Source of the DNA: Candidatus Methanoperedens sp.
GTDB lineage: Archaea; Halobacteriota; Methanosarcinia; Methanosarcinales; Methanoperedenaceae
DNA: 64,000 nt
Direction of reading: 5' to 3'
NCBI GenBank assembly: GCA_041491305.1
Contig: JBGPUU010000001.1
Location: 15,500-79,499, forward strand
A program made the position numbers and the translations under genes. Positions 1-64,000 of the stretch are shown here, piece after piece. Under the pieces are notes generated by a model. The model was given only the letters and a program-made list of their open reading frames with translations, was not told the origin of the DNA and did not search any database. The first letter of the stretch is position 1; each line of letters opens with the position of its first letter.

Positions 1-891
1 TTTGTTACTTTTACCAAGACGTATGCTCAAGCACCAGAAATACCGATCGTGATATTGACCGGTATTCCTGATGAAAAACTTGCATTAAAGGCGGTTCATG
101 AAGGTGCACAGGATTATTTGATCAAGAGTCATATTGACAGCGATCTGCTGATACGCACTATTCGTTATGCCATTGAGCGAAAATATGCTGAGAGGGAACT
201 AAAAAACTATGCAACAAAGCTCGAAAAGGCAAACCAACTCAAAGACCTTTTCACAGATATAATGCGTCATGACATATTAAATCCATTGGGTGTTATAAAA
301 TTAGCATCTGAACAACTGCTTGTGAAAGGCGTGGATACAGAGTCATCTAATAGCCTTCTGATGATAAAGCGCAACGCTGATAAACTAATCGACATGGTCA
401 AAAGCGCCAGTATGTATACTATACTGATGGAAGCTGAAAAATGGGAGAAGTCGATGTTAGATTTGAATTATATTTTCAGAGCAACAGCAAATGACTTCAT
501 GTCACAGATCGAAGAGAAAAACATGAAGCTGGGGTACTTAGCGAAGGGTGAATGTTATGTAATGGCAAATCCGATGATCGAGTCCATTTTTTCAAACCTT
601 TTGAGCAATGCCATAAAGTATTCTCCTTCTGGCGGGAAAATTGAGGCCAGCATTATAGACGAGAATGAACATTGTAAGATTTACGTTAAAGACTGGGGTT
701 ATGGAATAAAAGATGAGGACAAGGGAAAGCTCTTTACCCGCCTCACGAGAGTGGATAAGAAAGGGGTGAAAGGTACAGGACTGGGGCTTGCAATCGTGAA
801 GCGTGTTGCAGAATTACATGATGGAAAGGTCTGGGTAGAAGATAATCCGGAAGGTGGGAGTGTGTTTTATGTGCAAATTCCAAAGAAATGA
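1..891 (+). CDS. Hybrid response regulator-sensor histidine kinase (5' end outside window)
   Basis: Frame is open from base 1 (FVTFTKTYAQAPEIPIVILTG...). Receiver C-terminal half (GAQDYLIK), H-box (MRHDILNPL), N-box (NLLSNAIKY), D/G boxes (DWGYGI, GTGLGLAIV). Confidence 0.9.
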   Translation, partial: FVTFTKTYAQAPEIPIVILTGIPDEKLALKAVHEGAQDYLIKSHIDSDLLIRTIRYAIERKYAERELKNYATKLEKANQLKDLFTDIMRHDILNPLGVIKLASEQLLVKGVDTESSNSLLMIKRNADKLIDMVKSASMYTILMEAEKWEKSMLDLNYIFRATANDFMSQIEEKNMKLGYLAKGECYVMANPMIESIFSNLLSNAIKYSPSGGKIEASIIDENEHCKIYVKDWGYGIKDEDKGKLFTRLTRVDKKGVKGTGLGLAIVKRVAELHDGKVWVEDNPEGGSVFYVQIPKK

Positions 892-989
892 ACCTTATCT
901 TATAGGTAAAAGTTTTATTCTTTCATTGCATTGGCTTATAAAATGAGGAAATTGAAGGGGGGTCTTTAAATTCACAATAGGTGAACGAA

Positions 990-2048
990 ATGGAACGTAT
1001 CAAGGTCTTGCTAATTGAAGATAACCCGCCAGATGCTGTATTTATAGAGGAAATGCTGGCCGAAGCAAAGGATTTTTCATTCGATGTGGAATGGAAGGAA
1101 AGACTTTCTATTGGACTTGAACGCCTTGCTAAGAAAGGGGTGGATGTGGTTCTATTGGATCTCAATCTACCTGACAGCAAGGGTTTTAATACTTTTACAA
1201 AGACGCTTGCTCAAGCACCTGAAATACCGATCATAATATTAACTGGTCTTGATGATGAAACACTTGCAATCAGAGCCGTTAGAACAGGCGCACAGGATTA
1301 CCTGATCAAGAAACATGTGAACAGCAGCCTGCTGGTACGTACCATTCGCTACGCCATTGCGCGCAGGATGGGAGGAGAGAGGCGCTTTACAATCGAAGAG
1401 TTAAAAGAATATGATGGAAAAGAAGGAAAGCCTGCGTATGCAGTCTTCAAAGGAAAAGTCTATGACATTTCAAACAGTCCTCTCTGGAAAAATGGAATTC
1501 ATGCAGGTAAACACTCCGCAGGTGTTGATCTAACAGAGAGCATATTAAGTGCACCTCATAGTGAAGAAATATTAATAAAATTCCGCATTGTCGGAGAATT
1601 GGGCAAGGAAAAGTCTTTCGGACAGAAACTGTTGCTGAAATTAGAGGAGTTGCATCCTCATCCAATATTGGTTCATTTTCCCATAGCTTATTCTATCGGT
1701 GTTTCATTATTATCGCTTCTATATGTTTTCACGGGCAAAATTCCTTTTGAAATAGGATCATATTACATGCTTTTTCTGGGATTTTTAGCAACTCCTTTTG
1801 CTGGAATCTCTGGCTTTTTTTCCTGGAAAGTCACTTACGAAGGGAAGATGACCAAAATTTTCGCAAGAAAAATAATATTTACTGTAGTATTGATTGCTGT
1901 TATCACTACATGTTTTGTATGGCGAACTCTGAATCCAGATATACTCGTACCAACAGGCTTAAACTACATTTACTTAATATTGGTATTGAGTCTATTGCCC
2001 ATAGTCACTATTCTTGGATATGATGGTGGAGAGATAGTTTATACTTAA
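990..2048 (+). CDS. Response regulator receiver fused to a cytochrome b5-like heme domain and a DUF2231-type membrane domain
   Basis: Receiver (LLIEDN, LLDLNLPD, GAQDYLIK); b5-like FTIEELKEYDGKEGKPAY...VYDIS...HSAG.DLT...APH; membrane HPILVHFPIAY...GYDGGEIVY. AGGTGA precedes ATG 990. Confidence 0.8.
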   Translation: MERIKVLLIEDNPPDAVFIEEMLAEAKDFSFDVEWKERLSIGLERLAKKGVDVVLLDLNLPDSKGFNTFTKTLAQAPEIPIIILTGLDDETLAIRAVRTGAQDYLIKKHVNSSLLVRTIRYAIARRMGGERRFTIEELKEYDGKEGKPAYAVFKGKVYDISNSPLWKNGIHAGKHSAGVDLTESILSAPHSEEILIKFRIVGELGKEKSFGQKLLLKLEELHPHPILVHFPIAYSIGVSLLSLLYVFTGKIPFEIGSYYMLFLGFLATPFAGISGFFSWKVTYEGKMTKIFARKIIFTVVLIAVITTCFVWRTLNPDILVPTGLNYIYLILVLSLLPIVTILGYDGGEIVYT

Positions 2049-2235
2049 ATTGTTGTGTTGCATAACCGCTACTGCTATCGATTCTTTTAACATTGCAAGT
2101 AAATGCAAGAAATCGATCATGGAAGCTATATTTTTACTTCATTTTTATGTGTGTATTTGTGCAATATAATAGTAATTACTGGGTGTTATAACTCTCGTCC
2201 AGAGGTTCATACAAGTTTTCATTCAGTAAACTTAC

Positions 2236-2510
2236 TTAATTTTTAGCTCGCTCCATTTCTTCCATTTCACGTAGCTGTTCAGCTCTTTGTAAAACTCGGA
2301 TGATTCGAAGCGTCTCTTTAGTGCTCCGCCCGACTTCTATGGGATATATCATTGCAATTCTTAAAATGCCTTGAGGATTGATGATAAAAAGCCCTCTATA
2401 TGCAATATTCTTCTTCTTATGAAGGGACGCCACACTTTCTTGCCAGTTCTCTTTCAGTATCGGCTATAAGAGGATAGGTTATCTTCACACCTGTTTTCTT
2501 GTATCAACTA
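2236..2510 (-). pseudogene. Peroxiredoxin (AhpC/TSA) 3' fragment, frameshifted
   Basis: GVKITYPLIADTERELARKCGV in one frame, then AYRGLFIINPQGILRIAMIYPIEVGRSTKETLRII in another; the N-terminal peroxidatic-Cys region is absent. Confidence 0.75.
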
Positions 2511-2693
2511 TGTAAGGGGAACATCGCCACTTTATCGTTACAGTTATTTTCTATTTCAGATGTAATAGATTGTTTGTCGGTCCAGAATTAATTATCACAA
2601 AAGGTATTAATAAGCAACTTCTAATTTATGTAATATATTTTGCAGGGGGAAGAAATAAAAATAGATAAAATAATAAAAGTTTAGGATAAAAAT

Positions 2694-3416
2694 ATGGTCG
2701 AGATTACAATCATAGTTGCATTCATCGGGGGATTGGTATCTTTCTTATCGCCATGCATGCTGCCGATTATTCCAACGTTCTTAGCATATCTGGCTGGAGT
2801 CTCCCTGACGGAAACAAAATCGAAACAGAAACATATTTTTCTTAATAGTTTATTTTTTGTCCTTGGATTTTCAGTGGTCTTTGCACTCCTGGGTATCTTG
2901 CTCAATACCATTTTGCAGGCATTTGCCTATAATGTTCAGGTATGGCTTGCCCGGATCGGGGGCATTATTGTCATCTTCTTTGGACTTTATCTTGTCGGGC
3001 TTATTGAGATACCGTTTCTTGAACGGGAGTATAAATTTAAGATCGGATTAAAGTTCAAATCCAAATATTTCACATCATTCCTGTTCGGGTCTGCTCTTGC
3101 AGCTGGCTGGACACCATGCGTCGGGGTTGCGTTCGGAAGCATTCTGGGGCTTGCTGCTATAAAGCCAGGACTGGCATTTTACCTGTTGCTCTCCTATTCA
3201 TTTGGGCTTGGTGTTCCTTTCCTTATTGTAGGCTTATTCACGTCGCAGGCATCAAATCTCATTACCAATGTCACCATTCGCCATGCAAAAATATTTAAAT
3301 ATATAAACATTTTTTTCGGTACCATCCTTATTATTCTTGGTATCCTTGCCTTCACACAGAACTTAAATCTTATCGCCAATTTCGGCCCTCTTAACCGGTG
3401 GCTCTTAGGACAATGA
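2694..3416 (+). CDS. ccdA: Cytochrome c biogenesis protein CcdA (DsbD-beta family)
   Basis: SFLSPCMLP and GWTPCVG conserved Cys motifs; about 6 TM segments. Confidence 0.9.
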   Translation: MVEITIIVAFIGGLVSFLSPCMLPIIPTFLAYLAGVSLTETKSKQKHIFLNSLFFVLGFSVVFALLGILLNTILQAFAYNVQVWLARIGGIIVIFFGLYLVGLIEIPFLEREYKFKIGLKFKSKYFTSFLFGSALAAGWTPCVGVAFGSILGLAAIKPGLAFYLLLSYSFGLGVPFLIVGLFTSQASNLITNVTIRHAKIFKYINIFFGTILIILGILAFTQNLNLIANFGPLNRWLLGQ

Positions 3417-4519
3417 AACAGAAAACAATCGTACTTATCCTGGTTTTAATTGCAATCGCGGCATCGATCTTTTATTTGGAGTCGCTAAAACCTGTAAGGA
3501 TATCGCCAGGAGAAGCACAGATCAAACCTTTGAACAGTGCAAAAATCGGTAAATACCCTGTGGCAAAGGAAATTGTAAATCCTTCAGGTTTTATCAACAC
3601 CAATAATATCACGGTGGGAGAGCTAATTGGCAAGAAGGTTATACTTATTGATTTCTGGACTTATAGTTGTATTAACTGTCTTCGGACCTTACCCTATCTC
3701 AATAGCTGGTATGAAAAATATAAGGATAAAGGGCTTGTGATTATTGGAGTCCACACACCTGAGTTCCAGTTTGAACAAACCTATGACAATGTGCTTGCTG
3801 CAACGCAAAAATTCGGAATTAAGTATCCTATTGTTTTGGATAATAATTACTCAACATGGGTTGCCTATGGCAATCTTTATTGGCCACATGATTATCTCAT
3901 CGACATAGATGGTTTCATAGTCCATGACCATATTGGCGAGGGAGATTATGAAGCGACTGAGAAAAATATCCAAGATGCTTTAAAAGAAAGGATGGCGGTT
4001 TTAAAAATCAATGAAAATATCAGCACTGAAGTTTCAAAACCTGCCGGGGCTGTTAATGTTGATTTTACGAAAGTAAATAGCCCTGAAATTTATTTCGGTG
4101 CAAGCAAGAATACTTATTTAGGAAATGGAAAATCAAATACGGTTGGTCTTCAAAATCTTTCCGAACCCCCCGAAATTAATACAAATACATTGTATCTTGT
4201 AGGTGATTGGGAATTTCAAGATCAATTTGCTGAAAATAAAAATCCGGGGGCAAAAATCATTTTCCGTTATAACGCAAAAAATGTTAATTTTGTAGCCAGC
4301 GCAACAAATAATGTAACAGTCCAGGTTTTTCGTGATGGCAAGCCGCTTGGTAATGAGTCTGGAAAAGATGTTTCGATAAGAAATGGTTCAAGTTTCGTTA
4401 CTATTAGCGAACCTCGACTCTATACACTTATCGAAGATCCCCAAGGTTATGGTGAACATACACTTGAGATAACTATAGAAAATCTCGGTCTTCGTGCATT
4501 CACTTTCACTTTCGGTTAA
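3413..4519 (+). CDS. Membrane-anchored thioredoxin-like protein with DipZ-type C-terminal domain
   Basis: ATGA overlap with ccdA stop; DFWTYSCINCLRTLP, GVHTPEF, SPEIYFG, AFTFTFG. Confidence 0.85.
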   Translation: MKQKTIVLILVLIAIAASIFYLESLKPVRISPGEAQIKPLNSAKIGKYPVAKEIVNPSGFINTNNITVGELIGKKVILIDFWTYSCINCLRTLPYLNSWYEKYKDKGLVIIGVHTPEFQFEQTYDNVLAATQKFGIKYPIVLDNNYSTWVAYGNLYWPHDYLIDIDGFIVHDHIGEGDYEATEKNIQDALKERMAVLKINENISTEVSKPAGAVNVDFTKVNSPEIYFGASKNTYLGNGKSNTVGLQNLSEPPEINTNTLYLVGDWEFQDQFAENKNPGAKIIFRYNAKNVNFVASATNNVTVQVFRDGKPLGNESGKDVSIRNGSSFVTISEPRLYTLIEDPQGYGEHTLEITIENLGLRAFTFTFG

Positions 4520-4715
4520 TTTTCATAAACCAATGGACTGTTATGAAATAAGTTGAATAAGTTGACAATAATTGGGTACGAAAGTGTTAGCTGCTGAGGA
4601 GAGGAGACAAGAATTTCATCTTATCAATAACATATTTACGCCTCAAAATCCATTATACTTTTGCGGTTAGTTACTGTTAGAAAATTAATTGTATTATATT
4701 ATCAGGAGATTAAAC

Positions 4716-5024
4716 ATGAAACCGATTATCACAGCGGAACTTGAGATTGTCGCTCTGGGCACGGGAAGCACAAGCATGAGTTCTCATATTTCCGAGGCTG
4801 TAAAAGCTCTCGAAAAGTCTGGTATCAAATACCAGTTAACCCCGATGGGGACAGTAATAGAGGTATCTTCCATCGATGAAGCTTTCAATGCAATGAGAGC
4901 AGCGCACGAAGCGGTTATTAAGAAAGGCGTAAAGAGGGTAGTCATGCACATTACGATCGATGACAGAAGGGATGCTCCAAAGGGTATGGACGAGAAAATA
5001 GAATCTGTAAAAAGTAAAATTTAG
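4716..5024 (+). CDS. MTH1187/YkoF-family thiamine-binding protein
   Basis: GGAG before ATG 4716; TSMSSHI...YQLTPMGTVIE...IDDRRD. Confidence 0.85.
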   Translation: MKPIITAELEIVALGTGSTSMSSHISEAVKALEKSGIKYQLTPMGTVIEVSSIDEAFNAMRAAHEAVIKKGVKRVVMHITIDDRRDAPKGMDEKIESVKSKI

Positions 5025-5067
5025 ACCACTTCTTCCCATTCATAGGCGGGAGGAAGTCACGGGGAAC

Positions 5068-7110
5068 ATGGTAGACAAAATCCGCAAAAGGGACGGAAGA
5101 ATAGCAGATTTCGATAAGTCCAAAATAGCCAATGCGGTCTTCAAGGCTTTCCTCGCCACAAAAAGCAAAGATGGGAAGAAAGCCGAGAAAACAGCGAACT
5201 AGGTTGTAGAAATTATAGAGAAAAGAATCCCCGGAATGCCTGGCGTTGAGGATGTGCAAAATATCGTGGAAGAGGTTTTAATTAAAAACGGCTATACGGC
5301 AGTAGCTAAGGCATACATTCTCTACAGGGAGAAACGCGCCCAGATAAGGAGAGCAAAACAATTCTTCGGCGTCAGTGACGAATTAAAGTTAGGTATTAAT
5401 GCGGTACACGTACTTGAGCGGCGCTACCTGCTAAAAGATGAAAACGGGAATGTAGTAGAAACGCCTCTTGAACTTTTCCGGCGTATTGCTAAAGCCATAG
5501 CCCTTGACCCAGAATCCGAGGAGGATTTCTTTAACATGCTCGTCCGGCTTGAGTTCCTTCCTAACACCCCCACCCTTATGAATGCAGGAACAGACCTCGG
5601 GCAGCTTTCCGCCTGTTTTGTCATTCCTGTCGAGGACTCGCTGGTGAGAATTTTCGATGCAGTGAAGCACATGGTGCTCATCCAGCAATCCGGAGGAGGC
5701 ACGGGTTTCTCATTCACGCGCCTGCGACCGAAAGGCGACATTGTGCGGTCCACCAAAGGCGTGGCTTCAGGTCCGGTCTCTTTTATGCGTGTGTTCGATA
5801 CTACTACTGATATCATCAAACAGGGCGGCAAGCGGCGCGGCGCCAATATGGGGATACTCAGGGCTGACCATCCAGACATTATTGAATTCATAACCTCAAA
5901 AACTAAGGAAGGGTTCCTTACGAATTTCAACATCTCTGTTGCTGTAGATGATAAATTCATGAAAGCAGTAATTGAAGATTTGGAGTACGAGCTAATAAAC
6001 CCGCGGAACAGGGAAGCAGTGAGAAAAGTGTGGGCGAGGGAGATATGGAACCTTATAATAATAATGGCGTGGAGAACCGGGGATCCGGGTGTAGTGTTTA
6101 TCGATGAGATAAACAGGCGCAATCCTACGCCGCATATCGGGATGATGGAGAGTACAAATCCCTGTGGTGAATTGCCCCTATTACCTTATGAGTCCTGCAA
6201 TCTAGGCTCATTAAACCTTGCAAGCATGATAAAGGACGGCTCAATCGACTGGGAGAAATTTGATAAAACAATACCGTCAGCTGTCAAGTTCCTCGATAAC
6301 GTAATAGATGTAAATAAATATCCTCTTCGTGAGATAGATGAAATTACACATGCGAACAGGAAAATAGGTCTGGGTGTAATGGGTTTTGCAGATATGCTTG
6401 TGCAGATTGGTATTCCTTACAACTCAGAGGATGCCCTGAAAACCGGAGAGGAGATAATGCGATTCCTTGAAGAAAAATCACATGCGGCATCCGAGAGGCT
6501 GGCGGAAGAGCGGGGAGTGTTCCCCAATTTCCCTGGCAGTATCTTCAAAAAGGCCATTCGCAACTCCACCGTGACAACGATTGCCCCCACTGGCACAATC
6601 AGCATCATAGCAGGCTGCTCAAGCGGAATAGAGCCTCTGTTCGCAATATCCTTTGTACGCAATGTCCTTGAAGGGACAAAGCTCCTTGAGGTAAATCCTT
6701 ATTTTGAGGCTGTGGCAAAAGAAAGAGAATTCTACAGCGAGGAACTTATGATGAAAATCGCAAAACAGGGAAATCTTGCCGGGATCGATGAGGTACTTGA
6801 GGACGTGAAGCGTGTGTTCGTGACGGCATTTGACGTTGCGCCAGAGTGGCATGTAAGGATGCAGGCTGTTTTCCAGAAATATTGCGACAATGCGGTGTCA
6901 AAGACCATCAATTTCCCGAACGATGTGGATATCAAGGAAGTTGAGACGGCGTACATGCTTGCCTACCAACTGAAATGCAAGGGAATTACAGTTTACAGGT
7001 ACGGCAGCAAGGAGGAGCAGGTATTGTACCTAGGGGATAGGCTGGAAAAATATGTATCTGCGGATGCTGAATATGCTGGCGGGTGCGCTGCGCCTGTGTG
7101 CCCAGTGTAG
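5068..7110 (+). CDS. nrdJ: Class II (adenosylcobalamin) ribonucleotide reductase with N-terminal ATP cone; in-frame TAG at 5200-5202
   Basis: ATG 5068 reads MVDKIRKRDGRIADFDKSKIANAVFKA (ATP cone) in frame with ORF 5236. Catalytic motifs PNTPTLMN, SACFV, QGGKRRGANM, TNPCGE, TIAPTG; C-terminal CAAPVC. Confidence 0.9.
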
Positions 7111-7160
7111 ATTGAACTGAAGCCAAATAACCAATGTTAGATAAAAATGCTCATTGTGAA

Positions 7161-7826
7161 CTATCCAATCTTTTCCATCCAGATTTCAAGCTCGAAATTA
7201 ACGAAAGTCCACTCCCTTGTATCTCGTAATTCAGCCAAAAGAGTCCTGAAATCTTTTTCGTAAACATCCTTGAATTCGAAATAGGTCAGGAAATCATAGC
7301 TGAGCGCATCATTAAGACAGCGTGAATAGTAGAGCTTACGAAAAATTCGATCCACATACTTAAGTCCAATTGCCGTGTGGCCCTCGCTGATGCCGGTATT
7401 TTGGAAATGAGCTTGCCTCTGGTCATGTGCAAGTTTCCACCAATCTTCCGATTTTCCAATTGGAATCAAAACTGCTGTGGTGTGTTCTGATGGTTCCAGT
7501 TCTGAGATAGAACGCCTGTTTAGTTCCTGAAGCTGGGCATCATCGGTGTACTGAAAATGTCGGGTGACACCTTGAAACTGAATTAATGATGGGCGGATAG
7601 GAAACCTGGATTGCTCCGGGAATGATAACGGTGTTGATGCCTCAATGCGCACACAATCTGAAACCCGGGCGAGGTTGTATGAAACTTCACCTTTCACGGG
7701 GACAACCTTTCGTACACGGTAGCGACTGAGATAGCGTATGTGATAATTATTCAACTGCTTCAAAGATGTTTCTTTCATGCCAAAAAGAAAATATACCCAT
7801 GTTCGCATTTGAGGACTCATAAACAT
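7161..7826 (-). CDS. cld: Chlorite dismutase, short-chain (clade 2-like)
   Basis: LIPIGKSEDWW, proximal His (GHT), IFRKLYYSR, YDFLTYFEF, LRDTREWTFV. Confidence 0.75.
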   Translation of the reverse strand: MFMSPQMRTWVYFLFGMKETSLKQLNNYHIRYLSRYRVRKVVPVKGEVSYNLARVSDCVRIEASTPLSFPEQSRFPIRPSLIQFQGVTRHFQYTDDAQLQELNRRSISELEPSEHTTAVLIPIGKSEDWWKLAHDQRQAHFQNTGISEGHTAIGLKYVDRIFRKLYYSRCLNDALSYDFLTYFEFKDVYEKDFRTLLAELRDTREWTFVNFELEIWMEKIG

Positions 7827-7955
7827 TTTAGTTTGTATTTTTGGTCTAAATAGTCAAATTATTTCGCAAAGCCTGATTGCTAACTCTTTATTAGCAATTT
7901 TCGAGTACGGGTAAAGCGCAGGTATTTCATAATTCTGTAATGACTGCAATATTGA

Positions 7956-8618
7956 TTAAGAATTCATGGGATTAAAGCTTTGCCGCAGCGCCATGTTTAT
8001 TTGCTCGATAAAAACCTCTATCGGCTGCGCACCCGTAAACGCAGTATCCTCATTGATCACGATATGAGGAACGCTCATAATTCTGTACTTCTGAACAAGA
8101 TAGGGGAACTCTATCATCTCTATGACATCTGACCGTATAAACTCGCTCTCGATGGCCAATTGATGCGCCATACGTGCAGCTCTCGGGCAGAAAGGGCATG
8201 TAGGAGAAACAAATATTTGTAAATGGACTGGTTTTTTTATTTCTGAAAGTCTCTTCTTGATGCTATCCGGCAGGGAGGTGGCACCCCTTGAGACGTCTAT
8301 TATGTCTTCCACAATGACGGGAAACTCATATCCTGCTGGCACACCATAGTACCTGATGCCATAATCTTTGTTTCCAACGATCGCAATGGCAGGGATCCTC
8401 TTGATGTTGTATTTTATATCTTCGTCACCGTTCTTGACAAAGTCATAGACTTTTGTCTTTATTTTCGGAGATAATGTCCCAAGTTCCAGAACCAGTTCCC
8501 TTGTATCCTTGCAGAACAGGCACTCATTTTCCTGGGAGAAAACAATCAGTTCAACGTCTCCTGTAAGTTTTTCGAATTGTTTTTTTATTTGTTCTTTTTG
8601 GATATCATTGAGGACCAT
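7956..8618 (-). CDS. Protein disulfide oxidoreductase (PDO, two thioredoxin folds)
   Basis: CLFC and CPFC motifs; YGVPAGYEF, SVPHIVIN. Confidence 0.9.
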   Translation of the reverse strand: MVLNDIQKEQIKKQFEKLTGDVELIVFSQENECLFCKDTRELVLELGTLSPKIKTKVYDFVKNGDEDIKYNIKRIPAIAIVGNKDYGIRYYGVPAGYEFPVIVEDIIDVSRGATSLPDSIKKRLSEIKKPVHLQIFVSPTCPFCPRAARMAHQLAIESEFIRSDVIEMIEFPYLVQKYRIMSVPHIVINEDTAFTGAQPIEVFIEQINMALRQSFNPMNS

Positions 8619-8657
8619 ATGCTTCAACCAACGGATTTCAGAAATTTTTCCACTCTC

Positions 8658-8816
8658 TCAAAAACCATTCTCACCTATTTCATTCTTCCCACTGTAAAAG
8701 GACCTGCCATCCTGTACATAACTTAAATCCACATTTAACGATAACAACTTCCCCGGCCCTCACCTCTTCCCGTAGTGCTCTCCAATTATCTTCTTGTAAA
8801 ATGTTCTCCCTCCCAT
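8658..8816 (-). pseudogene. N-terminal remnant of aconitase-family (LeuC/HacA-like) large subunit
   Basis: MGGRTFYKKIIGEHYGK/VRPGKLLSLNVDLSYVQDG with one frameshift, resembling the MG.T..EKI..H...V.PG......D....QD start of LeuC; truncated after about 50 codons. Confidence 0.5.
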
Positions 8817-9061
8817 GTTTTCTAACCTCTACTTAAATATATGTTATTCATCGTATTAACCAAATGGATTTCTGTTTCGGGGTGAATTTATTAATGCCGA
8901 GTCCTTCCAAAAAGCAGGGTTAGGTATACATGCTGGAAACCCGCAGCATAGTACCCTGCTCTACGGCCTTGATCTGAAAAACGATGTTCAGCGTGCTTAA
9001 TGTGAGCAAGCAGAAAATATCTGGTAAGATGAATTTAAAGTAATGGTTTAGAATAATTTAT

Positions 9062-10453
9062 ATGAGTAATAATCATACAAACTACTTCATGGAAAAACTT
9101 GTTATAATCGGAAGTGGTTCCGGGGGCCTACCTATAGCTTCTACGGTAGCTAAATTTAGAAAAAACCAATATGATGTTACGGTTATCACACAAGACACAG
9201 ATATTGCTTACTCTCCCTGCGGCATCCCATACGCGCTTAAAGGTGACATCCATTCGTATAAAGACCTTATAATGCATTCTAAAGAACACTATACAGAGTC
9301 TGGAATAAAAATATTCACGAATACTTCTGTGGAGGAAATTGATCCTCAAAAGAAGAGAATACGCTATAAAAGTACATGGCTTGATTACAATTACCTTGTA
9401 ATTGCCACAGGAACAACCCAGAGAGTACCGAAAGTTGAAGGCATAGATCTTAATGGTGTGTTCAGTGCGCACATAAAAACCTTAAAAGAAGCTGAAAAAT
9501 TTGAGGAATTTATTTCGAATTCAAAAAAATCATTAAAGGTTATAATGACAGGCTCAAGTTCCATCGATCTTGAATTTGCAGTAGGACTAAAAGAGCGCGG
9601 TCATGATATCATAATTGTTGAAAAAGCAGCACATTTGATGCCAGATAGACTAGATACCGATATGGCAGAATACGTTCATAAATATCTGCATAGAATGGGT
9701 ATCACGGTAATCACTATGCAAAAGCTATCCGAAATAACAGGAACCGAGGCAATAGAATCGGTGAATTTTGGTGATTTAACCCTTCCTGCGGATTTATTGA
9801 TGCTTGGAACAGATTTTAAGCCAGAGATAGCTCTTGCAAAAAGTGCAGGTTTTGACATAGACAAGGATGGAATAAATATTGATGAAAAAGCGCGAGCGCT
9901 TATGAAAGGGAAAGCTGTAAATGGAGTTTATGCTTCAGGGGCATGTGCTCACGCGATCAACATAGTGACTGGAAAACGAGATTTCATGTACACAGGATCA
10001 ACATCAATACAAAAATCAAGAATAATATCAGAGCAACTTCTTGGCATAGATGCCAGCATAAAAGGAAGTACTAACCCAATGATTGCTGTGCTCCGGGATC
10101 TGAATATTGGCACAGTAGGATTAACAAAAGAGGAGGCAGAAAAAAACAATATCGAAGTAAAAACTTGTGTTACTGAAGAAAAAAGCACAGCAAGATATTA
10201 TCCTGGCGGTACCCCTGTTCATATGAAACTGCTTTTTGAAAAAAATTCTCTCAGGCTTATTGGAGCCCAGATTATATCCGAAGGATATGGAATTAAAGAA
10301 CGGGTTGATGCCCTGTCGATTGCAATGAGCTGCAAGCTTACCGCAAAAGAACTGGCGCACCTTGAAACCGGATATTCTCCTCCAGTATCACATATCTTTG
10401 ATATAATGGTTGAATTGGCAAACAGTGTGTGGCTTGAAAATAACATGAGATAA
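9062..10453 (+). CDS. FAD-dependent NADH oxidase / CoA-disulfide reductase family oxidoreductase
   Basis: VIIGSGSGG, AYSPCGIPY (redox Cys), LVIATG, ARYYPG, LIGAQI, GYSPP. Alternative start at 9089. Confidence 0.85.
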   Translation: MSNNHTNYFMEKLVIIGSGSGGLPIASTVAKFRKNQYDVTVITQDTDIAYSPCGIPYALKGDIHSYKDLIMHSKEHYTESGIKIFTNTSVEEIDPQKKRIRYKSTWLDYNYLVIATGTTQRVPKVEGIDLNGVFSAHIKTLKEAEKFEEFISNSKKSLKVIMTGSSSIDLEFAVGLKERGHDIIIVEKAAHLMPDRLDTDMAEYVHKYLHRMGITVITMQKLSEITGTEAIESVNFGDLTLPADLLMLGTDFKPEIALAKSAGFDIDKDGINIDEKARALMKGKAVNGVYASGACAHAINIVTGKRDFMYTGSTSIQKSRIISEQLLGIDASIKGSTNPMIAVLRDLNIGTVGLTKEEAEKNNIEVKTCVTEEKSTARYYPGGTPVHMKLLFEKNSLRLIGAQIISEGYGIKERVDALSIAMSCKLTAKELAHLETGYSPPVSHIFDIMVELANSVWLENNMR

Positions 10454-10557
10454 AGCATGTAAATCTTTTATTTGCTTCAGGTTTAAACCCAAATCCGAAA
10501 AGTACATAAGATTTTAGAACACAATGTATTTCGTGAGATTTTTTTGGGGTAATCAAT

Positions 10558-11126
10558 ATGAAATTCAATGGAGTAAATCATCTTGCAATGGCAACAGGTA
10601 ATATGGATAAAACCATACTTTTCTGGCGTGATTTTCTTGGCATGAGCCTTGTAGCTGGTCTTGGTCAGCCAGGGTATAGACATTACTTTTTTGAGATACC
10701 ACCCTTCGACCTGATAGCATTCTTTGAGTGGGAAGGCGTTGAGGCTATGGTAAAAAAGGAACATGGAAGGCCTGTAAGCGGCATGTTTGGTTTTGATCAT
10801 ATATCATTTGGGTTGAAGAAGAAGACGACCTGTGGGAACTAATGGATAAGCTTGAAGCCGCGGGTTTCTGGGTATCGGATTTAATCGACCATGGTTTCAT
10901 TCAATCTATTTGCAGCTATGACCCTGATAACATTTCAGTTGAGTTCAGCCATAATGTGAGCGGCATCGATACCAAAAAGAATCCTAGAATGGGAGATGCG
11001 CAACCAGCAAATTTAGCACTTGAAGGCTCGGAACCTCATAAGAATAAATGGCCAAAAGTCAAACGTGCAACGCCCCGTGGAGTGGAGACCCGGAAAATCC
11101 ACGCTGGGAAAAGTATAGGTATATGA
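10558..11126 (+). pseudogene. VOC/glyoxalase family protein, split by a 1-bp frameshift at about 10810
   Basis: GVNHLAMAT...FDHISFG; restoring one G in TTTGGG(G)TTGAA gives GVEEEDDLWELMDKLEAAG, joining ORFs 10558 and 10842. Could be a homopolymer sequencing error. Confidence 0.75.
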
Positions 11127-11159
11127 TAAAACCCGAGTGGCTTAAAATAGGAGTATAAT

Positions 11160-11999
11160 ATGTCAGAAGGATTACCAATATTCGGAAAAGAAGTGTTTGA
11201 TACACTTTTCATAGATTACAGAATTATGGTCACATTTGCGATCATCTCTATAATCATGTTCCTTTCAGGAATGTACATGCAGTTAGCTAAATGGGGACAG
11301 GGCATCCCCGAAGGTGCAACAAAACCCCTTGGAGCATGGAGCACACTTAAATTAATCATTCATAGAATTTTTGAGAAAGGTATTTACCCTGCTCTTGGAG
11401 TAATAGTCTTCGATGGTTTATTCCAGCGCAGAACATGGCGAAGAAGAAAGACCGAATGGTTGATGCATATATTTATTTTCTGGGGATGGTTCGGGTTGTT
11501 TATATTGACAATAACTGCTGCTGCAGCCGAATTCTATGGGCCGTTCATCCTGAATGAACCTGTAGGCCAGCCAAAATTATTTATCGATACATTTGCGGCT
11601 CTGAAAACCCCGAATCTCATATTTTCTTCAATGTTAACTATTGGAATAATTATAGCGATTGTGAGAAGAATCTTTTTTGCAGATGTCCCACCCGCAAGAT
11701 TCACAAGCGTTGATTGGATATCAATTACCGGGATTGCTATAGTTATAATATCTGGATTCCTTGCTTATTATCTCAGGATAGATTATTATGGAATAACGGG
11801 GCGAATGTTAATTGGTCAATATGTATTTACAGTTCCAAAATTCTTTAATAATCCTGCAGTTCTTTTTCATGAGGTATTTACCCTGCTGTTCTGTGTTGGT
11901 TATTTACCATTCAGCAAACTCTTCCATATGTTTGTTACCCCGCTTGTAATTATGATGAACAAAGGTGGCTATGTTGAAGTTAATGAAGTTAATGTATAG
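11160..11999 (+). CDS. Cytochrome b membrane subunit, HdrE/NarI-like
   Basis: About 5 TM helices with heme His residues: WLMHIFIFWG, LFHEVF, LPFSKLFHMF. Confidence 0.8.
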   Translation: MSEGLPIFGKEVFDTLFIDYRIMVTFAIISIIMFLSGMYMQLAKWGQGIPEGATKPLGAWSTLKLIIHRIFEKGIYPALGVIVFDGLFQRRTWRRRKTEWLMHIFIFWGWFGLFILTITAAAAEFYGPFILNEPVGQPKLFIDTFAALKTPNLIFSSMLTIGIIIAIVRRIFFADVPPARFTSVDWISITGIAIVIISGFLAYYLRIDYYGITGRMLIGQYVFTVPKFFNNPAVLFHEVFTLLFCVGYLPFSKLFHMFVTPLVIMMNKGGYVEVNEVNV

Positions 12000-12061
12000 G
12001 GAATTACTTGTTAGTCATATAACGAACAATATTTAAGCATAAATCAATATATACTAAAATC

Positions 12062-13372
12062 ATGGCTAAAAATAAACCTGCAATCTCGCTTGAAAATTTT
12101 ACCCCCACACAACTGATGGAGTATGACGCTTGCACACGATGTGGTGAATGCGTCAAGTATTGTCCTACATATGAGGGCCGAAATAAAGACCAGAATATCG
12201 AGCCCAGAGATAAGATCCTGCGGTGGAGAGAGTTTGTAATAAGGAGTTATGGCTGGAAAGCCAAGCTCTTCGGACCTGCAGCTATTCCCCCTGAGGAAAT
12301 TAAAAAGTACACGGATGACCTCTACAACTGCACAACTTGTGGAATGTGCGGCACTGTTTGCTGCGCTGGCATAGATACCATAGAACTCTGGGAATCAAAC
12401 CGCGCCAATCTCGTGAAGCATGGGACAGGACCTTATGGTAAGCAGAACCTCTTCCCAAAGCTAATAGGAGAAGGACATAATCCTTATATGAAACTGCAAA
12501 AAGACAGGCTTGCATGGATGACCCCTGATATCAAGGTAGCTGAAAAATCCGATATTGCATATTTCATAGGATGCACAGCAGGATACAACCAGCAGGTGCT
12601 TGGTGTCAGCACGGCAAGGATTTTGAACAAACTCAATGTTCCATTTATGGTACTTGGTGAAGATGAATGGTGCTGTGCCTCTGCGCTCATAAGGACAGGG
12701 CAACAACATTTAGGTGATGTGCCAAAACAAGCTGCACTGCATAATATTGAAGCGCTCAAAGCAAGAGGTGCAAAGAGAGTTATATTCGCATGCGCCGGAT
12801 GTTTCAGGGCCGCCAGGATAGACTGGCCGCGAGCATATGGAAAAGAATTACCCTTTGAGGCAATTCACATGTCACAGTTCCTTGCAGAGCAGCTTAATGA
12901 TGGAAAGATTAAATGGGAAAAGACGTTGAACAAGACCGTGGCCTATCATGACCCCTGCCATCTCGGAAGACATGTAGGCGTGTTTGAGGAGCCCAGAAAC
13001 GTCCTTAAGAGCATGCCGGGCATCAAGCTTGTAGAAATGGAGAGAAACCGCAATGAACAGCGCTGCTGTGGTGCTGGTGGAGGCGTTAAAGCTGGTCTCC
13101 CTGACCTTGCACTTGCTGTTGCTAAAGATCGCATGAATGATGCCAAAGCAACCGGCGCCATGGTATTGATCAGCACATGCCCGTTCTGCAGGCGTAACCT
13201 TCTTGATGGTAGAGATGACCTCAAGATGGATATGTACGTAGACGATCTTGTGGTTCTAACTGCAAACCTGATGGGGCTCTCAACAGATGTCAAACCACCA
13301 GCACCGGGTGCCCCAAAAGAGAGCATCAGCGACCTGTTCAGGACCCAGACAATACCACCAAAAATAAAATGA
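12062..13372 (+). CDS. HdrD-like Fe-S oxidoreductase (2x[4Fe-4S] + 2 CCG domains)
   Basis: [52 protein letters not shown]. Confidence 0.85.
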
Positions 13373-13400
13373 TAAGAATTTATTAAAAGGAGGTTTTTAA

Positions 13401-13949
13401 ATGAAGAAAATGACAGAACAGCATCTTATCAATGCATTTGGAGGAGAAAGCCAGGCAAATATGAGGTATTTGCATTTTGCAAACCAGGCTGAAAAAGAAA
13501 AACTCAATAATACGGCACGCTTATTTCGTGCAATCGCCCATGCTGAATATATACATGCAGGGGACCATTACCAGGAGCTAAAACACCTGGATGGGGGATT
13601 TGTCGCAAATAGCATGGCCGCTTTTGGCCCTGGTGATTCCAGGAAAAATCTCAAACTTGCCATCGCGGGGGAGACATTTGAAATCGAGGAAATGTATCCT
13701 GTATACCTGGAAGTAGCAAAATTCCAGGGAGAAAAGGGTGCCCAGAAAAGTTTTGAATGGGCGTATGGCACTGAAAAAATGCATAAGCAGCTTTATGAAA
13801 AAGCACTGGATTCGGTCAACTCTGGAAAGGACGTTAAACTCGGCCCGATCCAGGTTTGCGAAGTTTGCGGATATACACTGGAAGGAGAAGCACCTGATAA
13901 ATGTCCACTGTGCAATGCATCCAAAGACAAATTTAGTGCATTTAAATAG
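13401..13949 (+). CDS. rbr: Rubrerythrin
   Basis: AFGGESQANMRY, AEYIH, GETFE, EKMH; C-terminal rubredoxin CEVC...CPLC. Confidence 0.92.
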   Translation: MKKMTEQHLINAFGGESQANMRYLHFANQAEKEKLNNTARLFRAIAHAEYIHAGDHYQELKHLDGGFVANSMAAFGPGDSRKNLKLAIAGETFEIEEMYPVYLEVAKFQGEKGAQKSFEWAYGTEKMHKQLYEKALDSVNSGKDVKLGPIQVCEVCGYTLEGEAPDKCPLCNASKDKFSAFK

Positions 13950-14024
13950 CAGGCGGTGTCCTCACCGGGCTAGGGCAAGAAAGTGCAGATGTACATGATA
14001 AAGAGAAGGGTTGAAACGGGCGCC

Positions 14025-14543
14025 TTACCCATTTAACCCTTTATCGTGGATGGAGAAACCGTACCATGAACCCTCCTGGCCCAGATGATACAGTGCAGCT
14101 TCAAGAATCTCTTTGTGACCTTTCTCAAAAATCACGAGCTTTAAAAAAAGGTCTTTGCTTGATCTAATGTCTGTTTTTTGAGCACTCTTTGAATATAATT
14201 CAATAGACCTCTCTTCAGTTCTGATCCCAATTTTCAGAGCTTCCTGTGTTTCGGTTATGGTCATCTGCTCAAGTGATTCCCGGAAAACCCGCCTGGCTTG
14301 TTCCCTTTTCTTTTCATCCATCACCCCTTCTTCAATGGGTTTTCCTGATATCTGCCGGTACTCTTTCTCAAGGAGCTGTTTGTGGTCCCCTTCATCCCTG
14401 GAAAGCCTTTTGAAAATCGATTTAGCATTTTCTTCCTCAACGATGTCGCTAAATATCGAATAGTATTCCTGGCCATAGATCTCGATCGAAATAGCTTCTT
14501 TCAGAATATCAAGAATATTGCTTTGATTGTCCGTATTATTCAC
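14025..14543 (-). CDS. Ferritin-like / rubrerythrin-family diiron protein
   Basis: EIYG, DEGDH, TEERS, FEKGH (two ExxH-type ligand sets). Confidence 0.85.
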   Translation of the reverse strand: MNNTDNQSNILDILKEAISIEIYGQEYYSIFSDIVEEENAKSIFKRLSRDEGDHKQLLEKEYRQISGKPIEEGVMDEKKREQARRVFRESLEQMTITETQEALKIGIRTEERSIELYSKSAQKTDIRSSKDLFLKLVIFEKGHKEILEAALYHLGQEGSWYGFSIHDKGLNG

Positions 14544-14725
14544 CCATTAAAGGTTGATTTCAAACGATAATAAAGATAGTGTAATGATTGAAATTTTTTT
14601 GGATATTTTAATATGTTCTTGCATTTATCAAAGTAGAAATGCGGTTCTTAAAGTCTGTTTTATTTCTTCAGATAGTTAGCAATAATTAAATAGTTTGCAC
14701 ACCATGCAATATTCTGGGAGTTTTT

Positions 14726-15352
14726 ATGGCAAAAAATAAATTGAACATACTTATCGTCTTCTACAGCATGACCGGAAATGTTGCAAAACTGGCAAAAGCG
14801 GTAGCTGAAGGGGCGAGGAGCGTTAATGATACAGAAGTGAGAATTAGACAGGTTGAAGAGCTTATTCCCAAAGAGAAGTGGAACGACATTATGAAGAAAG
14901 TGAAAGAAGAACTGAAAGATATTCCAATTGCTTCAATGGGTGATCTGGAGTGGGCTGATGGCATAGCATTCGGAACTCCAACAAGATATGGCAATATGAC
15001 GGCTCAGATGAAGGAATATATAGATGAGACTGGGGGCCTCTGGCAAAAAGGTGCTCTTGAGAACAAGGTGGCAGGCATCTTTACAAGCACAAGCACCCAG
15101 CACGGGGGTCAGGAAACAACAATAATTACTTCGATGGTACCACTATTTCATCTGGGAATGATCGTCGTGGGAATTCCATATTCTGAACAGAGGTTGTTCG
15201 TATTTGATTCGATATCAGGCGGCTCTCCATATGGTGCCTCTTCAATATCTGGACCGATGGCCGATAGATCCCCTACTTCCAATGAACTCGAAATTGCAAA
15301 AACACTTGGCAGGAGAATAGCTGAGGTTAGCAGAAAGATTTCAGGTAAATAA
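14726..15352 (+). CDS. wrbA: NAD(P)H:quinone oxidoreductase WrbA
   Basis: FYSMTGNV, FGTPTRYGNM, STSTQHGGQETT, GGSPYGAS. Confidence 0.92.
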   Translation: MAKNKLNILIVFYSMTGNVAKLAKAVAEGARSVNDTEVRIRQVEELIPKEKWNDIMKKVKEELKDIPIASMGDLEWADGIAFGTPTRYGNMTAQMKEYIDETGGLWQKGALENKVAGIFTSTSTQHGGQETTIITSMVPLFHLGMIVVGIPYSEQRLFVFDSISGGSPYGASSISGPMADRSPTSNELEIAKTLGRRIAEVSRKISGK

Positions 15353-15541
15353 ATCATTTTATTTCACTATCTATCTCGGGAAGAGGAAGGAGCTTCTAAC
15401 AGCAGAAGAGATAATGAAGCTATCAGACCTGAAAATACGCTGGTGACCTGCAGAGGTGATGCAGAAAAAGTATATCCATAGGTTGCAGGTATTCTGCAAG
15501 ACTTCTGGCGAGCCCTAAATGCGGTTATCAGGGGAAAATAG

Positions 15542-15720
15542 GTCTTTGTTCCGCTAAACGACAAATTTGCAAGCATATATTCATGCAGTCCTACGGTTTA
15601 TGGTTTCGCCCATATCGGCAACCTCCGTGCCTATATTTTTGCGGATGTTCTCAGGAGGTATCCAGAATTAAGGGACATTATATCCGGGAGGTCATGAATA
15701 TCACTGACCTTGATGATTAT
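15542..15720 (+). pseudogene. cysS: Cysteinyl-tRNA synthetase N-terminal remnant
   Basis: [40 protein letters not shown] then (frameshift) [15 protein letters not shown]; matches CysRS CGPTVY...HIGN...NITDIDD. The rest of the gene is absent. Confidence 0.75.
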
Positions 15721-15870
15721 GGCTGCGCTTCAGCGTAATGTGAAGCGCATGAAAAAGGATACCCTCGTCTCGGCTTTGCTCTATAAATCGAATCTCACCT
15801 TTCTCTATTTCATTGGATCCCGCTTTGAATGTTACGATATATCCTATGGGACATTCCTACATTCTCGGCT

Positions 15871-16056
15871 TCAAACTTTTTCGGTAATTGCTTTTTCAAC
15901 CTCGCTGAATAAATTCTCCATACAGGCATTACATGTCCTTGCATGGTTTACAAGGAGCATATCTGCATTTCTCAGAATAGGCAGAACCTCGACCAGCTTC
16001 AAACCTGTGATCTATTTTTTTACCCTTCTGGACAAACAGAATGATTGGTAATCCAT
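15871..16056 (-). pseudogene. Possible small protein with HxxxCxxC motif, interrupted by TAG at 16012-16014
   Basis: MDYQSFCLSRRVKK*ITGLKLVEVLPILRNADMLLVNHARTCNACMENLF...; co-oriented downstream of the PRTase. Homology not recognised. Confidence 0.3.
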
Positions 16057-16093
16057 ATCAAAAAAATTAAGGCAGTCCGAAGAAACCCGGGAA

Positions 16094-16771
16094 CTAACAA
16101 ATCTTCCCGATGATAGAAAGAACCTCCACGTCCGAAAGGTCGTACCAGTTCCTGTATGCATCTGCCACTGCAAAAGAATTCCCGTGCCTCACGTTCAAGC
16201 ATACAAGTTCATCTACTTGAAGAAGAACAAGCTCCACAGTTCTTTTTGAGGCTGTTGGAACAGCAACAATAATTTTCCCTGGCTTGTTTCTTTTTACAAA
16301 ACTGACAGCAGCAAGCATCGTATAGCCCGATGCAAGCCCGTCGTCTACAAGAATCACAATCCTGTCTTTCAAGACTGGAAAGGGTCTTCCTCCCCTGAAG
16401 ATCTGATCTCGCCTTTTGATTACCTCTTTCGTCTTTTCAGCCTGCTCCCTTATCTTATCTTCGGTAAGACCAAGCTGGGCGAGCAATCCTTCATTTAAAA
16501 TAATTTCCCCACCCAGCCCCATTGCACCAAAGCCTGCCTCGGGATTGTAAGGTATCTGGAGCTTTCTCACTATCATTAAATCCATGGGAAGATGAAGCGC
16601 AACCGCTATCTCATGAGCCACGGGCACACCTCCGGAAGGGATTCCAAGAACTATGCCGCCAGAATCCCTGTAATGTACCAGTTTTCCGGCAATGAGGCTA
16701 CCTGCTTCGGTTCTGTTTTCAAAGACATGGAGTTTATTTCTCAGAGAAACTTCTTCAATCAGCCTGCCCAT
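16094..16771 (-). CDS. Type I phosphoribosyltransferase family protein
   Basis: FENRTEAG, LGIPSGGVPVA, VRKL, VILVDDGLASGYT (PRPP loop). Confidence 0.88.
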   Translation of the reverse strand: MGRLIEEVSLRNKLHVFENRTEAGSLIAGKLVHYRDSGGIVLGIPSGGVPVAHEIAVALHLPMDLMIVRKLQIPYNPEAGFGAMGLGGEIILNEGLLAQLGLTEDKIREQAEKTKEVIKRRDQIFRGGRPFPVLKDRIVILVDDGLASGYTMLAAVSFVKRNKPGKIIVAVPTASKRTVELVLLQVDELVCLNVRHGNSFAVADAYRNWYDLSDVEVLSIIGKIC

Positions 16772-16773
16772 TA

Positions 16774-17037
16774 CTACATCTTTTCCATCATTTCCAGAGC
16801 ATCTTCAAGCGGCAGCGCGGGCGCTATATGGGGCACTCCTAACTCCCTGAACGGGTAGGTTATTTTCAGGATAGCTTCCTCGTTGGGGGCATCGAATATA
16901 GCCACAGAGATGTGCCTTCCGATGAGGAGATACCTGCCTATCAGCTTCACTTCTTCGGGATATTTGAATTCTCTCCAGAGTTCAAGAAGCCGTGAAGTGT
17001 TCTCAGGCTGCCACTTAAACCATAGTATACACAGCAT
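16774..17037 (-). CDS. Small GYD/DUF3303-like protein
   Basis: 87 aa; YPEEVKLIGRYLLIGRHISVAIFDA...PALPLED pattern; RBS GGAGG upstream. Confidence 0.6.
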   Translation of the reverse strand: MLCILWFKWQPENTSRLLELWREFKYPEEVKLIGRYLLIGRHISVAIFDAPNEEAILKITYPFRELGVPHIAPALPLEDALEMMEKM

Positions 17038-17088
17038 AACTTACCTCCTATAATTTGTATATAATCAGGCATTATTTAAGGAATTCGG

Positions 17089-17327
17089 ATGAAGATTTTC
17101 TTCGCAGGCGCAATAAGAAGCGGCAGAAACCTTTTGCCTATCTGTGAAGCTCATGGAAACATGGCAGTGAGCCGGGATCATACGGGCCCAGGAGAGTAAC
17201 TCAAGCTGAGATACGGACCGCGTTCTGCAAAGGTTGGAAGATAAATTATATCAGGGAAGCGGAATTTGAATCAACGTTTGGTGCAGAGGGTGTGAAAGCA
17301 TGGCTATCCTCCATCACTCGTTTGTAG
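17089..17327 (+). pseudogene. Chimeric remnant: nucleoside 2-deoxyribosyltransferase-like start joined to a methyltransferase 3' end
   Basis: MKIFFAGAIRSGR at 17089; 17168-17327 is collinear with 23279-23438 (about 20 mismatches in 160 bp by manual alignment). Confidence 0.65.
17168..17327 (+). repeat. Dispersed 160-bp repeat (copy of 23279-23438)
   Basis: TGAGCCGGGATCATACGGGCC...ACTCGTTTGTAG at both sites, no indels. Confidence 0.9.
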
Positions 17328-17437
17328 GATCCCGTCCGATTATTTTCACATACCTCACCAAAAGACAGTCTCTATTTTTTACTCAGTTCACGATACAATG
17401 ATAACAAGATGCCAGGTTGTTGCTAAAGTCAAGATTA

Positions 17438-18004
17438 TTAAAGCAGACCCAATCCATCCAGTTCTATAACTACCTTCTCGACTGCTGCTTCTGCATCCTC
17501 TGGTTTCTTGCCGCCTGTCACCACAATTTTGCCAGAGCCGAACAATAGCATGACCACTTTGGGGCTGGACATCCTGTAAACAAGACCGGGGAATTGTTCA
17601 GGTTCATATTCAACATTCTCAAGCCCAAGACCGATAGCAACTGCATTGAGGTTGAGCACTCTTCCAAGATCTGCTGATGCAACGATATTCTGTATCTTAA
17701 TTTCAGGCTTATCCAGTACCTGGACACCCATTTCTCGTAATTTCTTAAACACGTTTGAAAGACCTATGTCTACATCAGCAATACTTTTTGCTCCTGTACA
17801 AACGATCTTGCCACTGCCGAAAATAAGCGCTGCGGTTTTCGGGGATTTTGTTCTGTAAACAACACCAGGGAATCTTTCTTTGTTATACTCTGCTCCTTCA
17901 AAAACCCTGAGGACTTGATTCAGGTCAAGTTTTGCTCCAATAGCTGTAGATGCAACAACATTTTCTATTTTTATAGTCTTCTTTTGTTCCGTAGTATTTA
18001 CCAT
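17438..18004 (-). CDS. tbp: TATA-box-binding protein
   Basis: [53 protein letters not shown]. Confidence 0.95.
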
Positions 18005-18023
18005 ATTCGCACCTTTAATTAGG

Positions 18024-18042
18024 GTATTTAAAGCTTTATATA
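18024..18042 (-). promoter_or_regulatory. Candidate TATA box(es) of tbp
   Basis: Minus strand TATATAAA (18035-18042) and TTTAAATA (18024-18031), 20-38 nt upstream of ATG 18004. Confidence 0.4.
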
Positions 18043-18261
18043 GGTTGGGATGCACCTATGGGATTCCTAAACAATTCTCTCAACGTATCTGGGATTATGA
18101 AAACCACATGCCAGTGAGAGACTTTTAAAAGCTTATGATGTATCTCATCTGCCATTCGTTAGCTGCCTTTGTCCCGACTTTGTAGTCTTCTCAGGCATTG
18201 CATGGGAAAAGTATTAATGCTATGGTTATTGTAATCGTTGCTGATGTCTTGGCTTTTGTTT

Positions 18262-18883
18262 TTAGAGACACAAACAAGAATGGAAGCCAAGAACATTAAT
18301 TTTTCTAATGAAAAATAAGCCGCACGTTTGGGGTATGATTTTATAGTTTCCTATACGTTCAAGAAAACAGGAATAGACCGCAGCATCCGAGATTATGCGG
18401 AGAGCGCCCGGATGGGAGTTGGATACGAGGGGCAGGAATTTATTCGTCCTTTCTGCTTTTTCAACTTTTTTCTGCTCTACCGAAGGTTCCAAGCCGTGTG
18501 TTGTGGGGGAAAACCACATCTGGATGAAACACATTTGGTTCGTCCGGCTTGTTATTGATTTCCGAAATGCCACATGCCCTTTCCCACGGTGGTATGCTGT
18601 ACCCAGCCCTTCTTCAGTATTCCACCTTTGCCGCGCTCGTCCTCATGGCGGAACTCCCCGCCTGCGCAGTAGGTCACAACCTCATTATCCCGGTGCGGAT
18701 GCAGGGGCCATACTGCACCCGAAGATAGCGTATCGTCGTTAAACACGCGCAGGGGGTGCCGAAATGAGTATATTCAGGATCATAGTACTGGTCAAAAGAG
18801 AAGTGCCACCGTCCATTGAATGTGCCGTTCTGGATTTGACCATGCGCTTGATAGATGGTTTCAGGATTGCGAACTGTTATCAT
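18262..18883 (-). pseudogene. Pirin family protein, multiple frameshifts
   Basis: WHFSFDQYYDP..HFG / VFNDD...LHPHRDNEVVTY...HED...VQHTTVG.GMWH / SEINN...FIQMWF spread over three frames. Confidence 0.85.
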
Positions 18884-19027
18884 AAATACTCACTCCCATG
18901 TCGTTATATAATAATTATCCCGCATAAAAATATATCTCCCTGTTTACTGCCAAATAATTATGCTGCAAAAATAGAGACAATAGGAACTATATACTGTTAT
19001 TATCAATACTCCTATTGGGAGAAGAAA

Positions 19028-19432
19028 ATGGAGAATGAATCTTCATGGGTTTATGTAATTGAAGAGAATGAATTGCAGGAAAATAGTGCGAACATGGTAT
19101 TTCCAAAAGGGCTGCCGGTTCTTCTCATCAAAAAAACTGGTGAAATTTACGCAATATTAAACAAATGTTCTCATATGACATGTGCCCTTGCAGGTTGCAC
19201 TTTAAAAGATTTTATAATCAAATATCCCTGCCACGCCTGGAAATACGATGTTAGGACAGGCGAGGTTTTAAGTGGCCCGGATCCTCACGATTATGGAGAG
19301 GAACCAATACCTGAAGGTCTAATGAAATATTTCCAGTATGTAGGTATGATGTTATCAAAGATCAAGACTTATGATTTAGAAACTTATCCTGTTAAAATAG
19401 AAGGGAATTCGATAATGGTGGACGTGGATTAA
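19028..19432 (+). CDS. Rieske [2Fe-2S]-type ferredoxin, second Cys ligand replaced by Tyr
   Basis: NKCSH...IKYPCHAWKYDVRTG; the canonical CPxH box reads YPCH. Confidence 0.75.
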   Translation: MENESSWVYVIEENELQENSANMVFPKGLPVLLIKKTGEIYAILNKCSHMTCALAGCTLKDFIIKYPCHAWKYDVRTGEVLSGPDPHDYGEEPIPEGLMKYFQYVGMMLSKIKTYDLETYPVKIEGNSIMVDVD

Positions 19433-19578
19433 TTTATGAATGGAATGTCTGATTACACAGTAGAGGATAAATACATCCCTGGAGTATGCAACATTGGTAA
19501 AAGTGAAATCAAAAGGAGAAAACAGGCAGGATGGACAGGCTAAAATAAAGTTGAAGGTATTTATCCACACGGAGGGAC

Positions 19579-20076
19579 ATGAGAACTGTTGCCGAGATGT
19601 TTGCTGAAATGAAGAAAATCGCTGACGAGGAAGGCTACCAGTTCAATCCCGTCATGGAAGAACTGGATGGTCTCCTGCAGGGATTATGGGATAACGAACA
19701 CAGGTACGGCTATCTTTCATGTCCCTGCCGCTTAGCAAGCGGCTTGCTGGCGGATGATATGGATATTATCTGTCCGTGTAACTACCGGGATGCCGATGTT
19801 GAAGAATATGGCTGCTGCCTGTGCGTGCTGTATGTGAGCGATGACTGGATAAGCGGAAAGAAGAAGCATGAGCCTATACCGGAAAGGCGCCCGCTGGAAT
19901 ATTATGAGAAAGGCTATCCGAGCATTATGGAACAAAAAGGAGCAGGAGATAAAGAAATGGCTCAAGTCTATCGATGTAATGTGTGCGGTTATCTCTGCGC
20001 AAGGGATGAGCCGCCAGACCTCTGCCCGATTTGCAGGGCGAAGAAGGAGAGGTTTGAGGAGTTTGAGATGATGTGA
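19579..20076 (+). CDS. Ferredoxin:thioredoxin/disulfide reductase catalytic subunit fused to rubredoxin (FDR-type)
   Basis: YLSCPCR, ICPC, GCCLC, C-terminal CNVC...CPIC; GGAGG RBS. Confidence 0.88.
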   Translation: MRTVAEMFAEMKKIADEEGYQFNPVMEELDGLLQGLWDNEHRYGYLSCPCRLASGLLADDMDIICPCNYRDADVEEYGCCLCVLYVSDDWISGKKKHEPIPERRPLEYYEKGYPSIMEQKGAGDKEMAQVYRCNVCGYLCARDEPPDLCPICRAKKERFEEFEMM

Positions 20077-20381
20077 TAAGGCGAATCTTAGAAAATGATG
20101 TATATATAATATAATACAAAATGCTAGAACTGTGGCATCCTTCAAACTTTGGTTTATGCGGAAACCAGAGACGGAATGGATCGCACGTTAAACCGGTTGC
20201 GACCATAACTGATACAATGGATAGCGTAGTCCGAAAGAATTAGAGTTATATCACAGAACTCTGGAAGCTTCTGGCTTTAGCCATGTTCAAATCCGTTTTC
20301 AAACTGTTTCCAGGGATTCCAATCCAAAATATTAATGATGCATTGGAGATATTTAATCCTTAACGAGTGAGGAGTGTTAAA

Positions 20382-20594
20382 ATGACTATATATACCCCTG
20401 AAGAAATTGTGGAAATGGCAGAAAAGTTGATGAAGGATATTGCGGATTCGACAAAGGATATCGCATCGGAAGAACCCGTTGATGTAACAATGGCAGTGAA
20501 TTATACAGATAGATGCGCCCGGCTAATAAAAAACCTTGCAGAAAGCGTATCCGAGCTCCATCAACGGGTTGATGTACTTACAGAAAAAGAGTAA
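20382..20594 (+). CDS. Hypothetical helical protein
   Basis: GAGGAG RBS before ATG 20382; 70 aa ORF. Confidence 0.55.
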   Translation: MTIYTPEEIVEMAEKLMKDIADSTKDIASEEPVDVTMAVNYTDRCARLIKNLAESVSELHQRVDVLTEKE

Positions 20595-20615
20595 CAGAGT
20601 ACCTCGAATCCGAAC

Positions 20616-20834
20616 GTGATGAAAGAGGTTCCCTTCATCGATGGTAAAACAAAGATAGGCATAAAAAATAGCAAGTTAGCGGCATATCTGGAAAATCTTC
20701 AATCCGCAGGCTATGTAGTGAAGGCAAATAAAAGCAAGGGTAAGGAAGGTTTCATTGATATTTTTATGATCGGGAGAGCCGGAGAATTTATTAAGTCAAA
20801 ACAGGTTTGTTTTTTGCCTGACCAACATTTATAA
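20616..20834 (+). CDS. Hypothetical protein
   Basis: 72 aa ORF co-oriented and closely spaced between neighbours. Confidence 0.45.
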   Translation: MMKEVPFIDGKTKIGIKNSKLAAYLENLQSAGYVVKANKSKGKEGFIDIFMIGRAGEFIKSKQVCFLPDQHL

Positions 20835-20859
20835 CAGTTAAAAGTGCTAACCAAATAAC

Positions 20860-21342
20860 ATGGAGAAACAACATAAGAAAATATCCGCAGGTTTTGTAGA
20901 AAACATAAAACGCCTCTCCAGGAAACATCAGCGGAATATCTGGAAGGCAGTTGCATTCTACTGGCACGTGCATCTATATGAACGCCACAAACTGAAGAAA
21001 TTAAAACCAGACATTCCTGATTACGAACTCATCCAGCAGGCTGCGGTGAAGGTATATGGTAATGAAAAGGCTGAGCCTGTTCTCAATACCCTCCTCGAAC
21101 TGGGAATCCATCCTCATCCTTTCAATACATTGATTTATGAAGCCGCTAATGGCATAGCTCCCACAGCAAGAGAAAAGATTCACAGCTTTTGCTTTGGCTG
21201 CATCGTCAGATTCGATACGGAGTATCGCGATGCTGTCAAAGAGCTTATCGAAAAAGGCATAATTAAAAAGACAAAAGACCAGGAATGGATAGGCTACCTT
21301 AAAAGATGCAACAGTTACGTGCCCGAGATAGAGCAGCTGTAA
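20860..21342 (+). CDS. Hypothetical protein
   Basis: 160 aa ORF, no recognised motif. Confidence 0.6.
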   Translation: MEKQHKKISAGFVENIKRLSRKHQRNIWKAVAFYWHVHLYERHKLKKLKPDIPDYELIQQAAVKVYGNEKAEPVLNTLLELGIHPHPFNTLIYEAANGIAPTAREKIHSFCFGCIVRFDTEYRDAVKELIEKGIIKKTKDQEWIGYLKRCNSYVPEIEQL

Positions 21343-21429
21343 GTATCAACCACGGCAAGAAAAGGGAATAATCTTCTTACAGTACATTTAAGTTTTGTTA
21401 TCTGAATATTATTATTTGTGGCGGTTAGT

Positions 21430-22821
21430 ATGACGAGAAGTAATATAGATGACGTAAACATTTTCCTTGCTGTTGAATGTTCCCTTGGCAATCCTCTCAG
21501 CAGGTTTGTCATAAACATGCTATCAAAAAAGAATAACGATTCAAGCCTTATTGAAGATGCACTTCTGAGTTACTGTGGCATCAAAAATTGCACTCTCCTG
21601 GAAAAGTTAAAAACTGCCCCGTTGTGCGCTCTGCTCGGGATTGGCCGCACTGCATTTGGCGCAGATAAGGATTCCATGCAGGAGTATTTCGGCGACCCGG
21701 TGGCAAGGAAGGGGCTAATCAATGTCATCCGAAGTATTGGCCTTTCAAACTTTCTGCTCCTTTCCTTGTGGTGTGGAATTACACCAACGCCTGCAACCTC
21801 CGCTGCAAGCACTGCTACCAGAGCGCATCGAAAGCACTACCGGATGAGCTTAACCTCGATGAGAAGCTGGATGTAATCGACCAGCTATCAGAGAATGATG
21901 TGGTGGCGCTTGCCTTCTCAGGCGGAGAACCTCTTATGGGAGATGATTTTTTTGAAGTTGCCTCCTATGCCACAAGGAAAAACATGTACGTGACCCTTGC
22001 CACCAACGGAACGCTTCTTACAATAAAAATGGTGGATAAGCTTGTAGAGTGCGGCGTGAAATACATTGAAATAAGTCTTGACGGCGCGACTCCGGTGAGC
22101 CATGATAGTTTCAGGTGCATTACAGGTGCCTGGAATAGAACGATAGAAGGAATAAAAAATGCGGTCGAACGTGAAGAACTCTTCGTATGTGTTGCCTCAA
22201 CCATCACAAAACATAATTTTGGGGAGGTGAACTTCCTAATCGACCTTGCAGGCGAGCTTGGAACAGAGCGGTTCCTTGCTTTTAATTTCATTCCCACGGG
22301 AAATGCAGTTAATATTCAAGATATGGACCTTACGCCTGCCATGCGGGAAGAACTCTTAGAAACCCTGTACCAGCGGCTCAAAAAAGGAGGTCTTGAAGTG
22401 ATGACTACTGCCCCGCAGTTTGCGAGGGTATGCATGAGTAAATCCAGGAATACCTTTGCGATGGCACATTTCGGCACATACGAGGATGCTGATAAAACCC
22501 GCATGCTTGCAGAATTAATCGGCGGCTGCGGGGCAGGACGCCTTTATTGCTCCATCCAGCCCAACGGCATCGTCACCCCCTGTGTATATATGCCCATCGA
22601 AGTGGGCGACCTTCGAACAGAGGGTTTCATGGATATATGGGAAAACTCAGGCACCTTAAAGCAACTGCGGCGTTTGTGATTTCAGGAACGTATGCGGCGG
22701 GTGCAGGGCGAGGGCGTATGCCTATACAGGTAACATTAACAGTGGTGACCCGGGATGCATCAGAAATAGTACAGCTTACCAATCGTCCAGTTTTAATCCT
22801 GCATTTAAAGCTCATGCGTGA
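21430..22821 (+). pseudogene. Radical SAM/SPASM protein with two frame-breaking deletions (about 21745 and about 22668)
   Basis: N-terminal part in one frame; VWNYTNACNLRCKHCY...GCGAGRLYC...PC in a second; CGVCDFRNVCGGCRARAY...GDPGC back in the first frame, ending TGA 22819-22821. Confidence 0.85.
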
Positions 22822-22859
22822 TTTAATCTACACATATGATATTTAGGAAGAGGAAAATC

Positions 22860-23438
22860 ATGGATTTTTTTAAATCTGCATACAAAGGCACTCCGCCGTG
22901 GGATATCGGGCGTCCACAGAAGGAATTCATCCGGCTTGCGGAGGATGGAGAGATAAGTGGAAGAGTGCTTGATATAGGATGCGGAACGGGAGAGAATGCA
23001 TTATATCTTGCGGGTCTCGGTTTTGAGGTGTGGGGCATCGATTCGGCACCATCTGCTATCAAAAAAGCAAAAGAAAAGGTTAAAAAACGTGGAATTACTG
23101 TAAACTTTCTCGTTTCCGATGCTCTTGAACTTGAATTGCTTCAGAATAAGTTCGATATTATAATCGACTGCGGCTTGTTTCATGTGTTTTCGGATGAGGA
23201 GCGCCCGATTTATGCTGCAAGTTTATCTTCTGCACTCCATCCCGGTGGCAAGTATTTCATGCTATGTTTCAGCGAGCATGAGCCGGGATCATACGGGCCA
23301 AGAAGAGTAACTCAGGCTGAGATACGTGCCACGTTCGGTAAAAGTTGGAAGATTAATTACATCAGAGAAGCGGAACTTGAAACAACGTTTGGTGAAGAGG
23401 GCGTTAAAGCATGGCTGTCCTCCGTTACTCGTTTGTAG
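22860..23438 (+). CDS. Class I SAM-dependent methyltransferase
   Basis: PPWDIGRPQ, VLDIGCGTGEN, IIDCGLFH. Confidence 0.9.
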   Translation: MDFFKSAYKGTPPWDIGRPQKEFIRLAEDGEISGRVLDIGCGTGENALYLAGLGFEVWGIDSAPSAIKKAKEKVKKRGITVNFLVSDALELELLQNKFDIIIDCGLFHVFSDEERPIYAASLSSALHPGGKYFMLCFSEHEPGSYGPRRVTQAEIRATFGKSWKINYIREAELETTFGEEGVKAWLSSVTRL

Positions 23439-23507
23439 ATCAACACTGCTCAGATGCATGATGAAAATCAAACCCTTCTTTGCATTGCTTTTTAGTCAAA
23501 TACTATC

Positions 23508-23528
23508 ATAATTAAAAATTTTAATTAT
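23508..23528. promoter_or_regulatory. Perfect 10-1-10 palindrome upstream of TATA box (TTATATA 23545-23551) of the HTH-NTase pair; candidate operator
   Basis: ATAATTAAAA-A-TTTTAATTAT. Confidence 0.4.
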
Positions 23529-23574
23529 CAAATTAGTAAACTACTTATATACTTGTTTACTATATTGATATAAA

Positions 23575-24504
23575 ATGAATTACAAACTATCGGCACTTGA
23601 ACTCCGCACAATAAGTATTCTGGATAATGCATTCTCCATTAGCGAGCTAACCGAAAAAATTGGCGCCACCAAAGGCTATATTTCAAGAACTGTAGCATCT
23701 TTGAAGGATAAAGGATTTGTGGAAATTTCAAAGAGTGGGATAACAAAGAAAGTGACCATATCCAGTAATATGCATGCATCCAGGCTCAAATCTATCCTCC
23801 ACAATCGCAGCTATATGCCCCTTGAAGAACTTTTGCAGGGAACAGGCATTCAGGTTCTGGCGGTTTTAGCGTGTGGCAGTGCTGATTTTGCACAGTTACA
23901 AGAAGAAAGTGGGTTATCGGAGGCAACCCTCCGGCGCTGGATCAAAAAATTTAAAGAACATGCGGTGCTGAGATCACAGAATGGTGAATATGAACTTCTG
24001 GAGGACCTTAAAGATATAAGAGAGTTTCTGGAGTATTACTGTTCTTATTTTGCGATATCCACATTGAAGAAAATCTCACCTGCAGGCAACTTCATAGCCG
24101 CAAAAGGCTTTGAATTCCTTTTCTCTCTAAAAGGGGAGATCATAAATAAAAACATAAGGCCAACTGGATTGACCTCGATATCTGAAGAAATCCCGCTTAT
24201 GCTCGCTGAAAATTACTATTTCTATTCTTCCAGAACACCATCCAGAGAAGAAATAGCACTGCACGCTATTGTTGCTGACCCGCGCAGCAAAAGGAATCTC
24301 ACCTATGTTATATTGTATATTTTGAAGGAAAAACTCGATACGGCTCTTTTTCTTAAAATAGCAAAACTGTATAAAATTGAAGACATTGCCGGGGGCGTAT
24401 TGAAACTGTTAAATACAGGGGAGCAGGCAGAAGAGCCATATATGCCCGACCCGGCATACGTCAGGGAAAAACTGAAGGAGTATAAAATACGATGGCGAGA
24501 GTAA
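23575..24504 (+). CDS. Tandem winged-HTH protein, candidate antitoxin/regulator
   Basis: Two wHTH-like segments (SISELTEKIGATKGYISRTVASL; ADFAQLQEESGLSEATLRRWIKKF); overlaps the downstream NTase start. Confidence 0.7.
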   Translation: MNYKLSALELRTISILDNAFSISELTEKIGATKGYISRTVASLKDKGFVEISKSGITKKVTISSNMHASRLKSILHNRSYMPLEELLQGTGIQVLAVLACGSADFAQLQEESGLSEATLRRWIKKFKEHAVLRSQNGEYELLEDLKDIREFLEYYCSYFAISTLKKISPAGNFIAAKGFEFLFSLKGEIINKNIRPTGLTSISEEIPLMLAENYYFYSSRTPSREEIALHAIVADPRSKRNLTYVILYILKEKLDTALFLKIAKLYKIEDIAGGVLKLLNTGEQAEEPYMPDPAYVREKLKEYKIRWRE

Positions 24505-25310
24505 AATTCGATGACAAATACGTATCTTCTGAGCTTTAAAAGGTTGGAGATGCCCTAACTTCGCCTGTTGCACTTTACCTTATAGGCGGCGCAGCCATGA
24601 TAAAATACGGCTTAAAAGCTGCCACGAAGGACATTGACGTTTTACTTTCTACCCGGAAAGAGACAGAGGAATTGACCCAGGCACTTCTAAACTCAGGATA
24701 CCATATAATCCAAACCAATAGACTTGGTGCCGAATATCAAGAGATGCAGGCAATACAGATTCTTGAAAATGAAGGTGGGTTCAGATGGGATATCTTCCAT
24801 GAATATGTATGCAGAAAACTCAGATTGTCAACAGGGATGATCGAGCGGTCAGAAGTTCTATTTAAATCAGGGCTGCTGACGGTGAGGCTGATTTCAAAAG
24901 AAGATATCTTCCTTTTTAAAACCGTTACAGAACGAGACGACGATGAGGCGGATTTATTGCTCCTTGCAAGATCAAAGGTCGATTGGGAGCTTGTTTTACG
25001 AGAATGCATTAGCCAGTCAAGGGAAGATCTCAGGTGCGAAGTCGATTTGTCTGATAAATTAGATAAGCTTGGGGCATCTTACGGCCTTGAGACTCCAATA
25101 TATGATCGTATTTCACAGGCAGCTCAAATTGGAATGGAAAAATGGTTTGAGGAACGAATAATTGAAGAACTCAATAGATCTCCAAGAACTGCGGAAGAGT
25201 TGCTGGTAAGATTCAAATGCGGAAGAGAGACTTTATTGCCCTCTCTGGTTAACCTTGAAAAAATGGGCAGAATAAGAAAAGTAAATGGTAAATATATATT
25301 AAAGAAATGA
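24492..25310 (+). pseudogene. DUF6036/AbiEii-like nucleotidyltransferase with premature TAA at 24537-24539; C-terminal HTH
   Basis: ATG 24492 reads MARVKFDDKYVSSEL*KVGDALTSPVALYLIGGAAMIKYGLKAATKDIDV, in frame with ORF 24597 (GG...TKDID NTase signature, KTVTERDDDEAD). Confidence 0.75.
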
Positions 25311-25326
25311 CATTATTAGAGTCTTT

Positions 25327-25701
25327 ATGAAAACTTTTAAAATAAAGCAGCTTGATGATAAAGACGAGGAAATTGCGGATGCTCTTATTTCTTTAGGCAT
25401 GAACAGGTCTATTGCAAGAACGCTGACATATCTTCAAAATGTTGATGAAGCTACCGCTGTTGAGCTTGAGAAGGGTGCTATGCTGCATCAACCCGAGGTC
25501 AGCAATGCTGTGAAAGAGTTAAAGGAACGCGGCTGGATAAATGAGAGGGAGGAAAAGAAGCCAGGCAAAGGAAGGCCGCATAAAATATACTCGCTTGAAG
25601 TCAGGTTTAACAATATTATCACTCAGTTAGAGAAACAGCAGAAAATAGTTGTTGATGAGGAACGGGCAAAGATTATGCGGTTGAAGGAATTGGGGAAATA
25701 A
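25327..25701 (+). CDS. Archaeal wHTH transcriptional regulator (COG4738/MarR-like)
   Basis: LGMNRSIARTLTYL, LHQPEVSNAV, GKGRPHKIYSL. Confidence 0.8.
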   Translation: MKTFKIKQLDDKDEEIADALISLGMNRSIARTLTYLQNVDEATAVELEKGAMLHQPEVSNAVKELKERGWINEREEKKPGKGRPHKIYSLEVRFNNIITQLEKQQKIVVDEERAKIMRLKELGK

Positions 25702-25906
25702 ACCTGTTATTTCAACTGCCCGTAGACTTAACGTTACCATTTAGCGAAGATTAATACTTTTAAATAGGTAATGTCAAATCTTCATCCGCTAAAAATACAA
25801 TGCTGTCTTGGTATCTGCCCATCGTTTTTCTTATAATCTTCGTTACATTTATCGTCATGTTATTATCCTCTTACTTTCTCGAACAGTTCGCCAGCTTCGT
25901 GATATA

Positions 25907-27633
25907 TCAAATATTTAATTTAAAAAGTTTCATTTCTTTATTTGCATAAACAATGTCGTATCCTTCCATTGTTTGATTAGTCCATAACTTATAATAATTG
26001 TTTCAGCTGCATCCGGTGTCATTGCTTCAATATGGTCTGTTTGATTAAAATTATAGAACACTTCCTTCCCTTCCCCGGAACAAATTTCAATAACAAAAGC
26101 TATTATGCCGTCGAATTTTCCAATCAAAAGATATACTTCTGAATTATTATGTTTACTTTTATAATTCCTGGCTATCTGCAAACCTTCAGTGCGATTAGTT
26201 CCCATAATAATTTTTGAAACATTGATTACATCAGGATCTTCAATATACATCTGATCAATTACAGTTCGTCTCTGTGCACGATATGCAATATCATTGCCAT
26301 AATCCCACCAATTAATTATCAGAGCATCAGGTGCAGTATTATTTCTGATATAACTGTATCCCTTCATCATATCAGAATTCCCTATTCCCGGATAATCATT
26401 GGATAATCTGGAGAACTTTATACTATCAATGGATGGTCCAGCAATAGATGAGAACAATAGAATCGCTGCAAGAATAGTTAACAATTGAATACCAATTCTT
26501 TTCCTCGAATCCAATTTGGCAGCCTGGTCAATTACCGCACTAAATCCTATTCCGATACTTATATATCCAAATATTGAAAAGAGATCCATAAAATGAGACC
26601 TAGTCAGTCCCAGAATCATTGAAATCCCGACGGCAGATATCAAAAGTAGCCCAAAGCCATTGTTTTTTAAATATAAACTATAAAGACCGAATACTAATAT
26701 TATAATTCCCAATATCAGATATTTTCCGAAAAACATCTCTAAAAATTGGAAATTAGAAGGCTGGAGGTCTGCGGTGAACATATATACGATTGGCCTTGAT
26801 GTAAATCCCATCATCTGCATTGCTCTTGTAATTTCTTCCAGGTTCCTGACAGGATAAAGAATACTTGAGAGAATAGTTCCTAAAATTAGCATAATTATGA
26901 TCAAAGTCAAAAAAGAGGAAAAGGGATATAAAGCCCGTTTAGTGGCAAAATAGTATAGGGTAATCAGCAGGCTGTAGAGAATGAGAATTGCGTGAATAAC
27001 AAAATAGCCACCCCATGAAAAGCCAGTGAGTCCAACAGAAATGGAAGGCAATAATATCCAGAATAAGTAAAGAATCTTTTCTTTCTTTTTTGTAGGCAAA
27101 GGATGTTGTAAAATGTCCAGTGCTCTAACTACAAGAAATATTGTTAATACAATCAAGAATAATGAAAGTGCATCATGAAAAGTAAATCCTTTCATTGTCC
27201 TCATCAGTAAGAAAGAGTAAACTGAAGCGAATATTCCACTTAATAATCCAGCTTTCCAGTTATATAATCTGCGAGCTAGCAAAAATATGACCACTATTGT
27301 TGCGGCACCAAGGAACGGAGGCAACAATCCTTCTGCCAAAGTCATACTTGACATTCCAAAATTGATGGGAATGATGTCAAATAATTTGCCAGCGAATGCC
27401 AGAAGGTATGCCATTCCCGGTTGATATAATGGAGCAGAACTAAATGGGTCTGGAACGGCTGGATGACCATATGAGTAAATATATTCTGCTTGTCTTGACA
27501 TGTATGCAGCATTGGCAACCTGAGTATCCTATACTCCCCCATATAATCGAAAAAAAAACGCAAAAGCAAATAGAGAAAATGCTATTAATATATCTCGAAA
27601 TTTAGGATGTCTGTAACAATTTAATATTGACAT
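25907..27633 (-). pseudogene. STT3/AglB-like oligosaccharyltransferase; in-frame TAG at 27529-27531 and frameshift at about 25993
   Basis: WWDYG motif, FHD, many TM helices. ATG 27633 is in frame with ORF 27501 via TAG at codon 35. The natural-looking C-terminus YKLWTNQTMEGYDIVYANKEMKLFKLNI lies in a shifted frame. Confidence 0.75.
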
Positions 27634-27648
27634 AATAAAAACCCACCT

Positions 27649-27792
27649 TTAATTTCTCCTAAATCCCATACATTTTAGTCTCCCTATATACTTTCCTTCA
27701 TACGATACCATATATACCTCCTCCTTTTTGTTTACAAATGCTGCATTCGGGCACCAGCCCAACCATAACCTTAATTTCTGAAAGGCATTCAT
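27649..27792 (-). pseudogene. Truncated DUF1673 gene
   Basis: MNAFQKLRLWLGWCPNAAFVNKKEE..., stops after 47 codons. Confidence 0.7.
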
Positions 27793-27813
27793 ACAGTTTC
27801 TTCCTTTATTTGG

Positions 27814-28605
27814 TTACCTATCAAGCCCTATCGATACCGCCACCCCTACGACCACCGAGATTGCTATGATTGCCGCCCATACCAGGAAACTCTTCCTGTC
27901 CATTTTATATAGATAATCAGGTTCTTCAAAACCTGCCCTCTTAGACAAAACGACGAGTATCAGCATAGACACTCCGAAGGCCGTAATGCCCTTCAGCAGA
28001 GGCATCAGCGGCATTTGCAGGGCATAATATCGAATTAGGACAAAGGCAGATGCTGTTGCATAGAATAGCATCATCTTAACACCGGTGGGGCGGTTAAGTT
28101 CGAATATTTTTGTCAGTTTTAAACCAATGAATAAGAGAATAATGAACCATGCTCTGTGTAGCACCGGGTATTGGAGGGAGAAATAAAGATACACTACATA
28201 AACCACAATCAAGGTAGCCAATTCTCTTAAAGGTTTAATATTTTCAAAGCGGTATATAATAGGACTCAGTATATTCTTTCTGTACCAGACCATGAATACG
28301 AAAAAGGCAAAGGTTACAATCGGCGCCAGGTAAAAGGTGTCAGTCAGGTCTGCTTTGATATAACCATAAGAAATCATCATCCCAATGGCAATAAATGAAT
28401 AAAATAAAACAGCGATCGAGCGCAGCAGTTCTCCTTTGACGATGTAATCCCATTCGAATAACGATGCAAATAACTTCGGAGATGCATCGTCCCCGCTATC
28501 TGGCTTATTGGCATAACCTTCTCCAGAAGGAGGCTCGTTGATTTTCGTATCCGCAACAGGGCACCAGCCCATCATTTTTTTAATTACTTCAACTCTGGAA
28601 TTCAT
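27814..28605 (-). CDS. DUF1673 family membrane protein
   Basis: IKKMMGWCP N-terminal motif; about 7 TM segments. Confidence 0.8.
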   Translation of the reverse strand: MNSRVEVIKKMMGWCPVADTKINEPPSGEGYANKPDSGDDASPKLFASLFEWDYIVKGELLRSIAVLFYSFIAIGMMISYGYIKADLTDTFYLAPIVTFAFFVFMVWYRKNILSPIIYRFENIKPLRELATLIVVYVVYLYFSLQYPVLHRAWFIILLFIGLKLTKIFELNRPTGVKMMLFYATASAFVLIRYYALQMPLMPLLKGITAFGVSMLILVVLSKRAGFEEPDYLYKMDRKSFLVWAAIIAISVVVGVAVSIGLDR

Positions 28606-28880
28606 AATAAACTGTTTCCTTTACGAATAATTTTCACATATACGAAAATGCCTAATATAGTCCAAACAAAAATCGATGAACTAAATAAGGACACGCCAAA
28701 CCACATTAGACCATTATAATAATCTATACCGTATACGAATAAAATCCCGGAAAACAAAAGCAAGAGCAAGCTTACAAGAAAAATACTGTAAGTCAGACTA
28801 TTTATTTTACTAAGGTATTCCCTGTTTTTAACTTCCCCTATAACCCGTTTGATTACCTGTTCTCCAAAATCAACTATCAT
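28602..28880 (-). CDS. Small 2-TM membrane protein
   Basis: ATGA-coupled to the next gene; hydrophobic. Confidence 0.6.
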   Translation of the reverse strand: MIVDFGEQVIKRVIGEVKNREYLSKINSLTYSIFLVSLLLLLFSGILFVYGIDYYNGLMWFGVSLFSSSIFVWTILGIFVYVKIIRKGNSLL

Positions 28881-28885
28881 ATTAT

Positions 28886-28981
28886 TCAGTCCCGCTCAGA
28901 ATATCCAATCGTTTTTGTACTCAGGCGCCGGCCCACCAATCGTTTTATCTTATCCGCAACGTTCACAAACAATTCAATCAC
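28886..28981 (-). pseudogene. Degenerate DUF1673 N-terminus
   Basis: GTG start; VNVADKIKRLVGRRLSTKT, where GGC CGG CGC CTG aligns to the GGC TGG TGC CCG (GWCP) of paralogs. Confidence 0.45.
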
Positions 28982-29165
28982 CAGAATCCTTTTGTTTCTG
29001 GGCGCTTTTCAACCAGTAATACTTCGATAAGATTCCAAACAGAGAACCGGTGGCAATTCCGAAAGATAATATCCAGTTAATTCTCCCGATAACGAAATGG
29101 CCAATAATCATAGTACCAATAAATACAATAACTGCAACCAGAATCCCCTGTTTAATCGGAGTCAT
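28974..29165 (-). CDS. Small 2-TM membrane protein
   Basis: 63 aa, ATGA overlap with the upstream gene. Confidence 0.6.
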   Translation of the reverse strand: MTPIKQGILVAVIVFIGTMIIGHFVIGRINWILSFGIATGSLFGILSKYYWLKSAQKQKDSGD

Positions 29166-29782
29166 TTGCTGCTGCCCACCTTAATATCCAATGCGTCCAC
29201 TGCGTAAAAAGATGTTTTCTCCACTATCAACGTCTTCCTGTTCTTCCGCTCCCAGTAAACCACTTCAAGATACTGTGTCCATACAAACAAAACGAAACCT
29301 GAGAGAAAGGCGTAATACCCGCTGATGCGTATCCCAGTTTTCACCAGCAAAAAGCCAGTTACAAAAATGACTACAGCTATTAATCCAAATATTATGAGGT
29401 AGTTAATGACCTTCTTTTTTCTGGTAATTTGCAACCCCCTGAACTCTCCTGATGCAGCTTTATTGAGTCTGCACCATTCGGCTATTCCAGTTACTATACT
29501 GAAGAAAGCCCCTGTGATTAAGCCATACAAGAAAAGGTTCATATTATCTTTTCCACCTAAATTAAACCAGGTGATTGCTAATAGCGTTAAAATAAATGAG
29601 TTCAATAAAACCCTGTTGCGCCATTTGTTCCACCATTTTGCAGTAGTATGAGTTAATTCCCCGCCGCTATCAGGCGCATTTACCATTATGTCATCAAATT
29701 GAACGGATTTTCTTGTTTCTATAGTCTTCGCATTCGGGCACCAGCCCATCAACTTCTTTATATGTTCGATAACAACGGTCAT
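29162..29782 (-). CDS. DUF1673 family membrane protein
   Basis: MTVVIEHIKKLMGWCPN...YLEVVYWERKNRKT. Confidence 0.85.
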   Translation of the reverse strand: MTVVIEHIKKLMGWCPNAKTIETRKSVQFDDIMVNAPDSGGELTHTTAKWWNKWRNRVLLNSFILTLLAITWFNLGGKDNMNLFLYGLITGAFFSIVTGIAEWCRLNKAASGEFRGLQITRKKKVINYLIIFGLIAVVIFVTGFLLVKTGIRISGYYAFLSGFVLFVWTQYLEVVYWERKNRKTLIVEKTSFYAVDALDIKVGSSK

Positions 29783-30360
29783 TCGTATTCCCCTGAATTT
29801 ATCGCGGCAAGAGTTGGCTTGTAAAAACCATGTGTAACTATGGTCCTCCGGTTTTTCTTTTCCCAATATACAATCTGTAAGTACCCGCCCCATGATGTAA
29901 ATGCAAAGCCGGAAATGAATGAAAGAGTTGTTCTTAAGCCATATACAGAAGCCAAATATCCAACTGTTGCGATGCCTAGAATTATTAAGATATAAACTGC
30001 AATCATATGTTTTGTTGAAGTTTTTATAGGCATCTCCCTGCCTGCTATCCTATCAAGTGACTGCAATCCTTGAGCCCATGTTAACACCCCACCCAATGTC
30101 CCTATAAAAAGTCCTGCAAGAAAAATATCTATTTTGCTTATTCCATTGTAAGCTACAAGTAGTGTAATAACTGCAGATTGTACTAAGACCTTGTTGCGAT
30201 ACTTGTTCCACCACCCCGCGGTAGTGCGAGTTAATTCACTACCACTATCAGGCGCATTTACCGTCAGGTTATCGAATTGCACGGATTTTCTTGTTTCTAT
30301 CGTGCTCGTATTGGGGCACCAGCCCATCATTTTCCTGATATTTTCGATAAATGCGGTCAT
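29779..30360 (-). CDS. DUF1673 family membrane protein
   Basis: MTAFIENIRKMMGWCPN...YLQIVYWEKKNRRT. Confidence 0.85.
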   Translation of the reverse strand: MTAFIENIRKMMGWCPNTSTIETRKSVQFDNLTVNAPDSGSELTRTTAGWWNKYRNKVLVQSAVITLLVAYNGISKIDIFLAGLFIGTLGGVLTWAQGLQSLDRIAGREMPIKTSTKHMIAVYILIILGIATVGYLASVYGLRTTLSFISGFAFTSWGGYLQIVYWEKKNRRTIVTHGFYKPTLAAINSGEYE

Positions 30361-30954
30361 TATTTGCTTCCCGAATTAATGATTACAACAGTCGGCTTGA
30401 AATATCCATGTGTAACTATTGTTTTCCTGTTTTTCTTTTCCCAGTATAAGACTTGTAAGTACCACACCCACGAGACAAGTAAAAAGCCAATAAAATATCC
30501 TGGAATTCTTTCCCAACCAAATAGACCACAAATAACTAAACGCAATTATGCTGAGAATGCCCAATATATAAACAACAAGCATTCGTTTTGTTGAAAGCTT
30601 TAGGGTATTCTCGCTCTTACTGCTTGCTATTTTATTCAGTGAATCAAATCCTGGCATCCTTGCCAGTACGCCAAAGAATATTCCTGTAAAAAGCACCGCC
30701 AGCAAAAAATCCATGTTGTTTATTTCCGGCGATATGAACCACTTAATAGAAAGGATGGTGAGACCGATTGATACTAGCAAAGCCAAGTTGCGATATTTAT
30801 TCCACCATCCAGCTGTAGTGTGAATTAATTCGCCACCACTCCCGGGTACATTTACCATTGGGTCATCAAACGGAACGGATTTTCTTGCTTCTATCGTGCT
30901 CGTATTGGGGCACCAGCCCATAATTTTCCTGATATTTTCGGTAAAAGCAGTCAT
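30360..30954 (-). pseudogene. DUF1673 family membrane protein, frameshift at about 30525
   Basis: MTAFTENIRKIMGWCPN in ORF 30376-30990; conserved tail YLQVLYWEKKNRKT in ORF 30360-30545. Confidence 0.8.
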
Positions 30955-30967
30955 TTCTCCTCCTTTC

Positions 30968-31645
30968 TCAATCCGACTTAGCAGGGGCAATACCTTTCAA
31001 TATCAAGAAGTCATGTTCATTGCGGGGATAAAGTAAAATGTCTCTTCCACCAGCGTTTATTCTAATCATATCCGGATAATTCGACATGCGGATAGCGGCA
31101 TAGAATACGTAAATAAATAAGAATATTGCAATAATATACATTTTATTCATGACGGAGTTTGGCATTGTAACTATAAAATAAATCGACAGCATTATCATCA
31201 CTGCCAACGAAACCAAGCTTCGCAACTTATGCCTGTTTCCGTAATTTTCAAATATTTCTATGCTTTTGATGCGATTTCTAGGAACAAGGGTATCGCCCAA
31301 AATCGGCGTGTTTATCCTTAATGTTTCACTGCCAACAGATAATTTTGTATGAAATAATATGAAAAGCAATGCAATCAAGATAAATGAGGATGGGAATAAG
31401 TATCTGTATGTGCCTATCCATGCACTTACGGATAAAATTAAAACAATAAGACCGCAAAGAATACCCCAGATTCGCCAGTCAAACATTTGCAAAGGTACAT
31501 CCTTACCCTTATGGATGGTATTACTATCGGCATGGGTCTTACTGCAATTGGCATATGCTGAAATAAATTCATCTTCAGTCCTGTAAACAATTTTTTTCTG
31601 CGGGCACCAGCCCATCGTTTTTCGTATTATTTCTGTTACATTCAT
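30968..31645 (-). CDS. DUF1673 family membrane protein (divergent)
   Basis: IRKTMGWCPQ; TM pairs flanking a beta-rich (PH-like?) segment. Confidence 0.8.
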   Translation of the reverse strand: MNVTEIIRKTMGWCPQKKIVYRTEDEFISAYANCSKTHADSNTIHKGKDVPLQMFDWRIWGILCGLIVLILSVSAWIGTYRYLFPSSFILIALLFILFHTKLSVGSETLRINTPILGDTLVPRNRIKSIEIFENYGNRHKLRSLVSLAVMIMLSIYFIVTMPNSVMNKMYIIAIFLFIYVFYAAIRMSNYPDMIRINAGGRDILLYPRNEHDFLILKGIAPAKSD

Positions 31646-31647
31646 CG

Positions 31648-32094
31648 TTATGCCAAACTCCTCAATTTCCCAAAAAGCTCATCTGCCAGCTTCGTGGGAT
31701 CATCCGTTTTCTCAAGCTTCAGTTTCATCTCATCAGCGAAATCCCACAGCAATTCAATGCACTGCGTGTATCTTGCACATGTGCCGCAGTTCCCCTCGTG
31801 CTCGTACCACACCTGTATCCCGTGCTTTGCAGATACGAAAATAATGGCGCTGGCATTAAACGGCGCCGAGTGACCGAACAGGATACCGCGCTCTGCATTC
31901 ACTTTCTCTACCTCTATCTGATTTGCCCCCGCCATCTCAAGAAGCGTCTTTCCTATACGTTCATCCATTGTGATGAGTGCTCTTGATACTGCCTGCTTGG
32001 ATATATCGAATAAGCGCGCTATATTCATATTGGGAAGACCGCCGCGCCGCAGCTTCCAGAACTCAAACTGCTTGTCATTTAAAGGCAGGAACAT
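31648..32094 (-). CDS. HTH (sigma-70 region 4-like) regulator heading the DUF1673 array
   Basis: KQFEFWKLRRGGLPNMNIARLFDISKQAVSRAL; C-terminal HEGNCGTC...C. Confidence 0.7.
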   Translation of the reverse strand: MFLPLNDKQFEFWKLRRGGLPNMNIARLFDISKQAVSRALITMDERIGKTLLEMAGANQIEVEKVNAERGILFGHSAPFNASAIIFVSAKHGIQVWYEHEGNCGTCARYTQCIELLWDFADEMKLKLEKTDDPTKLADELFGKLRSLA

Positions 32095-32186
32095 AAGTCA
32101 ATATATGTATGTTGACAATATAAATATTGTGACCCAAAATCTGGAAGAAAGACAATTACAATTCCATTCGTGTTTAAGATGATCTT

Positions 32187-33422
32187 TTATGGAACCTGTT
32201 TAGCAGGTGCACTCGATCCATAACCACCTGACATCTCAATGCTGCTTGGATGCACGAATATATAAACCGCGATTATCCAGAAAATGACAAGGGCAGATAA
32301 AAGCAATAGAACGTAATACTGCCTTATATTTTCCTGAATCTCTACATAAGGTTCCACTCTCCTTATCCCTATTTTATAGATGAGAGCTGAGAATATCAGC
32401 GCTATAAATGAAGGAAGGAACAGACTCGCTATCGGTTGCAGATATACCACGATTCGTATAAAAGACACAGTCGCAGAAGCATACAGCAGCCTTTTATTTT
32501 CCCTGAGAATCCCTGCCATTCCAAACGCGGAGATTATTACAGGAATCACGTAATCGATGCGGAAATCGCTGCATATTCGTCCTCCGCTTGTGGGCGAAGT
32601 CTGGTAAGCATAACAACCGCCGGTTACCAGTACAAACTCGGAATACAATGTCATGACCATTGCAGCAACCAGTGCGATACTTGCTAAAAGCATCGCGACC
32701 TTTTTCAATCTTGCATCCACCTTTTCCCTCTTGAATTCCCCTATTACTCCGTCCTGATAAGCGAAAGCTGATAGAACCAGCAGCAGGGACGAGGCAAGGA
32801 ATAAGGGCTGTCGCATAAGTAATCCTAAAAATATCGCTAACACCAGGGATATGGCGCAAGAAGCATACAAAAACTCCTTATTCCCGTTTCGTATTCCAAA
32901 TATCCCCAATATAGGAGATATAATTGGGAACGAAAAGAATATCAATCCGAAAGCCAGTGCTGCTGTTATAGACCCTGCGGATGACATTTGAGGCACGGTT
33001 GCAGCTATCGCAATTAATAAGGAGGCAAGGGCTGTTACGAGTGCAGCGCTTCTTGCCTTTTCATTCACCTTCACCACAGGTTCATCTCTCAGGTAAACGA
33101 AAGTGGAGATTATCAGGAGCAAAGATGGTGCTACAAAAAACAAACCAATGGACATTATTCCAAGGATAGTTAAGGCAAGGGATATAAGAGAAGAGATAAT
33201 CAAAACCTCTTTATTCCTTGATATAATCCCTATTATCCCGGCAAGAGGGGCCAATATCAGGATGAGCACTACAGGAGATGCCAGTGATGCAAGTACCAGT
33301 GGAGAGCTGTTGGCTTCAGTTGTGAAAAATAAGAACGACAGTAATGATGTTGCTAAAGAGAGACCTGCAAGCCATAACGCGTTTCTCCGGTTACCGATAA
33401 CTTCCATCATTTTTCCAGCCAC
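32187..33422 (-). CDS. Polytopic membrane protein with three internal repeats
   Basis: Repeated (G/A)IIGI..RNK(E/R).L..S units: GIIGIISRNKEVLIIS, GIFGIRNGNKEFLYAS, GMAGILRENKRLLYAS. Confidence 0.7.
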   Translation of the reverse strand: MAGKMMEVIGNRRNALWLAGLSLATSLLSFLFFTTEANSSPLVLASLASPVVLILILAPLAGIIGIISRNKEVLIISSLISLALTILGIMSIGLFFVAPSLLLIISTFVYLRDEPVVKVNEKARSAALVTALASLLIAIAATVPQMSSAGSITAALAFGLIFFSFPIISPILGIFGIRNGNKEFLYASCAISLVLAIFLGLLMRQPLFLASSLLLVLSAFAYQDGVIGEFKREKVDARLKKVAMLLASIALVAAMVMTLYSEFVLVTGGCYAYQTSPTSGGRICSDFRIDYVIPVIISAFGMAGILRENKRLLYASATVSFIRIVVYLQPIASLFLPSFIALIFSALIYKIGIRRVEPYVEIQENIRQYYVLLLLSALVIFWIIAVYIFVHPSSIEMSGGYGSSAPAKQVP

Positions 33423-34333
33423 GCGTTTTCCCCAACTTCAATTACCTTATTCCCGGTTAAATTAACCGTCACCGGGTAAGCCTTCCCCGTTCCATTCACA
33501 TGGATCAATACCTGCATAGGCCCCACTCTATTACCTGTCATCCAGTTTTCATAATCCACCACCTCTACAATCTCATATGCTCTGCCTCCGATTTTTTCTT
33601 TGACCTGTGAATCAGAGAGGGCTATTTTTATTGCCATGTTCCTGTCAACCTCTGACAAATTCATTGGAAGCGCGGGCTTTATAAACGAGTTATTCAGGAT
33701 GCGCACGACCCTTTTCTCTTTCAGGTCAACCAGAGGGATTATCTCCATAATGCTTGTCCACTCTTTGTTCCCTATGTATATCTGGACTCCCGGTAAATCC
33801 CAGGAAATCTCTTTCCCGTTCTCTGTGGCACTACCGCTGACCATGCTTATAGAACTGATTTTGACTTCTTTTCCCCTCAGCATCTCCTGCACAGTCTTAT
33901 TGTCCATCGCTATATTTACAGCTAACATTTGGTCTTCTGTTAAATTATCAGGAACCTGCACTCCCGGAATTTCTTCTTCGGTTAAATTATCTGGAATTCT
34001 TGAAGGGTATGGCTCGAAAGTAGAGGTAGTTGTTGTAGTTACTGCAAAAAGACTGAGTATTAGAATTATAACCACCGATGCCAGTAAAGCTATGCCGATA
34101 AGCCTATCCTGACGTGAATCTGTTCTTTTGATGAGGAAATAATAAATCAGCGCCCCGATAAGCCCTGTGAAAATTATAACCAGAACCCAGATAAGCTTGG
34201 CATTATTTCCTCCGAATTTGAACATATCATCCTTCCTCTTCAGACAATCTATGAGCATCCAGAGCCAGAAAATTGTCACAAAAACAAACACTGGGATAAA
34301 GAGAAACAAGAATACCTCACTTGTGCCTATCAT
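33407..34333 (-). CDS. PLDc_N-type membrane domain + duplicated extracellular domain protein
   Basis: FWLWMLIDC...KLIWVLVIIFTGLIGALIYY; repeats NLTEDQMLAVNIA / NLSEVDRNMAIKIA. Confidence 0.65.
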   Translation of the reverse strand: MIGTSEVFLFLFIPVFVFVTIFWLWMLIDCLKRKDDMFKFGGNNAKLIWVLVIIFTGLIGALIYYFLIKRTDSRQDRLIGIALLASVVIILILSLFAVTTTTTSTFEPYPSRIPDNLTEEEIPGVQVPDNLTEDQMLAVNIAMDNKTVQEMLRGKEVKISSISMVSGSATENGKEISWDLPGVQIYIGNKEWTSIMEIIPLVDLKEKRVVRILNNSFIKPALPMNLSEVDRNMAIKIALSDSQVKEKIGGRAYEIVEVVDYENWMTGNRVGPMQVLIHVNGTGKAYPVTVNLTGNKVIEVGENAWLEK

Positions 34334-34952
34334 TTTTATTCCTCCTTTCGCTTAATATCCTGCAAACGGCAAGAACTCCTATACCTCCAAGAATTATCTC
34401 AAACCCAGGTGCCTCTGGACTTGCCTGCGCTGCTGGAGTCGATACAGATGTTTCAGTATTTATTGGGGGGGTAGCGACAGGTGAAGCCGATTTAATTAAT
34501 GTAGATTCCACTTCATCTCTATCTGAAACTGGATGCTTCCCGTATGGCAGAATGAACACGCCCTTTTCTACGTCCCCATCTTTGAGCATAAAAAGTGTTT
34601 TCTCGCCCACGCTGAAGTTTGCTAAGGGTGGTCCAATATTTGGCCGCCCCATCCGTACAATTATTTCAGTCTTAGGTAAGGGATTCTTTAGCCATTCATC
34701 CACGGTTATAACTACATCAATGAAATCGTAGCTTGGGCGCAGTTCCTTTACGGTTCCAATGACGATTCTGTCGGAGAAATATACCTGATTGGTCATCGAA
34801 TTCGGTCCTAATTTGGAAATCGCTTGGGTCAGCTCAGCCGGTGTTCCTTCTGCTTCCACGGTTACGAGTGCTACGACTGTGTTTGAGAATAAACCGAGAA
34901 CAAATAATCCAAGCAAAATAGACAGTGCAATACTTTTAAGTACTTCTGACAT
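34317..34952 (-). CDS. Secreted protein with PGF-CTERM-like sorting signal
   Basis: Signal peptide; Thr/Pro linker, PGFEIILGGIGVLAVCRILSERR tail. Confidence 0.7.
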   Translation of the reverse strand: MSEVLKSIALSILLGLFVLGLFSNTVVALVTVEAEGTPAELTQAISKLGPNSMTNQVYFSDRIVIGTVKELRPSYDFIDVVITVDEWLKNPLPKTEIIVRMGRPNIGPPLANFSVGEKTLFMLKDGDVEKGVFILPYGKHPVSDRDEVESTLIKSASPVATPPINTETSVSTPAAQASPEAPGFEIILGGIGVLAVCRILSERRNKNDRHK

Positions 34953-35370
34953 TCAAATTCCTCCCTTAAATGGATAAAATAACAAACCTGTTTTAGAGCT
35001 ATTGACCTGAATGTCGATATTCCCCATCAGACGGATGGTATTTCCCGAAGTCAATTCAATCGGTTCTTTATTTCTGAGTTCAATAGTATCGTTTTTAACA
35101 GACGTAACTTCCATGACCCCGAAGGTATCGCCTTCTTTAACACCAGTAACGTTCTGTGACCTGAGCCATGTGTATTTAAAATCTGCTGCATCCGTTTCAG
35201 GTAAGCTGTATATTTTTGACAGATATGTAACTAAAATCGGTATATTACTTCCTTCTACATTCTGAGGATAATTGTACAGTTCCGTATAATGGGTTGCCAG
35301 GACTTTATCATCAATTTTGGTATTATCCTTGTCCAGACTTATAAAAACTAAACCTTCATTTATGAATATG
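34953..35370 (-). pseudogene. C-terminal half of a Methanosarcina-type S-layer (DUF1608) domain, 5' truncated
   Basis: ISLDKDNTKIDDKVL...VKEGDTFGVMEVTSVKNDTIELRNKEPIELTSGNTIRLMGNIDIQV...LLFYPF; no credible start codon or signal peptide. Confidence 0.7.
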
Positions 35371-35392
35371 AAACTCCATGGTGAGCGCAAGA

Positions 35393-36292
35393 ATGACAAA
35401 ATCCAAAAAAAGCGATGTATATCTGATACTCTCTGACATCCATGCCGATATAAAAGCCTTAGATACAATCATTGAGATAATAAATGATCCAAAATTCAAG
35501 AAAAGATACGGCAGTGTCAATAAAATAATAAACCTTGGCGATACCACTGGAAGAGGATATCATCCTGCTGAGGTCATAGAGCGGCTGATAGAGTTAGGAA
35601 AAGAAATCAGCGTTGTTTCGATAATGGGCAACCACGACGAGTCTTTTCTTTACGATTGGCCTGTATCCGGGGATGATGAAGACTGCATCAGGGCACATGA
35701 GGAGTTTAAAAGCGCTGTAAATAGCGATCATCGCAATAAAGCCAGCCCGGATTTCTTAAGTAAACTGCCGCAGTATTATGTAGATAAAGAGGAGAGGATT
35801 TTAGCGGTTCATGGAGGTCCTCTTGACCCTGAAAAGATAGCTCCTCCCGACCTTGAAGACTACGATAAATGGCTGTATCAGCGGACATGGCAGAGGATTT
35901 CGGAATATGATTTCGAATATCTGGATGATTACGGCTACCACTACCTGTCTGAGAACGCATTCCTGCATGCAAGAGAATTTTTTGATGGTGGCTTTATAAT
36001 ATTCTGTGGGCATCAGCATACTGAGGCAGTTTACAGGAATAAGGGCATGAAGACTGAGCTTGTGTCGGAGGAGCGCATGAAGATAAGGAAGGAAGAGCTT
36101 GCCGGGCATGTGGTTCAGGTGAAGGAGTTTGAGAGAAAGCGAGATGCAAATTATCTCATCCGTGTAGGTATTGCGGGACCCGAGGGATATTACAAAAGGT
36201 ACCGGTGGAATAAAATAGATTTTGGATTGGTGTGGGGAGAGAAGGGGATGCAAAAAGTAGGGATGTTTGAGAGCGAGTTGGAGTATGAATAG
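35393..36292 (+). CDS. Calcineurin-like metallophosphoesterase (candidate protein phosphatase)
   Basis: SDIH, LGDTTGRG, GNHDE, VHGG, CGHQH. Confidence 0.88.
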   Translation: MTKSKKSDVYLILSDIHADIKALDTIIEIINDPKFKKRYGSVNKIINLGDTTGRGYHPAEVIERLIELGKEISVVSIMGNHDESFLYDWPVSGDDEDCIRAHEEFKSAVNSDHRNKASPDFLSKLPQYYVDKEERILAVHGGPLDPEKIAPPDLEDYDKWLYQRTWQRISEYDFEYLDDYGYHYLSENAFLHAREFFDGGFIIFCGHQHTEAVYRNKGMKTELVSEERMKIRKEELAGHVVQVKEFERKRDANYLIRVGIAGPEGYYKRYRWNKIDFGLVWGEKGMQKVGMFESELEYE

Positions 36293-36442
36293 GTACCTGC
36301 GATAGGGTACATCTCTAAACAATGGCTATGTTTTTATCCGCTTCAATGTAGTGGCGCAAACTTCTATTTGGCGATAATTTAAAGCATCCTTTTTAGTTAT
36401 TCACAATATGCCAGCGTTTTGGAAAGCTCTATATTTTTCCCG

Positions 36443-38431
36443 TTACGTAATTTGACTTAGAATCTTAAAGCATGCATTTTTAATCTGCTCTGTGCCTTTG
36501 GGATATCGCTTGCAAATCTCAAGTGCTTCTTTTAACACACTTCGTGCTTTGCCAAATTCTTGGATTCTTGCATAAAAAATCCCCGTGTTTGTAAGGCATT
36601 TCGCTTGGTCTATATCTGCCCCAGGTATTGCTTTATACATCCTCAGTGCTTCTTTGAGGTTATACTCAGCCTCAAAGAATTTGTTCATGCGCCTATAAAC
36701 ATTCCCTAAGTTCGCATGACATTGCGCCTGATGCATTTCAGCTCCAAGTATCGCTTTATACATCCTCAATGCTTCTTTGTAATTGCCCTCAGCCTCAAAG
36801 AACTTATCTGTACTTTCGTAGACAACCCCCAGGTTCATAACGCATCTCGCTTGTTCTATCTCAGTACCAGATATTGCTTTATATATCCTCAGTGCTTCTT
36901 TAAGCTTGTCGGCGGCTTCAGAGAACTTGCCTATACTCAAATAAACGACACCTAGGTTCCTAATGCTGTAAGCTTGGCGTATCTCGGTTCCAGATATCGC
37001 TTTATATATCCTAAGTGCTTCTTTGTAATTGCCCTCAGCCTCAAAAAACTTGCCTGTGTGAAAATAGATATTCCCGACCTCCCCAAGGCATCTTGCCTGG
37101 ATTATTTCAGTTCCGGGTATGGTTTTTAATATCCTCAGTGCTTCTTTGAGGTTGCCAGCGGCTTCAGAGAACTTGCCTAAATCCATATAGACAACCCCTA
37201 AGCTCTTGAGGCATCTTGCCTGGTGTTTCTCAGTTCCAGATATAGTTTTCAACATCCTAAGTGCTTCTTTGAGATATTCCTCAGCATCAAAGAACCTGCC
37301 TAAGTTCTCATAGACATTCCCCAGATTCATAAGACATCCCCACTGGAAAAACTCGGTTCCAGATATAACTGTTAACATCCCCAGTGCCTTTTTGTAAGGT
37401 ATCTCAGCACTAGCATAACGACCAATGTTCTGAAGGGCTCGACCACGATTAAACCACCATTCAGGCGAATCGTTAATCTCCACCTCTGGGAAGCAGTATT
37501 CCTTCTTAAACTCACTTTTATATGTCTTAAGTAATTCCTTCTTTAGTTCTGAAATGTCATTAAAACGGTCTTCTATTTTTGGTTGAAGGCAGCGAGCAAT
37601 TATGCCTTTTAAGGATGAAGGAATGTTATCTGATAAAACCTCTCTTTGCGGGTCAGAGCGATTATACATAACTCTCTTTATCTGTTGATTTTGGGTATCT
37701 CCTCCTTTAAAGACATCATGCATTATCAGACCTACAGCAAACTGATCAGCACGATGGTCAACCTTTGCTCCCGCCACCTGCTCAGGTGCCATATATCCAG
37801 GAGTGCCCTTTACCCTTGCACTGAAATCGGTTACCTTATATATCCCATCCTTGTAAACCATGATATTCTCAGGCTTCAAGTCCTTATGGGCAGATATGCC
37901 ATGCTTATAGGCATGAAGCAAGCCCTCACAGATTTGTAAGCCCGCGCTGAGGGTTTCTTCCAGAGACAGACTTCCCTTTTCTATAACCAGACATCTCAGG
38001 TCTCCCCTTTCCATGAACTCTGAGAAAACAAACGGCACATTCCTTCTTGTTTTAGGATGGATGATATTTTCCAACAGGTGGACTGAAACAATATTAGGAT
38101 GCTGACCCATCTCAAGCCAAGGGAGAGCTTCTTCCAGAAAATCTTTTGCTATTTCTTCTTGCTTGGAAGGATGCAGTTTGAGGTAATCTTCTTTCAAGAA
38201 TTGCTGCAGGGTTTTGGCAGCGTATATCCTTTCACCAAAGTGGGTCGATTTTACGAAAAATACTGCTCCAAATCCGCCTGCTCTGAGCGCCAGAACCTTG
38301 AAGTTATCTCCAAAAGCATCGCTGTATTGCCATGGTATTTGGATGCCTTCTTTCTTCAAACGCTCCTCTGCCTGTCGGCTTGCTTCATCCCAGGAGAGTC
38401 TGTGTGTTGATATGATGTAGGATATATCCAT
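36443..38431 (-). CDS. Ser/Thr protein kinase with C-terminal 41-aa TPR-like repeats
   Basis: GGFGAV, AAKT, HKDLKPEN, TDFS, GTPGYMAPEQ, D.FAVG. Confidence 0.9.
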   Translation of the reverse strand: MDISYIISTHRLSWDEASRQAEERLKKEGIQIPWQYSDAFGDNFKVLALRAGGFGAVFFVKSTHFGERIYAAKTLQQFLKEDYLKLHPSKQEEIAKDFLEEALPWLEMGQHPNIVSVHLLENIIHPKTRRNVPFVFSEFMERGDLRCLVIEKGSLSLEETLSAGLQICEGLLHAYKHGISAHKDLKPENIMVYKDGIYKVTDFSARVKGTPGYMAPEQVAGAKVDHRADQFAVGLIMHDVFKGGDTQNQQIKRVMYNRSDPQREVLSDNIPSSLKGIIARCLQPKIEDRFNDISELKKELLKTYKSEFKKEYCFPEVEINDSPEWWFNRGRALQNIGRYASAEIPYKKALGMLTVISGTEFFQWGCLMNLGNVYENLGRFFDAEEYLKEALRMLKTISGTEKHQARCLKSLGVVYMDLGKFSEAAGNLKEALRILKTIPGTEIIQARCLGEVGNIYFHTGKFFEAEGNYKEALRIYKAISGTEIRQAYSIRNLGVVYLSIGKFSEAADKLKEALRIYKAISGTEIEQARCVMNLGVVYESTDKFFEAEGNYKEALRMYKAILGAEMHQAQCHANLGNVYRRMNKFFEAEYNLKEALRMYKAIPGADIDQAKCLTNTGIFYARIQEFGKARSVLKEALEICKRYPKGTEQIKNACFKILSQIT
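36500..37360 (-). repeat. Seven tandem ~123-bp (41-aa) repeats
   Basis: Units begin GTEFFQ, GTEKHQ, GTEIIQ, GTEIRQ, GTEIEQ, GAEMHQ, GADIDQ and share LKEALR; spacing 37360 to 37237 is 123 bp. Confidence 0.9.
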
Positions 38432-38600
38432 ATCGAATATTCATCTCATTTTAATAATTGTCTAATTTACTAATTTTTCCTACCTCGCAAAACTCTAATA
38501 CTTATTTTCAATCTTCTTTTGTGTGTATTTCATTATTACCCCAACGGAAGCTTGCTGCTTCTTTCATTTACTTTGCCTTTTTATTTGGATTTTTGAAATC

Positions 38601-40311
38601 TTACTCTAATTTCTTCAACCACTCCGTTGCAATTTCTATACTTTCTTTATCATCTGAAAATCTGATTACGTTTTCAAAGCATTTTTTCGCTTCCATATCC
38701 TCATCTAAAACATATAGAACACATCCTTTTCCGATCCAAGCCCTTGCATTTTTAGGATTTGTCTCCAATACTCTAATAAAGCATTTCATTGCATCTTTAA
38801 TTCTATGCTCCTTTAAATCACGCGATCCTAAAAGAAAACATGCATAACCTCTTTCGCACCAAGCTTCAACGTTCCTCGAATCAATGCTTATTACTTTTTC
38901 AAAGCTTTCAATTGCCTCACCATATCTTTCTAATTCCATGAGTATTTTTCCCTTAATAATCAGACAATCGGGATTTCTTGGATACAATCTCAGAGCTTCA
39001 TTTGTGCTATCTAAGGCAAGTTGGTATTTTTTTAATCTGAGTAAGCAAAAACCTTTATTTGCCAGCAGTGACATTCTCTCGAAATAATCTAATTGATTGA
39101 TGAAAGATTTCTGTAAACCCCTATCAAGATATTCTATTGCATCTTCATATCGATTCATTTTTATTAAGCATAATGCTTTTGCATTTAACGCAATGTTGTC
39201 GCTCGGCTTAATTATCAAAGCCTTATCTATATAAAGTATAGCATCTTTAATGTTATTTAAACTACGCAGACATTGTCCCTTTTCGCAAAGTGCCTCAGTA
39301 TTTTTTGGATTTTGCAAGTATATTATCGTAACATTTCAAAGCATTTTCAAATTTCTCTAACTGTTGATAGGAAAATCCTTTATTCAACCAGTCTACTTCA
39401 TCTAATTCCTCCTTTTTTCCAATTATTATATAATCGTCTGTGAAAATATTACGATGCATCTCAATTAATTCATCTTTCAGTTCTTTAAAACTTTGATGTC
39501 TTTCCTCGGGATCTTTTTTTAAACATCGCATTATCAATTCGTCAAGTTCTTTAGGAATAGTTTGGTTAATTAATTTAGGATTCACTGGATTCGTCTGGAA
39601 GATTTCATCTACATTTGAAAATGGGCGCTTACCAGTGGATACTTCATATAAAGTTGCACCAAAAGCGTAAATATCCGAGCGAGTTGTTATTGGTTTGGGT
39701 GTAAAGGAATAATGATCTAAAAACTTTCTGGGGAATTGTTCAGGAGGCATATAGGGCCATGTACCTACTCCACGAGAAACTTGTTCTGGCAACATTTCCA
39801 ATTTTTTTTCTTGATATGCATCCTCCAAAATAGCCACTAAACCGAAGTCAGTAATTTTGTATATTCTCTTATTATTACGTTCACTAATCAATATATTTCC
39901 AGGTTTGATATCTCGATGAACGATTCCAAGTTTGCTATATGCATAATCCATACCGTCACAGAATTGAATAGCAAAGTCGAACAGTTCAAAGATGTTAAGT
40001 TTACCAATCCATTGTGCAAGATTTCCTCCTTTAATATATTCTAATAAGATGTGAGGTTTTCCCTCTATAATAATTGTGAAGATTGCAAAAACTATGTTTG
40101 TATGCTTTTCGAGATTTACCCAAGTATCTGCTTCTTTTATAAATTTTTTGATTATTTCCTCTTCCCAGAAAAATTCGTCCTTAAAAGTCTTGATAGCAAT
40201 ATGTTGGTTCCATCTATGGTCCAAAACAACATAAACTATTCCCATGCCTCCTTCAAGGATGTTTAGTACTTCATAACGATTTAATATTATATCTCCACAA
40301 TCTCGCCTCAT
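38601..40311 (-). pseudogene. Ser/Thr kinase-TPR protein split by a frameshift at about 39315
   Basis: GGMGIV, IAIKT, HRDIKPGN, DFG, GTWPYMPPEQ; the TPR ...ENALKCYDNIL continues as QNPKNTEALCEKG in the other frame (ORFs 39295-40311 and 38601-39317). Confidence 0.85.
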
Positions 40312-40396
40312 TTTATCACAGTCTCTAGCATTTCACAAAATTACAATTGTAATATTTACCAAAAGCACTTACTTTACAGACCATATTTTTCTTTTA

Positions 40397-40888
40397 TCAG
40401 TTTAATCTTAGTTCAGTTTTTGGATCCAACTGACTTGCTTTATCAAAGCATTGCATAGCTTCTCTCTTTTTGCCAAGAAGATACGAAATACTTCCTTTAT
40501 TGAACCAAGCTCCAACATTTTGCGGATCCGTTTTCACAGCCTTATCATAGCAATCTAATGCTTCTATATATTTGCCTAATGATAGTAAAGAATTCCCCTT
40601 GTTGACAAAAATAACAGCATACTTTGAACTGTTTCTTGGAAGAATATCCAAAACTTTGTTAAAACAATTTATGGCTTCTTCGTGTTTGCCTACTTGAGCC
40701 AAAGTATCTCCTTTATTGTTCCAAACATCAACATCTTTTGGAGTTATTTCCAGCGCTTTGTCATAATATTTCAAGGATTCTTCAAGCTTTCCTATCATTA
40801 ATAATGATTCCGCCTTACTAGACCACTTTTCATCAGGGATATTCTTTTCTTTCGTTTTCTGTAACTTATTAAATATACCCATTTCCAC
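40397..40888 (-). CDS. TPR repeat protein
   Basis: 34-aa TPRs (WNNKGDTLA...AINCFNKVL; WFNKG...). Confidence 0.85.
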   Translation of the reverse strand: MEMGIFNKLQKTKEKNIPDEKWSSKAESLLMIGKLEESLKYYDKALEITPKDVDVWNNKGDTLAQVGKHEEAINCFNKVLDILPRNSSKYAVIFVNKGNSLLSLGKYIEALDCYDKAVKTDPQNVGAWFNKGSISYLLGKKREAMQCFDKASQLDPKTELRLN

Positions 40889-40928
40889 TAGCTAATATAT
40901 TTTATATAGTGATTTCTGTAATATAAAT

Positions 40929-42047
40929 TTATTTTTTGATTGACCTTTTTATTAACTCTCTAGTTTCTTTTGCATGTTTAACCGTAGGATCGATTTCTAA
41001 TGCTTTGTCGAAACATTGTATAGCTTCATCACATTTTAATAAACAACCTAAAGAAAGTCCTTTACCTGTCCATGCAACAGCACATTCTGGATCTATTTGT
41101 AAAACCTTCTCGTACCATTCAATAGCCTCTTCATATCTCTTTAAACAAGCTAAAGTAGTGCCCTTATTGTACCATATGGTAGAATTATCGGGATCCAGCT
41201 TTAAAACCACCTCTTCACATTTTAATGCTTCATCGAACTTGCCCATTTTATGCAAAACCTCCCCTTTATTAATCCAAGCTTTACCAAGCTTAGGGTTTAT
41301 TTTTAGTGCTTCATCAAAGCATTTCAAAGCATCATTGATTTTACCTGCTTCTAAAAATGATTCTCCCTTAAAATTCCATGCTCCTGCCGATATGTTTTCT
41401 TTTTCTCTAATGGTTTCATTTTTAATTTCAACTTTTTGTTTACACATTTCTATTTTATCTTGTATCTCCTTTATTTTCCTCGGACGCTCATATTCAGGAA
41501 CTACTTCTATCGCTCTTTTTATATATTCAGCAAAGTTATCTGTTTTTCCTGAAAGAAGATAAACGAAGGCAATGTTAGCTAACACCATATAATTTTGTGG
41601 ATCCAAAGCCAAAGCTAATCGAAAACATTCGTCTGCCTCTCGTTCTCTACCCAAGCTTACTAATAGACTACCTTTTTCGCTTAAAATCATTCCTTTCACC
41701 GAGTCCTCAGGATGCGCTTTAAGGGCTTTATCGTAGAAGAATAAAGTATCATCTATCTTTCCCAAATCAACAAGAACATTCGCTTTACCGTGCCAAGGGG
41801 CACTATGTTCAGTATTTAATTTTAAAGCCTCTTCGAAACAACACAAAGACTCATCGAATCTCCCCAAACGTCTTAAAGCATTTCCTTTATTGTTCAACGC
41901 TATACAAGAGAGCTCAAATGCAAGAACTTTATCATAATATTTTATTGCTTCCTCAAATCTCTCCTCATCAAATAACGAAATTCCCATGTTAATCCATTCA
42001 TCTATCTGCTGTCTCTTTGATGTTGCAATGCCATTGAACAGACTCAT
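40929..42047 (-). CDS. TPR repeat protein
   Basis: About 9 TPRs; ATG 42047 (MSLFNG) just downstream of the previous stop. Confidence 0.85.
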   Translation of the reverse strand: MSLFNGIATSKRQQIDEWINMGISLFDEERFEEAIKYYDKVLAFELSCIALNNKGNALRRLGRFDESLCCFEEALKLNTEHSAPWHGKANVLVDLGKIDDTLFFYDKALKAHPEDSVKGMILSEKGSLLVSLGREREADECFRLALALDPQNYMVLANIAFVYLLSGKTDNFAEYIKRAIEVVPEYERPRKIKEIQDKIEMCKQKVEIKNETIREKENISAGAWNFKGESFLEAGKINDALKCFDEALKINPKLGKAWINKGEVLHKMGKFDEALKCEEVVLKLDPDNSTIWYNKGTTLACLKRYEEAIEWYEKVLQIDPECAVAWTGKGLSLGCLLKCDEAIQCFDKALEIDPTVKHAKETRELIKRSIKK

Positions 42048-42061
42048 TTTCTTTCCACTTG

Positions 42062-43279
42062 TCAAACCTTGTAGGTAACCATAACTGCATAAATCACAGC
42101 AATTAAAATTATCACTAGGCTCATCGCAAACCGCTTCCATTCTCTGTTCATATAAGCATGTGCTCCCAAGGGTACGAAAACAGCAAGACTTGATCCTATC
42201 ATAATCTTATACATTGAGGGGATGGCCGCCAATTTTTCTTCTCCAATTATGAAGTGCCATGCACCCAGAGAGTAGTAAAATACAAATATAATCTCCACAA
42301 CTGCCAGCGCAGCCTGCATTGATACTCCCCTGCTCTGGATCGCTATAGAACTCATGCCCCTTAGCAAATCAAGCCCTGTATGGACGCTGCTTATTGTAGA
42401 TTGACAGTAGTTTAAGTCGTAACTTATCTGATTGAGTGATATTTCAAATCTTTTTAAATGAAATTTATAAACCTGATCGTTCTCCCTCCGTAGAATCTCT
42501 AATCTATCCTTGTAATTGTCAATGTTAATCTGGAGCGTGTTTTGGAGCTTGTTAACCAGGGAGACCTTTTCCACAAAGCTCATGTATTTTTGGGTCACGT
42601 CGCTCAATTTCTCCCTCTGCCTTTGGGCATCCTCATTCCTAAGAGTATCGAGTAATGTTACCAGTTCTTCGTCAAGTTTCTTTGCGCCCCCCATCAGTTC
42701 CTCCCGAACTTTATCGTATTCCCTTATCTCGGTGCTTGCCTTATGAAAATGCGACTCGATTTTTACGAGTCCACGATCTATTGCAAAGAGAAAATTCTTC
42801 CGTGTTATATCCTCTAAAGTCCTGGGTGTATGCAGAATATACCCAATCTCTCTTTCTTTCATTGGTCGTGCAGCCTGCCATAAGTTCCCAAACTTGGTTA
42901 TCGTTGGGGGAACTGTCCCATCTTTTTCACCTTCCAGACCATCAACCAGCTCCCAGTATACAATGCTTGACCCCAGAAAATTGTCCACCTCGACAGGAAT
43001 TTCTAAATTCTGAATTATCTGATTTAAAGATTCTCGTTGATTAAGCCATTTCTGCGAAGAGAACTCTCCATCTTCTCTTATATAGAACCGCAATACAGTG
43101 GTATCATAATAGGTTAACCATTCCAGTTGATATCCATTGCCTCTAAAGACCTTGTGGTCTGCTTCATCACCTATTAAAGATAATCTGCTTCTCAATCTAT
43201 CTGGCGGCGCCTCATTGGTGTTATCACGTTTATAAAAACAGAGAGCAATTAGCGAGGGATTAGTAATTATTTCTTTCAT
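42062..43279 (-). CDS. Membrane protein with soluble N-domain, long helical stalk and 3 C-terminal TM segments (CorA-like architecture, no GMN motif)
   Basis: ATGA overlap with the FHA gene; coiled-coil KLQNTLQINIDNY...; hydrophobic tail segments. Confidence 0.6.
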   Translation of the reverse strand: MKEIITNPSLIALCFYKRDNTNEAPPDRLRSRLSLIGDEADHKVFRGNGYQLEWLTYYDTTVLRFYIREDGEFSSQKWLNQRESLNQIIQNLEIPVEVDNFLGSSIVYWELVDGLEGEKDGTVPPTITKFGNLWQAARPMKEREIGYILHTPRTLEDITRKNFLFAIDRGLVKIESHFHKASTEIREYDKVREELMGGAKKLDEELVTLLDTLRNEDAQRQREKLSDVTQKYMSFVEKVSLVNKLQNTLQINIDNYKDRLEILRRENDQVYKFHLKRFEISLNQISYDLNYCQSTISSVHTGLDLLRGMSSIAIQSRGVSMQAALAVVEIIFVFYYSLGAWHFIIGEEKLAAIPSMYKIMIGSSLAVFVPLGAHAYMNREWKRFAMSLVIILIAVIYAVMVTYKV

Positions 43280-43923
43280 TTATGTTTCTTAAACCTCTTC
43301 TCCAAAAGAATTAACTCATTTTTAATGCTGTGTATATCCTGATCATTTACTTCAGTGGGGCATATTCTAATAGGCTCTGGCGGTGGTGTTTTCTGTGCCT
43401 TACTGATTTCATTTCTCATTTCGTTCATAACATTGACAAGTTCTTCAACTTCTATAGCTTTTTTAGCTTTTTGCAATTTCTTAATAATATTGTTGAGCAG
43501 CTTTTCAAACTCTGCCTGCGAAAGTCTTTTGCCTGCCTCCTCAAATTGGTTGTGTATATCCTTGGCATCTTTTTGGAGCTTTTCTATATCATCTTTACAT
43601 TCGAACTTCAGCCATACAGGGCCCAATTTTAATATTGCACCAGAAGCTAAAGGGGTGATGGTTCCGGCAGGAATAGGCTTGGCAGCTTTGTCCTCTATAA
43701 TATAAGTCTTATTAGTGCTCCCTTCTCCTTCTGGACCCACATCCTCTATAAAATAGGTATCTTTTTCATTTGTGATTCGTGCATGATGTCTGGAAACTCT
43801 TTTATCAAAAGGTAAGTAAACATCATCTTTTTCATGTCTCCCCAGCATGATTGGAGTCTTCTCAAACTCAAATACTTTTCCATCGTCTGCGCCGCTCATT
43901 ATGGTGATAAATATATGGCTCAA
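43276..43923 (-). CDS. FHA domain protein with C-terminal helical domain
   Basis: MLGRHE, RVSRHHARI, GSTNKT (FHA GR/SRxH/STN motifs). Confidence 0.9.
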   Translation of the reverse strand: MSHIFITIMSGADDGKVFEFEKTPIMLGRHEKDDVYLPFDKRVSRHHARITNEKDTYFIEDVGPEGEGSTNKTYIIEDKAAKPIPAGTITPLASGAILKLGPVWLKFECKDDIEKLQKDAKDIHNQFEEAGKRLSQAEFEKLLNNIIKKLQKAKKAIEVEELVNVMNEMRNEISKAQKTPPPEPIRICPTEVNDQDIHSIKNELILLEKRFKKHK

Positions 43924-44507
43924 TCCCTTACCTCCTTTTTTAATGTTATTTCATCGCTGGTTGCATCAACATTAATCACATCCCTCTGTGCAAAATCGCC
44001 TTTTAATATCTTTTCACTCAGAGGCTGAGCGATCATTCTCTCGATTTCACGCTGCAGCAGCCTGGCCCCTTTGGCTGGATCATAACCTTTGCGACAGATA
44101 AAATCAATTGCATTTTGAGTGCCCTGCAGGCTTATTCCTTTTTCTTTTAATAGGCTGTTCAAGCTTCCCAACATAATCTGCGCTATCTTATGGATATCCT
44201 CCTGACCGAGTGGTTTGAATAAGATTAGCTCGTCTATGCGGTTGAGGAACTCAGGTCGAAAGACGCTTCTTACCTTTCGGAGCATTTCTTCCCGATGATT
44301 CTTTGTATAAACCCCAAAGGGTATCTCATGCCCTAGAAATGCCTGCTTGACATCAGGAGTAGGTGGCTCCAAATACCTAAGCACCATTTCAAGGCTGCAG
44401 GTGCATATGAATTTATGCTCTTTCTCAATGTACTGATGTTTTGCAGCAGCGGCTTCTCTGGCTGTTATCTGCCAGGTCAATGATGCGCCAACCGAAAGTT
44501 CATTCAT
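43920..44507 (-). pseudogene. Internally deleted Clp/Hsp100 ATPase (N-domain start fused to D2-small domain)
   Basis: AREAAAAKHQYIEKEH (Clp-N), FRPEFLNRIDE, GYDPAKGARLLQREI (D2-small); no Walker A/B motifs. Confidence 0.8.
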
Positions 44508-44613
44508 ATTCGTAACCTATTGGTAAAGGTATGCCCCGTTCCAAAATAGAAAGATTCATTTCCATACATGGATAAGTTCTTTGATTTTTGATTGAGGTTA
44601 CCATACAGCATGT

Positions 44614-46125
44614 TCACATCTTCTTAAGCATAAGGATAGTCTCTTTGAGTCTTTCTACATGGGATGCGTACTGCGGTGGCGCAAATTCAATAAATTTCTG
44701 GAAAGATAATATCGCTTCATCACCCCGACCCAAACTGAACAGCGCAACGCCTTTGTTATTCCATGCGTCAGCATATCGTGGGTTTATGTCAAGAGCCTTA
44801 TCATAGCAGGCTATTGCTTCATCACCCCTTCCCAAACTATGTAGTACAACGCCTTTGTTAAGCCATGCCAAGGCATATCGTGGGTTTATATCAAGAGCCT
44901 TATCATAACAGGAAATCGATTCAGTAGACCGGTGCAATTTATAAAATGTATTGCCTTTGTTGTACCATGCCTTGTCATCTCGTGGATTAAGATCAAGACC
45001 CTTATCGTACCAGGTTATAGCTTCAGCTTGCCGGCCCAAATCATCCAGAGCAGTGCCCTTGTTACACCATATCTTGAAATCTCGTGGGTTTATGTCAAGA
45101 GCCTTATCATAGCAGGTTATGGCTTCCTCAGATCTGTCCAGTTCAGCCAGAGCATTGCCTTTGTTGATTAAATCATCCACTTCCAATTCCCCACCAGATT
45201 CTTCAGGAATCGTTTCACCAGTCAAATCAAAATATATCTTAGAAATATCCTGTCGCATCTCGCTGAAGTTCTGGTATCTTTTTGCAGGATCCTTCTCAAG
45301 GCACTTGCCAATGAGAACAGCAAGTTCAGCAGGAATACCTTGCTTGATAGGAATTGGAGATTCCTTCAAATGCATCTCTTTCCATGAACTCTTCCGTTGG
45401 TAAGGATAGCTGCTTGTAACCATCTGGTAGAGAACTATGCCAAAGGCATAGATATCAGCCTTTGTATCGATTTCCTTGCATGTGAACTGTTCAGGAGCCA
45501 TGTACGGCAAAGTCCCGGCAGTACTGCTCTGGACATAGCTCACATCTCGTGGAACCGCTATCTGTTCAGCTCTTGCTTCTATTGCCTTCGCCAGACCAAA
45601 ATCTGTTATCTTTACAGTTTTATCTCTGGTAAGTAATATGTTACCAGGCTTGATATCCCGATGAACAAGTTTCATTTTATTATATGCATAATACATCCCA
45701 TTGCAGAACTGGATAGCGAAGTTCAGGGCTAAGGGAAGGTCTAACATCTTTGTGTAGAGCCAGTCATCCAGATTCCCGCCTGCTGCGTATTCCACGAAAA
45801 TATAAGGCTGGCCCTCGATGTTTTTTACATAGTACGGTCTGACAATGTTCTTATGCTTATCAAGCTTGATCCATTTTTCGGCTTCACTGGTAAAATCATC
45901 CCTTGCCCTCTGGCTCTGTAGGAACTTTGTCTGAAAGGTTTTGATTGCAAGCGGCCCTTTATCTTCATGATCATAGCATATATACACAACCCCGAAGCCG
46001 CCTCTTTTTATTTTATGTATCTCATACCTGTTCTCGATCCTATCTCCAATCTGCCACCTCTCGTGCTCTTCTATTCCAGCGACCTCTTTTTTCCTTCTGA
46101 GGCTATCAAGCAGTTCCACGTCCAT
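44614..46125 (-). CDS. Ser/Thr protein kinase with TPR repeats
   Basis: GGFGVV, LAIKT, HRDIKPGN, DFG, GTLPYMAPEQ; 102-bp DNA repeats encoding CYDKALDINPR. Confidence 0.92.
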   Translation of the reverse strand: MDVELLDSLRRKKEVAGIEEHERWQIGDRIENRYEIHKIKRGGFGVVYICYDHEDKGPLAIKTFQTKFLQSQRARDDFTSEAEKWIKLDKHKNIVRPYYVKNIEGQPYIFVEYAAGGNLDDWLYTKMLDLPLALNFAIQFCNGMYYAYNKMKLVHRDIKPGNILLTRDKTVKITDFGLAKAIEARAEQIAVPRDVSYVQSSTAGTLPYMAPEQFTCKEIDTKADIYAFGIVLYQMVTSSYPYQRKSSWKEMHLKESPIPIKQGIPAELAVLIGKCLEKDPAKRYQNFSEMRQDISKIYFDLTGETIPEESGGELEVDDLINKGNALAELDRSEEAITCYDKALDINPRDFKIWCNKGTALDDLGRQAEAITWYDKGLDLNPRDDKAWYNKGNTFYKLHRSTESISCYDKALDINPRYALAWLNKGVVLHSLGRGDEAIACYDKALDINPRYADAWNNKGVALFSLGRGDEAILSFQKFIEFAPPQYASHVERLKETILMLKKM

Positions 46126-46446
46126 CTCTCCTGCGCATATTCATAAGAATACCTTTTCAGGTTATAATAAGCTTTTCATTCGTCATTCGAAATACATTTA
46201 AAACCATTAATTGGTCATCTTTGTATGCAGAACCGCAAACTCAGAATCAGCCTGAAAATCAATCGAAATTGGATGTCTGAATGATGTCCCTTTTATTTGT
46301 ATTTGTATCCAAGAATGGAGAGAAATGGAGGGATTTACAAAAAAGTCTCAGGCAACCAGATATGCCTTTTTGTTGATGACAAGTCAAATTTATTCACGGA
46401 TGCTGCTTCCAATATTACTTGGTTTCATTTTAATCACAGATGGTTG

Positions 46447-47529
46447 TTAACATGGCATTGGCTGTTTCACTGTTATTATTCGTGTCCTCCCATTTTTACC
46501 CCGGTTCTCAATACATGTATCGACCAATTTGGCATTGATTAACTTATCCAGCGCTTTATGAAATGTAGTATATCCTTTTTTTGTTCGCTTATGAAATTCG
46601 ATAAATAGCTCACCGGCATGCGATGTACCCATTTCAGACGCTGCGTTGAGGAGCGCGGTTTCTGTATCGGTGAATACTTTCAGATATCTTTTCAATCTAT
46701 CTTCCGAGGCTTCGATGAGTGCGGTATCAACATCCGTGAAATCAACGGTCTTAGAAGCGCGCATTTCTGCGTTAATAACAGATCTTTTCAGAAGATCGAT
46801 ACCAAACCTGATATCTCCTTTAGGTACGGTGCAGCCGGTTATTTTCTCGATAATTCCTTTCTCAACAACATTCGGGTATAACCCGATTTTTGCCCGCCTA
46901 TCCAGGATGTCAAAGGTTTCGTCCCAGGTATATCCGGGAAATTTAACGATTTTTGGTGTGAATATCGAGGTTATATCATCCAGTGGTGGATATGAAATGC
47001 TGTGTACGGCGGCTAAACCGATATTAAGGGGATACTCTTCATAAAGTCTTAAAATATTATTCACTACATCATGGAAAATCCCCCTTGAAATCAAGAAATC
47101 CGCATCATCCAGTATCACAAACATTGTCTTGTTTTTGGCAGTGAGCGTCTCCGCTATCTTTTCGTATAATTTTTTCAATGCTATTCCGGAGGGGGGCAGC
47201 TCTATTCCTGTCATCTTCCTGTAGATTTCCGCAAGTACGGAGTAATGAGTCTGCGTATACCTGCAGTTGATATAAGCCAAAATGAGGCTTGAAGGGGATA
47301 TCTGTTCTGCTAGCTCGATAATTTTTTTGACCGAAGTGGTCTTTCCTGTTCCAGGCGGACCAATGCATATTATGTTCTGCGGATGCTTGCCATCTATCCC
47401 GGGCGCTATAGCATAACCTATTCTTTTTATCTGCAGGTCTCGATAGAGAAACTCATCCGGGACGTATCCAAGCTCAAATATTTCCTTATCCTTAAACAGC
47501 GTCTGCTCCCATGCAAGTAGATTTTTCAT
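46447..47529 (-). CDS. cdc6: Orc1/Cdc6 family replication initiator
   Basis: GPPGTGKT (Walker A), YINC, ILDDAD (Walker B-like), GDIRFGI, C-terminal wHTH. Confidence 0.9.
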   Translation of the reverse strand: MKNLLAWEQTLFKDKEIFELGYVPDEFLYRDLQIKRIGYAIAPGIDGKHPQNIICIGPPGTGKTTSVKKIIELAEQISPSSLILAYINCRYTQTHYSVLAEIYRKMTGIELPPSGIALKKLYEKIAETLTAKNKTMFVILDDADFLISRGIFHDVVNNILRLYEEYPLNIGLAAVHSISYPPLDDITSIFTPKIVKFPGYTWDETFDILDRRAKIGLYPNVVEKGIIEKITGCTVPKGDIRFGIDLLKRSVINAEMRASKTVDFTDVDTALIEASEDRLKRYLKVFTDTETALLNAASEMGTSHAGELFIEFHKRTKKGYTTFHKALDKLINAKLVDTCIENRGKNGRTRIITVKQPMPC

Positions 47530-47631
47530 TTTTTATCACCCAAAGCACGTTTTTTGTTTTTTTCCGATACCCGTTTTTTGCGAAAATTGTTTTAATTGTT
47601 ATTAAAGATTCAATGAGCGGGGTGAAAGTAT

Positions 47632-48816
47632 TCAAGTGCCTGTTTTCCTTGATTCCATGCGGCTCTTTATCAGCTCCAAAATAGCAGGTTCCTGCCTTAT
47701 CAAATCCATAAGTTCTATTGTGAGAGATACCTTTTCCTTATCAATATTTATTGCTGTAACAAGGTCAAGCGCTGCGCCGCATTTATAGCAGAACTTCCCT
47801 GTAGTTCCATTTACTGTGCTACACCTGGGGCATTGAATAGGAGCCAGTTCTTTATCCTGTGGTGTTGAGGTTTTTGAAATACCATATGCCCTGAGAAGCG
47901 TTTCGTCTAAGTTCTTGCCTGAACGATGAACATATATCCGGGTCATTCTGGATCCCTGTATCCAGCCAAAGTATTCATCCATCATCGAATCTGTGAGAAT
48001 TCCAGACTTCTCGGTAGCACTGGTGTGCCTGAAAAGATGGTTATATACCCGTTTTTGGATGCCAGCTCTCTTGGCAATTCTTTTTATCCGCATGGTTATT
48101 GCAGGATACAGGAGCTGCTGACAGGTGGTGCCTTCGAGCCCGTTAGTTCTTCCATTTTCTCCCAGTCTTATCCAAAAAGGAGCATTGGGATCTAATTTCT
48201 TGGGATGGACATTAAGCCATGCACTGAGATAAGGAGATGAGAATATTGCCCTGACGCGTCTCATTCCAGTCTTCCCGTTGACTATGAAAATTGCGCCATA
48301 ATCATCAAAATGAACGTCCTTAATCTGCAAGGTTGCAAGTTCTCCTATCCTGCAGCCTGTTTCGTATAGAGCCGCTATCATAGCTTTGTCCATAGGATGC
48401 ATGGCGCAATCTATCATTTTCAAGACTTCTTCTCTTGTGAAAATGTCCGGGATTTTATTCTTGACATTTTTCATGATAATCAGATTTCCAAGGTCGTTTT
48501 TCCCTGTTTGTTTAAGAAATGTTTTGAAAATCTGCTTGTATGTGTATTTTGTCCAGTCTGCTATATCCTTGCGCTGCACCCATTCTAAAAAAGAGTAAAT
48601 ATCTTCTTTTTCCAAAGAATCGAGATCCTTGTTCAATTTCCCGCTTATTATTCTAAGAACAGAAATACACCTTTCTATTCTGGCCTTACTAAATTCTTTT
48701 ATAAACAACTGCCTTTCATAATCGAATATTATCTTCTTATTGTTTCCACTGATGCTGGCATTTCTAATATTTTCTTCTGCGCGTTTCAGTATTCCCTCGT
48801 AACCATAGATATCCAT
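47632..48816 (-). CDS. Tyrosine recombinase/integrase with C-terminal Zn ribbon
   Basis: ETGCRIGEL, GKTGMR, HLFRH, FGW...SRM...YVH (catalytic R-K-H-R-W-Y); CPRC...CYKC. Confidence 0.92.
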   Translation of the reverse strand: MDIYGYEGILKRAEENIRNASISGNNKKIIFDYERQLFIKEFSKARIERCISVLRIISGKLNKDLDSLEKEDIYSFLEWVQRKDIADWTKYTYKQIFKTFLKQTGKNDLGNLIIMKNVKNKIPDIFTREEVLKMIDCAMHPMDKAMIAALYETGCRIGELATLQIKDVHFDDYGAIFIVNGKTGMRRVRAIFSSPYLSAWLNVHPKKLDPNAPFWIRLGENGRTNGLEGTTCQQLLYPAITMRIKRIAKRAGIQKRVYNHLFRHTSATEKSGILTDSMMDEYFGWIQGSRMTRIYVHRSGKNLDETLLRAYGISKTSTPQDKELAPIQCPRCSTVNGTTGKFCYKCGAALDLVTAINIDKEKVSLTIELMDLIRQEPAILELIKSRMESRKTGT

Positions 48817-48926
48817 AGTTAACCACTCCAATCTGGTTTGAGAATATAATCGTGAGGTAAGTACTGGTGAAAGTGCACTATTGAAAGAATATTTGGCCTT
48901 TGTAGGGCGTTTAACAAAAATTTGAG

Positions 48927-49012
48927 CGCCGAGGTAGGGATTTGAACCCTAGCTTACCAGAAGGTAAAACAGGTCTCGAGCCTGCCGCGTTAGTCCGCTC
49001 TGCCACCTCGGC
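48927..49012 (-). tRNA. tRNA-Ser (anticodon CGA), no encoded CCA
   Basis: GCCGAGG/CCTCGGC acceptor stem, GCAGG-CTCGAGA-CCTGT anticodon arm, long variable arm TTACC/GGTAA, TAGGG-TTCAAAT-CCCTA T arm, discriminator G. Confidence 0.95.
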
Positions 49013-49034
49013 ACTGGTCATTTTTAATAAAGTT

Positions 49035-49059
49035 TGTAGCCTATTAACCTGACGCTACA
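49035..49059. repeat. Left copy of 25-bp inverted repeat (itself TGTAGC-N13-GCTACA palindrome)
   Basis: TGTAGCCTATTAACCTGACGCTACA; 21/25 identical to the reverse complement of 51752-51776. Confidence 0.75.
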
Positions 49060-49198
49060 TTCGTTTATTACCTTTTATCTTACCCAAATACACCTGTGTG
49101 ATTATAATCTTGTCTGAATATAGTCAAAATAATTCTCTAATTGTTTTTATGTGTCATCTCTATATACGTGAGAATACTTATGTATTAAGGGGAAGAGC

Positions 49199-51742
49199 AT
49201 GGCTTACATCTTTGATTATAAAAACCGGGATAACCATGGATGCGGCACAGGGCAGTGCATAGGAATAGTTCTTGCTTTGTTAATGGTCTTGGTGCTGGCA
49301 GGGGAGGGCAGTGCCGCAACTACTACTTATAAATGGTTTTTTAATACTGATAACGAGTCATGGGTATTTTCCAATTCGACATGCGGCACATCCTGTACGG
49401 TAAGTTCAGGCGTCAACTTATCAGATGGTGCGCCCGGCTCGTTAACCGCCAATATTTCTGTTAACACGTCCAACTCAAGATCTGCAGCTACATCCTGGCG
49501 TTCACCCAATTTTACCTGGAATAACGGGACTCCTAATTCCGCGGTTTTAAACTTTAGCTTCAAAGTTGCAATTTTTAATGAGACATCCGGTATCAATAAC
49601 TATAGTATATTCCTCAAAGATCCGGATGACAATGTACAACAAATATATCCAATTACTGCATTTAATGAAACCGGCAGCTGGGGTAACTTTTCCAATAATT
49701 CGATCAATGCATCGTATTTTAGTAAATCCGGCAATTATAGTTTGTTATTGAATGCAAGTTTAAATGCCTCAAGGGATGATGATAATAATACTCCGGTTAT
49801 AGTCGAGGTTAGATGGGACAACCCCAACATTACCTTAACAACCCTGCCTCCCGACGTCATTTCAAACACGAACCGCCAGTATGTCAAAACCGGTGAAAAT
49901 GTATCCTTGAATGCAACTATTACTGCGACTGCAGGCGTGCGGAATGCAACAGTCAATGTCTCTGCGATAAACTCCACAATAGTCCAGGCTGTTCTAAATA
50001 ATGTAGGTGGATTCTGGATCAATAATTCCATAATAGCAGACAGAACCGATACCAACGGGTTAATGAATCTCACAATAACTGCCTATAATAACGCCAGCGA
50101 TGTTAACAACAGCATCAACATGACGGTAGGAATAGATGATACACCGCCATCCGTGTTCTCCAATACCGATGACGTTGATGTGCCGAATTGTAGTGCCCCG
50201 TCATTGAATGCAACTATAACTGATTCAGGTGCCGGAGTGAAAAATGCAACAGTCAACATCTCAGCTATAAATTCGACAATAAATGAGGCTATTCTTAATA
50301 ATGTCAGCGGGTTCTGGATTAATAATTCCATAACAGCAGATAAAGTGACTGTAGGGTTCGTGAACCTCACAATAACAGCTTACGATAACGCTGGCAATGT
50401 TAATAATGGCACAAACCTGACAGTGCAAGTGACACCGGTCAGGGCAGTCAATCTTTCGAATATTTCATTCCTTTCCCATTCAACAGCCGCGGGAACCAAC
50501 GCCACCTATGTTCTACACCTTACAAATAACGGAAGTGATCCTGATTCATATACGCTTATATTGGACAATCCGGACAGTGCCTCAGTATACGGCTTAAACG
50601 TTTCATCTCCTGTCTTCCTGAATGCAAATGAAACGAGTATATTCGCGCTCAATGTAACCAATACAACGCCAGGCACATTTCATGTCAATGTCACAGCAAT
50701 CTCGGTGAATGACTCAAACAGGTTTTCATACATCAATACCACAACCACCGTGACTGCACCGGAAGGGCCTAACTTTACGAGCTTCGCTCCACCATCGCCA
50801 GTCAATGACGTAGCGGGAGCAAGTAGGACATTCAATATCACCACAAACCAGACAGTGAACGTGACCTGGTACATCAACGGCACTTTTGCCCAGAGTAATG
50901 TGAGCGTAACCGATGCAAACTACACCAATATCTCTCCTGTCGCTGGCTTCTGGAACGTAACAGCAATTGCAAATAATACCAACGGCACAGTTTATCAGAC
51001 ATGGAATTGGAGCGTTACTTCTCCAACACACTTTTCAACAGGCGGAGGAGGCGGCGGCTGCACAGGAGGCGGAGTAATTACGTCCGAGCCTTATACCAAC
51101 ATAGAAAAAGCAGAGAGGTACGACAACGACCTTATCACCGACACGCCAGTCACCTATACATACAAAGTGCCTGAACTTGGTGTATACGAAATAGCAGTCA
51201 CAGACGAACTGAACGAAGATTGTAAGGCCATAAGAGTAGAAGTGCTTAAAGGCACATCAAAACTTGTAACAGTTTCACCGCCAGGAACAGTAAACAAGAA
51301 TGTGAATATCTGGGCAGGAACTGATAGTATAGAAGAAGCATTAATCAGATTCAAAGTCGAGAATTCCTGGCTCAGCAGCAACAGTTTTGCAACCAGTGAC
51401 GTGAAAATGGTCAAATGGGACGGAAGCAAATGGGTGCAGCTTGAAACCATGGAGAAAAATAAGGACAGCGCATTCACTTACTTTGAGGCAAAGACAGATA
51501 CCTTCTCGGTGTTCGCAATAACCGGATTAAATGGCGCGGAAGTGCCCACACCTACGCCGGCAGGCGTGGTAACAGAAATTCCGGCTAAGCAAACAGGTAC
51601 GTCAGCTCCGGCGCCGGCAAAGAAGGGAATCCCCTGGTTTGAAATAATTATGGTTTTTGTTACAATAGCGTTGCTGATAGCATCGCTGAACAAGGATCGA
51701 AAGAGGCAGCGAAAAGATATTAATGACGCGGTGAAGAGGTAG
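49199..51742 (+). CDS. Cell-surface glycoprotein with PGF-pre-PGF domain and C-terminal PGF-like anchor
   Basis: Signal/TM segment; many N-x-S/T sites; two ~97-aa internal repeats; GGGGG linker, SEPYTNIEK..., WVQLET...FSVFAITG; KKGIPWFE + TM + basic tail. Confidence 0.85.
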   Translation: MAYIFDYKNRDNHGCGTGQCIGIVLALLMVLVLAGEGSAATTTYKWFFNTDNESWVFSNSTCGTSCTVSSGVNLSDGAPGSLTANISVNTSNSRSAATSWRSPNFTWNNGTPNSAVLNFSFKVAIFNETSGINNYSIFLKDPDDNVQQIYPITAFNETGSWGNFSNNSINASYFSKSGNYSLLLNASLNASRDDDNNTPVIVEVRWDNPNITLTTLPPDVISNTNRQYVKTGENVSLNATITATAGVRNATVNVSAINSTIVQAVLNNVGGFWINNSIIADRTDTNGLMNLTITAYNNASDVNNSINMTVGIDDTPPSVFSNTDDVDVPNCSAPSLNATITDSGAGVKNATVNISAINSTINEAILNNVSGFWINNSITADKVTVGFVNLTITAYDNAGNVNNGTNLTVQVTPVRAVNLSNISFLSHSTAAGTNATYVLHLTNNGSDPDSYTLILDNPDSASVYGLNVSSPVFLNANETSIFALNVTNTTPGTFHVNVTAISVNDSNRFSYINTTTTVTAPEGPNFTSFAPPSPVNDVAGASRTFNITTNQTVNVTWYINGTFAQSNVSVTDANYTNISPVAGFWNVTAIANNTNGTVYQTWNWSVTSPTHFSTGGGGGGCTGGGVITSEPYTNIEKAERYDNDLITDTPVTYTYKVPELGVYEIAVTDELNEDCKAIRVEVLKGTSKLVTVSPPGTVNKNVNIWAGTDSIEEALIRFKVENSWLSSNSFATSDVKMVKWDGSKWVQLETMEKNKDSAFTYFEAKTDTFSVFAITGLNGAEVPTPTPAGVVTEIPAKQTGTSAPAPAKKGIPWFEIIMVFVTIALLIASLNKDRKRQRKDINDAVKR

Positions 51743-51751
51743 GTAAACCTT

Positions 51752-51776
51752 TGTAGCTTCAAGTCAATAGGCTACC
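51752..51776. repeat. Right copy of 25-bp inverted repeat
   Basis: TGTAGCTTCAAGTCAATAGGCTACC. Confidence 0.75.
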
Positions 51777-51800
51777 TTTGTAATACTTATCAGGTGATTC

Positions 51801-52457
51801 ATGAGACTTGACTCTTATCTCGTCGAGATTGGTAATCTTGGTTCCCGCGGGCGCGCAAAACGCGCCGTTGTTGAGGGGCAGGTGAAAGTCAATGGTAAGA
51901 TTACCACCAAACCCTCGTTTGATGTTGCATATTCCGACAGCATTGAAGTAACTGAGGGGCTTGACAGGCCCGCAGGCTACTGGAAACTAAAAGAGATACA
52001 GGAGAAGACCCATCTTATTAAGGACGGAGATACGGTACTCGACATAGGTTCAAGCGCGGGGGGTTTTCTCATGTTCGCTTCAGAGATTGCTTCCAGTGTC
52101 CATGGCATCGAGTTCAGCCATGAGTTCCGCGGTGAACTTGGAAAACTCGCGCATGAACACCAGAATGTAACCGTGGAATTCGGCGATGTTTTTTCAATAC
52201 CTGTTGGAAAAGAGAAAATTGCAGTATTTGATGTTTTACTTCTGGATATCACCGCAAGCCCTTTATCTTCTATAAAAGCTCTTGAGAATGTGCTGCCTGC
52301 CTTAAAAAGCGGCGGAATGCTCCTTCAGGTAATTAAATTGCCAAAAGACAGGGACAGGGAACCGATACTCAGGAAGCTCACTTCCCTGGGATTGGAAATT
52401 ACCGGAGTGCTTGAACCGGAGAAAAAAGAAGCATATATCATTGCAAGGAAGTTATAA
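51801..52457 (+). CDS. S4-domain + FtsJ-like rRNA methyltransferase (TlyA-like)
   Basis: MRLDSYLV...SRGRAK...KPS (S4); [11 protein letters not shown]. Confidence 0.85.
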
Positions 52458-53437
52458 TGGAGCAATTTGATTTTGACCTGGAACGCATTTTTAAAATCAT
52501 AAAAGACAAAAAATGCAAAAATATCGGTCTTCAGTTCCCTGAGGGTTTGAAAAGGCAGGGAATAAAAATCGCTAAGGAGATTGAAGAAAAAACCGGGGTA
52601 AGTACAATTATTTCAGGTAACCCCTGCTTCGGGGCATGCGATATTGATGCAGTCCTTGAAAGAAAAGTCGATTTGCTTTTCCACTTCGGGCATTCAAAAA
52701 TGGGAAAACACGATAACGTGGTTTTTATTGAAATGCGTTCAAATATCGATGTCCTGCCCGCCGTTAAAATTGCGATTCCCCTGTTAAAAGAAAAGAAAAT
52801 CGGTCTTGTAACTACAGTCCAGCATATTCATAAACTGGATGAAGTCTCAAAATTCCTGAAGCGCAACGAAAAGGAACCGGTAATCGGGAAGGGCGATTTG
52901 AGAGTCAGTTATCCCGGGCAGGTACTGGGATGCAATTTCACGTCTGCACGCATTGATTGCGAGGAGTACCTTTACATCGGCAGCGGGTTTTTCCACCCCC
53001 TCGGGGTTGCTATTGCAACGGGAAAAAGAGTAATAGCGGCAGACCCGTATTTGAACCAGGCACAAGAGGTCTCTCCTGAAAAGTTCCTTCGCAAGCGAAG
53101 CGGGTATATCGCAAAGGCGATGGATGCAAAAGTCTTCGGGATAATCGTTTCAACAAAAAGCGGGCAGGACAGGATGACGCTTGCAAGACGGCTTCTTGAA
53201 ATCGCAAATAAGCGCGGTATTTCGGCGCAAATTATCATGATGGACCTTGTAACTCCCGAACAATTGCTCGGATTCAAAGCCGATGCTTATGTAAATACGG
53301 CATGCCCCAGAATCACGATTGACGATTCGGAACGATTTCATGTGCCTGTGCTTACACCTGCGGAGTTTGAGATTGTGATAGGGGAAAGAAAATGGGAATC
53401 CCTTGAAATGGATGAGATTCTGGAAGAAAAGGAGTAG
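52457..53437 (+). CDS. dph2: Diphthamide biosynthesis enzyme Dph2
   Basis: [40 protein letters not shown]. Confidence 0.95.
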
Positions 53438-53442
53438 GGCCA

Positions 53443-54234
53443 CTATGGCAGGTATCTTTTCTTTTCAGGATTGCTGACCGAATGATTAAAAGGTTGCGGG
53501 GGAAGAATGGTAATATTTACAGTGGTATCCGTATGGCATCCTTCGCATGTCCAGTATCCTCTTGAAATGAATCTGCTTGAACCGTTTGCATTGCCCGGTG
53601 TTCGTCCGAATGGCTGGCTAATTCCATAGCTTGAGGACTGGTTGCTGGCCTGTAGATAAAATGGCTGGTGTGCGTTTGACTGGCTTAAATTATATCCTGC
53701 TGCCGTAATGTTGGGGAAACTCCCGAGAATCTGCGGGCTGTTATCGGAATAAATCCTGTTTCCGTGGCACCTGTCGTCATCGCATGTTATGACTGTTATT
53801 CCCGTATGCGTGGTTGCGTTGAAGAGAGTGGCGTTATGGCAAAGCATGCAGATCTCGGCACTATCTATTTGTCCGTTCCTGTTCGCATCAAGGCTGACGT
53901 TTACCAATATATTCAGGTTGCTTGAGTTCTGCCACTTTCGTTCAGAGATGTTCCAGTTCCATACAATATTATTATAATCAGTTATGGAATTTCCATTGTA
54001 ACTTATCCCGCCAATGGAAAGATATGAGGTGTAATTAGCATTTCCAGCCGCAGCTTTATGTTTTTCATAAACATATCCGCTATGCTCAACCTCAGATAAT
54101 ACATCGGTATGGCATTTCTCGCATGAAACACTGCTGTAAAAGGTGTGCTGCCCTGCAAGAAGAGAAACCGTATTGGGCATCACGTATAAACCCAATATCA
54201 TCAAAGCAAAATATAATATGATTTTCCTGTTCAT
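53443..54234 (-). CDS. Tetraheme c-type cytochrome, candidate extracellular filament subunit
   Basis: Signal/TM then SLLAGQHTFY; CEKCH, CMLCH, CDDDRCH (CX4CH), CEGCH. Confidence 0.8.
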   Translation of the reverse strand: MNRKIILYFALMILGLYVMPNTVSLLAGQHTFYSSVSCEKCHTDVLSEVEHSGYVYEKHKAAAGNANYTSYLSIGGISYNGNSITDYNNIVWNWNISERKWQNSSNLNILVNVSLDANRNGQIDSAEICMLCHNATLFNATTHTGITVITCDDDRCHGNRIYSDNSPQILGSFPNITAAGYNLSQSNAHQPFYLQASNQSSSYGISQPFGRTPGNANGSSRFISRGYWTCEGCHTDTTVNITILPPQPFNHSVSNPEKKRYLP

Positions 54235-54238
54235 CTTA

Positions 54239-54676
54239 TCACCCCGAACTGTTTGCAAAGAATTGTTTTGCATGCCTGTACAGGGTCGCAGTATCGCCGG
54301 TTATGTAATGGGCCGACTGGTTCAACCCGCTGACGTTATTGCCGCCGTCATTGTGAATAGTGATATTTCCTGCATCATCATAATTTGAATGGCAGTTGGT
54401 GCAGTAGATATTCTTTGTAAGGTTATGCGCTGCATTGATATTGTAAATTTCAGTACTGTTAGGATTATAGCCATGGCATATACATCCCGCATTGGCGTGG
54501 GCGCTCACGCTCACGATTGATACCTTTGTAGGATGGCATTTTATGCAGAAATCTGTTGCTGTTGTTGTGTTTTTATAGACCGTATGGCTTCCTGAGAATA
54601 TCGCGTATGTTGTAAACATGGAGGCGGCTAACAGTACCCCGAAAATCGCAAACAGTAACAATATTTTCTTATCCAT
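54239..54676 (-). CDS. Small multiheme c-type cytochrome (2 CXXCH + 1 CXCH)
   Basis: Signal/TM then AIFSGSHTVY; CIKCH, CICH, CTNCH. Confidence 0.8.
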   Translation of the reverse strand: MDKKILLLFAIFGVLLAASMFTTYAIFSGSHTVYKNTTTATDFCIKCHPTKVSIVSVSAHANAGCICHGYNPNSTEIYNINAAHNLTKNIYCTNCHSNYDDAGNITIHNDGGNNVSGLNQSAHYITGDTATLYRHAKQFFANSSG

Positions 54677-54683
54677 ATTTACC

Positions 54684-57600
54684 TCATGAATATACCTTGT
54701 CCGGATATGTATGACAGTAATTACAATCTATGGTCTTATTGTAACCATAAGTGGCAATTGCGTTATTATAATATGACGAATCATGGCAGACGGTGCAGTC
54801 AGTGATATTTACAACATTTATTCCATTGTAATTATATGTGCTCGGACTGCTTGTTATGTTATGCCTGTCTGTCTCATTCTTTGGATCACTCTGGTAGGCA
54901 TGGCAGTCCTCGCATGCTTTTCTTGCGCCAATGTTATTATGTCCTTTCGTGTGGCAGTCCTGGCATGCCAATGAACCGTGCGGGCTCCCACTGAACATGG
55001 TCTGGTTCACGAATTTGTCCGGAGAACCTACCCCATTCATGTATTCATAGCTGAAATGGCAGCTTGTGCATAACCCTGTGTTTACATTATGAACAAATTC
55101 TTTTATAGTGCCGTCAGACAGGGATTTACCATGGCAGCCCTTGCACGTGGTATCGTTATAATCAGGTGTCAGGGAATGGTTATAATAGCCGCTCAAATTG
55201 TAAGGTGAATAGATTGAGGAGTTCGTAATCTCAGGAGGGACTGAAAGATTGACGCCGGTAAAGGCCTGAGTCATGTTTATGTAGATCATTCCGCTGTTTG
55301 AATAACCCTGATAGTGACATCCTGCACACCAGTTGCCGTTACCGGAAATCTGGGAATCCATAATGTTACTTCCGCTCCAGTTGGAGGGTCTTCCAAGGCC
55401 TGTTGCATTATGTTTTGAGTCGCCGTGGCAATAATCGCACATACTCTCCTGGCTTGTATTAGTCCAATACCCCTGCTGCGTGCCGTTCCAGAAAGAACTA
55501 TTCAGCGAGCTATTGCCATGCTGGACTGTAGAGACTTTTGGAGGCGTTTTTGACAGCTTTGAATCCAATGTATTTTGCTGGTGGCAATCGGTGCAATTTA
55601 CAGCGCTCTGGTTCCCGGTATCATATGTGCCATCAGGCTTGAGATATGTCATCGGATGGATATTTTTCTTATCCGGACCTGTATGGCATTCCGTGCAATT
55701 GACCGAATTGTTGTGCATTTCTTTATATGTTGTCACCGCTCCGGTATAATTTATGGTGCCATTTGATACATTCAGTCCATGGCAGGCCAGGCAATATGAA
55801 CTGTTTATATTGTTGATTTCAGGTTTAATTAATTGAGCGCCGTGCAGTGATGAATTTGTACTATTGTGACATTCGTTTACACTGCATGACGGGTTTGAGG
55901 AATTGTATCTCAGGCTGTGATTGGAAATGCTACTATTGGCAACGTCCTGGAATACGCTGCTGAATTCACCTGTTGCATTTCTGTGGCAGTATATACAATA
56001 ATCATAACTTCCCGCGGTGATTCCAAAGTTTGACCTGTTAGTGCCGTAATGGTAGAAGCTCGTGTTTCCTCCGCTAACACCAACCCCGTCGCTTGCGAAT
56101 GAGCCATAATCCGTATCATTATTGGGAGTTATCATTCCGGAAACATTTTCATGGCATCCCAGGCAGGAGGCAAGGTCGCTCGTCCGGTTATCCAGAGCAC
56201 TGATATTTGTGCCGTTCCTGTAATGGTTGGATATAATCGTTGCATTGTATGCTCCTGCATTGCTTCCATTTGCTAAGTGGCAGTCCGGGCAGGTATAGGG
56301 TGTATCTCTCTTATCCGGATGTGTGTTGTTAGCTACTGCGTAGCCGCTTGAGTTATGGCATGCCCAGCAGCTTGCGTTTATACCGTAGCCTGAAGCGTTA
56401 TTGCTGTTCAAGTTTGCATGCACGGATATGCTGAAATTCGAGCCGTCTATGTAATTCAGGCCAGTGAAGTTCTGGGGATTGGACTTGTTATGGCAGTCAA
56501 GGCATCCGGGACCGCCGCCGAGCACTACTTCGTTTGAATGGAAATCAACCGGTATGCTCTGGTTTCTGGTATGACAGGCATAGCATGAATCGCTGCTTAT
56601 TGTAAATCTATTCCCGAACATGTTGCTGGCGTTTACCTGCAAAGCATTGCCCCATCCATTTCTTATTGTTTCAACACTCTGGTTGTGGCAGAACAGGCAG
56701 TTCGTGGTAGTGGGCATGCGGTCTATGGGAACTGTCCAGTGAGGTGGATCGTACTTGCCACCTGGTCCATCCGGGTAGTTATACTGTGCATAGTAACCAC
56801 CGAAATTAGATTTGTTGAAATAAGGGGCTGCGTGACAGGTTCCTTCCCCGGTGACTGCATTGTAACTATAGCAAGTTGTGGGATATGTATCAGTGCCGCC
56901 CTGTGAGGGTACGCTTACGTTTGTGCCCGTTATGCTGGAATAATTCGTGTGGGAATAAACATAAGGCAGCGTATTGTTGATGTCGCTTCTCAGGGAATAG
57001 AAAGCTGTCCTGTTCGGTCCTGTGAATATGGAGCTTACGTTTATGTGACAGTTTTCGCAAAGTTTAACACTCTGGAGGTTAGCTGTGATCAAGCTGGGAT
57101 TTCCAGTGCCGTGGCAGGCATAGCAGTCTGACCCGTCCAGGGTGGCTGAATTATTTTCCCAGTCAAATCCTCCGCTTGTCTCCCAGCCGCCGTGTATTAT
57201 CCAGGGAAGCCGCAAGGGTTGGGAGTGTAAGGTTGTTGCATTGGTACCGTTGTGGCAGTTGCCACAGGACTGGGTTTTTGCAGGATGTCTTGTGATAATG
57301 GCGTACCATTCCGTTGCATTTACCTGGGATTTGTGACACAGCGAGCAGTCGATGCTGTTTTTGATAAGGCTTGTATTGGTGGAGTAGTGGGATATATTGG
57401 AATAGATGGCATCTATATTGTCGCCACCATTTATATAAAAACCACTTGTATTAAAACCACCCATGCTTTTTATGTGGCAGGCGGCGCAATCTACCGAAGA
57501 GTTCCAGAAATCCGAGGTTATCTTGTAGATATCCGTGGTATAGTTCGCCGGGATATGATTGTATATTTTCTTTTCAGTCAGGTCATTAATCCTGCCAGCA

Positions 57601-59129
57601 TTGGTGTATGTGAGGTTTACAGTCGCGTTATGGCATGCAACGCAGCCGGTAACTATTATTGTGGTGTTAAACTCTGTGCCGTTGGTATGGCAAGCCCAGC
57701 AGGCTTTGTCCACTAAATCCGAAAGCTCGGTCGTATTGGTTGCATTCCGGTTTAGATATTTATGGGTTGAATTCGAGGACGAATTCATTGATGAAACATC
57801 CACTTTAGCTATCGAATTTGTAGTATTTGATACGCCATGGCAATTAACACAGTCAGAAATACTCCCGCCCGGATGCGATATTACAAGCGATTCCTGCCCT
57901 GATATAGCAAAAGGGGACAGCGAACCGGTGCCGGCGCTTAACGTGCTGTTTGTAATGTCCCGGATAGTTTCAAGCTGCTCCCATTGTGTAACATTCCAGT
58001 GATATATAAAAAGTGTCCTTTCATCTATATTGTTAAGTTCGGCTTTGTTGTAGTGTATTGTTATTTCAGCAGATGAAAAAGATATATTCTCCGCGCTTAT
58101 CTCCACATATTTTACAACCCTTCCCGGAACCGGAACAGACACAGGGTTTCTTTTCCCGAAATCATCGAGAATGACTTTTCCTTTCCCGTGAACTGAAGCA
58201 TTTTCCAGTTTCAGGGCGGCATTTTTTGTGGGGATTGCATCAATTTTAAAGATTTTTGGATTATCCGGTGCTGCACTGGCTACTGGTATAAAAAAATCAA
58301 GGATTGAATAAAAAAATACTGCAGGCCCGGTGATAATCGGGAAAGCCACTCCGATTAGCCCGGAACTGTTTACCTTACGATAAGATTTGACAAGCGAATT
58401 ATTTTCAAATATCTCGACTGTTGAATTGACAAGAGAACCTGATGTATCTATGACATTGATATCCCACTCCGGGGAAGGTGCCACAATCGCAAAGACTGAC
58501 AAGGAATTCACTGTTGTACTAATGACATTATTTGCTACATCGATTTTTGTCGGCAGTTCGTTCCAAACCTGCCCGGCATTATCGTAACTGTAAATAGTAA
58601 GATTATTCACATCCAACCCTTTGACTTCCGTATCAGTGAATTTTATTGATATATCAACGTTAGAAAAAGAAACGCCGCCGGAATTGACTTCTACATACTT
58701 TACCGGCGTGCCGGGCGCTGATACATTTACGCTCCCGGGCTGGTTAATGCCGTAATTTTCCAGCACCACCCTTCCTTTTGGTGATTCCCCTGAAATCCGA
58801 AGATTGATTGATAATCCCTTGTTGGCAAAATCATCATAACTGATTACAGCGCCAGGAATTCCGTGCCAGCTTATAAGATTGACATTCGGTCTTGGCGGTC
58901 CGCTTGATACCCCTTCCCCGCTTAACGATATTGCACCGGTTAACGGATTTCCTGCGGCATCTGTGAATGTTATCTCGCCGCTTGTTTTTAGCGCTTCGGT
59001 CCGGGTTGGTATTGGAGGGAAATACAATAAAGCCGCAGCTATACCTGATAAAACTACAAACACAAGTATTATGAGCCTGGTTTTAGAGAGCCCTGCTCTA
59101 TCCCGTAAAATATCCATTTTTTTGACCAT
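54684..59129 (-). CDS. Large multiheme cytochrome c (26 CXXCH + CX11CH + CX4CH) with two N-terminal PGF-pre-PGF-like domains
   Basis: Motifs counted by hand; N-terminal TM segment; duplicated VKYVE...W..L.T......SLS.FAI domains. Confidence 0.9.
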   Translation of the reverse strand: MVKKMDILRDRAGLSKTRLIILVFVVLSGIAAALLYFPPIPTRTEALKTSGEITFTDAAGNPLTGAISLSGEGVSSGPPRPNVNLISWHGIPGAVISYDDFANKGLSINLRISGESPKGRVVLENYGINQPGSVNVSAPGTPVKYVEVNSGGVSFSNVDISIKFTDTEVKGLDVNNLTIYSYDNAGQVWNELPTKIDVANNVISTTVNSLSVFAIVAPSPEWDINVIDTSGSLVNSTVEIFENNSLVKSYRKVNSSGLIGVAFPIITGPAVFFYSILDFFIPVASAAPDNPKIFKIDAIPTKNAALKLENASVHGKGKVILDDFGKRNPVSVPVPGRVVKYVEISAENISFSSAEITIHYNKAELNNIDERTLFIYHWNVTQWEQLETIRDITNSTLSAGTGSLSPFAISGQESLVISHPGGSISDCVNCHGVSNTTNSIAKVDVSSMNSSSNSTHKYLNRNATNTTELSDLVDKACWACHTNGTEFNTTIIVTGCVACHNATVNLTYTNAGRINDLTEKKIYNHIPANYTTDIYKITSDFWNSSVDCAACHIKSMGGFNTSGFYINGGDNIDAIYSNISHYSTNTSLIKNSIDCSLCHKSQVNATEWYAIITRHPAKTQSCGNCHNGTNATTLHSQPLRLPWIIHGGWETSGGFDWENNSATLDGSDCYACHGTGNPSLITANLQSVKLCENCHINVSSIFTGPNRTAFYSLRSDINNTLPYVYSHTNYSSITGTNVSVPSQGGTDTYPTTCYSYNAVTGEGTCHAAPYFNKSNFGGYYAQYNYPDGPGGKYDPPHWTVPIDRMPTTTNCLFCHNQSVETIRNGWGNALQVNASNMFGNRFTISSDSCYACHTRNQSIPVDFHSNEVVLGGGPGCLDCHNKSNPQNFTGLNYIDGSNFSISVHANLNSNNASGYGINASCWACHNSSGYAVANNTHPDKRDTPYTCPDCHLANGSNAGAYNATIISNHYRNGTNISALDNRTSDLASCLGCHENVSGMITPNNDTDYGSFASDGVGVSGGNTSFYHYGTNRSNFGITAGSYDYCIYCHRNATGEFSSVFQDVANSSISNHSLRYNSSNPSCSVNECHNSTNSSLHGAQLIKPEINNINSSYCLACHGLNVSNGTINYTGAVTTYKEMHNNSVNCTECHTGPDKKNIHPMTYLKPDGTYDTGNQSAVNCTDCHQQNTLDSKLSKTPPKVSTVQHGNSSLNSSFWNGTQQGYWTNTSQESMCDYCHGDSKHNATGLGRPSNWSGSNIMDSQISGNGNWCAGCHYQGYSNSGMIYINMTQAFTGVNLSVPPEITNSSIYSPYNLSGYYNHSLTPDYNDTTCKGCHGKSLSDGTIKEFVHNVNTGLCTSCHFSYEYMNGVGSPDKFVNQTMFSGSPHGSLACQDCHTKGHNNIGARKACEDCHAYQSDPKNETDRHNITSSPSTYNYNGINVVNITDCTVCHDSSYYNNAIATYGYNKTIDCNYCHTYPDKVYS

Positions 59130-59289
59130 GGGGTTTCTACATTGTTTTCATTCCAATCCTGTTTTCCTATCACCTTAATTGTTATTTATGTGCGTCCAAA
59201 ATAAATAGGTTTACATGATTTTAATTAATTACATGAACATTTATTATCAATCCGGAACCCGGCTTTTGGGAATGTTTTGAATGGCATTA

Positions 59290-60126
59290 TCACGATGTTA
59301 AATAATCCGTATGACGTCCGCTGTATACATACCCGACACCGAATGCGGAAAATGCAAGTACGAAGATGCTGAAAATAATCAGCCATGCAATCCTTTTTCC
59401 GGTCCATCCCGCGTTCATCCGCAGGTGCAGGCAAATCCCGTATGTGAACCATGAAATTAAAGACCATGTCTCGATGGGGTCCCAGCCCCAGTACCTGCCC
59501 CATGTCTGGTTTGCCCAAATTGCTCCTGCCGCTATCATTATAGTAAGGGCGAAAAATCCCATCGCCACGAAATGATACATAAGATCGTCCATTGTTCTTA
59601 ATCCGGGAAGCCTTTCGTAAAATGAATCCTGGATTCCGGTATTTAACTGCTTCTCTTTCAATATATAAAGAGCAGCAGTGGCTGCCGCAACCATTACCGA
59701 CCCGAAGCCAAGGCTTGCAAAACCTACATGGGCTATCAGCCAGTAACTCTGGAGAGAAGCCGGTATCATCTGGATATCCCTTGAATAAGTCGAACCTATA
59801 GCCATCAGCAAAAAGGATGCAGGCAGCACTATAAATCCTGCAATCTTAATCTTTTCATATTTTTGCTGCGAAAATAAGAATATAACTACTGAAAACCATG
59901 CATATTTTGATAAAACCTCGTACATACTGATGTAGGGACCGTGCCCGGTTTCTATCCACCGAAGGGCTATGGAAACACTGTGGAACAACAAGCCGGCAAA
60001 CGCGGTACTGACTGCAAGATTTATTCTTTCTTCTTTCTTGAAAACAAGGCAGTACAGGTATATAGCCGAACTGAGCGCATAAAGCACTGCAGCGGCCACG
60101 TAGATAATCCATTCAGTCTGTGCCAT
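59290..60126 (-). CDS. ccsA: Cytochrome c synthase CcsA/ResC (System II)
   Basis: WWD domain GAIWANQTWGRYWGWDPIETWSLISW; conserved His (HVGFA, SGRH). Confidence 0.92.
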   Translation of the reverse strand: MAQTEWIIYVAAAVLYALSSAIYLYCLVFKKEERINLAVSTAFAGLLFHSVSIALRWIETGHGPYISMYEVLSKYAWFSVVIFLFSQQKYEKIKIAGFIVLPASFLLMAIGSTYSRDIQMIPASLQSYWLIAHVGFASLGFGSVMVAAATAALYILKEKQLNTGIQDSFYERLPGLRTMDDLMYHFVAMGFFALTIMIAAGAIWANQTWGRYWGWDPIETWSLISWFTYGICLHLRMNAGWTGKRIAWLIIFSIFVLAFSAFGVGYVYSGRHTDYLTS

Positions 60127-61525
60127 GTAACCTCTTCATTTTATCGACAATACCTGAATATTCTTCTTCATATAAAGACCTGAACTTATCAGCCCGCCCC
60201 CCGATATAAATCTCCATTGCATCGGAATCACTGACAACCTCAACCCATATCCTCTTAGGGATTATAAAGAAAGATAACATGAGGCTGAATATCATAAATC
60301 CGACTCCCGCATACACAAGAAGCGTCCCGTCATCCTTCACCACGTAGAAATTACTCCAGTATTTTATATCATAAAATCCCAGGGTTCTGTCATAGCCAAG
60401 GTAATTATCGTGTATTTTTATTGTATCATTCAGCCTGAGCGTACCATCGTATATCTGCTTTCCCCCGTCAAATATCCTCAAAAACATGATTGGTGTTTTT
60501 TCGGCTTCGGATTCCATTAGTTGTCCTGTTAAAGGCGCAGTCATGTATACCATCAATCCCCCTTCAAGACCCGTATTCCCCATTTGGAAAGATGAGACAT
60601 ACCTCCCGCTGTTATCGAGGTCTTGTGCGGTTATATACGAGCCGGAATATACCGTCCCGTCCGGATTCTTCAACAACAGCAGCGGCGCAAGACCATAGAC
60701 ATTCCCAAGAAACGTGTATCCATTATAAGTCATCATGTGATTTGAAAATACAATATCAGTTTTCATCTTCTGGCCATTCTCTATTATAGAAAGCTCGCCT
60801 GCTGCTCCGCGAGGCGTATTTGTTTCATCCTTGTAATCAGGGAAGAATTTCAGAAGTGAAATACCGAATCCCTGGTGGTTTTCGTTAAAAAAATGACCCT
60901 CGTTGATAAACATATAGTTCGCGTGCTCTTCTTCCAGGGTCTGCCCTTCTATTAATCGCATATCCCCTTCCATCCTGCCCAAACTTCCGTAAACCACAGC
61001 TATTATGATGAAAAGTATGCTGATGTGAAACAGCGATGTGCCCAGTATCCCGAACCTGTTTTTTTCCGCAAGAATGCAATTCCCCTGCTGCCGTACCTTA
61101 TACCCTGCTGACTTAAGTAAAGAACCCGTTTCAGAAATAACACTATTGCTATCTTTTTTTGTTTTAATTACCGAGCTGTTCTCAAGTCCTGTAATGTATG
61201 CCTTTTTCTGGAATTGCTGGGCGTTGAGCCTTCGAAAAGCGCTTTTCAGCATCGTTCTTGTGCAGAAAAGAGTATTAACGACAAGGAGCGCCACTATGCT
61301 TAAAAATATAACTGATGAATAAAGATGGGTAAAACCGATTTTCTCAAAGGTTTCAGCCTGCCCCGGATTCGTAGATTTCCATTTATCATATACGTCAGGT
61401 TTGAGCTGCGATTGCTGGGGTACATAGGTCCCGATTATCGAAAATACGATAATGAGAGTAATAAGAACTATCGCAAGTTTTCTGGAGCTAAAAAAAGTAG
61501 CGATTTTCCCGGTACTAAAATCCAT
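60113..61525 (-). CDS. resB: Cytochrome c biogenesis protein ResB/CcsB (System II)
   Basis: SSRKLA...SIIGTYVPQ, NTLFCT, FHISIL, large extracytoplasmic domain, DDGTLLVYAG...KRIWV; overlaps ccsA. Confidence 0.88.
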   Translation of the reverse strand: MDFSTGKIATFFSSRKLAIVLITLIIVFSIIGTYVPQQSQLKPDVYDKWKSTNPGQAETFEKIGFTHLYSSVIFLSIVALLVVNTLFCTRTMLKSAFRRLNAQQFQKKAYITGLENSSVIKTKKDSNSVISETGSLLKSAGYKVRQQGNCILAEKNRFGILGTSLFHISILFIIIAVVYGSLGRMEGDMRLIEGQTLEEEHANYMFINEGHFFNENHQGFGISLLKFFPDYKDETNTPRGAAGELSIIENGQKMKTDIVFSNHMMTYNGYTFLGNVYGLAPLLLLKNPDGTVYSGSYITAQDLDNSGRYVSSFQMGNTGLEGGLMVYMTAPLTGQLMESEAEKTPIMFLRIFDGGKQIYDGTLRLNDTIKIHDNYLGYDRTLGFYDIKYWSNFYVVKDDGTLLVYAGVGFMIFSLMLSFFIIPKRIWVEVVSDSDAMEIYIGGRADKFRSLYEEEYSGIVDKMKRLHGTD

Positions 61526-61609
61526 TATTTTATCTTTCCTGACTTATCTTACTATACCCTTGATAAGTAGATATAAATAACTTTGCAGACGATGTAAACG
61601 TAAACTAAA

Positions 61610-62077
61610 ATGACGCCTCTAAATAAAATAATCGTCCTGATTGCCGTGGGTTCAGTTCTCGTTTTATCGGCAGCCTGGTGGGATTCACAATCAGGAAACA
61701 ATTCGGCTTTTATCAAACTTGGCGGTGTTTCATTTCATACATCAATAGAACCTGGAATCACAGAGGCAAAGAACTCAAGCAAACCTGTTTTCCTGTATTT
61801 CAGGTCGGAAACGTGTTACTGGTGCATAAGATTTGAAAATGAAGCTTTATCTGATAAAAGGGTCATCGATAAACTCAATAATAATTTTGTTCTTATTTCG
61901 ATTGATACATTCAAACAAAAAAATGTTTCCCTGAATCTCAATGTACGAACCACCCCGTATATGATTTTCTTTACAAAAGACGGCGAAGAGATATCAAGAA
62001 TCCCGGGTTACCTGCAAACTGATGATTTCCTTGTACAATTAAATTCCGTATCGGACAAACTCAACCGGAGCTCTTAG
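61610..62077 (+). CDS. Membrane-anchored thioredoxin family protein
   Basis: N-terminal TM; TCYWC, RTTPY cis-Pro loop, RIPGY. Confidence 0.85.
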   Translation: MTPLNKIIVLIAVGSVLVLSAAWWDSQSGNNSAFIKLGGVSFHTSIEPGITEAKNSSKPVFLYFRSETCYWCIRFENEALSDKRVIDKLNNNFVLISIDTFKQKNVSLNLNVRTTPYMIFFTKDGEEISRIPGYLQTDDFLVQLNSVSDKLNRSS

Positions 62078-63521
62078 TTGCGGTTATATATTTTTCAATA
62101 AACTTCCGAACCTCAGGAGGCATCTCGCCTTTCATCTGGTTTGAGAGGTAAGAATCGTTGATGAGCAGCCGCGTGACCTCTATCATGTAGTTTTTCTTGA
62201 ATTCACTCATCTCCTCAATTTTTTCAAGCTTTCCCATGTAAAAATCCCGGAATCCCTTTAAAAGATGAATATTTAGTTCCTCCCGCGTCATGTTAATGGG
62301 CTTGACTATCGGTTCGATAAGATTGTATTTTGAATAATCAAATTCCTCTATGAATGGTGCAAGTTCAGGATAAATATCAGAATAAGGCCATGGGGCAATT
62401 GCAAGGAAAAACGCAAGGTCAGGATTATAGTACTGCGCCAGTTTTCGTGCCGTCTCTATGGATCCGGGCGTTTCTTCAGGCATCCCGAGGACAAAGGACG
62501 TTTCCGAAATAATCCCGGTATTGTTTATCAATTCAATCGCTTCCCTTGACTGCTCTACCCTGATATTTTTCTGATAGCGGTCAAGCGTATCCTGGCTTGC
62601 GGATTCTGCTCCCACGTAAATATGCAGGATTCCCGCTTTTTTGTATTTATCAATTATATCCTTATCACGCAGGATGTCGTCCACCCTTGTTTCCATCAAT
62701 ATTTCAAGGTCAAGTTCTTTCGCGATAAGAAGATCAAGGATTTTTTCCCACCGTTTGCGGTCATACGTCGGTGTTTCATCGGCTATCATGGCAACATCCA
62801 CGCCGTAATTGCTGTTTAAGAATTCAAGCTCGGATACGAAGTTTTCAGGGCTTCTCCCTCTCCATTTCTCCCTCCAGAAAAGACGCTGCGAACAGAATGT
62901 GCATTTCTGGGTACAGCCCCTTGAAGAACTTACGACTGCAAGTGTGGAATTTTTCTTTGTCTTGAATGTATAATCCTTCCACTCTATAAGGTTCCATGCC
63001 GCAGGCATTACGTCCAGATTTGATACGAGCGGCCGTTCTTTCGTGCAGATGGTTTTCCCATCCCGCACATAAGCAATTCCCGCGACATCCGGGCTTAATC
63101 CTTCGAAAACCTGGCTGAGAAGTTCTGATGTGGTGATTTCACCTTCGCCGCGTATTATATAATCTACAACGCTGCTCTCTTTTTGCAGGATTTCCTTCCA
63201 GCAGAACGTGGGATGTATGCCTCCAAGGAGCGTAATTATTTCCGGGTTAACCTCTTTAGCAATTCTTAGAACCGAAATAGCATCGTAAAGGCTTGATGTA
63301 TATGCCGCTGTGCCCACTACATCCGGATTGGTTTCTTTTATGCGCCTTTTGATGTCGTCAAAAGTATGATATTTTGACATCGCATCGTATATGCTGACCT
63401 CATACCCGGCTTTTTGCAGGCTTCCGGCAACGTACACCATGCCAAGAGGCATCCATGTGCCTGCGGATTCGAGTACGCCGCAGTGGTATGGCGGTGTTAT
63501 TAACAGGACTTTATTGGACAT
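62061..63521 (-). CDS. Cobalamin-binding (class B) radical SAM enzyme
   Basis: PLGMVYVAG, PDVVGTAAYT, GGIHPT, GEGE, SSRGCTQKCTFC, GAES; ATG 63521. Confidence 0.9.
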   Translation of the reverse strand: MSNKVLLITPPYHCGVLESAGTWMPLGMVYVAGSLQKAGYEVSIYDAMSKYHTFDDIKRRIKETNPDVVGTAAYTSSLYDAISVLRIAKEVNPEIITLLGGIHPTFCWKEILQKESSVVDYIIRGEGEITTSELLSQVFEGLSPDVAGIAYVRDGKTICTKERPLVSNLDVMPAAWNLIEWKDYTFKTKKNSTLAVVSSSRGCTQKCTFCSQRLFWREKWRGRSPENFVSELEFLNSNYGVDVAMIADETPTYDRKRWEKILDLLIAKELDLEILMETRVDDILRDKDIIDKYKKAGILHIYVGAESASQDTLDRYQKNIRVEQSREAIELINNTGIISETSFVLGMPEETPGSIETARKLAQYYNPDLAFFLAIAPWPYSDIYPELAPFIEEFDYSKYNLIEPIVKPINMTREELNIHLLKGFRDFYMGKLEKIEEMSEFKKNYMIEVTRLLINDSYLSNQMKGEMPPEVRKFIEKYITATKSSG

Positions 63522-63549
63522 TTCGTTTCTTTGAATACCGCTATGATAA

Positions 63550-64000
63550 TTATTTTTTGTGTTTCTTCCAGAACCATAGCGCAACTATTGCTATTACTAA
63601 CGAAAATGCAGCTATGTAGGTTAAATATGTTTTTGTTACGGTTTTAACAATCTCTTTCCCATGGAAACTTTTTAATTCTCCTTCGACATGGCATCCCAGG
63701 CAATCCTTATTGCCAACATTACTATGCTGCGAATCCGAAGGCAGGGCTCCGGGATTGCCCCATGCTTTTCTAATATTTTCATTTTCCTGGATATGGCAGA
63801 AAATGCAATTTTTTGATTCAGGCATGAAATCGACAGGAGAATTCCAGTGGTAAGGGTCACCCCTGTTAAATATTGTGCCTGTATAATTTGTATTGAATGA
63901 AAAATAACCGCCTGCTTTTTCTTTATTCCCGAACGTCACTCCATGGCATGAACCCTGGCCGGTTGCTGCATCAAATCCGAAGCAGGAAGACCTTGTATTT
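63550..64000 (-). CDS. C-terminal part of a membrane-anchored multiheme cytochrome (5' end outside window)
   Basis: Frame open from the window end: CFGFDAATGQGSCH (CX11CH), CIFCH, CLGCH, C-terminal TM + WKKHKK. Confidence 0.85.
   Translation of the reverse strand, partial: NTRSSCFGFDAATGQGSCHGVTFGNKEKAGGYFSFNTNYTGTIFNRGDPYHWNSPVDFMPESKNCIFCHIQENENIRKAWGNPGALPSDSQHSNVGNKDCLGCHVEGELKSFHGKEIVKTVTKTYLTYIAAFSLVIAIVALWFWKKHKK

What the first reader, a model, noticed from the sequence alone, without database searches (positions are those of the whole stretch)
62061..63521. Class B (B12) radical SAM enzyme co-transcribed with a cytochrome, inside the maturation locus
Seen: it starts 29 bp after the membrane MHC stop, on the same strand, and abuts the thioredoxin/ResB/CcsA genes. 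Established: class B radical SAM enzymes are mostly C-methyltransferases. Inference: a candidate heme- or cytochrome-modifying enzyme (for example methylation) or a lipid/quinone modifier that tunes extracellular electron transfer.
Basis: inference. Interest (0 to 1): 0.55.

Follow-up and report, generated by a model that had tools for sequence, protein, structure and literature searches.

The report
BchE-like radical enzyme beside haem-attachment genes
This methane-oxidising archaeon carries an uncharacterised vitamin-B12-type radical SAM enzyme, the closest relative of the chlorophyll ring-closing enzyme BchE, and it travels with a second haem-attachment machine (ResB/CcsB) in archaea and at least six named bacterial phyla, which points to an undescribed step in making electron-conducting cytochromes.

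Summary
Window 62061-63521 (minus strand) encodes a 486-aa B12-binding radical SAM protein. It starts 28 nt after the stop of a membrane-anchored multihaem cytochrome and lies beside thioredoxin, ResB and CcsB genes. The organism is a Candidatus Methanoperedens.

The protein is not BchE. It scores 401 bits against a 481-bit cut-off, is 37-38% identical to true BchE, and the genome has no BchM or BchH. It belongs to a separate, highly conserved family.

Of 45 informative short-form loci, 38 have ResB/CcsB within 3 kb, in archaea and at least six named bacterial phyla, with different gene orders. Among 284 Methanosarcinales genomes, the enzyme and this ResB type occur together in 27, apart in 3 and are both absent from 254. 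The genome already has System I, AhbC and AhbD, so the module is an add-on.

Two fusions point to a small hydrophobic substrate that carries a carboxylate: a LuxE/PaaK adenylating domain in Thermincola isolates, and an SRPBCC ligand-binding domain in Nitrospirota.

My best reading is cytoplasmic haem tailoring or hand-off upstream of CcsBA export. The chemistry is unknown. This scan has noted the same pairing on other genomes. I found no paper on it.

The parts
62061..63521 (-). 486-aa class-B-type (B12-binding domain plus radical SAM) enzyme, sister family to BchE. This is the finding itself.
   Evidence: Pfam PF02310 and PF04055. TIGR02026 BchE 401 bits, below the 481 cut-off. C203xxxC207xxC210 motif. 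AF2 model pLDDT 88.5 with class-B architecture. Orthologues are 78-95% identical in Methanoperedens and 60-66% in bacteria.
63550..64000 (-). 3' part (149 aa) of a roughly 305-aa membrane-anchored cytochrome with six CxxCH motifs plus one CX11CH motif. It is cut by the window end, and the contig itself ends about 200 nt further on.
   Evidence: CxxCH motifs and a C-terminal transmembrane helix. Full-length orthologues directly precede the radical SAM gene in 10 other loci. CX11CH motif CFGFDAATGQGSCH.
61610..62077 (+). 155-aa thioredoxin-like protein with an N-terminal membrane segment (ResA/CcsX-like apocytochrome thiol reductase candidate). It is convergent with the radical SAM gene and overlaps it by 17 nt.
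   Evidence: Pfam Thioredoxin_2, Thioredoxin_7 and Thioredoxin. Sequence read. The same convergent arrangement is conserved in Methanoperedens loci.
60113..61525 (-). ResB (CcsB), the System II haem-handling membrane protein. It is the only ResB in the genome.
   Evidence: PF05140, 187 bits. Single copy in the genome. It co-occurs with the radical SAM gene in 27 of 28 radical-SAM-positive Methanosarcinales genomes.
59290..60126 (-). CcsB/CcsA (ResC) haem exporter and cytochrome c synthase subunit, with a canonical WWD domain and conserved histidines.
   Evidence: TIGR03144 193.6 bits, above the 187.6 cut-off. WGRYWGWDPIETWSL motif and conserved His columns.
54684..59129 (-). 1481-aa cytochrome with 26 CxxCH motifs, a PGF-pre-PGF domain, one CX11CH motif and one CX4CH motif.
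   Evidence: Pfam and NCBIfam hits. Motif scan.
54239..54676 (-). 145-aa cytochrome with two CxxCH motifs.
   Evidence: Weak cytochrome Pfam hits. Motif count. The same gene order is seen in L009.
53443..54273 (-). 276-aa protein with three CxxCH motifs and a CX4CH motif. It is the last gene of the cytochrome island.
   Evidence: Motif scan.

Best explanation
The gene encodes a cytoplasmic radical SAM enzyme with a cobalamin-type domain, from an uncharacterised family whose nearest characterised relative is the tetrapyrrole cyclase BchE. The family is a conserved accessory of System II cytochrome c maturation (ResB/CcsB). In Methanoperedens it belongs to an optional module of radical SAM, thioredoxin, ResB and CcsB that was probably acquired from bacteria. 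The module sits on top of the native System I and a complete sirohaem-dependent haem pathway. I infer that the enzyme acts in the cytoplasm on haem, or a close haem precursor, before CcsBA exports it and attaches it to multihaem cytochromes. It could tailor a side chain, most plausibly a propionate by analogy with BchE, or a methyl or meso carbon if it is a methylase like many class-B enzymes. It could instead hand haem over to the exporter. What is shown: the family identity, the fold, the intact cluster motif, the conserved linkage and co-occurrence, and the domain fusions. What is inferred: the substrate, the reaction and the benefit, such as tuned redox potential or a special haem for extracellular electron transfer.
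For: (1) Family. TIGR02026 BchE is by far the best model (401 bits; the next is 138). The gene is the most BchE-like of the 13 B12-radical-SAM matches in the genome, scoring 400 bits against 218 for the next. It is 37-38% identical to genuine BchE over about 90% of its length. Trees give a separate, supported clade (SH-aLRT 98; local support 98), and both this clade and BchE have much shorter stems than other class-B paralogues.
(2) Linkage. 38 of 45 informative short-form loci have ResB/CcsB within 3 kb. These come from Methanoperedens, ANME-2, Actinomycetota, Elusimicrobiota, Acidobacteriota (including Aminicenantes), Planctomycetota and Thermodesulfobacteriota. Gene order differs between groups and stop and start codons often overlap.
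(3) Co-occurrence. In 284 Methanosarcinales genomes both genes are present in 27, the radical SAM gene alone in 1 (a 66%-complete genome), ResB alone in 2 (fragments with stop codons) and neither in 254.
(4) The partner is the machine, not one cytochrome. Locus L023 has radical SAM, Trx, ResB, CcsB, CcmE and CcmF with no cytochrome gene within 10 kb. Only 13 of the 23 radical-SAM-positive family genomes also have the adjacent cytochrome type.
(5) The module is an add-on. The genome has CcmE, CcmF and CcmC, and has AhbC and AhbD above their cut-offs.
(6) Small-molecule substrate. The Nitrospirota long form carries a C-terminal SRPBCC ligand-binding domain in 19 loci. In Thermincola potens and T. 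ferriacetica isolates the enzyme is fused to a LuxE/PaaK carboxylate-adenylating domain. LuxE-like genes also sit in the CcsB-radical SAM cluster of L046. Haem is hydrophobic and has two carboxylates.
(7) Strong constraint. The enzyme is much more conserved than ResB between the same genome pairs (92 vs 88%, 80 vs 64%, 70 vs 40%, 65 vs 37%).
Against: No biochemical, mass-spectrometric or structural report of a modified haem c in these organisms turned up in nine literature searches. I know of none, and published multihaem structures that I recall show ordinary haem c. Co-occurrence inside Methanoperedens may simply reflect one transferable block. About half of Methanoperedens species lack the module and still have many cytochromes, so it is not needed for ordinary maturation. 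Nitrospirota long-form members are not linked to ccs genes (0 of 8 informative loci). A few loci have menaquinone genes nearby. Cobalamin binding and catalysis are untested, and the best structural match, AprD4, has a B12-like domain that, as I recall, does not bind cobalamin.
Confidence: 0.5

Rival explanations
1. The enzyme modifies the apocytochrome, or another protein of the module, in the cytoplasm before Sec export. An example would be C-methylation or another radical modification near the haem-binding motifs, as the class-B enzymes of peptide natural-product pathways do.
For: Class-B peptide methylase models give moderate scores (ApyD 127 bits, rSAM_ocin_1 111 bits). In Methanoperedens the gene directly follows a conserved six-haem cytochrome gene. 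The unusual CX11CH motif occurs in this genome only in the cytochromes flanking the module.
Against: The neighbouring cytochromes differ completely between lineages: six-haem anchored, 11-haem doubled-CxxCH, 14-19-haem, or none within 10 kb. Bacterial clusters lack CX11CH. Only 13 of 23 radical-SAM-positive genomes have the adjacent cytochrome type. The SRPBCC and LuxE fusions point to a small molecule. The BchE score is three times any peptide-modifier score.
Confidence: 0.15
2. The enzyme tailors a quinone or membrane lipid used in extracellular electron transfer. Its position next to ccs genes would then reflect a shared respiratory island rather than a shared pathway.
For: In L057 and L064 a hepS, B12-radical SAM, menG (UbiE), hepT set follows the module. 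UbiE lies 5-9 kb upstream in L024 and L027, and a polyprenyl synthase lies in L039. The SRPBCC family includes quinone- and lipid-binding proteins (from memory). LuxE's classical substrate is a fatty acid (established knowledge).
Against: Menaquinone genes are near the gene in only about 5 of 80 loci, against 42 with ResB. The radical SAM gene inside the men operon belongs to a different, distant family. The near-perfect genome-level co-occurrence is with ResB. Hopanoid and lipid class-B models score far below BchE.
Confidence: 0.15
3. The enzyme is a redundant or alternative enzyme of ordinary haem b synthesis, for example an oxygen-independent coprohaem or coproporphyrinogen decarboxylase, kept next to the haem consumer.
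For: BchE, HemN and AhbD all start by abstracting hydrogen from a tetrapyrrole propionate side chain (established knowledge). All carrier lineages are anaerobes that I recall using coprohaem-based pathways.
Against: This genome has AhbC (765 bits) and AhbD (584 bits) above their cut-offs. Of 25 bacterial carrier genomes, 19 also have a full-length AhbD-like gene scoring at least 350 bits. Half of Methanoperedens species lack the enzyme.
Confidence: 0.08
4. It is a genuine BchE, the Mg-protoporphyrin IX monomethyl ester cyclase, as some databases annotate it.
For: JGI and some NCBI records name orthologues that way. TIGR02026 is the best-scoring model.
Against: The score is below the curated cut-off (401 against 481). 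The family forms a separate clade from true BchE. The 93.8%-complete genome has no BchM (55.6 bits against 158.9) and no BchH. The host is a non-phototrophic archaeon.
Confidence: 0.01

Closest known systems
BchE (TIGR02026), anaerobic Mg-protoporphyrin IX monomethyl ester oxidative cyclase
   Same: Same domain order: N-terminal B12-binding domain, then the radical SAM core, then a helical C-terminal part. It is 37-38% identical over about 90% of the length and shares the N-terminal PxYHxGxxExAGxW motif. BchE is the best-scoring curated model. Both presumably act on a tetrapyrrole.
   Different: The score is below the curated cut-off and the family forms a separate clade. It lacks BchE's C-terminal extension (BchE is 553 aa or longer). 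It occurs in non-phototrophs with no Mg-branch genes. Its neighbours are ResB/CcsB and cytochromes rather than photosynthesis genes.
Dedicated System II haem lyases of Wolinella succinogenes (NrfI for CxxCK, CcsA1 for the CX15CH of MccA)
   Same: An extra ResB/CcsB set is encoded next to particular multihaem cytochromes, in addition to a general maturation system. In this genome the flanking cytochromes are the only ones with a long-spaced CX11CH motif.
   Different: As far as I recall, those systems have no radical SAM partner. Here the radical SAM-ccs pairing also occurs where the cytochromes have only CxxCH motifs and where this ResB is the only one in the genome. CX11CH-type cytochromes also occur in four genomes that lack the module.
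HemW, the radical SAM family haem chaperone (HemN-like)
   Same: A radical SAM family protein related to a tetrapyrrole enzyme that serves haem delivery to respiratory proteins. This is a precedent for a non-biosynthetic, haem-handling role.
   Different: HemW belongs to a different radical SAM class with no B12 domain, and sequence similarity is only weak (E = 1e-4). HemW serves haem b proteins, not cytochrome c maturation.
Structurally solved class-B and B12-domain radical SAM enzymes (TsrM, OxsB, TokK, CysS, MgmA, AprD4)
   Same: The overall fold of the AF2 model matches these (Foldseek E 1e-19 to 1e-23, TM 0.6-0.7).
   Different: Sequence identity is only 14-20%, and their substrates are unrelated (tryptophan, nucleoside, carbapenem, peptide, aminoglycoside).

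Membership tests
Radical SAM superfamily | CxxxCxxC motif that binds the [4Fe-4S] cluster, within a partial TIM-barrel core | tested here: met
   C203-x3-C207-x2-C210 is invariant across 43 family members. PF04055 scores 90 bits. The AF2 model matches radical SAM structures.
Class B (cobalamin-dependent) radical SAM | N-terminal Rossmann-type B12-binding domain fused to the radical SAM core | tested here: met
   PF02310 scores 100 bits over residues 14-134. Top fold matches are TsrM, OxsB, TokK, CysS and MgmA.
Class B (cobalamin-dependent) radical SAM | Actual binding and use of cobalamin | not testable with these tools
   Class-B enzymes have no universal ligand motif. The best structural match, AprD4, has a similar domain that, as I recall, does not bind B12.
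BchE (TIGR02026 equivalog) | Score at or above the curated cut-off of 481.35 bits | tested here: not met
   401 bits over model positions 2-453 of 497.
BchE (TIGR02026 equivalog) | Falls inside the clade of BchE from phototrophs | tested here: not met
   The two form separate clades, with the target family at SH-aLRT 98 and BchE at 100. The split is reproduced with added representatives.
BchE (TIGR02026 equivalog) | Pathway context: Mg-chelatase (BchH) and BchM are present to supply the substrate | tested here: not met
   There is no BchH match. The best BchM-like match scores 55.6 bits against a 158.9 cut-off, in a 93.8%-complete genome.
Hopanoid methylases HpnR/HpnP and other named class-B equivalogs | Score above the curated cut-off | tested here: not met
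   HpnR scores 138 bits against 650 and HpnJ 120 against 578. All other models also fall far below their cut-offs.
System II cytochrome c maturation module (ResB/CcsB with accessory genes) | Conserved physical linkage and co-occurrence with ResB and CcsA/CcsB | tested here: met
   38 of 45 informative short-form loci are linked within 3 kb. Both genes are present in 27 of the 30 Methanosarcinales genomes that have either.
System II cytochrome c maturation module (ResB/CcsB with accessory genes) | Demonstrated requirement for, or effect on, cytochrome c maturation | not testable with these tools
   This needs genetics or biochemistry. I found no report in the library.

The most novel reading that the evidence does not exclude
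The family makes a chemically new haem, for example one with an oxidised, cyclised or methylated side chain, that only the co-inherited CcsBA exports and attaches. Some multihaem cytochromes of extracellular electron transfer in ANME archaea, Thermincola and many uncultured anaerobes would then carry a non-canonical haem c with altered redox or stacking properties. In lineages that have the LuxE-like adenylating partner, a haem propionate would first be activated, echoing the BchM/BchE logic of chlorophyll ring E formation.
Probability: 0.25. Interest if true: 0.9.

Novelty: new variant of a known kind. Interest (0 to 1): 0.62.

Why it matters
Cytochrome c maturation is usually described as three closed systems, none of which includes a radical SAM enzyme. 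Here a strongly conserved sister of BchE is inherited together with the System II haem exporter-lyase. The carriers are organisms that live by extracellular electron transfer: Methanoperedens, ANME-2, Thermincola and many sediment anaerobes. That pattern suggests a missing step of haem tailoring, quality control or delivery.

If the enzyme alters haem, three things would change. Redox and conductivity models of multihaem "wires" would need revising. It would explain why an archaeon that already has System I keeps a second system. It would also supply a component that may be needed to express such cytochromes in other hosts. The idea is directly testable, because a fused version exists in the cultured electricigen Thermincola potens JR.

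Tried and rejected
1. Substitute for AhbD or HemN in haem b synthesis. Rejected. This genome has AhbC and AhbD above their cut-offs, and 19 of 25 bacterial carrier genomes have a full-length AhbD-like gene.

2. Genuine BchE. Rejected.

3. The module exists only to attach haem to CX11CH sites. Partly rejected. In this genome the motif is confined to the flanking cytochromes, but bacterial clusters lack it and four Methanoperedenaceae genomes have that cytochrome type without the module. I did not check whether the motif is retained in those four genomes.

4. A universal small membrane partner. The CopD-like 'HD...KH' protein lies beside the gene in 19 loci but is absent from this genome.

5. 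Neighbours of the unlinked copies (L017, L019, L053, L054) and of the Nitrospirota long form. These are housekeeping genes and give no clue.

6. The radical SAM fusion to the unknown 560-aa protein (P0127). It rests on one Logan contig and may be a gene-calling artefact, so I did not use it as evidence.

7. Literature. Nine full-text searches found nothing on this family.

I reconstructed neighbourhoods with my own crude ORF caller on loci from the search for related loci. That caller sometimes picks antisense ORFs, as in L041, L043 and L048.

Full report
**Observation**

The window holds a minus-strand ORF at 62061-63584 when read from a TTG. Alignments of orthologues begin at MxKKVLLITPPYH.

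Pfam finds a B12-binding domain (residues 14-134, 100 bits) and a Radical_SAM domain (198-361, 90 bits). The cluster motif C203xxxC207xxC210 is present and is invariant in 43 relatives.

The gene upstream on the same strand ends with TAA at 63552-63550, 28 nt before the ATG. It encodes CxxCH motifs and a C-terminal transmembrane helix. The window, and almost the contig, end inside that gene.

Downstream lies a thioredoxin-like gene (61610-62077). It is on the plus strand, convergent with the radical SAM gene and overlapping it by 17 nt. After it come ResB (60113-61525), CcsB (59290-60126), a 1481-aa cytochrome with 26 CxxCH motifs and a PGF-pre-PGF domain (54684-59129), and two small cytochromes, all on the minus strand.

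**Organism and family**

Close homologues (78-95% identity) come from Candidatus Methanoperedens. ANME-2 archaea have homologues at 70-73%, and bacteria of several phyla at 60-66%.

Among curated models, BchE (TIGR02026) is by far the best hit at 401 bits over positions 2-453 of 497. That is below its 481-bit cut-off. The next model, HpnR, scores 138 bits. Within the genome this gene is the most BchE-like of the 13 B12-radical-SAM matches, scoring 400 bits against 218 for the next.

Genuine bchE genes fetched from plasmids of purple bacteria and a cyanobacterium are 37-38% identical over about 90% of the length. In maximum-likelihood trees the target family is a supported clade (SH-aLRT 98) distinct from true BchE (100). 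Both have much shorter stems than the other class-B paralogues.

The genome, which is 93.8% complete, has no BchH and no BchM above the cut-off. The protein is a sister of BchE, not BchE.

The AlphaFold model is confident (pLDDT 88.5, pTM 0.89). It matches the solved B12-domain radical SAM enzymes AprD4, TsrM, CysS, MgmA, OxsB and TokK at 14-20% identity.

**Neighbourhoods elsewhere**

I used the search for related loci on one genome per species, which gave 80 loci with 10-kb flanks. I then applied a simple ORF caller and clustered the products by BLAST.

ResB homologues lie in 42 loci and CcsB homologues in 37. Counting only short-form family members whose flanks are informative, 38 of 45 have ResB or CcsB within 3 kb, and two more have one within 4.2 kb.

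The linked loci come from Methanoperedens, ANME-2, Actinomycetota including Coriobacteriia, Elusimicrobiota, Acidobacteriota including Aminicenantes, Planctomycetota and Thermodesulfobacteriota. Gene order differs between groups:

- In bacteria and ANME-2 the order is typically ResB, CcsB, sometimes a small membrane protein, then the radical SAM gene, often with overlapping stop and start codons.
- In Methanoperedens the order is radical SAM, then a convergent thioredoxin gene, then ResB and CcsB.

In a complete Phycisphaerales genome and an Actinomycetes MAG the linked ResB is the only ResB. One Nitrospirota subclade has a longer form of about 645 aa and is not linked (0 of 8 informative loci).

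**Co-occurrence in the archaeal order**

I searched 284 Methanosarcinales genomes. The enzyme is present in 28 and this ResB type in 29.

| Pattern | Genomes |
|---|---|
| Both present | 27 |
| Enzyme only (a 66%-complete genome) | 1 |
| ResB only (fragments with stop codons) | 2 |
| Neither | 254 |

Only 21 of 48 other Methanoperedens species have the enzyme, so the module is optional. Related genomes are not independent, and part of this pattern may reflect one transferable block.

The archaeal clade nests inside bacterial ones, which fits acquisition from bacteria. Between the same genome pairs the enzyme is far more conserved than ResB (92 vs 88%, 83 vs 70%, 80 vs 64%, 70 vs 40%, 65 vs 37%). 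It is therefore under strong constraint.

**What the module is added to**

The genome also has System I genes: CcmE, a 765-aa CcmF-like gene and CcmC-like genes. It has AhbC (765 bits) and AhbD (584 bits) above their cut-offs. Ordinary haem b synthesis and ordinary cytochrome c maturation therefore do not need this enzyme.

Of 25 bacterial carrier genomes, 19 also have a full-length AhbD-like gene. This argues against the idea that the enzyme replaces the anaerobic coprohaem decarboxylase.

The CcsB protein has the canonical WWD motif and the conserved histidines.

**Which partner matters**

In Methanoperedens a cytochrome of about 305 aa, with six CxxCH motifs and a membrane anchor, directly precedes the enzyme gene in 11 loci counting this window.

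This cytochrome and the large one downstream share a CX11CH motif (C[FY]x[FY][DN]xxxGxG[ST]CH). In this genome the motif occurs only in these flanking cytochromes. This recalls the dedicated System II lyases of Wolinella, which serve long-spaced motifs.

The link is loose, however:

- Bacterial clusters have only CxxCH cytochromes.
- Only 13 of the 23 enzyme-positive Methanoperedenaceae genomes have this cytochrome type, and four genomes have it without the module.
- Locus L023 has the enzyme, thioredoxin, ResB, CcsB, CcmE and CcmF in a row, with no cytochrome gene within 10 kb.

The constant partner is the ResB/CcsB machine.

**Clues to the substrate**

A search of 1.84 billion representative proteins shows about nine full-length 50%-identity clusters in the family. 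True BchE forms the next tier, at about 335 bits. Three forms stand out.

1. The Nitrospirota long form has a C-terminal SRPBCC (Polyketide_cyc2) domain, a fold that binds hydrophobic small molecules. It is present in all 19 long-form loci.
2. P0128 fuses the enzyme to a LuxE/PaaK-type adenylate-forming domain. The cluster holds proteins from the isolates Thermincola ferriacetica and Thermincola potens JR in three independent records, so the fusion is real. Its radical SAM half falls inside the target family. Two LuxE-like genes also lie between CcsB and the family member in locus L046, together with a second B12-radical SAM and a CopD-like membrane protein.
3. P0127 fuses the enzyme to an unknown 560-aa protein. 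It rests on one contig and I did not rely on it.

These fusions favour a small, hydrophobic substrate with a carboxylate over a protein substrate. Haem, with its two propionates, fits. So would some lipids or quinone precursors.

A small membrane protein with invariant His-Asp and Lys(-His) positions accompanies the enzyme in 19 loci. It gives weak CopD matches and is absent from this genome.

**Explanation**

I conclude with high confidence that this is an uncharacterised BchE-sister radical SAM family that is a conserved accessory of System II cytochrome c maturation.

With moderate confidence (about 0.5), I infer that it acts in the cytoplasm on haem or a near precursor before export by CcsBA. 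It may tailor a side chain or hand the haem over. The chemistry is open. BchE oxidises and cyclises a propionate ester, whereas many class-B enzymes methylate.

The rivals, in order of likelihood, are apocytochrome modification and quinone or lipid tailoring, then a redundant haem-synthesis enzyme, and last a true BchE. The last two are largely excluded.

**Prior knowledge**

Nine full-text searches found no paper on this family or on a radical SAM partner of ResB/CcsB. The library is limited to open-access papers and preprints.

Earlier notes of this scan describe the same pairing on other genomes, and two follow-up agents reached a similar reading. I treated those notes as leads only. The LuxE lead was tested here and it held.

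**Verdict**

It is a new variant of a known kind: System II maturation with a conserved radical SAM accessory. Its biochemical function has not been shown.

Noticed in passing
window 63550-64000 and 54684-59129; G000 contig C57: A conserved CX11CH motif (C[FY]x[FY][DN]xxxGxG[ST]CH) occurs in this genome only in the cytochromes that flank the radical SAM-ResB-CcsB module (35 ORFs with at least two CxxCH motifs were scanned). CX4CH motifs (CDDDRCH, CSVNECH) also occur in the island.
   Followed up: partly
G000 contig C57, about 8303-16560 (outside the window): Contig C57 carries a 1674-aa cytochrome with 25 CxxCH motifs, a 1007-aa protein ending in the six-haem module, and then the first 82 residues of the radical SAM gene at 95% identity before the contig ends. 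This mirrors the upstream part of locus L009. C57 is probably the continuation of the window's contig, or a strain variant that broke the assembly.
   Followed up: partly
window 46447-49012: A tRNA-Ser (CGA) gene lies next to a tyrosine-integrase gene (47632-48831) and an Orc1/Cdc6-like ATPase gene (46447-47529). This looks like an integrated element at a tRNA gene, a few kb from the cytochrome island.
   Followed up: no
window 21768-22679: A SPASM-domain radical SAM gene scores 219 bits on AhbD and 143 bits on AhbC, both below cut-off. It is a NirJ/Ahb-like paralogue of unknown role.
   Followed up: no
window 36443-38431 and 44614-46125: Two Ser/Thr protein kinase genes are fused to long TPR arrays, and further TPR proteins lie nearby (40929-42140).
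   Followed up: no
L077:9618-9977, L040:2441-2878, L014:14340-14690 and 16 other loci: A membrane protein of about 125 aa with invariant His-Asp in the first helix and Lys(-His) in the last sits between CcsB and the radical SAM gene in many bacteria and one Methanoperedens-type locus. It gives weak CopD matches (8 of 12 members, best E 4e-4) and is absent from this genome.
   Followed up: partly
L057:7576-9006, L064:8553-9851, L032:6787-9381, L046:2753-4069, L080:1114-2460, L086:1722-3041: A second, distant B12-radical SAM family (430-476 aa) recurs inside the same ccs clusters, so some bacteria have two or three such enzymes per cluster.
   Followed up: partly
L064:13440-17499 and L057:12505-15974: A hepS, B12-radical SAM (573 aa), menG/UbiE, hepT arrangement: a class-B radical SAM gene is inserted in a menaquinone side-chain operon right after the ccs-radical SAM module.
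   Followed up: no
L020:11637-21458: An ORF of at least 3274 aa (it runs to the locus end) with 69 CxxCH motifs directly follows the radical SAM gene in one Methanoperedens-related MAG.
   Followed up: no
L023:7096-9174, L067:4150-9594, L061:12824-18343: FTR1/FtrD-like iron permease genes with Fe-S domains and MacB/FtsX-type ABC transporter genes recur next to the module in Methanoperedens, Nitrospirota and Acidobacteriota.
   Followed up: no
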